This document shows, one piece after another, positions 1 to 47,915 of a stretch of 47,915 nt of DNA (position 1 is the first letter of the stretch; every line of letters starts with the position of its first letter). Below the pieces are notes generated by a model. That model was given only the letters and a program-made list of their open reading frames with translations, was not told the DNA's origin and did no database searches. Source of the DNA: Escherichia phage vB_EcoS-BECP10; the sequence record MW286156.1. One strand, written 5' to 3'. Position numbers and translations under genes: made by a program.

Positions 1-99
1 ACGAATAGCACTTTTTGCTAAAGACAAATGGGGATGGCAAGGCTATAGTAAACTCATCAACAACGAGGAGATAGATATGAAGGTAAAAATAACAGCACT
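1..99. repeat. Terminal direct repeat: bases 1-99 are identical to 47817-47915 (window wraps around a circular or terminally redundant genome)
   Basis: Exact match of the first 99 nt to the last 99 nt, read directly from the sequence. Confidence 0.9.
4..76 (+). promoter_or_regulatory. Early promoter module 1: TAGCA-N5-TGCTA element (6-20), -10-like TATAGT, leader CTCATCAACAACGAGGAG
   Basis: AATAGCACTTTTTGCTAAAG followed about 22 nt later by TATAGT and a box-2 variant, then RBS GAGGAG and ATG at 77. Confidence 0.6.
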
Positions 100-271
100 A
101 AGTAAAACGGATGGTTTTGACGATGAAGAATACGAATTCTACGGCCTTGAGCCTGGTGGTGTTTACAATGTAGTGGCTGTATACGAAGAGCTTGAGTCAA
201 TGGTGATAAAGAACAAGCATGATAGAAACGTAATGGTATACAACTTCGAGGTAGAGCGGTATGAAGATTGA
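77..271 (+). CDS. Hypothetical early protein (64 aa)
   Basis: ORF track; strong RBS GAGGAG 7 nt upstream; first gene after module 1. Confidence 0.5.
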   Translation: MKVKITALSKTDGFDDEEYEFYGLEPGGVYNVVAVYEELESMVIKNKHDRNVMVYNFEVERYED

Positions 272-440
272 TAAAGACGATTTGCGCCACGAATGCGCAC
301 TGATTGGACTTAACGAAGTTTACACCAACCTTGTGCTGCGCGGAAAGCTGGACATTGATTTGGCTAAGCAATTCCAGTCAGAAGATGAATTTCTGTGCTG
401 CGATGGACTTGGCTGCGTCGAATGTTTACCATTTATTTGA
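261..440 (+). CDS. Hypothetical small Cys-rich protein (59 aa, CCDGLGCVEC)
   Basis: Hand-translated ORF overlapping stop of previous gene (ATG at 261); below the 60-aa track cutoff. Confidence 0.3.
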   Translation: MKIDKDDLRHECALIGLNEVYTNLVLRGKLDIDLAKQFQSEDEFLCCDGLGCVECLPFI

Positions 441-450
441 GGATTGAGAT

Positions 451-690
451 ATGAAAATTCGCTGCACAAACGTTATTAACAGTACAGACAAAAAGGTTTT
501 GACGCCATTTGTAAAAGGCTCTGTATACGAAGCTGAGCTGCTAATCATTAACTGCAAGACAATCCCGAACGAGTGGGTGATTAATGGCGCCGAGCGACCG
601 CACAAGCACGATTCTGGATGGATTGCTATCGCAGGTTGGAAGGTCGGAATGTTTATCCCTGGTGTCGCAACTTTTGATGAGGTGAGGTAA
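451..690 (+). CDS. Hypothetical early protein (79 aa)
   Basis: ORF track; RBS GAGGATTGAG upstream. Confidence 0.5.
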   Translation: MKIRCTNVINSTDKKVLTPFVKGSVYEAELLIINCKTIPNEWVINGAERPHKHDSGWIAIAGWKVGMFIPGVATFDEVR

Positions 691-843
691 ATGCTTAAAC
701 CATCTGATTTGAACTATTACGATCTAGAAACTATAGCAAAGTACAGCGGTAAGGGTTGGCCTGTTGGTGACTACTTCAAAGAAGATTTGATTGAGAGCTT
801 CAACATCGTCCAGAAGGCAATTGCAAAAGCAGCAAAGAAATAG
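691..843 (+). CDS. Hypothetical small protein (50 aa)
   Basis: Hand-translated; RBS GAGGTGAGG; ATG abuts previous stop; TAG stop lies inside the next IR element. Confidence 0.35.
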   Translation: MLKPSDLNYYDLETIAKYSGKGWPVGDYFKEDLIESFNIVQKAIAKAAKK

Positions 844-917
844 CACGAATTGCTAAAGCCCTTCGTGGCTTTTATTGTATATTCATCTCATCGAAACGAA
901 ACTAAGGAATCACGAAG
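839..917 (+). promoter_or_regulatory. Early promoter module 2: IR 841-855, hairpin AAGCCCTTCGTGGCTT, TGTATATT, CATCGAAACGAAA
   Basis: TAGCACGAATTGCTA, then 22 nt containing a GC hairpin, TATATT, conserved leader, RBS AAGGA. Confidence 0.65.
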
Positions 918-1220
918 ATGATTAACATGAACCTGTTTACAGCCGAAGACCATAACAACATGAATGAATTAGCTAACCTTTTCGAGACTGCTGGCATGGC
1001 AGAGATGTTCATGACTGAAAATGAGTTCAAGGATGGCATTAGCAACGCTATCGAAACAAATTTCGGTGATGCTCGCGTGACTGGTTCAATGTTCGCAAAC
1101 ATCGCTCGTAAATTCTTCCAGACGTACCGCGATTCACGCCACGCAAAGGGCACTTTTGGTGCCGCTAAAAGCGTAGGCGAAACAATCCGCGACTATATCG
1201 AACGTCATAACGCTAACTAA
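918..1220 (+). CDS. Hypothetical early protein (100 aa)
   Basis: ORF track; directly downstream of module 2. Confidence 0.5.
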   Translation: MINMNLFTAEDHNNMNELANLFETAGMAEMFMTENEFKDGISNAIETNFGDARVTGSMFANIARKFFQTYRDSRHAKGTFGAAKSVGETIRDYIERHNAN

Positions 1221-1245
1221 TAACAAACCAAAAAGGAAAATAGTA

Positions 1246-1599
1246 ATGGCTACCACTATCACTAAAAACTGGATCAGCTCAGATAACAATCTGTTTAAAG
1301 CTCGCGTTAAAGATGGTATTGAGCAAATCAAGATTCATGGTAAATGGCAAAATCTCACTGGCCGGGGTCGTTACGTCAAGACCAAGACTTTGCTTTGCAC
1401 TTTCGTGAACCACAAGTCACCACTCAAGAAGAGTTTCAGTAAGGGTAAGCGTTACCAGGTATCAATGACTGCATCACTTGGTCGTAACGCTGGGTATATT
1501 TATGATGAAGACGGCGAGGGCTGGCAGTTGACGCGTGATGAAGAAGTTGGCTTTGATGTGGGTTATGGGATGTATAAGTTTGAGGCGGCTTACAAATGA
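1246..1599 (+). CDS. Early protein, paralog family member 1 (117 aa)
   Basis: ORF track; RBS AAAGGAAAA; about 60 percent identical to 2415..2768 by eye (shared KTKTLLCT, GKRYQ, LGRNAGYIYD, GWQLTRD, GMYKFEA). Confidence 0.6.
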   Translation: MATTITKNWISSDNNLFKARVKDGIEQIKIHGKWQNLTGRGRYVKTKTLLCTFVNHKSPLKKSFSKGKRYQVSMTASLGRNAGYIYDEDGEGWQLTRDEEVGFDVGYGMYKFEAAYK

Positions 1600-1805
1600 T
1601 TGTTTCAGGTTATTCCATCGCTGTTTATTGCGACTGTAAGAAGTGCTCAACTGAGTCAAATTATGATGGTTCTTATTTTATGCCACACTATACGGACGCT
1701 GCGGGCGAGAACTTTTCTGATTGTGCAAGGCAACTTAAAGATGCTGGGTGGGTTTTGCATAAGAAGGATGGAAAATGCTATGCGCCAGGGCACTTAAAAA
1801 AATAG
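1596..1805 (+). CDS. Hypothetical Cys-rich small protein (69 aa)
   Basis: ORF track; ATGA overlap with previous gene; CDCKKC and other Cys residues. Confidence 0.45.
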   Translation: MIVSGYSIAVYCDCKKCSTESNYDGSYFMPHYTDAAGENFSDCARQLKDAGWVLHKKDGKCYAPGHLKK

Positions 1806-1883
1806 CACTTTTTGCTAATGACACTACCCGCTTCGGCGGGTATATTTGTTTCCATCAAGAAGACAAGCACTAAGGTGAACAAA
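1801..1883 (+). promoter_or_regulatory. Early promoter module 3: IR 1803-1817, hairpin CCCGCTTCGGCGGG, TATATT
   Basis: AATAGCACTTTTTGCTAATG, GC hairpin, TATATTTG, RBS TAAGGTG. Confidence 0.55.
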
Positions 1884-2000
1884 ATGAAAAACATCTCTAA
1901 AGCAGTTGATGCGGTAATGGAACAAGTAATTAAGTTTGGTTTCTTTGGCTTCATGGGCGCAATCGCTGTTGTAGTTGGCAAATGTCTGGTTGGTCTTTAA
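1884..2000 (+). CDS. Small hydrophobic protein (38 aa, predicted membrane helix)
   Basis: Internal ATG of track ORF 1812..2000 with RBS; FGFFGFMGAIAVVVG hydrophobic segment. Confidence 0.3.
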   Translation: MKNISKAVDAVMEQVIKFGFFGFMGAIAVVVGKCLVGL

Positions 2001-2080
2001 TGGCACTTTTTGCTAAAGACCTTAACAACAAAAATTGATATATTCTCTTCATCGAAACAAAACAACGAAAGGCAAAGAAA
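1999..2080 (+). promoter_or_regulatory. Early promoter module 4: variant IR TGGCAC-N5-TGCTA (2001-2015), TGATATATT, CTTCATCGAAAC
   Basis: TGGCACTTTTTGCTAAAG then extended -10-like TGATATATT and leader box. Confidence 0.55.
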
Positions 2081-2254
2081 ATGATTATTTTGACTCTGAT
2101 GGTTATCGCAGTATTCTTCCCTACGGTTGCCCTGATGGTTGTTGAAGTGATTGATGCTCGCGACACTAAAAAAACTTACGAAGCAATCAATGCTAACCGC
2201 CGCCCTTCCAAGTTCGAAGGTGCTAAATTCTCTACCAACTACAAGGCTCACTAA
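2081..2254 (+). CDS. Small membrane protein (57 aa)
   Basis: Hand-translated; RBS AAAGGCAAAG; N-terminal hydrophobic helix MIILTLMVIAVFFPTVALMVV. Confidence 0.35.
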   Translation: MIILTLMVIAVFFPTVALMVVEVIDARDTKKTYEAINANRRPSKFEGAKFSTNYKAH

Positions 2255-2418
2255 TGTTTGACAACTTTCATGACGCAATTGAGGAGGCTGCATTCAGGGC
2301 ATCACTTGATCGGAAGATTTACGGTTTAGTTCAGAAGGTTGATAAGATTGTGGTGCGTATCGTGCGCAAATCAGTACCAAACAAATTCATGTGGACAACG
2401 AAGAGATTAACAAAATGA
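2254..2418 (+). CDS. Hypothetical small protein (54 aa)
   Basis: Hand-translated; TAATG overlap upstream and ATGA overlap with next gene. Confidence 0.3.
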   Translation: MFDNFHDAIEEAAFRASLDRKIYGLVQKVDKIVVRIVRKSVPNKFMWTTKRLTK

Positions 2419-2768
2419 CTACTACACTGACTAAAAACTTCATTAGCAACAATAATGTACTCTACAAAGCTCGCGTTAAAGATGGTTTAGAGCAGATCAA
2501 GAAAAATGGAAAATGGATTAACCTTGAAGAGCGCGGCAAATACATTAAGACAAAGACACTACTTTGCACCAAGGTTGACCACAGCAATCCACTTAAGAAA
2601 TCATTCACTGAAGGTAAGCGTTATCAGATATCTATGCACGCTGGATTAGGTCGTAATGCTGGCTATATCTACGACAATGAAGGTGACGGCTGGCAGCTCA
2701 CTCGCGATGATGAAGTTGGCTATGATGTAGGCTTTGGGATGTATAAGTTTGAGGCCCAATACAAATGA
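2415..2768 (+). CDS. Early protein, paralog family member 2 (117 aa)
   Basis: Internal start of track ORF 2391..2768 matching the N-terminus of 1246..1599 (MTTTLTKNF vs MATTITKNW). Confidence 0.6.
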   Translation: MTTTLTKNFISNNNVLYKARVKDGLEQIKKNGKWINLEERGKYIKTKTLLCTKVDHSNPLKKSFTEGKRYQISMHAGLGRNAGYIYDNEGDGWQLTRDDEVGYDVGFGMYKFEAQYK

Positions 2769-2959
2769 ATGAGAATGTAAGAATCTACATAACAAGAGAT
2801 GCGATTTATTGCAAGTCTCTACAGTACGGAACTAAGTACAGATACTGCAAAGATAGAGGCCGCTTCTGTGTTATTGATTACATAAACCTTGATGGATTGC
2901 TTGAAACTTTTCTAGATACATTCCCAAGCGATAAGCTTTGGAACGGAGTTCCTTTTTAG
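2765..2959 (+). CDS. Hypothetical small protein (64 aa)
   Basis: ORF track; ATGA overlap with previous gene. Confidence 0.45.
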   Translation: MNENVRIYITRDAIYCKSLQYGTKYRYCKDRGRFCVIDYINLDGLLETFLDTFPSDKLWNGVPF

Positions 2960-2961
2960 TA

Positions 2962-3037
2962 AATAGCACTAATTGCTAAAGCCCTTCGGGGCTTTTCCTG
3001 TATATTCATCTCATCGAAACGAAATGGAGTTACTAAA
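2962..3037 (+). promoter_or_regulatory. Early promoter module 5: IR 2964-2978, hairpin AAGCCCTTCGGGGCTT, TGTATATT, CATCGAAACGAAA
   Basis: AAATAGCACTAATTGCTAAAG, hairpin, TATATT, conserved leader, RBS GGAG. Confidence 0.65.
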
Positions 3038-3259
3038 ATGATTAACTTTAAAGAAGCAGCAACAGAAATTATGGACTTCGAGCGAGAGCTAATATGGATG
3101 GGACATAATATGACCAATCTGGAAATTGCTAACCAGATTTGGCACTCTAAGATGAATCCACAGGATAGATTAGAAGTTATGAACATAGTGGGCGAAGTGA
3201 AAGGTAGTGCATTAATGAAGCTTCGCGCTTGTCATTCTTACATTGCCAAGCAACTTTAA
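3038..3259 (+). CDS. Hypothetical early protein (73 aa)
   Basis: ORF track; downstream of module 5. Confidence 0.45.
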   Translation: MINFKEAATEIMDFERELIWMGHNMTNLEIANQIWHSKMNPQDRLEVMNIVGEVKGSALMKLRACHSYIAKQL

Positions 3260-3272
3260 GGGGGTAGATAAT

Positions 3273-3464
3273 ATGACGCAGGAGCAGGTTGTACAACTAA
3301 TGGTACGCTATAACCAGATATTAGCATTACTTAAGGCTGAGCGTGTAGACCAATCTGACCGCGATGCTGTAAAGGCGTGCCTATCTGAGACTGTTCAACC
3401 AAAACATAACTATGACTGTTATATTTACTTTTACGGTAGGACAATACCGTTTGATTTGGAATAG
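3273..3464 (+). CDS. Hypothetical early protein (63 aa)
   Basis: Internal ATG of track ORF 3243..3464 preceded by RBS AAGGGGG. Confidence 0.4.
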   Translation: MTQEQVVQLMVRYNQILALLKAERVDQSDRDAVKACLSETVQPKHNYDCYIYFYGRTIPFDLE

Positions 3465-3505
3465 CGTTAGTTTGTATTTTCTTTGATTGATATATCAAAC
3501 TAGCA

Positions 3506-3586
3506 AATAGCACTTTTTGCTAAAACAAAATCGCAAGGATGCGGTATTATCTTTACATCGAAACGAAAAAGCGAAAGGTAAAAAAA
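3506..3586 (+). promoter_or_regulatory. Early promoter module 6: IR 3508-3522, hairpin CGCAAGGATGCG, TATTAT, CATCGAAACGAAA
   Basis: AATAGCACTTTTTGCTAAAAC, hairpin, TATTAT, leader, RBS AAAGG. Confidence 0.65.
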
Positions 3587-3838
3587 ATGAATACTTCAAA
3601 TAAAAACTTTATTACTTCATATAAAAAACTCCTTAAAGAACGCCTTGGTAAAAAAGACTTAGGGCATGACAAAATGGGATTTAAAGAAGGAAATCCTCAT
3701 CATGTTCTCGTGACTGGTTCAATATCCGGATCAACTAGCTACATTTACGACGAACATGGGAACGAGCGGCAGCTATACCTTAATGATGACTCTGGAACCT
3801 GCACCATTTGCGGAACATACGCATGGGAGGTTCAATAA
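3587..3838 (+). CDS. Early protein, divergent paralog family member 3 (83 aa)
   Basis: Internal start of track ORF 3539..3838; shares NKNFI...YIYDE.G motifs with the two 117-aa paralogs. Confidence 0.45.
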   Translation: MNTSNKNFITSYKKLLKERLGKKDLGHDKMGFKEGNPHHVLVTGSISGSTSYIYDEHGNERQLYLNDDSGTCTICGTYAWEVQ

Positions 3839-3844
3839 AAATTT

Positions 3845-3919
3845 AATAGCACAAATTGATAATGAATTATAAGCGGTCGTTGATATAATGGCCGCTCAGA
3901 AACAACACGGAGAGAAGTA
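3845..3919 (+). promoter_or_regulatory. Promoter module 7: degenerate IR TAGCAC-N5-TGATA (3847-3861), hairpin, TGATATAAT
   Basis: AATAGCACAAATTGATAATG, hairpin GCGGTCG..., extended -10-like TGATATAAT, RBS GGAGAG. Confidence 0.5.
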
Positions 3920-5503
3920 ATGTTTGATTTCAACGAAGATAAACTATCTGTCGAGCAGGTAATGTCTGTTGCAGCAGCCGAGAATTTACCACCTCTGCGA
4001 GTAGCAATTAATGCAAATGGCTATCGTCAGAGCGCATCATTCTGGAAAGCTCCTGTCGAGATTGATTCCACTGGAGACAAATATCCAGTCATCTCGCTCG
4101 GCAATGATTGTGATGTCGTTGGTAAGTTATCAAGCAATATCGCACGCTCTGTTCAGTTCCCGGAGTCATCTGCTTATATGCACTTCCTGGGATGTATTTC
4201 AGCCGCAATGCTTGGTCGATTCACAGTTGAGTATCATGGCACTCAGCAGCCTACTGCGCTGTACGTCGTAACCAGTCAGCCACCATCAACTGGTAAATCT
4301 GCTATTAACTCATTGTCAATCGCGCCAATGATTGCAGAAACTGAGCGACTGAATGAATTACGCAAGCGTGACCGTAAGAAGATTATGGCTAAGTTGTCAG
4401 CCCTGGCAAAAGAAATGAAGCAAGAGAAGTCACCATCTGAGATGGCTGGATTATTCGAAGAGAAAGAGGAGTTGGAAGAGAAGTTAGAAAAGCTGTGTGA
4501 CATTGTGTTCCCAGTATCCGACACCACTCCGGAAGGTCTTGCGCGAATTAACAGTCGTCAGGGTAACTTCTCCGTCATCTCGGATGAGGCAACAAGTGTG
4601 AACTCATTACTTGGCATGACATACGGTGATGGCTCGAAGAAAACGAACAGCGAGCTCGTTCTTAAGGCGTGGGATGCTGGTAACGTATCTATAGCGCGTG
4701 CGAATGCAGAGAATAACATGAGTTTTGTTGCCATGGGCTGTATTTCTGTAATTGCGCAGGATGAGACAATAGTTGCGATCATGAATGCCGGTGCTCGTGG
4801 TATTGGTGTCTCAGAACGTTTCTTGCTAGTACGTGAGAAATCACTCCTTGGTGAGCGTGTGTTCGTCGATGATGATGGCGAGTCAACATATGAACCAATT
4901 GACGGATCGTTGAAGGCTGATTACTTCCGTCTTGTTCATGAAATTATGAGTGAGCAAGATGTGAAGTTGACTATTAGTAACTCAGCAATGAAGCACCTTA
5001 ACCGTGCTCGACAGGAAATGGAGCCACACCTTGCAGATGGCGGTAAGTATTCACACACAATGCTGCGCGGCGCGTTAGGTAAAATGGATAAACAGGTAAT
5101 TCGCCTTGCTGCCGTTCTTCACACTATCCGTAACTGGTTTAACCCCAATGGCGGTAGTCCGCAGAAGTCCAGGGAGATTGAACTGGAAACCATGCAAGAG
5201 GCTTTGTTGATGTTTGGAGAACTTAGTAAGACTTACTTATCCTCAGCTAACGCAGCTGGTCATGCTGGCGATAACGCTGAGATGAACAAGTTAATTGATA
5301 TCCTTATCAAGCAAGGCAAGAACAGTAAAGGAGTTGTGGGTTTGCGTTCACTTTATGAAGCTGCGCGTAAGGTTCGACCTTTCGAGTCACAGGCTGGTGT
5401 TATGGCTAAAATTAAAGACCACTTACTCCCGATGCTTGATGATAAAAACTATACCTGCCTGATTGGTGACAAGGTATATATCAATCCACGGCTGCTGGGG
5501 TAA
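3920..5503 (+). CDS. P-loop ATPase of unknown function (527 aa); N- and C-terminal regions paralogous to 46081..46641
   Basis: ORF track; Walker A-like SQPPSTGKS and Walker B-like VISDEAT; N-terminus MFDFNEDKL...NLPPLRVAIN.NGYRQS and C-terminus shared with the 186-aa ORF. Confidence 0.6.
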   Translation: MFDFNEDKLSVEQVMSVAAAENLPPLRVAINANGYRQSASFWKAPVEIDSTGDKYPVISLGNDCDVVGKLSSNIARSVQFPESSAYMHFLGCISAAMLGRFTVEYHGTQQPTALYVVTSQPPSTGKSAINSLSIAPMIAETERLNELRKRDRKKIMAKLSALAKEMKQEKSPSEMAGLFEEKEELEEKLEKLCDIVFPVSDTTPEGLARINSRQGNFSVISDEATSVNSLLGMTYGDGSKKTNSELVLKAWDAGNVSIARANAENNMSFVAMGCISVIAQDETIVAIMNAGARGIGVSERFLLVREKSLLGERVFVDDDGESTYEPIDGSLKADYFRLVHEIMSEQDVKLTISNSAMKHLNRARQEMEPHLADGGKYSHTMLRGALGKMDKQVIRLAAVLHTIRNWFNPNGGSPQKSREIELETMQEALLMFGELSKTYLSSANAAGHAGDNAEMNKLIDILIKQGKNSKGVVGLRSLYEAARKVRPFESQAGVMAKIKDHLLPMLDDKNYTCLIGDKVYINPRLLG

Positions 5504-5507
5504 TTAA

Positions 5508-5843
5508 ATGTTCATCCTTGATGTGTTCAAGTTCTGCGAGAGCTACGAAAAGTTTAACAGGCAGCACCTGGCGGTATTCATTTACCGCCACAAAGAATGT
5601 GAAAGAATGGCTAAGGCAGCTGGAGTTAATGCGCGTTACTTTGCATCATCTGCGTCAAAGGAGTTTCTGGCAAGATGCATGACTGAAGGTTACATCGATG
5701 GAGTTAATGGCAGTTACTGGAGCAAAGGAAGCACGAAGCGACCATTCGGTTTTAGCTTTAGGTGCCTCGGAGGTGAGAGTGATAAGTACACCAATGAGAT
5801 GATGACCATAAAAGAAATGACAGACGACCAACTGTTCGCGTAA
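5508..5843 (+). CDS. Hypothetical protein (111 aa)
   Basis: ORF track; last gene of the plus-strand early arm. Confidence 0.45.
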   Translation: MFILDVFKFCESYEKFNRQHLAVFIYRHKECERMAKAAGVNARYFASSASKEFLARCMTEGYIDGVNGSYWSKGSTKRPFGFSFRCLGGESDKYTNEMMTIKEMTDDQLFA

Positions 5844-5845
5844 AA

Positions 5846-5872
5846 TAAAGGAGCCATTAGGCTCCTTTTTTG
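5846..5872. terminator. Bidirectional intrinsic terminator between convergent early and lysis transcription units
   Basis: Hairpin AAAGGAGCC-ATTA-GGCTCCTTT flanked by A and T runs. Confidence 0.6.
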
Positions 5873-6261
5873 TTTCCTGCGAATCTTAAAGCGAAGTAAG
5901 TTAGCAAACCTGAAACTAATCCAGCCAGAATACCCCAGACTAAAGAGTCAAAGCCAGAATTTTCAGTGCTATGAATTTCAATCTTTTCAGCTGTTATTGT
6001 GTTGGCTGATAGTCCTGTAGCGGCTGTCTTTTTCTGGCTTGATGAATCTACGTCTCTGTTAGTTGAGTTGCGCATGTCGCTTTCTGTTGAGCTAGATTTG
6101 TCTGTTTGATTTGACAATCCAACTCCTGTTTTCTGGTTGGACTCACCAACCTGCGCGGTTGCCTCTACGCCATCCTTTGCTGGTAAGAAATCAGAAATGG
6201 CTGACATAGCAGAGCACCCTGTCAGCAAGATAATTGCCAGAACTACAACTCCGAAACGCAT
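5857..6261 (-). CDS. Unimolecular spanin (outer-membrane lipoprotein with C-terminal TM helix, T1 gp11-like)
   Basis: Lipobox LLTGC after signal peptide; C-terminal hydrophobic helix LVWGILAGLVSGLLTYFAL; position 3' of the endolysin. Confidence 0.65.
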   Translation of the reverse strand: MRFGVVVLAIILLTGCSAMSAISDFLPAKDGVEATAQVGESNQKTGVGLSNQTDKSSSTESDMRNSTNRDVDSSSQKKTAATGLSANTITAEKIEIHSTENSGFDSLVWGILAGLVSGLLTYFALRFAGNKKGA

Positions 6262-6725
6262 AGCTTCACCTCCGCGTCACGTCTATTATCCAAACCCTTA
6301 GATACAACCTTTTTACCATTAATTGTAATCTTGTTAAATAGCCTTAAGGCATTGCAACCGCCATAGATATCTCCGGAATTAATCTTCCTCATTGCCGTTG
6401 ATTTGCGCATCGCATTAGTTCCCACGTTGAATGAGAAACTATACAAGGCAGCCCTGGTGCTAACTGGAACATCAACCTTTAACGCTTTATCAACAGCGGC
6501 ACGATGAATTGACAAGTGCTTCATAAGTAGTGCATCACACTCTCGCTGTGTGTAAACCTTGCCCAGAATAACGTCAGGACCAGTGATTCCTGCGCAAATA
6601 GTCCATACCCCAGCAACATCCTTGTAAGGCTTGTACTCAACGCCTTCATGCTCATTAAGGAACGGAACCGCCAGAGCCATGGCACCAGCCACAGCAGAAC
6701 CAATTACCTTATTTTTAATGCTCAT
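6243..6725 (-). CDS. SAR endolysin (T4-lysozyme-like muramidase with N-terminal signal-anchor-release domain)
   Basis: N-terminal weakly hydrophobic Gly/Ala-rich segment VIGSAVAGAMALAVPFL followed by an E-8aa-D-5aa-T catalytic triad (EHEG...D...T). Confidence 0.75.
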   Translation of the reverse strand: MSIKNKVIGSAVAGAMALAVPFLNEHEGVEYKPYKDVAGVWTICAGITGPDVILGKVYTQRECDALLMKHLSIHRAAVDKALKVDVPVSTRAALYSFSFNVGTNAMRKSTAMRKINSGDIYGGCNALRLFNKITINGKKVVSKGLDNRRDAEVKLCVSEL

Positions 6726-6940
6726 TATTTACTCCTGATTCTTATTGCCTCTCGAATATCCCCATCTTCAAGTGCTTTATGGAGCGCCTTACTGTCACGC
6801 CAGCGCAGCCATGCGCCAAAAATACCAAAGCATACGGCGATAACTAAGCCAATAATGCCGATGATTGTGTTGTCAGATAAACCGCCACCCATAGCTACTC
6901 CGCTACCGGACAAGGCGGCTGCGTCATAGAAATGCTTCAT
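6725..6940 (-). CDS. Holin, probably pinholin class (71 aa, two TM segments)
   Basis: Two hydrophobic segments, charged C-terminus, immediately upstream of the SAR endolysin; RBS AAAGAGG. Confidence 0.6.
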   Translation of the reverse strand: MKHFYDAAALSGSGVAMGGGLSDNTIIGIIGLVIAVCFGIFGAWLRWRDSKALHKALEDGDIREAIRIRSK

Positions 6941-7002
6941 GTTGCGGCCTCTTTAAGTTGATTTGATTAAATAATACCAGATATTAAACTTTGACATAAA
7001 AG

Positions 7003-7030
7003 AAAAAAGGCAGCCATAAAGGCCGCCTGT
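7003..7030 (-). terminator. Intrinsic terminator upstream of the lysis cassette
   Basis: Minus-strand hairpin GGCGGCC-TTTAT-GGCTGCC followed by T-run. Confidence 0.5.
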
Positions 7031-7054
7031 TTGCAAGTTGATGTTTCTTATAAG

Positions 7055-7228
7055 TTAGTCTGCGATAATGAATTCCACCAGTTCTCCATCAATGGGAGCG
7101 AAGATCCAAGTCATGTCATCGCCATAAATCTTATAATTACCATCCCCCTGGTACTCACCACTGTAAGGGTTGTTTACAGTGAAAGGTAGTGATTTTGATT
7201 TGTTGCTAACGCAGAATAATTTAGTCAT
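7055..7228 (-). CDS. Hypothetical small protein (57 aa)
   Basis: Hand-translated ORF with RBS AAGAG; below track cutoff. Confidence 0.3.
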   Translation of the reverse strand: MTKLFCVSNKSKSLPFTVNNPYSGEYQGDGNYKIYGDDMTWIFAPIDGELVEFIIAD

Positions 7229-7240
7229 TTTGATAATCTC

Positions 7241-7429
7241 TTAACGGTTTACGCAAATAAGTGTGTTTACATTAATTGGGAAGCAGTTACCACCAATGGT
7301 CTTAATCATTACGAAAATACAGCCAGGGTAATACTCAAGGCTTGTAGCCTTAACTACCTGCGGTGGGCAGTTTAAGAACAAAACTTCATCACCCACCTTA
7401 ACCATGTCGGCTTTAATTGTTTGAAGCAT
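7241..7429 (-). CDS. Hypothetical protein (62 aa)
   Basis: ORF track; start overlaps the stop of 7429..7614. Confidence 0.4.
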   Translation of the reverse strand: MLQTIKADMVKVGDEVLFLNCPPQVVKATSLEYYPGCIFVMIKTIGGNCFPINVNTLICVNR

Positions 7430-7614
7430 TAGCGCTCTCCAAGTGCATCTAGGATTGCGTAGGCAATTTCACGAGCATTTTTAGCAGTAAGATTGATAGT
7501 GTCAACTTTTACATCTTCTTCGCTAGAGCCGTATGCCTGCGCAATCTTAAAGGTCTTACCAAAACCAACATCTTTAACTTCGATTTGTGCATCTGATTGT
7601 GTGAATTTAGCCAT
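7429..7614 (-). CDS. Hypothetical protein (61 aa)
   Basis: ORF track; first gene downstream of module 9; RBS AGAGGA. Confidence 0.5.
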   Translation of the reverse strand: MAKFTQSDAQIEVKDVGFGKTFKIAQAYGSSEEDVKVDTINLTAKNAREIAYAILDALGER

Positions 7615-7691
7615 CTTTGTATCCTCTCGTTTGTTTAGATGGGGTAACTATACCCCATCTTTTGATTTTCGTTTTAGCAATTCGTGCTATT
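7615..7691 (-). promoter_or_regulatory. Promoter module 9 (minus): IR 7675-7689, hairpin overlapping TATAGT, leader variant CATCTAAACAAACGAGAGG
   Basis: Minus-strand reading AAATAGCACGAATTGCTAAAAC then GGGGTATAGTTACCCC and a box-2 variant. Confidence 0.55.
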
Positions 7692-7953
7692 TAGACTTTA
7701 TTTGACTCCACTATATAGCACTCAAGGACAATCTTTTTATCATCAACATTCATCGTGCTGTGATTAAGCCAATCAACAACCGTTCTTAATTCCACTCATT
7801 CATGGTAAATCTCTTTTCCAAGTTCACAATACTGTTGAGATACCAATGGAGATGAAAGGCTTGCAACTAAAATCATCTCTGTAATCATTTTGATTCCTAT
7901 ATCTGTAGCTGACGCATCTCAAAAGCCTCGAAGGGCTTTAACAAAAAGTGATA

Positions 7954-9087
7954 TTATTTGAACATTTCTGGACGGCAGATAAAGCGACCAACCTCACCAA
8001 ACTCTTTATGATAGATGATTACCGCGGCCTGCCTTTGTGAGCGCCATCCACTATTCGCACTATATGCATCTGGTGAACCAATCTGACCATGAACCTCATC
8101 AATACCAAGATTTGTCTCTGTAATCTTCTGTGAATGCCAGTGGCCTGAGTGGGTGTATACATAATCACTTAAACCAAAGTCACGTCGCCAGTCAGTAGCC
8201 ATAACCGAAAGGCGAGTATCAGCTTTACGCATTTGATGCCCGTGAGTGAAACCAAGCATTGTAGAACCAAACTTAGTTACCATCATTGCCGCGGGACTAA
8301 CATCAATACTAACGCGTGGCTCTTCCTCATAAAATGCAGCAAGCGCAGCCCGCAACCAAACCATACCACTTTCATCATGATTACCAGATATAACTTTAAC
8401 CTCTACGTTTTCATGTTTGCTAAGCATGTTTCGAATTGCGCGGCGAACCGCTCGAATGCAAACATAAACAATCTTGGCGTAGCGACTGTCACTGTCCAGG
8501 ATGTGACCACTGGCTGGAGTTTTGGCTTCCAAAGAATCATAATGAAGCAGATCACCTCCTAGCACTAGTACAGCATTCTTTGAATTTGGAGATTTCTGTA
8601 TGGCGTAGTCAAAATAATCGTTCATTACTTTCTCTGCCGTTGCTGTGTCGTAGTTTTCTCCGCACTCATGCTTGTGGGCCATTGCGCCAATGTGAAGGTC
8701 AAATACTGGATACATAGCTAAAGTATCTTCATCAAAATTCAGACCTTCAGATTTAACTGCTTTTTCTTTTGGTAGCTCGCTAGAGAATGCCTCTCGCGCT
8801 TGATTCATCATCTCCTCAAGCTTCTCTGCATCAATAGAGGACTTAACCCATTGCAACTTCACATTGCCATCATTATCAACAAGGCTAGATACACCTTTAA
8901 CCATGTAGCCCTGAGGAATTAGGTTACTCACATCGCGACCGTGACCATCCCCAGCCTTAGCCAACTTGCTGCGACGCAGCTCTACGTTACGAATATTCAT
9001 ACCGTACTTCTCTGCGATTGCCTTGTTAGTCATACCGTTAGCCAGTTCTTGCTTTAACTCTTCGTTGGTGATTTTAGCTATAGCCAT
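7954..9087 (-). CDS. HTH-containing calcineurin-like metallophosphoesterase (377 aa; possible nuclease or phosphatase)
   Basis: Metallophosphoesterase motifs DLHIG, GGDLLHYD, GNHDE, THGH, HSGHWH; N-terminal HTH-like segment MTNKAIAEKYGMNIRNVELRR. Confidence 0.65.
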   Translation of the reverse strand: MAIAKITNEELKQELANGMTNKAIAEKYGMNIRNVELRRSKLAKAGDGHGRDVSNLIPQGYMVKGVSSLVDNDGNVKLQWVKSSIDAEKLEEMMNQAREAFSSELPKEKAVKSEGLNFDEDTLAMYPVFDLHIGAMAHKHECGENYDTATAEKVMNDYFDYAIQKSPNSKNAVLVLGGDLLHYDSLEAKTPASGHILDSDSRYAKIVYVCIRAVRRAIRNMLSKHENVEVKVISGNHDESGMVWLRAALAAFYEEEPRVSIDVSPAAMMVTKFGSTMLGFTHGHQMRKADTRLSVMATDWRRDFGLSDYVYTHSGHWHSQKITETNLGIDEVHGQIGSPDAYSANSGWRSQRQAAVIIYHKEFGEVGRFICRPEMFK

Positions 9088-9101
9088 TATTTAATTTCCT
9101 G

Positions 9102-9170
9102 TTAGCAGATTATGAAGTACATGATTATAAAGGTTAATGGCATAGCCATCAACGGTAGTAATGTTTTCAT
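9102..9170 (-). CDS. Possible 22-aa hydrophobic leader peptide (MKTLLPLMAMPLTFIIMYFIIC) between module 10 and the phosphoesterase gene
   Basis: Hand-translated; sits exactly between the conserved leader box and the RBS of the 377-aa gene; may be non-coding. Confidence 0.2.
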   Translation of the reverse strand: MKTLLPLMAMPLTFIIMYFIIC

Positions 9171-9243
9171 CTGAATCGTCTCTCGTTTCGATGAACACAC
9201 TATACGCCATCCATGGCGATGTGTTTTAACAAAAAGTGCTATT
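9171..9243 (-). promoter_or_regulatory. Promoter module 10 (minus): IR variant 9227-9241, hairpin CGCCATGGATGGCG, TATAGT, TTCATCGAAACGAGAG
   Basis: Minus-strand AAATAGCACTTTTTGTTAAAAC then hairpin, TATAGT and leader box. Confidence 0.6.
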
Positions 9244-9496
9244 TTACTTCTTTTAGCCAGTAATCAAGAAACTCAGTTTCTAGAGCAGAAATTGCTGGTG
9301 AATACTCACTAGGCATCATCATATTGCAACCTGGCGAATAGTACATCAACTCAGCTTTACCAATCTCAATTTGCACCAGTACATCGAGGTAGTCCGGAGG
9401 AATCCACTCAGAGAAAGGAATCTTCCGATAAGGCTTCTCACCAAAAAACACAACCTGATACTTACTCTCATCAAAATCTAGACCAGGTAAATTCAT
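9239..9496 (-). CDS. Hypothetical protein (85 aa)
   Basis: ORF track; TAG stop lies inside the IR of module 10. Confidence 0.45.
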   Translation of the reverse strand: MNLPGLDFDESKYQVVFFGEKPYRKIPFSEWIPPDYLDVLVQIEIGKAELMYYSPGCNMMMPSEYSPAISALETEFLDYWLKEVK

Positions 9497-9777
9497 TTCT
9501 TCGCACCTTTCTTAAATATCTTCTTACCTTCCTCACGATACATTGCGAGGCTAGGCGTTGCTGTAACTCTTACATACTTGCGTGGCCGCTGGTTCATATA
9601 ACTAAACTTCCCATTGAAAACTACAGATATGTCATCAATATCAAAGTATTTACCTATCATCTTGATGTCATCCTGCAATCCCGCCTCTCCACAATGCGCC
9701 CATACAGCGGCGCGTCCTGTTTCAACTATCATAGGCCGTAAGCCATTTTTAAATATTCTCGAGCGCACATCCAGCAA
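9493..9777 (-). CDS. Hypothetical protein (94 aa); 5' end overlaps a 41-aa ORF in another frame (9729..9854)
   Basis: ORF track; the true start or a frameshift is unresolved. Confidence 0.35.
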   Translation of the reverse strand: MLDVRSRIFKNGLRPMIVETGRAAVWAHCGEAGLQDDIKMIGKYFDIDDISVVFNGKFSYMNQRPRKYVRVTATPSLAMYREEGKKIFKKGAKK

Positions 9778-9854
9778 TATTCAGATCCAGTCTTAACTGC
9801 GTCATTTGCGAAAGACTGCGCAATCTCGAACATCTCTTTGTCTATAATTTTCAT

Positions 9855-9929
9855 CTCTTAACCCTCTCATTTGCTGATGTAATTAATATAATCCATCCTT
9901 GTATTTTAGTTTTAACAAAAAGTGCTATT
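9855..9929 (-). promoter_or_regulatory. Promoter module 11 (minus): IR variant 9913-9927 without a clear leader box
   Basis: Minus-strand AAATAGCACTTTTTGTTAAAAC followed by TATATTAAT; no CATCGAAACGA box. Confidence 0.45.
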
Positions 9930-10129
9930 TACTCATAAACAAGAAAACTTACATGCTTACCTTTCGCATCATTACACCCGTAGTACCCATCAAATTCATT
10001 ATGTAACTTCCATGCAAATCCGTCATCGCTAACTATTTCAACCTGGTCATTAATCGGGTCAAGTTTGAATTCATACTCATTGAGCAGGGTGAATGAGCCG
10101 TTCGTCATTACGCAAGTCGCAGTAATCAT
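9929..10129 (-). CDS. Hypothetical protein (66 aa)
   Basis: Internal Met of track ORF 9929..10147 giving ATGA coupling with the upstream gene. Confidence 0.4.
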   Translation of the reverse strand: MITATCVMTNGSFTLLNEYEFKLDPINDQVEIVSDDGFAWKLHNEFDGYYGCNDAKGKHVSFLVYE

Positions 10130-10344
10130 GAAAAATCCTCCTGGCAATCTTTCTTCATTTCTTCGATATCAGCAATCATTCGGTCGCGCCATGTTTCGAT
10201 ATCAGTGTTCAGATAATCCTCTTCGAAACTATAATCAAGACACCAAGCTAAATCCCAAACATCATTTTTATATCCAGCCTTACTCAACTCCTGCGCCGCC
10301 ATTGCCTGAAAGAGTTCCCATTGCTTATCAAAGGTTAATTTCAT
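10126..10344 (-). CDS. Hypothetical acidic protein (72 aa)
   Basis: ORF track; translationally coupled to upstream gene. Confidence 0.45.
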   Translation of the reverse strand: MKLTFDKQWELFQAMAAQELSKAGYKNDVWDLAWCLDYSFEEDYLNTDIETWRDRMIADIEEMKKDCQEDFS

Positions 10345-10538
10345 TATTCTGACACCTCATCAAATTTTTCGCCGAATGCGTTTTTAACAGTCTCTAAATC
10401 ATCTTTGTATGTTGGGCTAACTTCGAATGAGTAACCGTCTCCATCATCAAGAATATAACCCTCAGGGGTGATTGCTAATTCATATTCATAACCAGTTTTG
10501 CGTGACTTGTACAGCTTTTCAGTGTAGATAGTAGTCAT
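10344..10538 (-). CDS. Hypothetical protein (64 aa)
   Basis: Internal Met of track ORF 10344..10658; first ATG after module 12 with RBS AGAGAGAGA. Confidence 0.5.
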   Translation of the reverse strand: MTTIYTEKLYKSRKTGYEYELAITPEGYILDDGDGYSFEVSPTYKDDLETVKNAFGEKFDEVSE

Positions 10539-10614
10539 TTTGTTTCTCTCTCTTCGTTTCGATGAAGTAACTATATCGCATCCTTGCGAAATCTCTTTAG
10601 CAATTCGTGCTATT
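10539..10614 (-). promoter_or_regulatory. Promoter module 12 (minus): IR 10598-10612, hairpin TCGCAAGGATGCGA, TATAGT, TTCATCGAAACGAAGAG
   Basis: Minus-strand CAAATAGCACGAATTGCTAAAG, 22-nt spacer with hairpin, TATAGT, leader. Confidence 0.65.
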
Positions 10615-10986
10615 TGATAGATAATCTGTAATTGCCAACTTAAACATTTCAAACCCATAACAGATTGCCGCGTAACCTCCTGTTTCTGATACCTTTTCCA
10701 GGAACTCCTTTTGCTCCTTTGAAACCTTGCTATCTGATTTTATTGCTCGCTTAAGCTCTATTGCGGCAAAGCCATTTGGTCCAATCAGTAGAATATCTGA
10801 TACACCCTTAATTACTCCCTCCTGCTTGTCCTTCATTGCTGTGCCGATAGACTTGAGACCTTCATTCTTCACGTGAAAAGCAAATATCTCTGGATGGTTG
10901 TGGCGAACCCAAGCTATTGAATTTATTTGGTGAACAACCTCTTTAGCCTTGTCCGTGCTTGTTTTGTCGTGAAAAACCTTAACCAT
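10597..10986 (-). CDS. VRR-NUC domain nuclease (129 aa)
   Basis: PD-(D/E)XK-type motif DILLIGPNG...AAIELK; sits immediately 3' of the helicase gene. Confidence 0.6.
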   Translation of the reverse strand: MVKVFHDKTSTDKAKEVVHQINSIAWVRHNHPEIFAFHVKNEGLKSIGTAMKDKQEGVIKGVSDILLIGPNGFAAIELKRAIKSDSKVSKEQKEFLEKVSETGGYAAICYGFEMFKLAITDYLSNSTNC

Positions 10987-12929
10987 TAGAACTCCTTATT
11001 AGCAATATTATCGCCACCTTTAGCGGTCTTGCGGTGAGTTACCCTCTTAGGGGCATGGATATACTGCGCATACTCCATAATCTTGCGAGCATTGCGATAT
11101 GCAGCCATATATCGCTTAGCGTTCATGTCGACTACGTGACCTTTAATTCCATTGTTCAACCAGAGCGTTTTACATACTCGATGGTCAGACTCTACAAAGA
11201 AAACCTCATGAGCTTTGAATGTCCCACCCATGCCATCATCAAGGATGTAGTTGTAGATGATTCCTGATTGGTTCTTTGTTAGCCCAACCTTAAAGTCAAC
11301 AACATCAAACCAGTCGTTCTTGCGGTAATGTTTGCCGCTTAAGTTGAGATTTGGATCAAGCAAAGTGCAATCGCAACCCCTACAAATCTTAGCTGCAACG
11401 TCATTCTGAATTCCGCAGCCTTTAACGATAACCTTTCCGGTTCGTGGGTCTTTCTGGTCTTCACATGTGCGACTAACCCAGAAATATTCGCAGCGATTAT
11501 TATTCTCATCAATATGCATGCAACGTCGAGCAAAGAAGCTGTTCTCTGTTCCGCATACTGGACACTGCTTAGTCTCCTTGCCATTACTCTTTCGTAGCTG
11601 ATATTGAGCCTGCTCAAGAATTGGATTGAAGTACAATGATGCCATAGAGTCCATCGTTCCTGCGAAGTCCAGTACCAAATGGTCATTCTTGACCATTCCT
11701 TTATCTTCATGGAGCTTCTTAAGCTTACGCATTCCTCGACCAAGTAGCTGAACCAGGAGTGTAAGGCTACCAATCTTACGCAGAATAACGCTTGTATCCC
11801 ATGTAGGCACATTTACGCCAGTGGTTAGCGCCTGAACCTGAAAGCAATATTTAATCTCCCCGCTAAAGCACTTATCAAGCAACTCCTTGCGCTGCTTCTC
11901 GCCAGTCTTTCCAGTTATAATGCAGAACTTTTCACCTTCAGGAAGGTAACTTGCGGCTTCGTGGCAATGGCGCTCACCTGCGCATGTTACCAGAACTCCA
12001 TTCCTGTTTTTCGCGGCAAGCCATACTTTCTTCATTATCTCCGCTGTCATTGTTCCAGATGCCTGAATCTTTTTATCCATGGCTTCAAGCTGGGCTTTAG
12101 TGTAATCCTGAACACCATCTTCAGATGATGCATCAAACTCTGACAGGTCGTAACCAACGCCATCAGTAGCACCAAAGTTTGTCGGAACCACGGAACCGAA
12201 CTCGACCAGGTAGTTTGTATCGATATTTGTGACCGTCTCACGCCAAAATCCCAACTCCTTTTTGTTTTCAACAACTATTGGCGTAGTTCCACGGAAAGGA
12301 GAACCAGTCAGTCCAAAGATACGGAGATTCTTGCCATACTTAGCACGGCAGCGCTCCATTAAAGTCAGGATGATGACCGTATACTGGCTACGCCCCTTAT
12401 CTGATGCCTGTTGCGCAGTCTCATTGTTATCAATTGCCTCCGCTATGTCCTGGTCATCAATATGGTGACACTCATCAATAGCAACTACCGCAGGACAGAA
12501 ATCGCCAAGTGACTTCTTAAGCCCGCCAACTACTGTGCCCTCAGAGCCAACCACCACAGGGAAATAAGATGATTTTATTCCAAGCCCAGAGCAATAAATG
12601 GAGTTAGGAACCCCGTAATCAGAAATCTCAGAAGCATTCTGGCTAACCAGCTCTGCCTGACGAGCAAGAACAAGCATAGGCAAGCCAAGCTCAGAGCAAC
12701 GCTTAGCAACCATACCAAAAACCAGAGTCTTACCAGCAGAAACTGAAGCCATTGCGATAAATGGATGCTCATAGCGACTAATGCGCTTTGCAATCTCATT
12801 GTACATAACACACTGATAGCTATACGGAACCATACCGTTAGAAGAGGTGAATTTAGTTTGAATCTCTTTAATCTTATCTTCGCCCAATTCTTCAATCTGT
12901 TTTTGTATTGTTTTCAATCGGTTTTCCAT
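10986..12929 (-). CDS. SF2 DEAD/DEAH-box helicase with C-terminal Cys-rich zinc-ribbon region (about 647 aa)
   Basis: Walker A SAGKT, DECHH box, Cys cluster CPVCG...C...C; start placed at internal Met MENRLKT, which is the ATG positioned after a complete IR/-10/leader module. Confidence 0.75.
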   Translation of the reverse strand: MENRLKTIQKQIEELGEDKIKEIQTKFTSSNGMVPYSYQCVMYNEIAKRISRYEHPFIAMASVSAGKTLVFGMVAKRCSELGLPMLVLARQAELVSQNASEISDYGVPNSIYCSGLGIKSSYFPVVVGSEGTVVGGLKKSLGDFCPAVVAIDECHHIDDQDIAEAIDNNETAQQASDKGRSQYTVIILTLMERCRAKYGKNLRIFGLTGSPFRGTTPIVVENKKELGFWRETVTNIDTNYLVEFGSVVPTNFGATDGVGYDLSEFDASSEDGVQDYTKAQLEAMDKKIQASGTMTAEIMKKVWLAAKNRNGVLVTCAGERHCHEAASYLPEGEKFCIITGKTGEKQRKELLDKCFSGEIKYCFQVQALTTGVNVPTWDTSVILRKIGSLTLLVQLLGRGMRKLKKLHEDKGMVKNDHLVLDFAGTMDSMASLYFNPILEQAQYQLRKSNGKETKQCPVCGTENSFFARRCMHIDENNNRCEYFWVSRTCEDQKDPRTGKVIVKGCGIQNDVAAKICRGCDCTLLDPNLNLSGKHYRKNDWFDVVDFKVGLTKNQSGIIYNYILDDGMGGTFKAHEVFFVESDHRVCKTLWLNNGIKGHVVDMNAKRYMAAYRNARKIMEYAQYIHAPKRVTHRKTAKGGDNIANKEF

Positions 12930-13010
12930 AATATCAAATGCCTTTAATGTTCGTTCGATTGACGATATAATAACAGCCATCTAAACCAATGTTTAACAAA
13001 AAGTGCTATT
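12930..13010 (-). promoter_or_regulatory. Promoter module 13 (minus) for the helicase: IR variant 12994-13008, TATTAT, leader CAATCGAACGAAC
   Basis: Minus-strand AATAGCACTTTTTGTTAAAC, about 22 nt, TATTAT, leader, RBS AAAGG; divergent from the 13022 gene. Confidence 0.55.
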
Positions 13011-13021
13011 GAGGTGAGAAA

Positions 13022-13495
13022 ATGGATTCAATTGACAAGCGTACTCTTAATGGTAACAACGGAACAATTCGCACAGAAGACAAGAAGCCGCGTAAGCGTC
13101 CATCAGGTTACTATGTACTAAAGGATGAAGTGAGAGCGGGATTAAGGGCGCGCCTTGAGATTGTATTGGACTTCTACGGCAGCAAGGCCAATCTAGCTAA
13201 GCAGCTAAAGGTTACGCGCCAGGCTGTAGAAGAATGGTGTAAGCGGGGAATGATTTCAGCTCGCGGCGCACAGCTTGCGCATAATCGATATAAGCGAACT
13301 GGAGAGGGGTTCAGGGCTACATTCTGCCGACCTGATTTACAGTTCGACGGTAACGGCAAGCCTCTAACACTGCGATGCAAGAAGCGTCAGATGCTTCGAG
13401 TTGTTACAGAAGCTGAGTTAGCAACCAAGCCGCAGCGTAAATCATGGCGAAAGGTTAAGAAAGAAAGAGAAGAAGCACGAAAAGCTAAAGAGTAA
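13022..13495 (+). CDS. Basic HTH DNA-binding protein (157 aa), candidate transcription regulator
   Basis: HTH-like segment SKANLAKQLKVTRQAVEEWCKRGMIS; Lys/Arg-rich C-terminus; own RBS GAGGTGAG and own terminator. Confidence 0.5.
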   Translation: MDSIDKRTLNGNNGTIRTEDKKPRKRPSGYYVLKDEVRAGLRARLEIVLDFYGSKANLAKQLKVTRQAVEEWCKRGMISARGAQLAHNRYKRTGEGFRATFCRPDLQFDGNGKPLTLRCKKRQMLRVVTEAELATKPQRKSWRKVKKEREEARKAKE

Positions 13496-13502
13496 AAATT
13501 AA

Positions 13503-13532
13503 GGTTGTGCCATAATCGGTACAACCTTTTTA
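13503..13532 (+). terminator. Intrinsic terminator after the HTH gene
   Basis: Hairpin GGTTGTGCC-ATAATC-GGTACAACC followed by TTTTTATT. Confidence 0.6.
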
Positions 13533-13547
13533 TTGGATTAAATAAAA

Positions 13548-14471
13548 ATGAATTACGACAAGAATGAAGTAATACCTAAAATGGCTGGATTGTGGAAATC
13601 ATTTTATGCAAAGGAGCTTGGTTGGAATGATAGACACCTTAGCAAGAAGCACGGGCCGTGCCCTTATTGCTTTGGTACTGACAGATTCAGGTTTACAGAC
13701 GAAATAGGAAGCGAAAAAGGTAATGGGGCCGCAGTTTGCTCTAAGTGCGGCAGTGACTCAGGAATAGGCTGGGTTATGAAATGTTCCGGCCTTAGATTTG
13801 CGGAAGCTATAAATTTACTTGGCGACTGGCTTAATTTGACTCCCGTCGAAATCATAGTGAAGGCAAACAAAGCAGCGAGCCGAGTTCAGAGATATAACTT
13901 TGGCGCTCAGGCATCCATTGAATCAATCGAGAAGGTAATCTCTCGCACCAAGTCTGTAGAAATGACACAGCTTACGAGATTTGAAGCAATTATTACTGAA
14001 CGGGAATACAAAATAGGAATAAAGGGGTCTGGAGAAGAAATTATAGCCGAGCAATGCTTTATGGTTTACGAGGATGGTTTATCAGATGAGCCTTGTAACG
14101 TAAAGTTTATAGATGAAGAGGGTAATGAGTCATATCTCGCAAAAGACTACACTCGCGGCTCGGTTGTTCCGGTAAGTAAATGTAGTGATGGCGCTATCTA
14201 CCTCACTGTTGGCTGGATTAACGCACTACATGTATCGGCATGCACAAAAAGGACAACTTACGACTGCCTAACTCACCACAACTTAGAAATGGTTGCTTAT
14301 GAACTCAGGAATAAAGAGTGCAGGATAGCTTGCTTAGCTGATGAAAAGGAGTCGCTTTATGTTGCTGATGATAGAGGTCTAAAAGTCGTAATACCTAAAG
14401 GTGGCAATTTCAAGATGGGGCTTGAAAGAAGGTTATATAACCCGCAAGATCTGATAGATAAGCATTCATAG
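13548..14471 (+). CDS. DNA primase-like protein with N-terminal primase zinc-ribbon (307 aa)
   Basis: HGPCPYCFGTDRFRF...CSKCGS resembles the primase-helicase zinc-binding motif (CPxCGGxDRFxF). Confidence 0.55.
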   Translation: MNYDKNEVIPKMAGLWKSFYAKELGWNDRHLSKKHGPCPYCFGTDRFRFTDEIGSEKGNGAAVCSKCGSDSGIGWVMKCSGLRFAEAINLLGDWLNLTPVEIIVKANKAASRVQRYNFGAQASIESIEKVISRTKSVEMTQLTRFEAIITEREYKIGIKGSGEEIIAEQCFMVYEDGLSDEPCNVKFIDEEGNESYLAKDYTRGSVVPVSKCSDGAIYLTVGWINALHVSACTKRTTYDCLTHHNLEMVAYELRNKECRIACLADEKESLYVADDRGLKVVIPKGGNFKMGLERRLYNPQDLIDKHS

Positions 14472-14475
14472 CAAT

Positions 14476-14498
14476 CACCCTCTTCGGAGGGTTTTTTA
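14476..14498 (+). terminator. Intrinsic terminator after the primase gene
   Basis: Hairpin CCCTC-TTCG-GAGGG followed by TTTTTTATT. Confidence 0.6.
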
Positions 14499-14549
14499 TT
14501 GTATTTAATCTGATACAATAGGTTTCATCTATCAAATAGGAGAAATAAC

Positions 14550-17267
14550 ATGGCAATTTATGACGCTGGAACTGCATCGCTTGCAGCTGACGGAACTGTA
14601 ACTGGTGTTGGCACCACGTGGAGGCAACCACTAACGCTAATCCGAGTTGGCGCAACAATGATTTTTAACACCACCCCGACAAGCATTGTTACTATCGCTG
14701 AGATTTTAAGCGATACAGAGATTCGTGTATTCAATGATAAAGGTTTTACTGCGCCAGCTGGGACTCAGTACTCAATCCTTGCTCATGACGGAATTACTGT
14801 CCAAGGTCTTGCTCAGGACGTTGCTGAGACACTTCGTTATTATCAGTCCCGTGAAACAGAGGTTGCAGCGGCAGTTGATGCTTTTAATCAATTTGATTCT
14901 GATTCTTTCCAGCAAAGCGTAAATAATGTCAACATGCAATCTCAGCAAGTTGCTGTTGATGCTGCTCAAGTTTCTTCTGACAAAGATCAGGTATCTTCTG
15001 ATAGGCAGTTAGCTGAAAGTAGCGCTAACTCGGCTTCCTCTTCAGCTACAATAGCAAGCTCTGCTGCGGCTTCTGTGTCATCTGCTCTTGTAGTTGATTT
15101 CTCAAATGGTGGAGAAATAAACTCAAGAACTCAGCCTGCAATTTACTTTAATGACAATCATGTTTCGGTTTATTACTGGTCTGGTAGCGTTCCAAAATCC
15201 ATACCACAAAACTCATCACCACAGTCTACAGGTGGTATTGGAGTTGGTTTTTGGATTCAACAGGATTACACAAGAAGGTTTGAATCAGTATCAGCAATGA
15301 CAAACTCTGCCAGAATTTATGACTTAGAGGTTGTCTATTGTGATTCTTACATTGGTGGTCTTGGTTATGGTGGTGGGTTCTTTGTTTGTAAGCCGGAGTC
15401 ATCGTTATCATATGGATTATCTTCAGGATTGGTTTTTGAATCAAGTACCGGTTATTACTGGGAAAGAATCTGTAGCGGGGAGCTGTCGCCTTGCGAACTT
15501 GGAGCTATTAAGTCATCGACATCAGACTCAACGACACAGATACAGCAAATCCTAGACTCTGGGCTGGCATTAAAGCTTGATAGCGACTACATGGCATCAA
15601 ACCTGGTAATGAGAAATAAATCTTGCTCTATAATTGGTTTTGGCAAGCACAAATCAAGAATAACTCAGCTTAGTTCATCAATTGGCTCTTTAATTGAGGT
15701 ATCTGATTCTTGCTCGCTCATTCATATTGAAGGCATTGCTCTTTACGGCACTGGAGCCCAGCAAGACACGGCGTTTACTGATGGTACTGCTGGGATTTAC
15801 ATCCCTACGCCGACTGGGTTATCAACCAATTACCCATTCAACGCTGGTGCTGACCCTAGAAGGGACTTAACGATAAGAAACACTCACATTGCTGGGTTTG
15901 ATGTTTACGGAATTTTCGTTGCTGCTGGTAACTACTCTCCTGTTCTTGATGATGTTCTTATTCAGCACATAAAAAAAGACGGATTGATTAACGAAACAAC
16001 AGACTTCACATGGAATAACATACAGGTAAACACCTGTGGAAGAAATTGTCTAATACTTAGGAATGCCGGAAACTGTAGGATTGTTGGCGGTAAGTTTATT
16101 TGGTCGGGTTGGTCGGCTTATAATGAGCTTGATGATGCTTATGGCATCCTGATTGATAACTGCCAAAACATCACCATGTCAGCTATAGAGGCGCAGGATT
16201 GCGGTGGTGACGGTGTTAGAATTGTAAACTCTAGAAATGTGGTATTTAATGGATTAAATAGTAACAGGAACAGCATAAACTCAAACTACAGAGATTATAA
16301 CGTTTCGTTTTCAAATAGCTCTGTAAGAATCTATGGTTTTGTTGGGCTTAACTATGTATCTAACAATGGCGATGGAAGGCCAACTTCCGCTGGAAACTTC
16401 AGATTCCTTGACTCAAGATCTGATGTTGTGATCGACGGGGTTGTTGAATCTGGTTACTTTGGCCCAAATTTCTCAGGGGACACTAACTATGTTGCTGAGT
16501 ATTCAGGAAACCTGAAGATAAACGGACTGATAGATAAAAGGAAGACAAGAATTAAGCCAGCAAACGACACTTCAGCTTTTGATGGGGTCTCTAATACACC
16601 AGTATTCGCCGCAGCGGCATCATCAGTTGGGCAGCAATATTGGCTAAGGCTTTCACAGGCAAATAAAGATAAGATTATATGCACTGGATTTGACCCGTCA
16701 CTAGGTTTCACCGCTACATGCAATATATCGCCGACCATAACTGTTGCTGAAGACTTTAACCTTATGGCTATAGGGACTGGTTTTGGAGTTAATAGTAATG
16801 CTCTTTACTTGCAGTATAACGTGATGGCATCAGGAGAACACAGTGTCTCATTATTAATATCAGCATCAGGTGAAACAAGAGTTTTATCAGGTGTGTTGCC
16901 AGTCTCATCAAGAATGGTCAACGGTGGTACTTACAATATTGCTCTTGGTTTTGATGTATCTGGTAAGGTTTGGTGGAGCATCTTAAACCTGAATACTGGA
17001 TTTAGAGTTAGAAGGTCATTTGATTCTCAGTATATAGATATTGATGTCAGACCTATACTAACAACAGCTGGTAACTATGTAACCATGTATTCAGGTCAAG
17101 GCGCTGGTGATGTAGCTTGCTCTGGATATGGCTTTGGTGTTTACGTTGGCGGCTATTCAGATGAGTCTGATTATTGCGCTTCAAGATACTATTCGCTTAA
17201 AGGTGGTGTTGATTTGACAAAACAATCAGTATTTTTGAGTTTGAATGGTGATGTAACGTCACAATAA
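14550..17267 (+). CDS. Tail fibre / tailspike-like protein (905 aa)
   Basis: Large Ser/Gly/Asn-rich ORF with tail-fibre-like N-terminus; RBS AGGAGAAATAAC; bounded by terminators. Confidence 0.5.
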   Translation: MAIYDAGTASLAADGTVTGVGTTWRQPLTLIRVGATMIFNTTPTSIVTIAEILSDTEIRVFNDKGFTAPAGTQYSILAHDGITVQGLAQDVAETLRYYQSRETEVAAAVDAFNQFDSDSFQQSVNNVNMQSQQVAVDAAQVSSDKDQVSSDRQLAESSANSASSSATIASSAAASVSSALVVDFSNGGEINSRTQPAIYFNDNHVSVYYWSGSVPKSIPQNSSPQSTGGIGVGFWIQQDYTRRFESVSAMTNSARIYDLEVVYCDSYIGGLGYGGGFFVCKPESSLSYGLSSGLVFESSTGYYWERICSGELSPCELGAIKSSTSDSTTQIQQILDSGLALKLDSDYMASNLVMRNKSCSIIGFGKHKSRITQLSSSIGSLIEVSDSCSLIHIEGIALYGTGAQQDTAFTDGTAGIYIPTPTGLSTNYPFNAGADPRRDLTIRNTHIAGFDVYGIFVAAGNYSPVLDDVLIQHIKKDGLINETTDFTWNNIQVNTCGRNCLILRNAGNCRIVGGKFIWSGWSAYNELDDAYGILIDNCQNITMSAIEAQDCGGDGVRIVNSRNVVFNGLNSNRNSINSNYRDYNVSFSNSSVRIYGFVGLNYVSNNGDGRPTSAGNFRFLDSRSDVVIDGVVESGYFGPNFSGDTNYVAEYSGNLKINGLIDKRKTRIKPANDTSAFDGVSNTPVFAAAASSVGQQYWLRLSQANKDKIICTGFDPSLGFTATCNISPTITVAEDFNLMAIGTGFGVNSNALYLQYNVMASGEHSVSLLISASGETRVLSGVLPVSSRMVNGGTYNIALGFDVSGKVWWSILNLNTGFRVRRSFDSQYIDIDVRPILTTAGNYVTMYSGQGAGDVACSGYGFGVYVGGYSDESDYCASRYYSLKGGVDLTKQSVFLSLNGDVTSQ

Positions 17268-17292
17268 AAAAGCCCCGAAAGGGGCTTTATCT
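17268..17292. terminator. Bidirectional terminator AAAAAGCCCCGAAAGGGGCTT (copy 1)
   Basis: Perfect hairpin AGCCCC-GAAA-GGGGCT flanked by A-run and T-run between convergent genes; identical to the hairpin at 22304-22319. Confidence 0.7.
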
Positions 17293-17298
17293 TTTGCA

Positions 17299-17721
17299 TT
17301 AAAACGGAATATCATCTTCATCACTAAATCGGCTTTGTTGCTGCGGCTGCTGTCTCTGTTGCTGTTGAGCTTGTTGTCGCTGCTGCTGCTGTTCTGATTC
17401 ACCTCCTCGCTGACTAAACATCAATCGAGGATTCTGCAACTCAAGCGTAATATATGTCTTGCCATTATGTTCGCGCTCATTAACCGCTAATGAATCGCCG
17501 CTCACAGAGATAACTTTTCCTTCCTGAAATGCTTCATCATACCAACTAATTTGCGCCTCGCTTGCAAACATCGTAATACGATAGTTGGTGTACTTACGCT
17601 CGCCATCTCTAGTCTTATAAGATTCGCTCATTTCAATAGCGTACATCTTCCAGTTACCTTTAGCATTCTGACCGTCTTTAGTGAAAGGAGCCTTGCGAAT
17701 CTGACCGGTAATTACGTGCAT
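17299..17721 (-). CDS. ssb: Single-stranded DNA-binding protein
   Basis: OB-fold-like N-terminus, Gln-rich linker and acidic C-terminal tail ending DEDDIPF. Confidence 0.85.
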   Translation of the reverse strand: MHVITGQIRKAPFTKDGQNAKGNWKMYAIEMSESYKTRDGERKYTNYRITMFASEAQISWYDEAFQEGKVISVSGDSLAVNEREHNGKTYITLELQNPRLMFSQRGGESEQQQQRQQAQQQQRQQPQQQSRFSDEDDIPF

Positions 17722-17768
17722 ATTATTCTCTCTTCTCGTTTGATTTTGTGGCCGAAGCTCCGTTTAAT

Positions 17769-18419
17769 TTAGAACTGCTCGATTGATTGTGATTCTACAG
17801 CTTCACTCGGTGCATTTGCAACAACTTTAGTCACTTCTTTTGGTTTCGCTGGGTTAAAGCCACTCGCGGAAGCCATCTTAATCTCTGCCTGTTTATCGAT
17901 GATCGCTTTCTCTACAATTCCCCATGTTGCCGCGTCAGCTTGTGATTTGCATGATTTGTATATTTCAATTAGTTCTTCGCGAGTTTCTGCTTTCTCAACT
18001 TCTTTTTTCCAGTCCTTCACGCTCTTAACCGCAAGATTACCGTCATCATCAGCCTGACTAAGACCGAGAGCTGCCGTAATAGCGTAGCGTCGAGCGTACG
18101 TTAATGATGAGCCGGTTCCCTGACAATCATTTTTAGCCAACGGAACGATGGTCAGGAAAGAAACCCATTCAGCAGACTCAGCATGGTAAATCTTAGTCTC
18201 AACCTTAATCTGATTTGCAACTTCTGACTCAAGCATACTCTGGAACATTACCAGACCGCTATCTTCAAGACCCGGTTCTACAGCCGCCAGAACGTCATCA
18301 AGTGTTGCGTATTTGTTCTTGAGGTGTGAGTTCTGCTTTGACTTTTCTGCCTTCGCAAACTTGCTCTTAGCCTCGAATAGAGCCTTTAAAACGTTTGTGT
18401 TTTTATCGCTGGTATTCAT
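17769..18419 (-). CDS. Single-strand annealing recombination protein (Erf-like)
   Basis: Internal Met of track ORF; GSSLTYARRYAITAALGL motif; synteny with SSB and exonuclease. Confidence 0.5.
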   Translation of the reverse strand: MNTSDKNTNVLKALFEAKSKFAKAEKSKQNSHLKNKYATLDDVLAAVEPGLEDSGLVMFQSMLESEVANQIKVETKIYHAESAEWVSFLTIVPLAKNDCQGTGSSLTYARRYAITAALGLSQADDDGNLAVKSVKDWKKEVEKAETREELIEIYKSCKSQADAATWGIVEKAIIDKQAEIKMASASGFNPAKPKEVTKVVANAPSEAVESQSIEQF

Positions 18420-18491
18420 ACTTTTCCTCTCGTTGTCGATGAGGTAACTATACCTCACCGATTTAATGTTGTTTTAGCTATTCGTGCTGTT
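18420..18491 (-). promoter_or_regulatory. Promoter module 14 (minus): IR variant 18475-18489, hairpin over TATAGT, leader CCTCATCGACAACGAGAGG
   Basis: Minus-strand CAGCACGAATAGCTAAAAC then GAGGTATAGTTACCTC and leader box. Confidence 0.55.
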
Positions 18492-19442
18492 TTCGTACTT
18501 TGACATATAGTAAGACGGTACTTGCAACTCCATTGAATCCTCAATCATGTTGTATCCAGGCCATTTGTCATACTTCTTGCATTGCTTGTATGTTGCCAAT
18601 GCCTGCATATACTGGCGGCGGCCTAAAGCAATGTGCGCATCTGATAATGTGTAAAGCATAGGCAGGTATGGCGCCTTTTTCTCCTGAGCTAGCAGTTGTA
18701 CAATAACCTTTCGCTTTTCGTTGAACGCACGAACAAACAGGTCGCGCTGTAAAGCCATTTTAAGCAAGTAGCCATAATTGGCAGCAAGCCTACCAAATCC
18801 TTCAGGTGACGCGTCAGAGGTCGTCTTGTAATCTGTGATATAGACAACATCATCAACCACGTCAACATGGTCCAGCCTGACCTTAACTCCGCACTCATTA
18901 ATATCGCCGAAGATTGATAACTCTCGCTGAGCGGTTTTACTGTTCACTATCGCATTGTATGCAGGAATTCCGCACAGCACCTCTCGCATCGCATGTACTG
19001 TGTCAAAGTCTTTAGCTGATACAATCTCGCGACCGTTCGCTTTAACCTCGCTAGAGCGCTGAATATCCCACCATACGTTAAGTGATTCACCGCTCAGCGA
19101 CAGAATCTCCATTAATTCTGGATAATCCTTACCAGATGTTCCAGCAATACCCATCGACTTCAACCGAGTTGCCAAAGCAGTCTTGCTAGTAATCAGATCC
19201 TCAAACTCTTCTTGCGCTGGCTGGCGATAGTAAGTCGCATCGAATACAGAGTTTTCAAGAATAACCGTGTGGGCTAATGTACCGAACTTTAACGCCTTAT
19301 TGCTATCATCATGCTCTGCAAACTTATAAGCAGCGGGGCAGGTTGAGAAGATGTGAGCCAGACCAGAGCCAGACACATGGTCTGACTCCTTGTGGTAGGC
19401 CTCGTTGGTTAACTCGTCGCTAGTGTAAACCTTGAAGCTCAT
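18474..19442 (-). CDS. PD-(D/E)XK family exonuclease (recombination exonuclease, 322 aa)
   Basis: Motif DHVDVVDDVVYITDYKTT consistent with a D...(D/E)xK nuclease core; adjacent to annealing protein and SSB. Confidence 0.55.
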   Translation of the reverse strand: MSFKVYTSDELTNEAYHKESDHVSGSGLAHIFSTCPAAYKFAEHDDSNKALKFGTLAHTVILENSVFDATYYRQPAQEEFEDLITSKTALATRLKSMGIAGTSGKDYPELMEILSLSGESLNVWWDIQRSSEVKANGREIVSAKDFDTVHAMREVLCGIPAYNAIVNSKTAQRELSIFGDINECGVKVRLDHVDVVDDVVYITDYKTTSDASPEGFGRLAANYGYLLKMALQRDLFVRAFNEKRKVIVQLLAQEKKAPYLPMLYTLSDAHIALGRRQYMQALATYKQCKKYDKWPGYNMIEDSMELQVPSYYMSKYENSTNS

Positions 19443-19445
19443 GAT

Positions 19446-19640
19446 TTATTCCTTCACCTTAATAATCTTCATTACTGAACCAAGCTCCTCATCTGTCACG
19501 TGGGCGTATTCAATAGCTTCCTGCTTTGTCTCAAATCTTGCTGCCTCTGATTTATTGCTTGTGTAACCTGAGCCATCTACACAGTAGTAACATGTACCAA
19601 AAATCGGATTGTTTCGCTCTTGAATAATGAAGTATGCCAT
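19446..19640 (-). CDS. Hypothetical small protein (64 aa)
   Basis: ORF track; RBS GAGAGAGA upstream. Confidence 0.45.
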   Translation of the reverse strand: MAYFIIQERNNPIFGTCYYCVDGSGYTSNKSEAARFETKQEAIEYAHVTDEELGSVMKIIKVKE

Positions 19641-19792
19641 TTTTCTATCTCTCTCTGTTTATGTGGTTTAACTATGCCATCCGTAGCTAAGTTTATCCAA
19701 TTGGTTTTGCCTATTAGTTAACGGTCAACATTTTTATTGACCGTACAGTCAACATTTTTGTTTCCTGTACTGGAAGCGTTTTTGTTTACTGA

Positions 19793-20512
19793 TTACTTTT
19801 TACCAAGCTTAAGCGGTTCGCCTTTATGCACCAGATTGGCAATCAGATCATCTTTAGCCTTTAACTTCTCGCAAGCAACCTCAAGCTGAGCCTGGTACTT
19901 GTAAACCAACTCTTGAGAGTCATGGTAACGATTTGACTCGAATTTAACATCGAAGTATTGCTCATCAAGTTCTGCAGGATTTTCGCACTTATCCATGTTC
20001 TTAAACATGAACTTCTCAATTGCGTAATAGTTATCCTCAGCTCTGTGCTGTGCAGCCTTTGCTGATGCCGCCTCAACTTTGTAAACCTTAACCTCATCAA
20101 GTGAAACCATCTTCTTCATGTGCTCTTTAAGGAGCTTGTTTTCCCGCTCAAGGTGTAGCCAGCGGTCAACAATCTTTGCGGCTACCTTTCTGTTGTAACC
20201 AACCATCAAAATCATGGTTTCACGATATGGCAAGTTGAAGCATGGCTGAGTTTGGCCTCTTGAGTTTTTGTACTCAGATTCAAATGGGTGTTTAATCTGG
20301 CGGTCCACATTTGAGCCGCGAGATTCATTTTGAATTTCACTCCTCAAATTTGAGGAGTGAGATTGGCTAAATCCTGAGCATATCTCATTATCATTCAGCA
20401 TTTCTCTAATATCCCTTACTACGTTATCGTGACGCTTCCCGGTCAATTCAGCAATCTCAAGGCTGCTCATGGTTACGTTTTCATCAATATTAATCAGATT
20501 CATATCTATCAT
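19793..20512 (-). CDS. Rha-family phage regulatory protein (about 240 aa)
   Basis: N-terminal motif TMSSLEIAELTGKRHDNVVRDIREML; start taken at the internal Met (MIDMNLI) with RBS; exact start uncertain. Confidence 0.55.
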   Translation of the reverse strand: MIDMNLINIDENVTMSSLEIAELTGKRHDNVVRDIREMLNDNEICSGFSQSHSSNLRSEIQNESRGSNVDRQIKHPFESEYKNSRGQTQPCFNLPYRETMILMVGYNRKVAAKIVDRWLHLERENKLLKEHMKKMVSLDEVKVYKVEAASAKAAQHRAEDNYYAIEKFMFKNMDKCENPAELDEQYFDVKFESNRYHDSQELVYKYQAQLEVACEKLKAKDDLIANLVHKGEPLKLGKK

Positions 20513-20648
20513 CTCTCGTTTTTGGGGTTGAATTATTTTCACTCCCGTATTTTGTGGTGCATTTTTTTGCATCAAAAGCAGCACCACTGCTGCCGGTGAG
20601 TGCACTATAACCAATCAGGAAGCATCAGTTTTGATTATTCGTGCTATT
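20513..20648 (-). promoter_or_regulatory. Promoter module 15 (minus): half-degenerate IR 20632-20646 upstream of the Rha-like gene
   Basis: Minus-strand AAATAGCACGAATAATCAAAAC; leader box poorly conserved. Confidence 0.4.
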
Positions 20649-20649
20649 T

Positions 20650-21003
20650 GTATATCTGTGTAAAACTCACCTAAATACGGTTCGCTACCTTCTAAACCGC
20701 ACCAGCACTGGCTGTAACTCTTGTAACCAATGTATCCACCACAATTGCACCCTATCTATATCTATATGCATCCCCTCCTTAACAGGAAGTCAAACATAGT
20801 ATTTTAGAAAAACACACCAACATAACCATAGAGAGTAGTTACAATATATACAAACAAATATAGTAATAATAATAATTACTCTAAACCCTTATTATATAAG
20901 GATTCTATAGTGTAACTAATGCGTATCTTCGCGTAAAAAGCGTATACAATTTTCCGCGTATGAGATTGTATACATCGAGTTACATCGGTTACGCGTATAT
21001 CAA
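20650..21003. promoter_or_regulatory. AT-rich ORF-free control region A at the minus/plus divergence point; partly homologous to region B
   Basis: No ORF of 60 aa or more; shares TAATAATAATAAT, TTATATAAGGAT, TAGTGTA, GCGTATA.AATT, ACATCGG, ACGCGTATAT blocks with 47490-47640. Confidence 0.5.
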
Positions 21004-21088
21004 ATAGCACGATTTGCTAAAGACTCCAGCAGAAGCCTTTGCTATAGTTACTCCATCGAAACGAAACATACTTACTAAGGAATACAAA
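21004..21088 (+). promoter_or_regulatory. Promoter module 8: IR 21006-21020, TGCTATAGT, CATCGAAACGAAA
   Basis: AAATAGCACGATTTGCTAAAG, about 23-nt spacer, extended -10-like TGCTATAGT, leader, RBS AAGGA. Confidence 0.65.
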
Positions 21089-21334
21089 ATGACTAACTTC
21101 ATCAAATCAGCAATCATCGCAGCAGCAGTAATCATGACGGTAGGTTGTTCTTCTGGTCCGCGCCCTGACGGATGGTGTGCGACTCAGGCGGGTGATGTTT
21201 GCGTAGCTAAGTGGAAAGGTGGTGTTATTGTTGCAGCTGGAGAGGTTGATATTCGTTATGCTGGCATTGAGTCAAAGGTTGGTGGAGGCTACGGCGGCTC
21301 AGTTGCAGATCACGGCTCAAAGGAGTGGAAATAA
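21089..21334 (+). CDS. Small lipoprotein (81 aa), candidate superinfection-exclusion or receptor-blocking protein (Cor/Llp-like role)
   Basis: Signal peptide with lipobox-like VIMTVGC; small size; first gene of an IR-driven operon with a tail-fibre-like gene. Confidence 0.45.
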
Positions 21335-22296
21335 TGCCTCAAGGTATCTTGATAGATTTGAATGACGGAAGGCCAGCAATGGAAATCACAGCTGGCTTGA
21401 GAGTTCCAGCCGTGACTGGTTCAATAAACACTAGCGGGTTAAGCTCACCAGCATCATCATGGGATTTCGGTCTGACTATGACTCCTGGCTCAACAGCATT
21501 CTGCCTGCCAACTCAGGCTGTTTATGTTGATGCATATGATGTTATACCAGAAGTTTATTACATGAATGGGTTCTCGAAGGTTAATGATGGGGTTGGAAGG
21601 ATTACATTAAGTAACTTTAACGGCGCTAATGGTCGCATATTGCAGTTTGGCGGTCAGTGCTTTGAGATTTTACCAGCATCATCACAATCAAGCCCCGGTG
21701 TCCTTGTTGAGAACTCGACTGACTTTACAGCGATATCAAGCAATTCCAGATTAATGACTGCTGCTTGGGTTGGTGGCATCCAGGTTAATGGATCTGCATC
21801 ATTGCCAGTTGGCGGCATTCCTTTTGGTAAATGGGATAACCCAAACGTATCCCTTGAAAGTGATGGTAGTACGATATGGTGTAGGGATATAACATACAAT
21901 GGGATTGATGATGTTGCTGCAAGTACTTACGTTCAGTTAGTTATTTTCAATAATACACCTCCAGTAGCTGGTCCGGGTTTAACGATATCAAACAGCGCTG
22001 GGCAGATAGTTTTCTCTAGTGTCAGGAGGCCATTTGTTCTAAGTGGATTTATGCAGATTAATAATGGTTACCAGTCGGTGAATGGTGGGTTCTTCCCAAT
22101 ACTTAGATGCGGAGCGACAACTAGAGTCACTGGTGGATATAATAACTTACGATACAAGGGTGTTTGCATGTCTGGAGGTTCAGTTAGAGCCGTCCCAGGC
22201 ACTGTTATAGGTAACTATTCAACTCAAACTGGCGCGCAATTCCCATTTGATACAAACATATCAATGGCACTTCCATTTATTCCCAACTTCTACTAA
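21334..22296 (+). CDS. Putative tail fibre or receptor-binding protein (320 aa)
   Basis: Internal Met of track ORF with RBS AAGGAG; Gly/Ser/Asn/Thr-rich; ends at the shared bidirectional terminator opposite J. Confidence 0.35.
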   Translation: MPQGILIDLNDGRPAMEITAGLRVPAVTGSINTSGLSSPASSWDFGLTMTPGSTAFCLPTQAVYVDAYDVIPEVYYMNGFSKVNDGVGRITLSNFNGANGRILQFGGQCFEILPASSQSSPGVLVENSTDFTAISSNSRLMTAAWVGGIQVNGSASLPVGGIPFGKWDNPNVSLESDGSTIWCRDITYNGIDDVAASTYVQLVIFNNTPPVAGPGLTISNSAGQIVFSSVRRPFVLSGFMQINNGYQSVNGGFFPILRCGATTRVTGGYNNLRYKGVCMSGGSVRAVPGTVIGNYSTQTGAQFPFDTNISMALPFIPNFY

Positions 22297-22298
22297 AA

Positions 22299-22322
22299 GA
22301 AAAAGCCCCGAAAGGGGCTTAA
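22299..22322. terminator. Bidirectional terminator AAAAAGCCCCGAAAGGGGCTT (copy 2)
   Basis: Same perfect hairpin as at 17271-17286, between convergent genes. Confidence 0.7.
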
Positions 22323-22326
22323 TCAT

Positions 22327-25300
22327 TTACCATACTCCAACCACTACCCTACCTCCATTTGGTAAATTAACAGTTATGCCGTTATTGTTTATTACGACAG
22401 TATTGTTGGTTCCGTTAAACGCGAAGTTACCATTGTTAGCGTACAAACTACCGCGAACGGTAGCGTTACTTAACTCAGCAAAACCAGATTTATCAATTGC
22501 CCAACCAGCACTACCAGCAACATAGTTGTTTGATTGAATCCTGTTACCAATCTTCGCGTTAGTAATTGAACCATCCTGAATCACCGCGCTCTGAATGAAC
22601 ACCTGGTTATTCTCCACAACGAAAGGCAGTGACCACTGACCGGATCCAGAACTAATACCGTTGCTGATTGCGAACCTGTTAGCATCAAAAATAAACTGAC
22701 TACGAACATTTCCACCACTACCAGTTAACTCCATGCTCATTCCAGCGCCGTACTCAACTCCATTGTACTTCAGGCCAAGCTTAACGCCGTACTGAACACC
22801 AACCCCTTCAACCGTAGCGTAAGAGTCAAGCTTCTGATTCAAAGCCGCCTCGTTATCACCAAGCCTTGCGCTTAATTGAGTATCAGCTGTAGCCCTGGCT
22901 TCGGTCTCCGTAGCAAGCGCGGTTTCAATTGTCGTAATCTGACCAACAATCTCATCATCAATCTGCGCTTTAAGCTGCGTGAGAGAGTCCACACGGGCCT
23001 GAGTTTCATCAGCAATCAAACTTACAGCCTGACGATATTCAGCCTTCCTTGCGCCATTCTCGCGCTTCATAACGCGAACGTCAGTATCGTTTGCCAGGGC
23101 GTTCTCTATAATTGCCTCAGCCTGATTCTGGATATCCGTGTTTGCATCAATGGCGTTCTGAAGTAGGTACTTGTAACCATCAGAGTTTTCGATATCAACC
23201 TTGATATCACCAATTATTGCACTTACGTCGTCAGATGCCATGCCCCTTACAAAATCAGTCCATGGCGATACGTTACCTATCCTGTCAATAATCCTCGCTC
23301 TGTACCACCTCACGTTACCTGCTGGTAAAGTGGTGTGCCAGTATTCGTACTGAGGATACGGAACCAGTGTAAGCAGCGATGCGCTCTCTGGATTGTATGT
23401 ACCGTCACCATTATCAGGAACCTGCTGAAGCTCAGTGTACGCAGTGTCAGCTGAATCAGTAGGAAAACCCCACTTAACCCTAATCCCGAAAACCTCATCA
23501 TCAGATGCGGTAATTACAGGCAGCGCCGAAGGTTCCCCAATCTTGCCGGTCAGGCTAACTGTCGTTATATCAGACCAGGCAGATACTGATTTCTGGTCAG
23601 TTACGGCACGAACCCTGACGTCGTAGATGCCAGCGTAAATTCCTTCAATATCAACCTCGGTGTTAGCCGTCTCTGGTACGTTAATCCAGTTACCATTGTT
23701 CTTACGCCATTGTACGTTGTATGTTTTCGCATACTGCACCTTGTCGTAACCAATAACCATCGTCTCAACGCTTAAACCCTGAACTACCTTGCTGTAACTA
23801 GTAACGGTGATATTTTCAGGTGGTAAAATCCTGTCAGGGTCAACGATACTTGTTGGCCTGTCGTCAATATTCACACCATAGTCAATCTCGTCATACTTGT
23901 TCGGGTCATACTGCACCGCAGTGATGCTGTACTGGAATGAATCCTCGCCGTCCGTGTTTGCTTTTTGAATTCCTGTCACAACGTATTGCTGCAACGCCAG
24001 ATTCTGCTTGTCGATTGCAAATACCGTATCCGGCTGAGGTGTGAAGCTGAATGCTGTATTCAGTTCAAGCGTCAACTTATCGGCAGATACTGAAGCGATA
24101 GTCCTGTACTCTGGGCTCCCATCTGGCTTGTTGATTAAAATCCTGTCGCCAGGGTCAGCATCAATAGCGAATGGCACGAACACCTGCAAACCTGTAGCTT
24201 CAACAATTCGACCCGAAAGGTTTAATGTGTAGTTGCTTGACCAAGCCTGGTCATTAACGGCAATTACATCACCAATCATCGGAATCATCCCCTCAAGGCC
24301 AGTTGTGAATGTTACCGTTTCACTTCGAAGGTTTGTTTTCAGCAACCAACGACCACGGCGGTTAGCCTCGCTTCGCCTTACGCAGCCAATTGCAGTCAAG
24401 TCTACAGGGTTGTAACCAAATCGGCGTGTTGCTTCTAAGTCGAATACTGGCTCGACGTCCTGCTGGTAGTTGTTCTGCTCGTCATCAAACTGAACGTTGG
24501 CTGTCGTGTAAAGGCTCTTGTCGCTAGAGAATGTCCTGTTAAACAATCCATCAACAACGTTATCATTAGTGAACACATAGCTTGGCTGGCGCGGCCTGTC
24601 TACAACAATCCCGATTTGCTCACCATCATAGAAGGTTAAACCGCGGAAGATAGAACAGATGTCACGAATAAGCTGATACGCTTCCACTTTCTGCTGAATG
24701 ACAACGTTACAAGTATATCGCGGCTCCATTCCACCCTTACCATCAGGAACCATCTGGTCGCAGAATTGCGCTGCTTCATACAGACCCCATTTATCAATCT
24801 CAACACCAAGTTCTCGCTGATCTAAACCGTAACGCTGGCTAACCACCAGGTCATATAAAACCCAGGCCGGGTTGTCAGACCATGCCATTTTAAAGGTTCC
24901 ATTCCATGCTCCGCTATAAGTTCTTGTCTCTGGATTGTAGTTTGTCGGCACACGGATAAGCTTCCACTTTTTCTTAATGGCTATCGTTGGGATGCCATTA
25001 GGGAACAGGTCAGAACTGAACTCCACATAAACAAGTGCCGTAAGAGGGTAGCGGAACTTAGCGTCGATTACTTCCTGATAGGTTGTAATCTGCATTCCGT
25101 TAACTAGAGTGCTACTTGTTGAGTCTGGCGTTAACTTCCTAATACGAACAAGAGCGCTGCTAAACTCGGCTGGTAGGTTAACCCTGATGCTGCGGTCGTA
25201 ACCTGTTGTAGTTTTACCGTTAGCCACGCCTCTGGTATATTCCGTGTACGCTGCGCCATTAACTGATAAATCGATTGCATATTCACATGTTGTTCCATTT

Positions 25301-25752
25301 AAATCTCCATTCTCTTCTTGCTTAACGAGCCGAGGCCAGAACAGTTTAACGCGGATTGCTGATAGCTGACTGTTGTTAACTGCGATGATGTAAGGTGTGT
25401 CGTTGTTAATTTCACGACTAACCTGAATCTCTGATGCCGCGCCATCTAGTCCTGCGATGTAATCTTGGGATTGAGTGCCGGCGCGAAACTCAGCTGTCAC
25501 ACCTTCATAGTTGAATGAGTTATCCTGGTTCTGTACTGGAACGTCAGCAAGGTAAACATCCTTAAGTGAGAAGCTAGAATCAACTTCGCCATCAGCTACA
25601 GCCAGTAGCACCTTAATCTTGTTAAGTGAAATCAGGTTATCTTCTTGCTCTACAGGCGTGTGCGGCTTCTTGCTACCACCCTTGCTTCCATAAATCTTTG
25701 GCAAATCGGCCATATCATATAACCTCGTTGTTTGTTTAACCATTTGTGCCAT
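22327..25752 (-). CDS. Central tail fibre / host specificity protein (lambda J-like, 1141 aa)
   Basis: Size, position after I/K/L/M, and conserved J-family blocks. Confidence 0.8.
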   Translation of the reverse strand: MAQMVKQTTRLYDMADLPKIYGSKGGSKKPHTPVEQEDNLISLNKIKVLLAVADGEVDSSFSLKDVYLADVPVQNQDNSFNYEGVTAEFRAGTQSQDYIAGLDGAASEIQVSREINNDTPYIIAVNNSQLSAIRVKLFWPRLVKQEENGDLNGTTCEYAIDLSVNGAAYTEYTRGVANGKTTTGYDRSIRVNLPAEFSSALVRIRKLTPDSTSSTLVNGMQITTYQEVIDAKFRYPLTALVYVEFSSDLFPNGIPTIAIKKKWKLIRVPTNYNPETRTYSGAWNGTFKMAWSDNPAWVLYDLVVSQRYGLDQRELGVEIDKWGLYEAAQFCDQMVPDGKGGMEPRYTCNVVIQQKVEAYQLIRDICSIFRGLTFYDGEQIGIVVDRPRQPSYVFTNDNVVDGLFNRTFSSDKSLYTTANVQFDDEQNNYQQDVEPVFDLEATRRFGYNPVDLTAIGCVRRSEANRRGRWLLKTNLRSETVTFTTGLEGMIPMIGDVIAVNDQAWSSNYTLNLSGRIVEATGLQVFVPFAIDADPGDRILINKPDGSPEYRTIASVSADKLTLELNTAFSFTPQPDTVFAIDKQNLALQQYVVTGIQKANTDGEDSFQYSITAVQYDPNKYDEIDYGVNIDDRPTSIVDPDRILPPENITVTSYSKVVQGLSVETMVIGYDKVQYAKTYNVQWRKNNGNWINVPETANTEVDIEGIYAGIYDVRVRAVTDQKSVSAWSDITTVSLTGKIGEPSALPVITASDDEVFGIRVKWGFPTDSADTAYTELQQVPDNGDGTYNPESASLLTLVPYPQYEYWHTTLPAGNVRWYRARIIDRIGNVSPWTDFVRGMASDDVSAIIGDIKVDIENSDGYKYLLQNAIDANTDIQNQAEAIIENALANDTDVRVMKRENGARKAEYRQAVSLIADETQARVDSLTQLKAQIDDEIVGQITTIETALATETEARATADTQLSARLGDNEAALNQKLDSYATVEGVGVQYGVKLGLKYNGVEYGAGMSMELTGSGGNVRSQFIFDANRFAISNGISSGSGQWSLPFVVENNQVFIQSAVIQDGSITNAKIGNRIQSNNYVAGSAGWAIDKSGFAELSNATVRGSLYANNGNFAFNGTNNTVVINNNGITVNLPNGGRVVVGVW

Positions 25753-25760
25753 TCTACACT

Positions 25761-25786
25761 AAATAAAAAACCCGCACTAGGCGGGT
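25761..25786 (-). terminator. Intrinsic terminator or attenuator between tail genes I and J
   Basis: Minus-strand hairpin CCCGCC-TAGT-GCGGG followed by TTTTTTATTT. Confidence 0.5.
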
Positions 25787-25793
25787 TGTGATT

Positions 25794-26369
25794 TTAACTA
25801 ATGTCCTCGGAATATGAGCCTGCCGAAAATACAGCTCCACCAACAGTCCTGTAACCATAAGGTAAGCAAACGGGGTTGCCTGCCGCAATTGTATTTACTG
25901 CTGAGCCGAATGCGTATGATGCTCGGTTGCTTGTTTGTGATGCCTGGTCATTCAATCCTGTAGCTTGTGGCGCCAATAACTGAGCCACTCCACCAGCAAG
26001 GAGGCCTACAGCCACTGGCAAAAGAACAGGAAAGAAGTATGATGCCACCAAAAGTACACCTCCAAGGATGGTCTGGAATAAGCCGCCAGATTTTCTACCT
26101 TGCGGGATTGGCATAATCCTAATTTCACGTACAGTCTCAAGGTCATTAATCTTGTGCTCGTTAACATTCTTACCGTCAACGAATACAGCAAACCTTGTGT
26201 TCTGGCCCACATGGCTACGCATGAATTCCTTAAATTCAGGGATGTTTACAGAGAGAGCTCGCATTGCCTCTGGAACTGTCTTAACGCACAGTTTATGTAG
26301 CTTTCCAAACTTCCTGCCTAAGCCTAATCCCAGCTTAACATCAATCACGTTCTGGGTCATAACCAGCAT
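25794..26369 (-). CDS. Tail assembly protein (lambda I-like, 191 aa)
   Basis: Position between K and J; C-terminal hydrophobic Gly-rich segment. Confidence 0.55.
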   Translation of the reverse strand: MLVMTQNVIDVKLGLGLGRKFGKLHKLCVKTVPEAMRALSVNIPEFKEFMRSHVGQNTRFAVFVDGKNVNEHKINDLETVREIRIMPIPQGRKSGGLFQTILGGVLLVASYFFPVLLPVAVGLLAGGVAQLLAPQATGLNDQASQTSNRASYAFGSAVNTIAAGNPVCLPYGYRTVGGAVFSAGSYSEDIS

Positions 26370-27087
26370 CCTCCGGTAAATCTTTATGCCTTACGATTCG
26401 TACAGTCCGCTCACGATAGTAATCGCCGTACAAATCAACCTTACTCATCTTACCATATAAATGGTGTAGGATTTTATTGTCACCAATGTATATGGCGGCG
26501 TGGTTGGTCTTCTCGCTCTGAATCTGCATCATAACCATTGAGCCAATTGGAATATCATTGCTTCTGACTAATTCGAACCCTTCTAACTCCCAATTATCAT
26601 CGTAGATATTGTCAGGGTATTCATTGGTCCACCACTGATAATCTACGCGATAATCGTTAAGCTTAACACCGTGTAGCTTGTGAAATTCCATAACCAAACC
26701 CCAGCAGTCGAAGCTGCCAAGACCCCATGGGCGACCAGCAAGCGGCATCTTTTCTGGCTGAATAATCCGTAAGTCCCCTTCAGGTATAGAAACAATAACA
26801 TAAGGCAGCTCGCACTCATTGCAGCTGCAAATATCAGCTGCGCTTGGCCTAGTAGTAGCGCCATCACCAGTATGTGAATGTACAACATAAACAACGCTTT
26901 CATTGTCCGAAATCTCCATTAATTCCATTGGGTCGAGAATGAATGATTGCTCTGGTGTTTTGGATACGTTGGTAATCCTGTGATACTTCTGCGCCATCCC
27001 CTTCTGAGTTACAACCCCGCAAGATTCTTGCGGGTAAACCTCGTTGGCGTGGCGAAATATTTCGATCTTAACTTTAGGCGTTAACAT
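26341..27087 (-). CDS. Tail tip assembly protein (lambda K-like) with JAB/MPN and NlpC/P60 domains
   Basis: JAMM motif HSHTGDGATTRPSAAD plus downstream Cys/His papain-like region. Confidence 0.8.
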   Translation of the reverse strand: MLTPKVKIEIFRHANEVYPQESCGVVTQKGMAQKYHRITNVSKTPEQSFILDPMELMEISDNESVVYVVHSHTGDGATTRPSAADICSCNECELPYVIVSIPEGDLRIIQPEKMPLAGRPWGLGSFDCWGLVMEFHKLHGVKLNDYRVDYQWWTNEYPDNIYDDNWELEGFELVRSNDIPIGSMVMMQIQSEKTNHAAIYIGDNKILHHLYGKMSKVDLYGDYYRERTVRIVRHKDLPEDAGYDPERD

Positions 27088-27096
27088 TACCTCTCC

Positions 27097-27861
27097 TTAG
27101 TTTTGGTTGGCTTTAGCTTGCAGGCTCGCAGCAGCGCAACCACCAAAGTCTAACTGATTATTTTCTCCGAACCTTAGCTTGCACGCACGAACCGTTCCGG
27201 CACAGAAGTCTTGCGATGGGTCAGTCACAGGCGCGTTGTCCTTATCGAAATATCGAGTACCCATGTAGTTACATCCATTACCTGAGCGGTATTGATTACG
27301 CTGCGCCCAATAGCAAACAGACTGAACAAGTCGCGCTGGAATGTAAATACCATCCATATCCATTGGGCTAGTTAGTTCAAATGAGGCTGTATTGTAATCA
27401 ACCTGCTTAGGTCTCTCGATGAAGTAAACTAGCTTACGGTAATCCCCATCAGCAATGGTGCCATCTTCGTTAATATTCTCTCGAAGAGTAATCCATATAG
27501 TTACTTTCGCTTGAACAAGGCCATTATAAGTACGGATAAGCGCAGATATATTCTGGTCTACGTTTGACACAACCAGCGTAACCTTGTTTGCCTTCCCGTC
27601 CGAAGTCATGTTAATACCCTGAATCCCGAAAGGCCTTGCGCCGTACTCTTCGCCACGGAAAGTAATTGTCTTTGCTGGTAGGGGCTGGCCAGTTGATTGC
27701 GCCATCATAATTTCTTCAGGTGTGTAGCTGATGTTCTCCCCATGGAAGCGATAAACTGGTGCGCCAAACTTTCCTCCGTCAACTTCAATAAGCGTAACAA
27801 CCTCACCAGGGAACAAGCTTTGTAATTGATTCTCAAACCTAGTGCTTAATGGCGTAGCCAT
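27097..27861 (-). CDS. Minor tail protein (lambda L-like)
   Basis: C-terminal Cys cluster (CYWA...GCNY...C...C) typical of L-like proteins; synteny. Confidence 0.7.
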   Translation of the reverse strand: MATPLSTRFENQLQSLFPGEVVTLIEVDGGKFGAPVYRFHGENISYTPEEIMMAQSTGQPLPAKTITFRGEEYGARPFGIQGINMTSDGKANKVTLVVSNVDQNISALIRTYNGLVQAKVTIWITLRENINEDGTIADGDYRKLVYFIERPKQVDYNTASFELTSPMDMDGIYIPARLVQSVCYWAQRNQYRSGNGCNYMGTRYFDKDNAPVTDPSQDFCAGTVRACKLRFGENNQLDFGGCAAASLQAKANQN

Positions 27862-27871
27862 AATGTTTCTC

Positions 27872-27897
27872 CAATAAAAAAGACCCCTTAGGGTCTT
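27872..27897 (-). terminator. Intrinsic terminator closing the moron cassette
   Basis: Minus-strand hairpin AAGACCC-TAAG-GGGTCTT followed by TTTTTTATT. Confidence 0.6.
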
Positions 27898-28120
27898 AGT
27901 TTACTTTAATGAATGTCACCAATCCACCACTAAAAGATTTACAGCAGAAAGTCAAAGGAGCAACTCCAACCTCGCTTAACTCATAGGAAAAACCTTCATC
28001 AGAAAGTTCATAATAACCATAATCATCATTGAAGTATGCCACATAAGTTTTACCAACATTTAAATCATAGACACCAACTTCAGCATTTGTGCAAAGCAAA
28101 TTAATTTTCATATCAATCAC
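27896..28120 (-). CDS. Moron-encoded hypothetical protein (74 aa) inserted between tail genes M and L
   Basis: ORF track; own IR promoter module upstream and own terminator downstream; RBS AAGAGGTG. Confidence 0.5.
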   Translation of the reverse strand: MIDMKINLLCTNAEVGVYDLNVGKTYVAYFNDDYGYYELSDEGFSYELSEVGVAPLTFCCKSFSGGLVTFIKVN

Positions 28121-28184
28121 CTCTTTTTTAAGTTTTTTAATTGTAAACCTTCCTTGGTATTTCTGTTTAGCAATTAGTGCTATT
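28121..28184 (-). promoter_or_regulatory. Promoter module 16 (minus) inside the tail operon: IR 28168-28182
   Basis: Minus-strand AAATAGCACTAATTGCTAAAC; no CATCGAAACGA leader. Confidence 0.5.
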
Positions 28185-28534
28185 TACTGCATAGATGTGA
28201 AAACCTCAGTAAATTGCATTGATACGGTCTGAACTTCCTTGGTATTTGGCGTGACGCTAATGCTATCTTGAGCTACAACAAACAGCTTAAGCTCACCCTG
28301 CGGAGTTGTCCATGCGAAAGGTGTAATGATGTGCGCGAAGCAGAATTCAAGAACATCTCTCCAGTCATTGTTGGTGTATGTCATGTTGTACGTTCGCTTG
28401 TTGGCCCTGTATCCTCCAGTACCTCTTTGCTCGTAGCCATTACCAAAGCTGACAACCCTAACGTTATTCGCGTTAGTAAAGTTTGCTGATCCACCTTGAA
28501 TTTGGGTACACCATGTAAAAGTATCTAATGCCAT
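28184..28534 (-). CDS. Minor tail protein (lambda M-like, 116 aa)
   Basis: Size and position between tape measure and L. Confidence 0.55.
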   Translation of the reverse strand: MALDTFTWCTQIQGGSANFTNANNVRVVSFGNGYEQRGTGGYRANKRTYNMTYTNNDWRDVLEFCFAHIITPFAWTTPQGELKLFVVAQDSISVTPNTKEVQTVSMQFTEVFTSMQ

Positions 28535-28565
28535 TTAAAATCCTTAGGGGCCGAAGCCCCATTTA

Positions 28566-31500
28566 TTAACTATAACCTCGCAAGAACTGGTAAGCCGTTC
28601 CGCCCTGCTGGAAGGACTGAGTAATCTCTTCCGCGATGATAACCCTGATACCAGATTCTAACTGTTTAGCGTCATTACCGCCACCACCGCCAAGACCTGT
28701 CTGAACGGTAACATTCACTCCACCAACATTAACGTTACTTCCACCAACAAGCCCGCCAGTCGCATAGCCAGGACCAGCACCAACCACTCCACCATTTGCG
28801 TATCCGCGCATTAACTTATAAAGGTTATCAACGCCAATCCTTGAGGTTGCCTCCTTCGTAAAGACGAATTCACCTTTATGCACCGTGCCAGCTGGCTCGT
28901 ACTTACCACCGTTTCCAGTATAACCGCCAGAAGCGAAACCAAATGCGCTACCAATAGAGCCAATTGCACCACCACTACCGCCAAAACTGGAGATGGTTGA
29001 TTCAATCGCCTTAATTAAAAGTAGCTGCGTTGCAATGCGTGCAATCTGCTTCAGAATCGATGCGGTAAACTCACGGAAGCTAGCTTCTCCAGTAGTTACC
29101 AGGTTTGTTATCTGGTCAGTCAATCCGTTAAAGGCACTCATGGCTAGCTCGGAACCAATCTGATTAAAGTTTGCCAATTCATCAGCCGTCTCAGCAAACG
29201 CAGATTTAACGCCAGCCAGCCAGTTACCACGTAATGCATCTTCCTGATTGTAGAAATTCTGACGAGCCTGAAGTAAAGCCTGGAAGTCAGTGTCATCTAC
29301 GGAGCCACCTTTAGAAATTTGCTGGGCTTCTAGCGCCGCCAACTCACGCCGCCTTTCCGCTTCGCGCTGAGATAATCCTGCTCCAACACTAATTGATGCC
29401 GCTTCAGCGTTAATCTGCCGAGTCTTCTTGATGTTGTCATCAAGAAGTTTATTGGCCCTTTCTTGCAGCACAATCTGGTCGCCAATCTCAGCCTTCTCGC
29501 GAGCAAGTCCTAAGATTTTATCCTGCTGCAACAGTAATGATCGCTGTTGCTTTGTAATGATTCCGTCTGCAAGCCTTTCATTAAGGATTGCAAACTTAGC
29601 TTCCTCCGCAAAAAGCTGCTTGCGTTCGTTACTGATAACATCACTAATCTGGCGGTGCTCCTGAAGAACCTTAAGCTGAGCCTGCAAAGCTAGAACGCCA
29701 GACTCATAACTTATAGTCAAATCCCTCTCTTCTTTTGCTCCAGATTTTGTCTTTTTACTTCTCTCCTCAATTGCTTTAATCTCATCGGCCAAAGCCTTTC
29801 TTCTTGATTCTGAATCTCTATCAGAAGTTCCAGTTTGACTTTCTGAACCCTCTCCAACACTCAAGTAACCAGTCTCGCCCTTGCGAACCCTTGCATCCCT
29901 ATCAGCGATAGATTTAGCTAGCCTTATGTTTTCCTTTTCTATTGCGTCATTATCCTTCCTTAGTTGTTCGGCTATTCCATTACCAACGCCAGATGCTCCT
30001 GGTATCTTTTGTAAAGCCTCTATCCCGCGTATTACGAAATCATTTATTAGCTTGTCGCCAGTGCCAATTATCAGTCTTATTTGCTCAATAGTCGCAGCTA
30101 TAACGTCAGTAAATAGGTTTAGAGCTCCTATAGTCCTGTCACCTATAGCATCCCATGTGTCTGAAACGAACTTACGGAAATCGCCCCAAGCCAATTCAAG
30201 AGGTGTAAGCGAGCCTTCAATCTGCTTTGTAACTGACTCATTTCTAGCTGCAAATATTTCTAAAGCTGCTGTTACTGCTGCTGTTTGCCCTTCCGTTTCT
30301 TTTAGGTTGTTAACTAGGGTCAGCTGCCCTTCGCTAAGAAAGTTAAATTGCTTATCTAACTCTATCAGCCCCTTAACTGGATCTTTTGCTATCTTATCAA
30401 AGTCAGATATTATTGATTCCGCAGACCTTGAACTAACAGCTGAAAGGTTAGCAACAGACTTAGCTATTAAGTTAATCTGACTAACAGTAAGCCTTCCGTT
30501 TGATACTAGCGACTGGTAAATGTCACCAATAGAACCTTTTGTTGCCCTTGATGTTTCATTTAGCTGATCAGCGTAATCCTTGATAGCGGCAACTGATAAA
30601 GTCGACGACCTTCCAGTTTCAATTATTGCGTTATTAAGTTGCCTAACCTCAATAAATGAGTCGTAAGCGGCTTTACCAAGAACAGCTAATGAAGCAACTA
30701 TCGCGCCACCAAATATAGTTGCAGCACGACCAAACCTTAAGATAGCATCATTACCAAGAGTCCTAACATCAGCAAATGAACTTCTCAGCTCGCCTATTGA
30801 TGATACATAATCTATAACTGCACCTTGCGCAGCTGATAATGTATTTGAAAATCCACCAAATGAATCTGTAATCTGCGGTATTTGCTGGGTAAGCACCATA
30901 AATAAAGGCATACCGTTAGCAATCGAGCTAGTGATATCATTGATCTGTACAGGAAGGAACCTTAAGGCCTGATTGTACTGACCTGCCGATATCCCAGCCG
31001 CCTGAAACGCCCTACTTTGATTGGCTATAGCGTTAGTATTGTTACTTGATGCCTGTGTTATTCTATCTATTATTGGTGCTGCCTGATCGCTAACTCCAAG
31101 CTGTGCCGCCCTTAACTTTAAGAACTCATCCCTACTTAATGTCGCTGCATCAGCCTGTGCTTGAAGCGACCTAATAAATGATTGTGCTTGCCTCTCAGCG
31201 GACTCTTTATTTTTTGCAGCTTCTATAGCCGCCCTACCCTCCTCAGTTAATGCTGACCTAGACCTTATTAACCTATTTGTTTGCGTTTCTAATGCTTCAC
31301 CAAGCCTGTAAAACTCAGCCTCTGGAACAACCCCTGCGGAGAAGGCTCTATCAAGAGAACTTGCTGCATCTTGAAGTTTTCGCAATTTCGAAGCTGTTGG
31401 ATCAATTGCCGACTGAAGCGACTGAAAAGCACTTCTCTGCTCAGAAAGATACCTTGCAGTGTCGCGAGCCTGATTCTTCGCAACCAGCTCAGCATTAACG

Positions 31501-31646
31501 AACTCGCTAACTCCAGCTGCCGCCTGTTCATTGGCACGTTTAAATTCTTGCAGGGACTTTGTGCCCTGGTCAACCTGGCGAACGTCAACGCCAAGTGTGA
31601 TACCTGCAAATTCTGCCATGTAACCTCCATAAAAAAACCTCCACAA
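28566..31646 (-). CDS. Tail tape measure protein (1026 aa)
   Basis: Long Ala/Gln/Leu-rich, helix-prone ORF with Gly-rich C-terminal region; downstream of G/GT chaperones. Confidence 0.8.
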   Translation of the reverse strand: MWRFFYGGYMAEFAGITLGVDVRQVDQGTKSLQEFKRANEQAAAGVSEFVNAELVAKNQARDTARYLSEQRSAFQSLQSAIDPTASKLRKLQDAASSLDRAFSAGVVPEAEFYRLGEALETQTNRLIRSRSALTEEGRAAIEAAKNKESAERQAQSFIRSLQAQADAATLSRDEFLKLRAAQLGVSDQAAPIIDRITQASSNNTNAIANQSRAFQAAGISAGQYNQALRFLPVQINDITSSIANGMPLFMVLTQQIPQITDSFGGFSNTLSAAQGAVIDYVSSIGELRSSFADVRTLGNDAILRFGRAATIFGGAIVASLAVLGKAAYDSFIEVRQLNNAIIETGRSSTLSVAAIKDYADQLNETSRATKGSIGDIYQSLVSNGRLTVSQINLIAKSVANLSAVSSRSAESIISDFDKIAKDPVKGLIELDKQFNFLSEGQLTLVNNLKETEGQTAAVTAALEIFAARNESVTKQIEGSLTPLELAWGDFRKFVSDTWDAIGDRTIGALNLFTDVIAATIEQIRLIIGTGDKLINDFVIRGIEALQKIPGASGVGNGIAEQLRKDNDAIEKENIRLAKSIADRDARVRKGETGYLSVGEGSESQTGTSDRDSESRRKALADEIKAIEERSKKTKSGAKEERDLTISYESGVLALQAQLKVLQEHRQISDVISNERKQLFAEEAKFAILNERLADGIITKQQRSLLLQQDKILGLAREKAEIGDQIVLQERANKLLDDNIKKTRQINAEAASISVGAGLSQREAERRRELAALEAQQISKGGSVDDTDFQALLQARQNFYNQEDALRGNWLAGVKSAFAETADELANFNQIGSELAMSAFNGLTDQITNLVTTGEASFREFTASILKQIARIATQLLLIKAIESTISSFGGSGGAIGSIGSAFGFASGGYTGNGGKYEPAGTVHKGEFVFTKEATSRIGVDNLYKLMRGYANGGVVGAGPGYATGGLVGGSNVNVGGVNVTVQTGLGGGGGNDAKQLESGIRVIIAEEITQSFQQGGTAYQFLRGYS

Positions 31647-31653
31647 AGGGAGG

Positions 31654-31973
31654 TTATTTTTGCCTTACTTGCATCATCTCAAGTGCTTTGCACTCTAGTA
31701 TTCGCAAGTCATTTAAAGTCATCTCTTTGTCCTTGACATTATACACATCAAAGAGGAAAGGGAGTACTGAATAATCCATTCCGGTAGCGCCGTTCATACC
31801 TACACGCCATTGAGTTGAGGTCGCCTGATAAATAGTCCATGCCAGCATCATGTCATCATCGAAGTGTAACTCCTCTGGATCCTCATCTTCGTAATCGGAA
31901 CGCCGCATTCCAATAGCTTCAAGTTCGGAGTCCGTTGGCTCTCTTTGGTATTGTAGGTATACAGCGCGCTTTA
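31654..31973 (-). CDS. Tail assembly chaperone T-domain, probably expressed as a G-T fusion by -1 frameshift
   Basis: The T frame stays open upstream of its first Met into the 3' end of the G gene in the -1 frame; possible slip site at CGC-AAA-G just before the G stop. Confidence 0.45.
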
Positions 31974-32285
31974 GACCTTTGCGCGCTGGCCAGCCAGAGC
32001 TTGCATGTAAGCATTAGTCAGTGCCAGAACGGATGAGGGGAACAGAGATACCAGCTCTTCGATGTTCTCGTCGTTAAATTCTTCTTCAAGGTTCCAGCCG
32101 CTGCAAATCTCTTTAACAAAGTCAAAATCCTTAAGGCCTTCGGTCTGGAATACTTCCTGAATCTCCTTAGCCTTACGGTGCTTGGCATTGAAGATAACCT
32201 CAGCTTCCTCGCCGTTGATCATCTGGAACTTAACCGGAAGCTTGAAATCAGGGAGCGCGCCTAATTTTAATTTGAATTTCGCCAT
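31971..32285 (-). CDS. Tail assembly chaperone (lambda G-like, 104 aa)
   Basis: Position between major tail protein and tape measure; acidic. Confidence 0.55.
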   Translation of the reverse strand: MAKFKLKLGALPDFKLPVKFQMINGEEAEVIFNAKHRKAKEIQEVFQTEGLKDFDFVKEICSGWNLEEEFNDENIEELVSLFPSSVLALTNAYMQALAGQRAKV

Positions 32286-32329
32286 TTAAATAATCCTCTC
32301 ATGTTTGTTTGAGTTGAAATTATAACATA

Positions 32330-32352
32330 AAAAAAGCCCCTGTGAAGGGGCC
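32330..32352 (-). terminator. Intrinsic terminator or attenuator after the major tail protein gene
   Basis: Minus-strand hairpin GGCCCC-TTCACA-GGGGCT followed by TTTTTTT. Confidence 0.55.
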
Positions 32353-32358
32353 TGATTG

Positions 32359-33009
32359 TTATGCAGCCAGGAAGCTATAGCGTCCACGCACCGTAATTGC
32401 TACGGATACAGTTTCGATCTCGTTAACGGAAACGTTTGGAGTTTCGTTAAACGCGATAGTGCCAGTCCAAAGTCGAACTTCGCCAGCTTTAGGAACGTAT
32501 GCACGAATCGCAATCAGCGCTCCAGACTCGTCGTAGTTACGGAGTACCGGGTAGATCGGGTTGGTGAACTCGTGAGCAAACGTATAGGTCGTGTTTACCG
32601 CTGACTTATATGTTGGAATCTGCTGCTCACGGTCATCAGCCAGGCACTGATAAGTAACGAACTGCTGCTCTCCGCCATCAGTTGAAACGTCTTGAACACA
32701 AGGCATTTCATACCAGGTAAGAACCTTGTAGATCGATGCCGTTCCGCCAGCTGGGAACTGAAGCGGGTCAGTAGTGTCAATGCCTTCAACGGTAATTGTT
32801 GTAGCCGTTGATGTAACTACTCGCAACTGTTTCTCTGAAAGTTTAGACCATGAAGATGACTCAACAACAATGAAGTCACCAGCTGCGAAAGTTGAAGCGT
32901 CATCTACCGTCATAACTGGCTGAGCTGCGTTAGTGATAGCCGTTACGGCTACCGATTCAGATTTAGAGCCTTGCAAAAAAATTTGTGTGCCATTGCTGAG
33001 ATGGGCCAT
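32359..33009 (-). CDS. Major tail protein (216 aa)
   Basis: Position upstream of G/GT; followed by terminator; Thr/Val-rich. Confidence 0.55.
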   Translation of the reverse strand: MAHLSNGTQIFLQGSKSESVAVTAITNAAQPVMTVDDASTFAAGDFIVVESSSWSKLSEKQLRVVTSTATTITVEGIDTTDPLQFPAGGTASIYKVLTWYEMPCVQDVSTDGGEQQFVTYQCLADDREQQIPTYKSAVNTTYTFAHEFTNPIYPVLRNYDESGALIAIRAYVPKAGEVRLWTGTIAFNETPNVSVNEIETVSVAITVRGRYSFLAA

Positions 33010-33023
33010 GTAAATCTCCTTAA

Positions 33024-33422
33024 TTAATCCATACGTACGTAGAATCGGACAGGAATGAACCAGCCGGATTGCGATTTCACTGGAGGAAATACGGATCCGC
33101 CTTCATAAATGTATCCGCTGTCAAGCATTGTACCATCGGCGAAAGCTTCTGACAATCGCCCAGCCAATTGGCGAGGTCTATCAGTCCCCTCACCTGGTGA
33201 AAAGAATATAGAGACCTGAACCATGCCTACGTAATACCTGCATGTTCGCTGCAATCCCCATGTCACACTATCAACCTCCGTGTAATCAAACTTCAACCAT
33301 AAACTTCCGTTTTTGGGTGGGGTGAATCCGCAGTTCTCATAAGCCACTGGAACTCCGCCGGCAATATCAACTGCCGCATCGCTAACCAGCTTTCTTGCTG
33401 AAACCATCATTTCATAGTGCAT
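33024..33422 (-). CDS. Putative tail terminator (U-like)
   Basis: Synteny immediately upstream of the major tail protein. Confidence 0.35.
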   Translation of the reverse strand: MHYEMMVSARKLVSDAAVDIAGGVPVAYENCGFTPPKNGSLWLKFDYTEVDSVTWGLQRTCRYYVGMVQVSIFFSPGEGTDRPRQLAGRLSEAFADGTMLDSGYIYEGGSVFPPVKSQSGWFIPVRFYVRMD

Positions 33423-33840
33423 TGGACTTTTTCCTTATAGCGTCATTAAAGTAAAAACCAAGCCTCTTAGTGACGATACCAAGTACCCCGTTTGGTGCCT
33501 GACCAGAATAACCGAACTCCAATGGTAACGCATACGTTAGCGCATTGGTGATATAGATTGTATGCGTAGCCTTATCTCTAGCTAGAGCGTGGATTTGCCT
33601 TCTTAGTGACTTAATTGTATCAGCCCCATCCTTGTCATAGTTGTTCAAACCAATCAGTGATGGCCTGTTTCCTGTAGCTTGCCAGTTACCTCTAAACCTT
33701 CCAGTATCAACAGGAGACAACTTAACGATATCCCTAGCTGCGTTATCAAGGGCATCATCAATAATCTCAGGAATCGCCTCCATTACTGAATCGGCCCAAT
33801 CATTAATCTTTAGCTTAAATAGCAGGTTATCATTAGCCAT
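33412..33840 (-). CDS. Putative tail completion / neck protein
   Basis: Synteny. Confidence 0.35.
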   Translation of the reverse strand: MANDNLLFKLKINDWADSVMEAIPEIIDDALDNAARDIVKLSPVDTGRFRGNWQATGNRPSLIGLNNYDKDGADTIKSLRRQIHALARDKATHTIYITNALTYALPLEFGYSGQAPNGVLGIVTKRLGFYFNDAIRKKSNAL

Positions 33841-34210
33841 AAGTTGCAGCCCTCCGTAGCACTGGCCTGTAGGCGATTACCGTACCGGTTGGCTTCACTG
33901 GTCGCGGGTCTATTACTGTGTATGCTTCCTGGTCAATGTAAATGCGGTCACCTTCCGATACAACTGAATCAGTAGTAAAAATTCCGCGACGGTCACCGAA
34001 TTTGATGATGTCACCGTCAATGTCTCGCGCCTTGAATTCACGTATAACACCTCGCACTGTATATGAAGTGCCAGGCGTGCGCACTTCGTAGCCATTCACG
34101 ATAGAGATGGTTGGCTGTGTCGTGGCTTCGAAAACGCCATCACCATCTGACAGGAGATTAATACCAGCCTTAATTTGCTGCTGCAAAAATGCATGATTCA
34201 TCGGCAGCAC
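33833..34210 (-). CDS. Putative head closure / head-tail joining protein
   Basis: Synteny. Confidence 0.35.
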   Translation of the reverse strand: MLPMNHAFLQQQIKAGINLLSDGDGVFEATTQPTISIVNGYEVRTPGTSYTVRGVIREFKARDIDGDIIKFGDRRGIFTTDSVVSEGDRIYIDQEAYTVIDPRPVKPTGTVIAYRPVLRRAATYG

Positions 34211-34599
34211 CTCGACCCACCAGAAGTAATCAAACCCCAGCGGCCAACCTTGCGACGCATCAAATCAATGTAAAGCTTACCCCATGAGGATGCTTCAAGG
34301 TTAGATGAGCTCGCGGCAGCAGTGCTGGTATCATAGCTAATCGTGTACTCTCCTGAAAGTGAGTAGGACTTAACCCGGTCAGAGGATGTCTGGCTTGAAT
34401 CATTCTCAGTCTTAAGCGCAATATCCTGACTAAGCAAGTGAAGAGTGTAGAAAGCTAATGCCTGAACCTGCTTGTCACCAAACTTATCCAGGCAGATAAA
34501 CAGCTTAGCTACCTCAATCCATGCATTAAGAACATCATCAGGCTGATTGTTAAGTGGGGGGTACAGCTGCCTTATATATGCGATTACTTCTTCATTCAT
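34198..34599 (-). CDS. Putative head-tail adaptor protein
   Basis: Synteny; RBS GGAGATA. Confidence 0.35.
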   Translation of the reverse strand: MNEEVIAYIRQLYPPLNNQPDDVLNAWIEVAKLFICLDKFGDKQVQALAFYTLHLLSQDIALKTENDSSQTSSDRVKSYSLSGEYTISYDTSTAAASSSNLEASSWGKLYIDLMRRKVGRWGLITSGGSRCCR

Positions 34600-34611
34600 T
34601 TTATATCTCCA

Positions 34612-34640
34612 TACAAAAAAGGACGCTCTAAAGCGTCCGT
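34612..34640 (-). terminator. Intrinsic terminator
   Basis: Minus-strand hairpin GGACGC-TTTAGA-GCGTCC followed by TTTTTTTG. Confidence 0.6.
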
Positions 34641-34645
34641 GTTGG

Positions 34646-34894
34646 TTACTTGTACTCGCCGCCGTTTTCAGCTTCGTCTACAGTCTTTGGTTCTTTCTTT
34701 TTAACCTTCTTGCTTTCAATTTCTTCAATTACTTTCTTGGTTGCCTTGCGGTCTTCCATTACCTCAAGTCGACCCTCAGCAATCAATCGCTTAAAACCGT
34801 CATTCAACTCTTCTACTTCAATGATTTGTCCTGGCAGGTAATCATTTCCAGCAAATCGAATAAGGCAAGCACCAACGTGTTCTAACTTAATCAT
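34646..34894 (-). CDS. Hypothetical charged protein (82 aa)
   Basis: ORF track; RBS AGGAGGAAAG. Confidence 0.45.
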   Translation of the reverse strand: MIKLEHVGACLIRFAGNDYLPGQIIEVEELNDGFKRLIAEGRLEVMEDRKATKKVIEEIESKKVKKKEPKTVDEAENGGEYK

Positions 34895-34954
34895 TCTTTC
34901 CTCCTGTTTATTCTATAAATGAATTATATACTTTATGATTCATTTAGTACAGAC

Positions 34955-34979
34955 GTAAAAAAGCCCTCCGAAGAGGGCT
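34955..34979 (-). terminator. Intrinsic terminator after the putative major capsid gene
   Basis: Minus-strand hairpin AGCCCTC-TTCG-GAGGGCT followed by TTTTTTACG. Confidence 0.65.
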
Positions 34980-34984
34980 ATTTA

Positions 34985-35929
34985 TTAGAAGGTGATACCT
35001 TTCATTACTGCAACGGTCAGAGGTCGGTAGATAACCAGGCCAGTAGACTTGGAGGTCACAGGAAACTTGAAGTGCAAATCCTTCGGTTGAGCTGGAAGGA
35101 CGTGAGTAGCTTCTGGAATCTCAATGCTCATGTTCAATGGGTCGTACTCATAAGCAATTGCAGCCTTGCCGTTTGCGCCATCGTAGTTGTCAAGGAGTTG
35201 CAGGAACTCCACCTGTACGCCATTGTTGTTACGGGCAAAGAACTCAAAGTAGCTAATACCAGTATTCGGGACCAGAGTTTGCATTACTCGACGAGCGGAT
35301 GCCGGAAGAAGCAGCCTGTTAGCTCGATGGATGCCTTGGGTTGCTGTTTCGATAATATCCAGCAGGCTATTAACGTCAGCGTAAGCAGTCTGTGCTGTAG
35401 TCCATGCGCCGCTTGGAACTACCTGGTTTACGTTGTCGTAATCGAATACAGACTTAATGCCGTGAGGTGCGGAGCCTTTCCAAACTAGCTTATCAAGCAG
35501 GTTGTCATGAGCTTCGAATGCAAGAGCCTGTTTGCGAGAAGATAGTGATTGACCAGTAGCCGCGCCAGCCGCAATCTCATCGATGGAAACCAGGAATGCA
35601 TTACCAAAACGGAACACCTTACCTTGCTTCTCTTGCATCAGTGCATCAACCGTCGGCAAATCATCTGAATAATCAGCTACAATCTGAGCTAAGCCAACAC
35701 CATCCATTTCGCCGTATTCGAAGTATTTAGCGTAAGCGCCAATTTCGTTAGTGACCGGGAACAGGTTAACTACAGACGTTTCAGCATATTCGCGATCGTA
35801 GTTACGGTTAAGCGTCTGAGTCAGCTGTTTGATGGTCCAAATGCCAGCTGCATCAGCTTTTTCAACACCCATGTTACGCAGGTGTTCGGTGATTTTGTTC
35901 TGCTCGAAAGCATCTAGCTTAATAGTCAT
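34985..35929 (-). CDS. Putative major capsid protein (314 aa)
   Basis: Size, position in head module, strong terminator immediately downstream. Confidence 0.5.
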   Translation of the reverse strand: MTIKLDAFEQNKITEHLRNMGVEKADAAGIWTIKQLTQTLNRNYDREYAETSVVNLFPVTNEIGAYAKYFEYGEMDGVGLAQIVADYSDDLPTVDALMQEKQGKVFRFGNAFLVSIDEIAAGAATGQSLSSRKQALAFEAHDNLLDKLVWKGSAPHGIKSVFDYDNVNQVVPSGAWTTAQTAYADVNSLLDIIETATQGIHRANRLLLPASARRVMQTLVPNTGISYFEFFARNNNGVQVEFLQLLDNYDGANGKAAIAYEYDPLNMSIEIPEATHVLPAQPKDLHFKFPVTSKSTGLVIYRPLTVAVMKGITF

Positions 35930-36009
35930 TCCTATTTATCCTTTTGGTTAACTGTGTACGTTGACATTATACACGAGTTTTAAGACCGCGCAATGGCGGG
36001 TGATAAAGT

Positions 36010-36858
36010 TTAGGCATCAAGTCTTGTTATTCTAACGGTGAAGTCTGGTTGTGTAATTGTGGTAAATGCAGGCCTGCCAGCAATGAAAACCTCAACCCTG
36101 TAAAAATAACCACTAGAGCCATCATTTAGATAGGTGTAAAACTCTACACATCTAGCTGAGGTCACGCCGAATCCTGTGTTAATAAATGTGTAGTTCGATG
36201 CCGATGTGAACACTCCAGAATACTTAACCCTGCGATAAGTATCATCCTCATCGTTGTACTTAACGTCGCCATCAATGTTTGTTGTTCCAGATCCTTCCTT
36301 TAGAGCAAAGAATGTAAATCTTGATGATGATGTTACTTGCACCCTAAACCAAGTGTTAGCTATACCAGGGAATTGAGTGTCCACCCCTGAACCAACTGTG
36401 TTAACTAGGTTAAATTTTTTCCATGTTACGAGCGCTCCTGGATCACCCTTATCACCTTTATCACCTTTTAGTCCCTGAGGTCCAGTATCTCCTTTTTCAC
36501 CCTGCGGACCTTGTGGGCCAGCCATGCCATCCCTACCAGTAGTTCCCTTAAAGCCTTTTGATAATGAAACTATGTAATCGTCAGCGCCAAATATTTGAGG
36601 GTGACCGAAAACCTCCCACTCAGGGTCATCAGCAATTAATTTGTTAGCCTTGCTTATTAATTTAACTCTAGTGCTATCACCGAGAATCCTAAAGTCGGTA
36701 AGCTGCGCATCACTACCCTTAACCATAACAATTGCGATAGTAAATCTATTGTTAATTAAGCTATCAAATGGCATCCATCCTTCCAGCATTTTTGCCTTTA
36801 CTAACCTCTCCAGGTCGCCGTAAGTCTTAGCTACAACTTCCATAAACTCTAAAGCCAT
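36010..36858 (-). CDS. Collagen-repeat protein (282 aa) in the head module, possible head fibre or decoration
   Basis: Uninterrupted Gly-X-Y repeats GFKGTTGRDGMAGPQGPQGEKGDTGPQGLKGDKGDKGDPG (about 36436-36555) followed by a globular C-terminal domain. Confidence 0.55.
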   Translation of the reverse strand: MALEFMEVVAKTYGDLERLVKAKMLEGWMPFDSLINNRFTIAIVMVKGSDAQLTDFRILGDSTRVKLISKANKLIADDPEWEVFGHPQIFGADDYIVSLSKGFKGTTGRDGMAGPQGPQGEKGDTGPQGLKGDKGDKGDPGALVTWKKFNLVNTVGSGVDTQFPGIANTWFRVQVTSSSRFTFFALKEGSGTTNIDGDVKYNDEDDTYRRVKYSGVFTSASNYTFINTGFGVTSARCVEFYTYLNDGSSGYFYRVEVFIAGRPAFTTITQPDFTVRITRLDA

Positions 36859-36912
36859 TTCATTTACTCCATATCGGTTAATAGTCTTAATGATTGTAAC
36901 AGAATTTTGGCA

Positions 36913-36936
36913 ATAAAAAACCCGCCGAAGCGGGTT
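36913..36936 (-). terminator. Intrinsic terminator
   Basis: Minus-strand hairpin CCCGC-TTCG-GCGGG followed by TTTTTTATTG. Confidence 0.65.
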
Positions 36937-36952
36937 ATATTTACACGGTTAA

Positions 36953-37447
36953 TTATTTCTGCTTAACCTGAACTTCAATCAGTGCGCCATCATAAGGTTC
37001 TGGCTGACCCTGCACCGCAGTGCCAGCAATGAAGCCACCTGCGAAAGTCCAACCAGCTGGCTCAACAGCGCCGCTAGAAACAACAATTCCAGTCGCATCA
37101 AGAGTGATTGCAGTTCCGAATGCAGGTGCTGCTGACAGTGTGGTTTTCATCCAGATTCTACCAGCCGTCATTACGTTAATTGCCTCTTGCGGTCGATAGA
37201 AGCCATCAACAGCTTCATAATGCGAGCGAACAGCAACACCATAAACGTTAGCGGTCGTAATGCCAGAACCAACTACAGTTTTATGACCTGCACCAGATGA
37301 GCTAGTTCCAGTAACTTCAACTTCGCTAACACCAACTGCCTGACCAACCTGCACCTGAGCGGTGCCACCTAGAACGCACGCGCCATCGATATTGTAAAGA
37401 GAGGTATCAGATACCATACCCGCTAATGCTGCTTGACGAAATGCCAT
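36953..37447 (-). CDS. Putative head decoration / capsid-associated protein (164 aa)
   Basis: Gly/Ala/Val/Thr-rich; followed by strong terminator, suggesting high expression. Confidence 0.35.
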   Translation of the reverse strand: MAFRQAALAGMVSDTSLYNIDGACVLGGTAQVQVGQAVGVSEVEVTGTSSSGAGHKTVVGSGITTANVYGVAVRSHYEAVDGFYRPQEAINVMTAGRIWMKTTLSAAPAFGTAITLDATGIVVSSGAVEPAGWTFAGGFIAGTAVQGQPEPYDGALIEVQVKQK

Positions 37448-37449
37448 TA

Positions 37450-38571
37450 TTATTTCTCCTTATTGGATTTAGCTTTAGCAATTCGAGCGCGCGGATCAAT
37501 AAGCGTCAACTCTTCTTTGCTGTCAGATTTATCAGAGGCTATGGTAGCCTTACGAACTTCAGCCATTTTATCAGATTCTTTGGCAATGTCGAACGCTGCG
37601 TCAATATACGCGTCAGATTTCTCAGAAACATCCAGGCCAGAGACTTCTTTAACGTAAGCAACTTTGATTGCTTTAGCATCCAGGCCGTCACATTTAACGC
37701 CAGCTTCTGCGGCAACTGCAACCAGAGTTGCCAGCTCATCAGCGTCAGCTTTAGCTTTGGCTACGGCAGCTTCGATTTCGGCAGGAATGCCATCAACTTT
37801 AGCTTTCAGTGCATCGCGCTCAGCTTCCAGAGTGTCAGCTTTGGCTTTAGCCTGCTCCGCATCTGCCTTAACAGCTTCGATGTGGTTAGCAACTTCCGGG
37901 GCGATTTCGAACTCCTGTTCGCCATCGAGTTTAATCTTAATCATCAATTTATCCTCTTTATTTGATTGAACGGTATCAGTATACGGGTTTTCCTGTTCCG
38001 CGTCCAGATTGAGTTTAGCAATACCTGCGCGACCTTTATATACGAGTGCGATATGATTAACAACGATATTCGTCTGTAGCGCATCAAAGCGTACCCAATC
38101 AGCAGGAATCTCATCCTGGCTTGCGTACTCTCCATCAAGCTTGTACTCACCCGTTTCATTACTACCCCAGCCAGGAGACTCAATGTCAACAGTGTTGTAG
38201 CCAACAGAGAGCTCACCAGCAACGCCAGACTTGGCCTTCTCAATTGCTTCCTTGTCGTAAACGGTAAGAGGAACAATCACTGCCGAGTCCTGACGCATTG
38301 CTGACCCAGATACAGAACCAACAACCAACTCTTTAGCATTTTCAGAGTTTACAACCACGTGACCAAGAGTAAGCGGCTTACCCTGGTAACTTTGCAGCGA
38401 ATCGGCTTTAAAAACCTCTGAAGCCGGACGGAACTCTCGGCGCTCTGAACCATCTGGCATATAGTAGGTTTGTACACCTACGCGAGCAACCACTGGTGTG
38501 TCCACGAGAAAACCGTTCTCATCGAAACGGGCTTTTACCTTGGCGCTATCATAACGCATTTTACTCTTCAT
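37450..38571 (-). CDS. Putative scaffolding protein, possibly fused to a prohead protease (373 aa)
   Basis: Ala/Lys/Glu-rich coiled-coil-like C-terminal half; position between head morphogenesis and capsid genes. Confidence 0.4.
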   Translation of the reverse strand: MKSKMRYDSAKVKARFDENGFLVDTPVVARVGVQTYYMPDGSERREFRPASEVFKADSLQSYQGKPLTLGHVVVNSENAKELVVGSVSGSAMRQDSAVIVPLTVYDKEAIEKAKSGVAGELSVGYNTVDIESPGWGSNETGEYKLDGEYASQDEIPADWVRFDALQTNIVVNHIALVYKGRAGIAKLNLDAEQENPYTDTVQSNKEDKLMIKIKLDGEQEFEIAPEVANHIEAVKADAEQAKAKADTLEAERDALKAKVDGIPAEIEAAVAKAKADADELATLVAVAAEAGVKCDGLDAKAIKVAYVKEVSGLDVSEKSDAYIDAAFDIAKESDKMAEVRKATIASDKSDSKEELTLIDPRARIAKAKSNKEK

Positions 38572-39325
38572 TAATTAAATTCTCCCATTTAGGAACAGCC
38601 CAGCAACGACACCCGTATTGCTGACCGGGGAATATCGCAAGGCTGTCAAGTTTTCCAGCGTCCGAACCATCTGATTTAAAGCTAACCCCCTCACGCAGAA
38701 CGTGAGATGGTCGCTCTTTGTCGTCAAGTCTACCACGCCAAACATACTGAGATACACTGGCATCTTCAAGCCTTCTCCGCATAAGGTTTGAGTTTAGAGA
38801 CCCTGTAATTCCAGCAGCGATATTTGCTGTTCTCTTTCTGTAGATTCGGTATCTATCATCAAGGTCAACAGTGTTACCAGCCTGCGCAGTAATGGCGTTG
38901 TTTATGAAATCATCCTTGATGTTGTTTAGCAGCTTTGATGCACTTAACTGCGTGCCAACAATCCAGGAGTTCCTGGTGTCGAGCCACCATGGTTCATCCG
39001 CGTTAATACCATACAATCCTAGCGCAAGAACTACAGGATTATTCTTACCTCCGGAGTTGTTGGCCACCTTAAGGAATTGCGCCGAGTTATAACGATATAT
39101 TGCTAGTGCCAGCGCAGGCAGAGTGGAAACAAAACCAGATAGCAGCGCTGAGATTACATCTGAAAGGTCTGAATCTTCCTCTTCAATCTCCTGCGCTGTG
39201 TCAATTTTTAGCCTCTTTGCAGATAACTTCATTTGCTCAATAAGTTCAGATACCGCAACCAAAAGGCTGCGGTTAATCTGGCTCTCAATTATTTGCGGAT
39301 ACATCCAGCGGGTCTTCTGATTCAT
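38561..39325 (-). CDS. Head morphogenesis / minor head protein (254 aa)
   Basis: Position directly after portal; C-terminal CRCW motif. Confidence 0.45.
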   Translation of the reverse strand: MNQKTRWMYPQIIESQINRSLLVAVSELIEQMKLSAKRLKIDTAQEIEEEDSDLSDVISALLSGFVSTLPALALAIYRYNSAQFLKVANNSGGKNNPVVLALGLYGINADEPWWLDTRNSWIVGTQLSASKLLNNIKDDFINNAITAQAGNTVDLDDRYRIYRKRTANIAAGITGSLNSNLMRRRLEDASVSQYVWRGRLDDKERPSHVLREGVSFKSDGSDAGKLDSLAIFPGQQYGCRCWAVPKWENLINEE

Positions 39326-40559
39326 TAATTACAACCTCCGTTTGAATTGAGCCTTCGCCAATCTTAACCTCAGTTGAAATTGCGCGCAACGTATCTCTTG
39401 CTTCGTCTGCGTCAATGATTCCAGCTGCAATCAATGCGGCAACTGAATTGACGTTCTTCTCAAGAATCTCAGATTTATCCTTGTCACTAACCTGCGATAG
39501 AGGGTTAAATTCTACTGACCACTCTTGCTCGGTTACGATGAACGGCAGCAGGAACTCAAGCAGAGGCAATAATTCAGCCTTGCGCTTACGGTCAACATAA
39601 CCGTAGAAAGTCTCTAGAGCAGTGTTCTGGCTTGCTGACACACCACCAACATTCTTACCCTTAAGGATAATCTCATGAATACCGCTCAGAGCAACGATTC
39701 GATCGAACTTCTGACTCAGAAATGTATCAATACCGCCAATATCTGAGTTGAGAACGTTGTACTCTTCACTATCCGCGTCAATCCCGATAGCCTGACCAAC
39801 GCCACTGTTATTATCCACCTGAGCCAGACGTAAACGAGCCGCTCCAAATCCATCTGAATCATCACATAAGTCAGCAAGGCCTTTTGCTTTCCACACCGCC
39901 TGCTGTTTACGACGAAGTAACTGAGTAGCCAGTCGCTCACAGTTCTGATAGTCGTCAATCGCGTCAATTAAGTCACCAGTTAGTACGCTTGCGCCCCAGC
40001 CATCGTTATTACGACGTAGGTTGTTAGGTACTCGCTCGCCATCAATGATGTGACAGCGTGTATAGTGCACATCGTAGAACGTTGCCGACCCGTTTGGCGT
40101 GATGCGGTAAGTTAATGGCTTACCAAAACGCGCGTTACGTGGATTCTCCTCGCGAGTCTGGACCTTAATTTGCTGACGGTCGTATACGCGAACTGTTTCA
40201 AGTTCCGCACCTTCACGAACCGGGCTGGTTAGCGCCCTTCCATCCTTCACAATTGCCACTACAGCAGCGCCACCGTATAGTCTCGCCCAGGCTAGTGCGT
40301 CGATTACGTTATCTGAAAGGCCTAAATCATCCCATCGCGACCAGAAAGCACCTTCGTCGTCGATACCTTCAATACTAAAGCCTGCGCCAAGTGCGACCTC
40401 TGGAACGATATCAATAATTCGACGAACCAGAGCGCTGCTGACATAAAGTTGCTCAAGCTGCGCTGGCGCTGTTAGGCCAAGACTGCCAAACTTTCCGTAA
40501 ACCTCACTACCATCACTCCCGCTAAGAAAGATGTTTGCGTAGCTGTCTGCTTTTACCAT
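39285..40559 (-). CDS. Portal protein (424 aa)
   Basis: Size and position directly after large terminase; RBS GGAGAAATTAC. Confidence 0.6.
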   Translation of the reverse strand: MVKADSYANIFLSGSDGSEVYGKFGSLGLTAPAQLEQLYVSSALVRRIIDIVPEVALGAGFSIEGIDDEGAFWSRWDDLGLSDNVIDALAWARLYGGAAVVAIVKDGRALTSPVREGAELETVRVYDRQQIKVQTREENPRNARFGKPLTYRITPNGSATFYDVHYTRCHIIDGERVPNNLRRNNDGWGASVLTGDLIDAIDDYQNCERLATQLLRRKQQAVWKAKGLADLCDDSDGFGAARLRLAQVDNNSGVGQAIGIDADSEEYNVLNSDIGGIDTFLSQKFDRIVALSGIHEIILKGKNVGGVSASQNTALETFYGYVDRKRKAELLPLLEFLLPFIVTEQEWSVEFNPLSQVSDKDKSEILEKNVNSVAALIAAGIIDADEARDTLRAISTEVKIGEGSIQTEVVINESEDPLDVSANN

Positions 40560-40572
40560 GTAATTTCTCCAA

Positions 40573-40597
40573 TAAAAAAGCCCCTGAGTAAGGGGCA
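40573..40597 (-). terminator. Intrinsic terminator or attenuator between large terminase and portal
   Basis: Minus-strand hairpin GCCCCT-TACTC-AGGGGC followed by TTTTTTATTGGAGAAA. Confidence 0.55.
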
Positions 40598-40608
40598 GTT
40601 TATCATGA

Positions 40609-42180
40609 TTACTTAACGCCAGCTAGCCTCATTAAGCGGGCTCTCGGATCGTCACTCAAGTTCAATTCACAGTTGATGGCCATTGTTGTCGTATCCACAA
40701 TGTCATCATGGGGATGAGAATCGTCAGCAGTGAACGCCGAGAACTCGGTTAATAGCGAGGTAAGCCATGGCGCAGAGTCAGGCAGAACTACGTTACCAGC
40801 TTTAATCTGTGGCAGTGCGCTCATCACCCTGGTTAACTTATCTGTATCTGGAACGAAAGGCTCGATAGGAGTTCGCATTACCCGACCCGCCGACTGGATA
40901 AGTCCTATTCCAGACGCTTTCTTCTCGATAATAACCTTGCGCAATATACCATCTGTCTTACTAGCTGCTCTATGCTTACTCTCAAAGTCCAGAAGAGTTT
41001 GCTCAAGTTCAGGTGCTTCCCATTTACCCCTTACCATATCCAGAAGATAAAGCCTGTTATCTTTGCGCCCCCATAGCTGGAATACTGAGTAGTCGCTATA
41101 ACTCTTAGTAGTCATGGCAGTATCAGCCGTAATGAAACGGTAGTCATACTTGACTGGCGGCCTGTTATTCTCATCGAGGCGAGCAAACCAATCTACGTTG
41201 ATCAGGTTTCCACCCAGAGCTACTGGAGATTGTTGGTACTGGCTTAGGAATGTGTACGGATCTGAGTCCCACATTGCCATCAAGTCATGCACAGATTCCT
41301 TCTGCGGGAAGTAGCTGTAATACTTAACACCATCTCGCTCGACGTACTCGGATGAAAGCACGTCCTTCTCGAACTGCTCACGAATCCAGTCAGGGAGTTC
41401 ATTCACATATTCTTCAGTGACCAGCGCCGGTATCTTCACTACATCAAAGTCGATACCCATACCACCAGAAGTCATGAACCACGTTGAATCCTGAGTATGA
41501 AGCCTTTGCTGAATTGACAGAATTGGCGTAGCTTTACCTTTAACGCTACTCGCCCTACGTGAGCGAATGGTGTTTTTGAGAAGAGTGTGCACGGCCTCTC
41601 GCCTGACTTTGCTGAACATATCATCCGCTTTGTCTACATCATCAAGCATCAAACAGCCGCTATAGTTATCTGTAATATATCCACCGCGAGCGCCTGTAAT
41701 CTGACCGCCAATTGCTTTTGATATTGATTCAAACTTAACCTTACCAGAATCATCAAGAACCTGAATCTCATCATCCTTACATGTGCCAAACTTGCAGGGC
41801 CACAACTCCTGGAATTCTGTCGATTTGATAAGGTCACGAACCCGTTTAGAGTTACGCTTCACGAGGCTATCTGAGAATGACAGGCTAAGATTGCGAACCT
41901 TCTTTAGTTTAAGCATTGAGTATACTGGGAAGTGAATGGATGTAATCTCGGTTTTTCCGGCCCCGGGAGCTACGTTAATGATTGTATCTCTGCGTTGACC
42001 GCTAATAACCTCATCGATGATTCTACAGAGGTACTTATGGTGCCAGTTAGGAATATAACGCTCAGATTGACTTATTTGAAACCACACCCTTAAGAAACCC
42101 TCGAAGCTATGAGTTGATAGTGCCTTTATAGCTAGCTTTTCTGGGTATGTTAAGTCTTCCCATACAATTATTTCACTCAT
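40609..42180 (-). CDS. Terminase large subunit
   Basis: Walker A-like INVAPGAGKTE, ATPase and nuclease-like regions; start taken at MSEIIVWE. Confidence 0.8.
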   Translation of the reverse strand: MSEIIVWEDLTYPEKLAIKALSTHSFEGFLRVWFQISQSERYIPNWHHKYLCRIIDEVISGQRRDTIINVAPGAGKTEITSIHFPVYSMLKLKKVRNLSLSFSDSLVKRNSKRVRDLIKSTEFQELWPCKFGTCKDDEIQVLDDSGKVKFESISKAIGGQITGARGGYITDNYSGCLMLDDVDKADDMFSKVRREAVHTLLKNTIRSRRASSVKGKATPILSIQQRLHTQDSTWFMTSGGMGIDFDVVKIPALVTEEYVNELPDWIREQFEKDVLSSEYVERDGVKYYSYFPQKESVHDLMAMWDSDPYTFLSQYQQSPVALGGNLINVDWFARLDENNRPPVKYDYRFITADTAMTTKSYSDYSVFQLWGRKDNRLYLLDMVRGKWEAPELEQTLLDFESKHRAASKTDGILRKVIIEKKASGIGLIQSAGRVMRTPIEPFVPDTDKLTRVMSALPQIKAGNVVLPDSAPWLTSLLTEFSAFTADDSHPHDDIVDTTTMAINCELNLSDDPRARLMRLAGVK

Positions 42181-42688
42181 GATTGCAGAACTCCCCATGT
42201 ATACTCTCCCTCATTGATGCCGCCACCTTTGCTGCTTCTTCTTTTTTCTTAAACCAACCTCCAAACATCATTTTTCCATTTATTTTCACATATGCAATAT
42301 ACTCATTCCTTCTCTTTGAGTAGCTAACACCTTTGTAGCCAGATTTATTATTGCTCATCATAGACTTATTCATTCCGTTTTGGCTAAGCGATGCATCCCT
42401 AAGATTAGAAATCCTATCGTCTGATGGGTCACGATTTATGTGGTCAACCGCGCCAACTGGCTCAAAGCCATAATACAAATAAAATGCAATCCTTGAGCTC
42501 TTGTATATCTTCCCTTGTATCTGTACTTGATATCGACCGCTAGCTTTGTGCAAAGTCCCAGCCTCGGATCCGATTATGGTTTTGCTACTTACTTTTGATG
42601 TCCACGTTAGCTTTCCCGTTTCAGGATTGTAACTCAGAATTCCTCTAAGAAAATCCAGAGGCGGCATAGGCTTCGCTCTATCTAACAT
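42173..42688 (-). CDS. HNH endonuclease with AP2 DNA-binding domain (homing-endonuclease-like)
   Basis: HNH motif VDHINRDPSDDRISNLR and AP2-like GYKGVSYSKRRNEYIAYVKINGK; between the terminase subunit genes. Confidence 0.7.
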   Translation of the reverse strand: MLDRAKPMPPLDFLRGILSYNPETGKLTWTSKVSSKTIIGSEAGTLHKASGRYQVQIQGKIYKSSRIAFYLYYGFEPVGAVDHINRDPSDDRISNLRDASLSQNGMNKSMMSNNKSGYKGVSYSKRRNEYIAYVKINGKMMFGGWFKKKEEAAKVAASMRESIHGEFCNHE

Positions 42689-42733
42689 AAAAAACCCCAC
42701 TCGTTTATTGAATGGGGTAATTATATCAACATA

Positions 42734-43249
42734 TCAAAGTTTATCAACTATTGATTCAAGCGCAGCCTTCATAGCTTCCTCATCGTTCACTACTGCATTG
42801 GAAGCATTGTTGATGTTAACCTCTTGCGGCTTATCGATGCCTAAGTCCTTGCCAATCAGTCCAGGGTTGACGATGTTGTTAACGCCAAGCTGATACTTCT
42901 GCTCAAAGATTACCGAATCCACAAACTCCATCACCTCATCAAATCCAGGCGAAGAGCGCCATTTACTGATGGCATTATGACCAACGCCGCAGAAAAGTTG
43001 GAATCCAGTTATCGTAAATATTCGTGGCTTATGAACAAGGTTTTCCGTTACAACACCCTGAAAGCTCGCCGTTTCAATGGCCTTAATCGCTTGCTCTTCA
43101 GCCCAGCTGAAATACCTTACAGCCATGTCGAATACCTGCTCGGGAGTGTATCTGTGGTTAATCTTAAGATTGGCAATGTCGCCATACTTCTTATTGTAAA
43201 GCTCCTTGAAGTTACCAATCTTCTGGTGAATTTTTTTCTCTTCTGACAT
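42734..43249 (-). CDS. Putative terminase small subunit (171 aa)
   Basis: Position immediately upstream of HNH and large terminase; RBS AGGAGGAATATC. Confidence 0.45.
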   Translation of the reverse strand: MSEEKKIHQKIGNFKELYNKKYGDIANLKINHRYTPEQVFDMAVRYFSWAEEQAIKAIETASFQGVVTENLVHKPRIFTITGFQLFCGVGHNAISKWRSSPGFDEVMEFVDSVIFEQKYQLGVNNIVNPGLIGKDLGIDKPQEVNINNASNAVVNDEEAMKAALESIVDKL

Positions 43250-43294
43250 TTGATATTCCTCCTGTTTTAAAAGTCATTGTACCATGACTATGGA

Positions 43295-43321
43295 CGAAAA
43301 AAAGCCCTCACAAGGAGGGCA
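43295..43321 (-). terminator. Intrinsic terminator
   Basis: Minus-strand hairpin GCCCTCC-TTGT-GAGGGC followed by TTTTTTTCG. Confidence 0.6.
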
Positions 43322-43348
43322 AAGTACTGCATTGCGAGATGACCAATC

Positions 43349-43534
43349 TCAAACGAGGGATACTTTATCAACGCTGACTTTGTGGACTGTCAGGTCAATC
43401 TTAAATGCTGCCTTTGCGGCTGCAACTGCTTCTTCAGGGCTTTTAGCAATGAACCTACCTTCGTAGGATTGCTGGCAAGATTTGCATTGCCGACCCATTA
43501 GGCGGGAAGTTAAACGGACTTCGTAGTTATTCAC
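43349..43534 (-). CDS. Hypothetical small protein (61 aa, GTG start)
   Basis: ORF track; GGAG 9 nt upstream of GTG; CKSC Cys pair; lies between the tRNA and a terminator. Confidence 0.3.
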   Translation of the reverse strand: MNNYEVRLTSRLMGRQCKSCQQSYEGRFIAKSPEEAVAAAKAAFKIDLTVHKVSVDKVSLV

Positions 43535-43550
43535 TAGGATGCTCCATGTT

Positions 43551-43626
43551 TGGTGTTCCGCACTGGACTCGAACCAGTAACTGAGACTTAGGAGGTCTCT
43601 GCGTTATCCTGTTACGCCAGCAGAAC
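43551..43626 (-). tRNA. tRNA-Arg (anticodon CCU, reads AGG), 76 nt with encoded CCA
   Basis: Manual cloverleaf: acceptor GTTCTGC/GCGGAAC, D-stem GCGT/ACGC with GG in loop, anticodon stem GAGAC/GTCTC with loop CTCCTAA, T-arm ACTGG-TTCGAGT-CCAGT, discriminator A, CCA. Confidence 0.8.
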
Positions 43627-43912
43627 TAGAATGAGTCCCGCTTACCGAATGCGGGGAGGTTTCACAATCCTCGGAATGTCAAGCCCGACTTACTGCATTG
43701 ATTGGTTCGCTTCGCGAAGTTCTCAATGTCTAACTGCGGTTTTATTTGCCTCGTATCTTTATCCAGCCCGGCTATCGGCTTGCATCTCCGCGATGCTCGT
43801 TACGGTCATTGCCGTCTACGTGGTTAATACTAACTACTTTTAACATTTTCATCAAGCCATGACGACGAAATAAATCCACGTCAACATGCCAGCCAGGAAC
43901 CAGATTGATAGC

Positions 43913-44107
43913 TCAGTCATAAAATACCTCAAAGTAACCAAACTCAATGTCAATGCCATCTTTAACCATCTCTATACACCCATCTTCTGACTCACATTTA
44001 ACCCAACCATATGCGGGTGATGACAAAATGCTGTAAGATTTACCAGTTTTGAACTTCTTATCATTGTAAGACACAATACATCTGACTTTCCCTAGTGATT
44101 TAGTCAT
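43913..44107 (-). CDS. Hypothetical early protein (64 aa)
   Basis: Internal Met of track ORF giving ATGA coupling with 44100..44339. Confidence 0.4.
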   Translation of the reverse strand: MTKSLGKVRCIVSYNDKKFKTGKSYSILSSPAYGWVKCESEDGCIEMVKDGIDIEFGYFEVFYD

Positions 44108-44339
44108 AAATCTGCTCCCCATCTTCACGCTTACCTACGCGACCAGCAAGATAGCCTGCAACCCAAACAAACTTCATCTTCTCGATGATTGTACTGACTG
44201 GGCTATGAAACTCACAGATAATCGCCTTCATGATGTCATTATCCTGCTTCTGCTTGCTTGTCAGCTTATCCACCGCCTCGTTAAGTTTCTTAGCTTGGGC
44301 GCGAACTGCATTAAATTGTGGTTGAGTAAGTCCGAACAT
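44100..44339 (-). CDS. Hypothetical early protein (79 aa)
   Basis: ORF track; RBS AAGAAGG. Confidence 0.5.
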   Translation of the reverse strand: MFGLTQPQFNAVRAQAKKLNEAVDKLTSKQKQDNDIMKAIICEFHSPVSTIIEKMKFVWVAGYLAGRVGKREDGEQIYD

Positions 44340-44341
44340 GA

Positions 44342-44476
44342 TTAAGCCTTCTTGTAAGATTGAATATCGCCACCTAGGACTGCCTGCTGTGACTTTGCCG
44401 CTTCATAGCTGTCATACATTCGTTTGTGCATTACGATATTGAACTTGCCAGTGTAGTACGTGTGAATCCATATCAT
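44342..44476 (-). CDS. Hypothetical small protein (44 aa)
   Basis: Hand-translated; fills the gap between flanking genes. Confidence 0.25.
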   Translation of the reverse strand: MIWIHTYYTGKFNIVMHKRMYDSYEAAKSQQAVLGGDIQSYKKA

Positions 44477-44479
44477 GGG

Positions 44480-44773
44480 TTATTCTCCAGCGATGTAAAA
44501 TTCAGCGTCGAGATAAAATGCAGGCTGAAACAATTCTCTCTCATCGTCATATTCATCATATCCAGTATATACGTAACCATTCCTAACCTGTTCCGCTTGA
44601 AGCTCACCATCACATACCCACAAGCAAACGAAGCTACCAATTTTAATTGCTTCATCAATAGATATGCGCCTCATTGTTTGTTTCTTACTCCCCATGTGAA
44701 TTGCTCGCTTGCCGTCACCACCTTCAGAATCGTTGGCTGCCAATAAGTTGCCAGTGAATACGTTAATCTTCAT
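44480..44773 (-). CDS. Hypothetical early protein (97 aa)
   Basis: ORF track. Confidence 0.5.
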   Translation of the reverse strand: MKINVFTGNLLAANDSEGGDGKRAIHMGSKKQTMRRISIDEAIKIGSFVCLWVCDGELQAEQVRNGYVYTGYDEYDDERELFQPAFYLDAEFYIAGE

Positions 44774-44775
44774 TT

Positions 44776-44898
44776 CTTCTCCTCGCGCTCATGCCACATG
44801 TTCATCAACTCAAAGTACGCCATTACTTCATCCCCATCTTTAGCCTCATCCATCATCTTTTTACACCATTCACTTGGCAACTCATCATATCCACACAT
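44776..44898 (-). CDS. Hypothetical small acidic protein (about 40 aa)
   Basis: Hand-translated; first ATG after module 17 with RBS GAGGAAAG. Confidence 0.3.
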
Positions 44899-44975
44899 TT
44901 AATCTTTCCTCGTCTCATTTCGATAAAGTAATGGTAACGCATCCTTGCGATGGATGTTTAGCAATTTGTGCTATT
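44899..44975 (-). promoter_or_regulatory. Promoter module 17 (minus): IR 44959-44973, hairpin CGCAAGGATGCG, leader variant TTTATCGAAATGAGACGAGG
   Basis: Minus-strand CAAATAGCACAAATTGCTAAAC then hairpin and box-2 variant. Confidence 0.6.
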
Positions 44976-45270
44976 TGTTGCTCCAGCTATCAAGATAATG
45001 TTTAGGTCCGTTGCGATACTTGTCTATAAGTTCCTGGACATGTGCACCCCTTTGATCATGGAATTCTATGGCCTTCTGAAGCGATACAATGGCCTCATTG
45101 ATGTCGGTAGGGTAATCCTTATGTCGTGTTCGAATGCCGCTGCACAGTACCTTTTTGATGGCATGCTGTAGTGCCGGGTCCGTTACGCCAAATGCTGCGA
45201 TGACGCGATATACATCAACCGTAGTCTTGGTGCCGTCCAGGCCAATAATCTCTTTTTCGTACTTACTCAT
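44971..45270 (-). CDS. Hypothetical early protein (99 aa)
   Basis: ORF track; RBS GAGGATTGAGAT. Confidence 0.5.
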   Translation of the reverse strand: MSKYEKEIIGLDGTKTTVDVYRVIAAFGVTDPALQHAIKKVLCSGIRTRHKDYPTDINEAIVSLQKAIEFHDQRGAHVQELIDKYRNGPKHYLDSWSNK

Positions 45271-45285
45271 ATCTCAATCCTCAAA

Positions 45286-45402
45286 ATCAAAGTCAACATA
45301 TGCAGTCATTGTATCAGCGTCGCATACAGCAATGTATCCGTGACTGTAATCACGAATCAAATCTTCAACAGGAATCATATAGTAGTACATATCTCAACCC
45401 TC
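45286..45402 (-). CDS. Hypothetical small protein (about 38 aa)
   Basis: Hand-translated; RBS GAGGG. Confidence 0.25.
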
Positions 45403-45508
45403 GTTATAGTGCCGCCATGCGTCTTCTGCATTAACATGGCGTATCTCTCGTCTACGTAATGCAGGAGCATATCGATACCCCTGCTGCTGAATGTGTGTTC
45501 GTAGATTG

Positions 45509-45742
45509 TCACTTGTATTGGCTATCCAGTTGGCAGCCTGATAGTGCCGTGCAAATCTGCTCGTACTCAAGCCAGGCCAAGTCCTCTTCCCACGGCAGTA
45601 TATCTTCAAACTCCTGATTTCGAATCTGATTTACAACCTCTGTAAGCGATTCTGACGCGCTAAACATCTTGCGGCTAAGGCAATGCATTAGTATAGCCCT
45701 AATCTCGGCAGCATGCTCTTCTGACAGGTTAATGGTAATCAT
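45509..45742 (-). CDS. Hypothetical acidic early protein (77 aa)
   Basis: ORF track. Confidence 0.45.
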   Translation of the reverse strand: MITINLSEEHAAEIRAILMHCLSRKMFSASESLTEVVNQIRNQEFEDILPWEEDLAWLEYEQICTALSGCQLDSQYK

Positions 45743-45792
45743 GTTAGCTTCCTATCGTTTAGTTGTCATTTGCTTAAATTATGATACTGAAT

Positions 45793-46023
45793 TTACTCGC
45801 TTCTACGCCGACCAGTGTAACCCTTGCCATTCTCAATCCCCTCAGCCGCCTGAATAAGCGCCGCCGCCAGTTTGCGCGCTTGGTAGGCAGTATAGTGAGC
45901 GAGCGCACATCCGTCGCCATGGTTAGCGAAGTTGATATCAATACTCACAATGCCTTCGTAATGTGCTGAGGTTGACACCTCTGTGCGAGCGCCTGCGAAA
46001 TCTTCAATAATTACAGCTTTCAT
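45793..46023 (-). CDS. Hypothetical early protein (76 aa)
   Basis: ORF track; first gene after module 18; RBS AAGAGGAAAT. Confidence 0.5.
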   Translation of the reverse strand: MKAVIIEDFAGARTEVSTSAHYEGIVSIDINFANHGDGCALAHYTAYQARKLAAALIQAAEGIENGKGYTGRRRSE

Positions 46024-46098
46024 GGTTATTTCCTCTTTGTTGTTGATAGGGTAATCATAGCTGACTACCCAATTTATTGTTTAGCAATTTGTGCTATA
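46024..46098 (-). promoter_or_regulatory. Promoter module 18 (minus): IR 46082-46096, hairpin over TATGAT, leader CCCTATCAACAACAAAGAGG
   Basis: Minus-strand AATATAGCACAAATTGCTAAAC then GGGTA...TACCC hairpin and box-2 variant. Confidence 0.6.
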
Positions 46099-46641
46099 TT
46101 CACCATTCAGGAGAGCTTTCGCTTTCCGGTAGAACTGTATGGCCTTCTCCACCTCATCGGCATCATAGCCATGGATTGTTGTTTGCGGTGGCACGTAGTT
46201 TGAGCGTGGCGCGTCGGATCGGCACTGACTGCACCAGTTTTGCACGTCGTCCTTATCCATCTCAACCAGGGCCGGATGAACATAAATCTTATCGCCAATG
46301 AGGCAAACAATTCCCGCCTCCTGTAGTTCTGGGATGATGTTATTTGTCAGGTCATGCATAATCCCTTCGCGCCCGACGAATGGCTGGACCTTTCGGATTG
46401 CCTCGTATAGAGATCGAATGCCAACCACTCCATTCCAGCCCTGGCGTCTAATCCTGCTCACTACGACGCCGTATTTGTAGCTCAACTTGACGCACAGCAT
46501 CTCTTCGGCGCTGGGCCAGAAATTGAATGATTGGCGGTATCCATTAGTATTGATTGCCACACGAAGTGGCGGCAGGTTATCTTGCCTGGCGACTTCCATC
46601 ACCTGGTCATCAGTTAACTTATCTTCGTCGAAATCAAACAT
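46081..46641 (-). CDS. Short paralog (186 aa) of the N- and C-terminal regions of the 527-aa ATPase, lacking the ATPase core
   Basis: MFDFDEDKLTDDQVMEVARQDNLPPLRVAINTNGYRQS and GVVGIRSLYEAIRKVQPF...CLIGDKIYVHPAL align with both ends of 3920..5503. Confidence 0.55.
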   Translation of the reverse strand: MFDFDEDKLTDDQVMEVARQDNLPPLRVAINTNGYRQSFNFWPSAEEMLCVKLSYKYGVVVSRIRRQGWNGVVGIRSLYEAIRKVQPFVGREGIMHDLTNNIIPELQEAGIVCLIGDKIYVHPALVEMDKDDVQNWCSQCRSDAPRSNYVPPQTTIHGYDADEVEKAIQFYRKAKALLNGEYSTNC

Positions 46642-47183
46642 TAGTTAAACTCCTTGATCATCTCTTGATACATGCGGATAGCCTTAACTGCGCCAGTCAG
46701 CTCATCACCTTCAAAATCCAGTACGTTAGGTGATAACTTAAGCAAGCGAGATTTGAACTTCTCAATAACAGCCCGCTCCTTTTCTTCTTTCTCTCTTTGT
46801 TTTGCTTTTGGCTCCTTAACCCCCTCGGTGAGATGGATTAGCAGGTATTTATCAGCACCATCGCCATCATACTGGCGGGGCGTGGTATCTTCACCATCCG
46901 CATCAATCCAGATGAATTGATAACGGGCGATATACTTAGCCTCACGCAACTCTCTCATTCGTGACAATGTATTATGAATGTATGAGTTCTTTAACTCACT
47001 CAACTTCCGCTCTCCAAGGTTGATAATATCCCCGGTTTTATCATCAGTCTCCATTTCCGGGTAATCATGACCTCTAATTTGTCGGTAAATATCTCGAACT
47101 GGAACCTTGAACTCCTTATCTTCTGACTGGAGTGCCTTTTTAGCCATGAATCGAATTACTTCACCTAAGGTCGTTTTGCTCAT
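46641..47183 (-). CDS. Hypothetical early protein (180 aa)
   Basis: ORF track; RBS GAGAGGAA; first gene of the minus-strand early arm. Confidence 0.5.
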   Translation of the reverse strand: MSKTTLGEVIRFMAKKALQSEDKEFKVPVRDIYRQIRGHDYPEMETDDKTGDIINLGERKLSELKNSYIHNTLSRMRELREAKYIARYQFIWIDADGEDTTPRQYDGDGADKYLLIHLTEGVKEPKAKQREKEEKERAVIEKFKSRLLKLSPNVLDFEGDELTGAVKAIRMYQEMIKEFN

Positions 47184-47250
47184 GATGATTCCTCTCGTTG
47201 ATTGTTGTTTGTTGCCTCGTTTCGATGAAATGACTATAGCAAAGATTTAC
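47184..47250 (-). promoter_or_regulatory. Promoter module 19 (minus): TGCTATAGT plus leader TTTCATCGAAACGAGG but no upstream IR
   Basis: Extended -10-like TGCTATAGT and conserved leader; the AATAGCAC...GCTAAAG element is absent. Confidence 0.5.
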
Positions 47251-47816
47251 GTGTCTATAAATGTATTTTTTTGTTTATTTTAAAATTGATACGCTTTTTT
47301 CCCTGCATGCCGCATCGTTGCTGGGTGTGTACAGGCGTCTACGTGCGTCTACATATAGATGAGGGGGTTCTGGCTATATCCCCTTATATTTTCCTACAAG
47401 GTAGTACAATTCCTACAGTGTAGGAATAAAAATAGAAATTTAAGCAAACCAACCTATATAGTAGCGTACAGATGATACGCTATATATACATAATACTATA
47501 TATAATAATAATAATAGTCTAAGTACTTTATATATAAGGATATTTTAGTGTATATGGATTGTATCAAGGCGTATAAATTGTAAATGTGGATACGGTCGAC
47601 AATCGGTAGACATCGGACTACGCGTATATAAAAGAAGTCTCTCCGCGAGCGATAAAACCAACCAACTATTTGATCCAAACCTCCTTTCATTCAATCCATC
47701 CATCCATCATTGCCAAACTGGCAACAATCAATAAACCTGTTGCACTCGATGAAATATTGCTTTATGTGTAATAGTCATGCTAATCATCGCAATGCCTGCA
47801 ACAATCCATAAATCTG
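47251..47816. promoter_or_regulatory. ORF-free control region B between the two divergent early arms; palindromes, short tandem repeats, candidate origin or pac region
   Basis: Palindrome TTCCTACAGTGTAGGAA, direct GTCTAC repeats, (CCAT)4, DnaA-box-like TGTGGATAC, AT-rich block homologous to region A. Confidence 0.45.
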
Positions 47817-47915
47817 ACGAATAGCACTTTTTGCTAAAGACAAATGGGGATGGCAAGGCTATAGTAAACTCATCAACAACGAGGAGATAGATATGAAGGT
47901 AAAAATAACAGCACT
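47817..47915. repeat. Second copy of the terminal direct repeat (duplicates IR module 1 and the first codons of the 77..271 gene)
   Basis: Identical to 1-99. Confidence 0.9.

Follow-up and report, generated by a model that had tools for sequence, protein, structure and literature searches.

Two distant regions that carry the same initiator-binding repeats beside AT-rich DNA are found in SPP1 (oriL and oriR), a virulent pac-type siphovirus, and in the satellite P4 (ori and crr). P4 also makes Cnr, a small protein with a winged helix that acts as a modulator on the origin-binding domain of its helicase-primase, alpha. In the origins of T7 and T4, promoters stand next to an AT-rich unwinding element, and transcription likely assists their opening. 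The Rep origins of SaPI and SCCmec elements are built of a central AT-rich region with 6-12 flanking iterons of 5-6 nt in opposite directions; the SaPI Rep helicases are self-loading and owe their origin specificity to a C-terminal winged helix, the primase is encoded by a separate gene, and both SaPIbov1 Rep and Cch are MCM-like (PMC9371898).

The window analysed here, the whole 47,915-nt stretch of Escherichia phage vB_EcoS-BECP10, contains two non-coding regions, A and B, whose arrangement resembles the SaPI type, with an AT core and, less evenly, short repeats that flank it; the phage encodes a predicted MCM-like winged-helix helicase and, at 13548-14471, a Zn-ribbon primase. Unlike in the SaPIs, the BECP10 modules are not adjacent to the helicase gene. 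The initiator families of SPP1 and P4 are different ones (G38P in the former; in the latter the alpha protein, an SF3 primase-helicase), with no sequence relationship, and a motor-less relative of the BECP10 helicase, referred to below as the mini-helicase, is reminiscent of P4 Cnr. The T7 and T4 origins lack iterons and follow a defined phage promoter, whereas in BECP10 no promoter has been established that reads into the core.

T1 belongs to the seven classical T phages, and to our knowledge its replication origin has never been located. The location of pac and the 21-nt repeat are already known in this family; the T1-family pac region and the 21-nt direct repeat are said to have been treated by Roberts in 2004 (T1, Virology) and by Wietzorrek in 2006 (Rtp, J Bacteriol). 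The TLS and SU57 papers found no origin or iterons in T1-like phages (PMC11447400, PMC7718038), and our literature search found no transcriptome or origin-mapping study of these phages. Within the same two papers, the T1-family literature covered here (the T1 and Rtp genome papers were outside its scope), the A/B pair, the stability minima, the lineage-specific repeats, the MCM-like DUF3987 protein and its motor-less paralogue are unmentioned. The paired modules, taken with a helicase that is predicted to be of the MCM type and has a winged-helix tail varying in step with the repeats, provide a concrete and testable origin hypothesis. The separation of the A/B module from the pac segment, which is drawn here, matters for T1-like phage engineering, for transducing particles and for the start points used in hundreds of Drexlerviridae records.

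Gene map and the two shared modules

BLAST of both regions against GenBank phages identified BECP10 as a T1-like phage (Drexlerviridae, Rogunavirus), with JK06, AHP42 and UDF157lw as its closest relatives (96-99% identity over region B). Positions 1-99 are an exact repeat of 47817-47915, which indicates that the ends of a circular contig overlap in the assembly; the complete genome is accordingly ~47,816 bp and region B continues into position 1. The gene map is as in T1:

Leftward from region B: small early genes, tRNA-Arg, terS, an HNH gene, terL, then head and tail genes
Rightward from region B: small genes, then the DUF3987 helicase gene
Flanks of region A: on the minus strand the operon for Rha, exonuclease VIII, Erf and SSB, on the plus strand a gene for a cor-like lipoprotein
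42734-43249, minus strand: small terminase gene terS, P22 gp3-like (PF16677 GP3_package above cut-off)
46641-47183, minus strand: DUF7174 gene, adjoining region B

The genes beside region B were too variable for a search of related loci, which returned a handful of close relatives, and GenBank genomes were compared instead. The non-coding gap at region B runs from 47184 to 47893, that is, 710 bp between start codons, and is the largest gap of the genome; the preliminary description had rightly called it the largest non-coding stretch and had put its size too low, at about 570 bp. In a comparison with six relatives, no ORF within region B was retained in frame or extent, and the e4/1c and Rogue1 annotations of "hypothetical proteins" at this place are probably spurious. 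Region B is best explained as a mosaic of four cis elements: a leftward early promoter, a shared module of ~210 bp, a pac segment and a right-arm promoter carrying the 21-nt repeat. The shared module has one copy in each region:

20784-21005, plus strand: region A module, candidate oriA; AT core ~20839-20915; second least stable duplex
47422-47634, plus strand: region B module, candidate oriB, delimited by homology to A, family alignment, least stable duplex and GCGTAT enrichment

Local alignment of these two segments gave a score of 70. Dinucleotide shuffles of A and B scored 23.7 ± 3.0 (maximum 36), shuffles in 15-nt blocks, which keep local AT-richness, scored 22.3 ± 3.8 (n = 1000, maximum 47), and six other AT-rich segments of the BECP10 genome scored 15-23. 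The 75-nt AT core alone reached 63, against 20.5 ± 4.4 when shuffled. The likeness of A and B, noted in the preliminary description together with a call for local alignment and shuffling tests, thus lies above every shuffle and above what AT-richness leads one to expect.

In region B the module has a 70-80-bp AT core (~47478-47555), and its blocks are TATACA, ATATATATAA(TAA)n, CTAAG, TATATAAGGAT and TGTA, followed by phased GYGTAT hexamers. The module occurs twice per genome in six lineages, BECP10, e4/1c, V12397 (Braunvirinae), T1, TLS and Klebsiella phage KP36 (Webervirus), which represent five subfamily- or genus-level groups with protein identity of ~45-60% and with different gene order round region A. 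The A and B cores of five lineages (BECP10, e4/1c, V12397, T1 and TLS) were aligned, and all ten sequences showed TATACA, ATATATATAA(TAA)n, CTAAG, TATATA(A/G)GAT and TGTA in the same order, with two or three GCGTAW-like hexamers of 10-11-bp period on their 3' side. Identity between the A and B AT cores was 77-86% in BECP10, e4/1c and V12397, and 61% in T1. The right halves of A and B are 43% identical in BECP10, and between orthologues their identity is 79-95%.

Two homologous control regions at both strand-switch points had been proposed earlier. The homology is borne out, and the pair is kept across the Drexlerviridae; the dependence on a strand switch is not borne out, as region A lies between two co-oriented genes in TLS and between recE and the primase gene in KP36. 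The module is independent of the strand-switch point.

One explanation for the likeness of A and B is gene conversion between dispersed repeats in a strongly recombinogenic phage (RecE/Erf), in which case the two places would be recombination hotspots or would have no dedicated function. Within a genome the AT cores are more alike than their flanks, the two KP36 copies share a run of ~52 nt that is identical by eye, and both V12397 copies carry the lineage-specific AGTAAAAGGTTGATATATATAGATATT, all of which fits conversion. It would account for likeness, however, and not for persistence at both loci, and the ordered blocks kept at both loci despite ~50% protein identity and different gene order argue for selection. 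We consider this explanation highly improbable.

Duplex stability, flanking repeats and the DUF3987 helicase

Duplex stability was examined by a nearest-neighbour scan with 60-bp and 100-bp windows in six complete genomes (BECP10, UDF157lw, V12397, T1, TLS and KP36). In all six, and at both window lengths, the B core and the A core were the two segments of lowest stability in the whole genome, with an instability z of ~4.5-5.8. The 60-bp dG values for BECP10 were as follows:

Start 47480: B core, -54.5, least stable
Start 20839: A core, -57.9, second least stable
Next least stable segment: -61.7
Genome mean: -79.2 (sd 4.7)

An AT-rich preferred melting site is a mark of SaPI-type origins, and the A and B cores both provide one. 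GC skew, which had been put forward as a check for an origin, was also computed. The cumulative GC/AT skew has its minimum at region B; it merely follows gene orientation and is therefore uninformative for origins.

Short repeats that differ between lineages were found beside the cores:

KP36, GTAAGAT: 13 of 19 genome copies in A and B (10 in A), on both sides of the AT cores and in both orientations
BECP10, GCGTAT: 8 of 20 genome copies in A and B
T1, TGTAACA: 6 of 6 genome copies in A and B; in A copies of either orientation left and right of the core, in B one side only
TLS, GTGAAC: 5 of 24 genome copies in A and B; core flanked in opposite orientation in both regions

The repeat signal is uneven, being clear in KP36 and moderate in BECP10. 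In region B of BECP10, exact GCGTAT copies are present in the module at 47475 (minus), 47569 (plus) and 47622 (plus) and just outside it at 47289 (minus), those left of the core being on the minus strand and those right of it on the plus strand; looser GYGTAT matches are at 47548 and 47559. Region A of BECP10 has exact GCGTAT on the right side only, and its phased GCGTAW hexamers are at 20921, 20931, 20940, 20956 and 20993. Similar hexamers of the GCGTAT/GCGTAA type stand right of the AT cores in V12397, and regions A and B of T1 favour partly different motifs.

Two phage proteins bear on how such repeats might be read:

3920-5503, plus strand: DUF3987 protein, predicted MCM-like AAA+ helicase with a C-terminal winged helix at ~residues 455-527
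46081-46641, minus strand: mini-helicase, early, 186 aa, second gene left of region B, without motor

A PDB-chain sequence search with the DUF3987 helicase and the HTH protein gave no matches, and fold prediction was therefore used. The AlphaFold model of the helicase (pLDDT 89, pTM 0.86) was matched by Foldseek to MCM helicases with E down to 5.8e-6. The protein is accordingly predicted to resemble MCM helicases and to end in a winged helix, the feature of a SaPI-type initiator helicase, present here by predicted fold. A link between the TGTTCACC-like repeats of TLS and the origin-binding domain of P4 alpha was considered as well and was dropped, no P4 structure being among the fold matches.

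The winged-helix C-terminus of the helicase diverges much faster than the motor, as seen from the identity of the BECP10 protein to its counterparts:

T1: motor 61%, C-terminal domain 44%
TLS: motor 78%, C-terminal domain 55%
KP36: motor 73%, C-terminal domain 34%
V12397: motor 92%, C-terminal domain 92%

By analogy with SaPI Rep, the DUF3987 helicase is a candidate self-loading initiator that reads the repeats, the link between its C-terminus and the repeats resting on four lineages, with the V12397 helicase in a block co-inherited with region B. The consensus of the 21-nt repeat is invariant in five lineages, and a Cro-like HTH protein (13022-13495), a regulator that plausibly pairs with this repeat, is also strongly conserved; as both are conserved, the variable repeats are left for a variable reader. 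The helicase gene lies ~4 kb from the module at 47.5 kb across the junction, and the other module is at 20.9 kb.

The mini-helicase consists of the N-terminal 48 aa of the helicase (67% identity) and its winged helix (49% over 63 aa), as determined by BLASTP, and the two proteins cross-match in PHROG. Its AF2 model had a pLDDT of 84, and the winged-helix matches in Foldseek were weak (E at least 0.07), so that they speak for the fold class only. It has 291 homologues and is absent from T1 and TLS. The mini-helicase is a candidate regulator or competitor at the sites of the helicase.

Origins, shared regulatory sites and recombination hotspots had all been offered in the preliminary description, and the stability minima, the flanking repeats and the helicase appear to favour origins. 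The A and B modules may quite possibly be two candidate iteron-plus-unwinding-element origins of the SaPI Rep/ori kind. Both copies might fire, or one might serve as an enhancer in the manner of P4 crr. We infer origin activity of the following form: the DUF3987 helicase would bind the flanking repeats through its C-terminal winged helix, melt the AT core and load itself, the Zn-ribbon primase and host Pol III would then take over, and divergent transcription from the flanking promoters would aid opening. A wider reading, which is speculative and in our view unlikely, joins these parts into two iteron/DUE origins in the T1 family that are opened by the MCM-like helicase, with the mini-helicase (Rogunavirinae and Braunvirinae; beside oriB and pac) competing for repeats or partners and thereby timing firing or triggering a change from origin-dependent replication to recombination-dependent concatemer synthesis and packaging.

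Several observations weigh against an origin. AT-rich, promoter-bearing intergenic regions are common, and several promoter-like sites above the 99.9th percentile lie inside both cores. In BECP10 the identity of A and B drops to 43% in their right halves, the repeat evidence is uneven, the helicase gene is not beside the origin as it is in SaPIs, and the AT core of B is just 40-200 bp from the pac cut. T1 concatemer formation depends on recombination according to the older T1 literature, so that a defined origin could matter little.

Promoters in and beside the modules

Four predicted promoters flank the two regions:

47233-47261, minus strand: sigma70-type leftward promoter without the 21-nt repeat; TTTATA, 17-nt spacer, TGcTATAGT
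47820-47865, plus strand: promoter with the 21-nt T1-family repeat AATAGCACTTTTTGCTAAAGAC; weak -35 AAGACA, -10 TATAGT (47860-47865)
21003-21048, plus strand: promoter with the 21-nt repeat AATAGCACGATTTGCTAAAGAC; extended -10 TGcTATAGT (21043-21048)
20595-20650, minus strand: degenerate repeat-type promoter of the leftward Rha / exonuclease VIII / Erf / SSB operon

The leftward promoter of region B has an A-rich tract (47262-47290) upstream and a PWM score of 10.0, above the 99.99th percentile; it is kept in close relatives, and its position corresponds to that of P01, a promoter annotated in TLS. It presumably drives the DUF7174 gene (46641-47183, minus strand) and the left arm towards terS. 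The predicted right-arm promoter at 47820-47865 precedes a start codon at 47894, which equals position 77, and that at 21003-21048 would serve the cor-like lipoprotein gene (ATG 21090).

The 21-nt repeats of these two rightward promoters (47820-47841 and 21003-21024) have 0 mismatches to the search pattern and precede the ATG by 74 and 87 nt, respectively. The blocks 47820-47885 and 21003-21068, just right of B and A and missed in the preliminary description, are two of ~20 genome copies of the repeat promoter, all of which are oriented with transcription. The family is laid out as AAATAGCAC-nnn-TTGCTAAAG, ~17 nt, TATAGT and CATCGAAACGAAA, and the palindrome TAGCA-N5-TGCTA of the 21-nt repeat is centred at ~-43. 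The repeat has been described for TLS, T1, Rtp and Rogue1, and its function is listed as an open question (PMC11447400).

The main alternative is that the modules are transcription-control cassettes, made up of strong early host-RNAP promoters, AT tracts resembling UP elements and operators bound by a regulator of the phage or a nucleoid protein of the host, and duplicated at the heads of both early arms. We regard this as somewhat unlikely; if the modules are only promoter regions, the result is an ordinary one. A and B both lie between divergent operons in BECP10, as such a cassette would, but TLS and KP36 region A retain the module without a divergent gene pair. The cores do contain promoter-like sites, at 47584 (minus; TTTACA-15-TACAAT, score 9.9), 20937 (minus; 9.4) and 20885 (minus; TTTAGA-17-TATATT, 9.2), the last with a homologue at 47521 (minus; 7.9), and TATACA-N16-18-AATAAT is present in both cores. 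Annotators of AHP42 put promoters in both cores, and two of the three canonical TLS promoters were placed in A and B by the TLS authors. However, no candidate promoter keeps its place in the alignment from lineage to lineage, none is outstanding genome-wide, and the two best overlapping candidates face each other. As the sigma70 PWM and consensus matches are many, moderate and without a cross-lineage position, such scans cannot decide between promoter and origin. A promoter role also leaves unexplained the stability minima in 6/6 genomes and the ten or more repeats in KP36 region A, and a pair of origins remains our preferred reading of the modules.

The pac segment and small motifs of region B

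Between the shared core and the right-arm promoter, region B has a 182-bp segment of its own:

47635-47816, unstranded: pac region, specific to region B, no counterpart in region A
47684-47693: CTTTCATTCA, within the pac segment
47721-47729, 47753-47760 and 47798-47807: GCAACAATC / CATTGC / AATATTGC array, within the pac segment

The UDF157lw record had been re-ordered by PhageTerm, with headful packaging and a single preferred pac as the result. Its ends map exactly to BECP10 47677/47678, UDF157lw being 99.2% identical here. The first packaging cut of BECP10 would thus fall at 47677/47678, with packaging leftwards, the position coming from the PhageTerm result for UDF157lw and so from a relative's reads, not BECP10's. 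In the Rtp-like phage MSK, the PhageTerm start, 36,862, is at the homologous spot, a few bases past GATGGATGG, which is the CCAT run on the opposite strand. The GenBank records of T1 and TLS both open inside the region-B homologue, in the counterpart of 47635-47816; T1 position 1 is 538 bp upstream of ST77, and the T1 record has a terminal-redundancy feature at 1..2800. Region B is the homologue of the non-coding region that opens the T1 and TLS records, and pac in T1-like phages has been placed in this untranslated region in the SU57 paper (PMC7718038).

Since the cuts map into 47635-47816, which has no counterpart at A, this segment is taken as the pac region. BECP10 would have a preferred directional first cut, mapped indirectly via its relatives, and encodes a small terminase of the P22 gp3 type, as a pac phage does. 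Packaging end mapping had been among the checks proposed earlier, and the ends mapped in relatives now place pac in region B; the pac start region itself, which adjoins the CCAT run, had been overlooked. The segment is strongly conserved across subfamilies, with CTTTCATTCA, CGCAACAATCAA, CATTGCA, AATATTGCT and AATCATTGCAAT..GCAACAAT.CATAAATC retained. The conserved GCAACAATC/CATTGC/AATATTGC array (GCAAYAWT/CATTGC) at 47708-47807 is a candidate terS site.

It is highly doubtful that the AT core is itself part of the packaging signal, through terS binding or bending, with region A as a secondary or pseudo-pac. The B core does lie 40-200 bp inside the first packaged end, and most ATATATA copies of a genome fall within A and B (7 of 9 in BECP10, 18 of 20 in T1 and 9 of 13 in TLS). 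According to a citation in PMC8421802, the T1 pac was at one time proposed to consist of ATATA repeats in this region, but MSK is without the five-ATATA motif according to its authors (PMC8421802). The B-specific segment, which has its own conserved repeat array with no counterpart at A, contains the UDF157lw and MSK cuts as well as the points where the T1 and TLS records start, and for UDF157lw PhageTerm gave one preferred pac only. With the cuts in that segment, a packaging role of the AT core is unlikely.

The motifs that the preliminary description had listed for region B are all present in the sequence, with shifts of a few bases:

47335-47342 and 47345-47352, unstranded: two copies of GCGTCTAC, 10-bp period
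47391-47426, unstranded: two direct copies of TTCCTACA and an inverted TGTAGGAA, specific to region B
47585-47593, plus strand: DnaA-box-like TGTGGATAC, 8/9 matches
47696-47707: CCAT run, (CCAT)3

The CCAT run thus has three units at 47696-47707 and not, as given before, four at 47687-47702. The DnaA-box-like TGTGGATAC is in place, and its reading as a DnaA site did not hold, as it reads TCTGGATAC in e4/1c, is absent in Braunvirinae relatives and is lost in V12397 and MSK. No DnaA-like box was found at the homologous place in region A, and region B has the single 8/9 box and no cluster; the match at 47585-47593 is probably fortuitous. This single box, and promoter-like sites from which a short RNA might be transcribed across the right half with its higher GC content, are what could be said for the module as a small non-coding RNA or for region B as a host DnaA/oriC-type origin, an account that we find barely credible. 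The Rfam scan of the whole 47,915-nt sequence found tRNA-Arg only and no RNA family in region A or B, no terminator was predicted in B, the 43% identity of the right halves speaks against a shared transcript, and the DnaA box is not conserved.

The direct GTCTAC repeats stood as to presence (47335-47352) and not as to conservation, which is limited to the closest relatives: the exact GCGTCTAC pair is confined to BECP10, AHP42 and UDF157lw, and relatives have GCGTAC/CCGTATC pairs in its place. The GCGTCTAC pair may therefore be a diverged left-hand iteron pair. The perfect 17-bp palindrome TTCCTACAGTGTAGGAA was found at 47410-47426, preceded, as had been described, by CTAC-AAG-GTAG, here TTCCTACAAGGTAG at 47391-47404. 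All three genome copies of TGTAGGAA lie in 47391-47426, and this TTCCTACA/TGTAGGAA site is likely a dimeric-protein site or a hairpin. The TTCCTACA palindromes are kept in six phages, and in V12397 both arms have changed together (TTCTGACAAGTGTCAGAA).

Promoters carrying the 21-nt repeat

The 21-nt repeat AATAGCACnnnTTGCTAAAG, already described from the phages TLS, T1 and Rtp (PMC11447400), was found at about 20 sites genome-wide, and its orientation always matched the direction of transcription. Example sites are as follows.

4, 839, 1801, 1999, 2962, 3506 and 21003, plus strand, 21-nt repeat
7955, 10614, 13010, 28184 and 44975, minus strand, 21-nt repeat

Downstream of the repeat, a weak -35 was followed by the -10 TATAGT and then by a conserved leader, CATCGAAACGAAA. 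The repeat contains TAGCA-N5-TGCTA, and because this element is palindromic and centred near -43, its sequence suggests a candidate site for a dimeric activator or repressor. The repeat consensus was invariant across five lineages, and a Cro-like HTH protein (13022-13495) was conserved in parallel.

Palindromic sites in region B and V12397

Three TTCCTACA half-sites, including a perfect 17-bp palindrome, were located at 47391-47426; they are specific to region B, the largest non-coding gap, and the trio was kept in six phages. In the Braunvirinae relative V12397, both palindrome arms were altered together, giving TTCTGACAAGTGTCAGAA. Candidate roles for the trio are an early repressor site, a site for the small terminase (terS), or a hairpin. 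In V12397, region A, the homologous control region, is followed by an additional small HTH-like gene and a Rha gene. Upstream of these two genes V12397 carries three GACTACA/TGTAGTC palindromic sites (33430-33530 in V12397), which look like a separate operator set without counterpart in the window.

Window ends and a helicase paralogue

Positions 1-99 exactly duplicate the 99 bp of 47817-47915 at the opposite end of the window. This duplication is an overlap from circular assembly, and the true genome length is about 47,816 bp. The first right-arm gene is present twice in the window, its ATG at 47894 corresponding to position 77.

46081-46641, minus strand, 186-aa protein, phrog_7327, 'HEPN' in the annotation of the near-identical relative UDF157lw

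This product is paralogous to the DUF3987 helicase but lacks the motor: of the helicase it has only the first 48 aa and the winged-helix domain of the C-terminus. With 291 homologues it is common in Rogunavirinae and Braunvirinae, and it is absent from T1 and TLS.

Early paralogues, terminators and genes near the terminase

A 300-nt direct repeat (1245-1544 versus 2414-2713, 69% identity) reveals a pair of small early paralogues, one at 1246-1599 and the other at 2391-2768; each is similar to T1 ST7 / TLS gp73.

17262-17295, 22295-22328, 27872-27897 and 36911-36936, near-identical GC-stem terminators AAAAAGCCCCGAAAGGGGCTT
42173-42700, minus strand, HNH_3 and AP2-like endonuclease gene, inserted between terS and terL
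43554-43626, minus strand, tRNA gene (Rfam 57.6 bits), tRNA-Arg(CCT) in the UDF157lw annotation

Two of the four terminators lie at convergent gene junctions and are probably bidirectional. The endonuclease gene, missing from the terS-terL position in an Rtp-like relative, probably encodes a homing endonuclease. The tRNA gene sits between terS and the early small genes.
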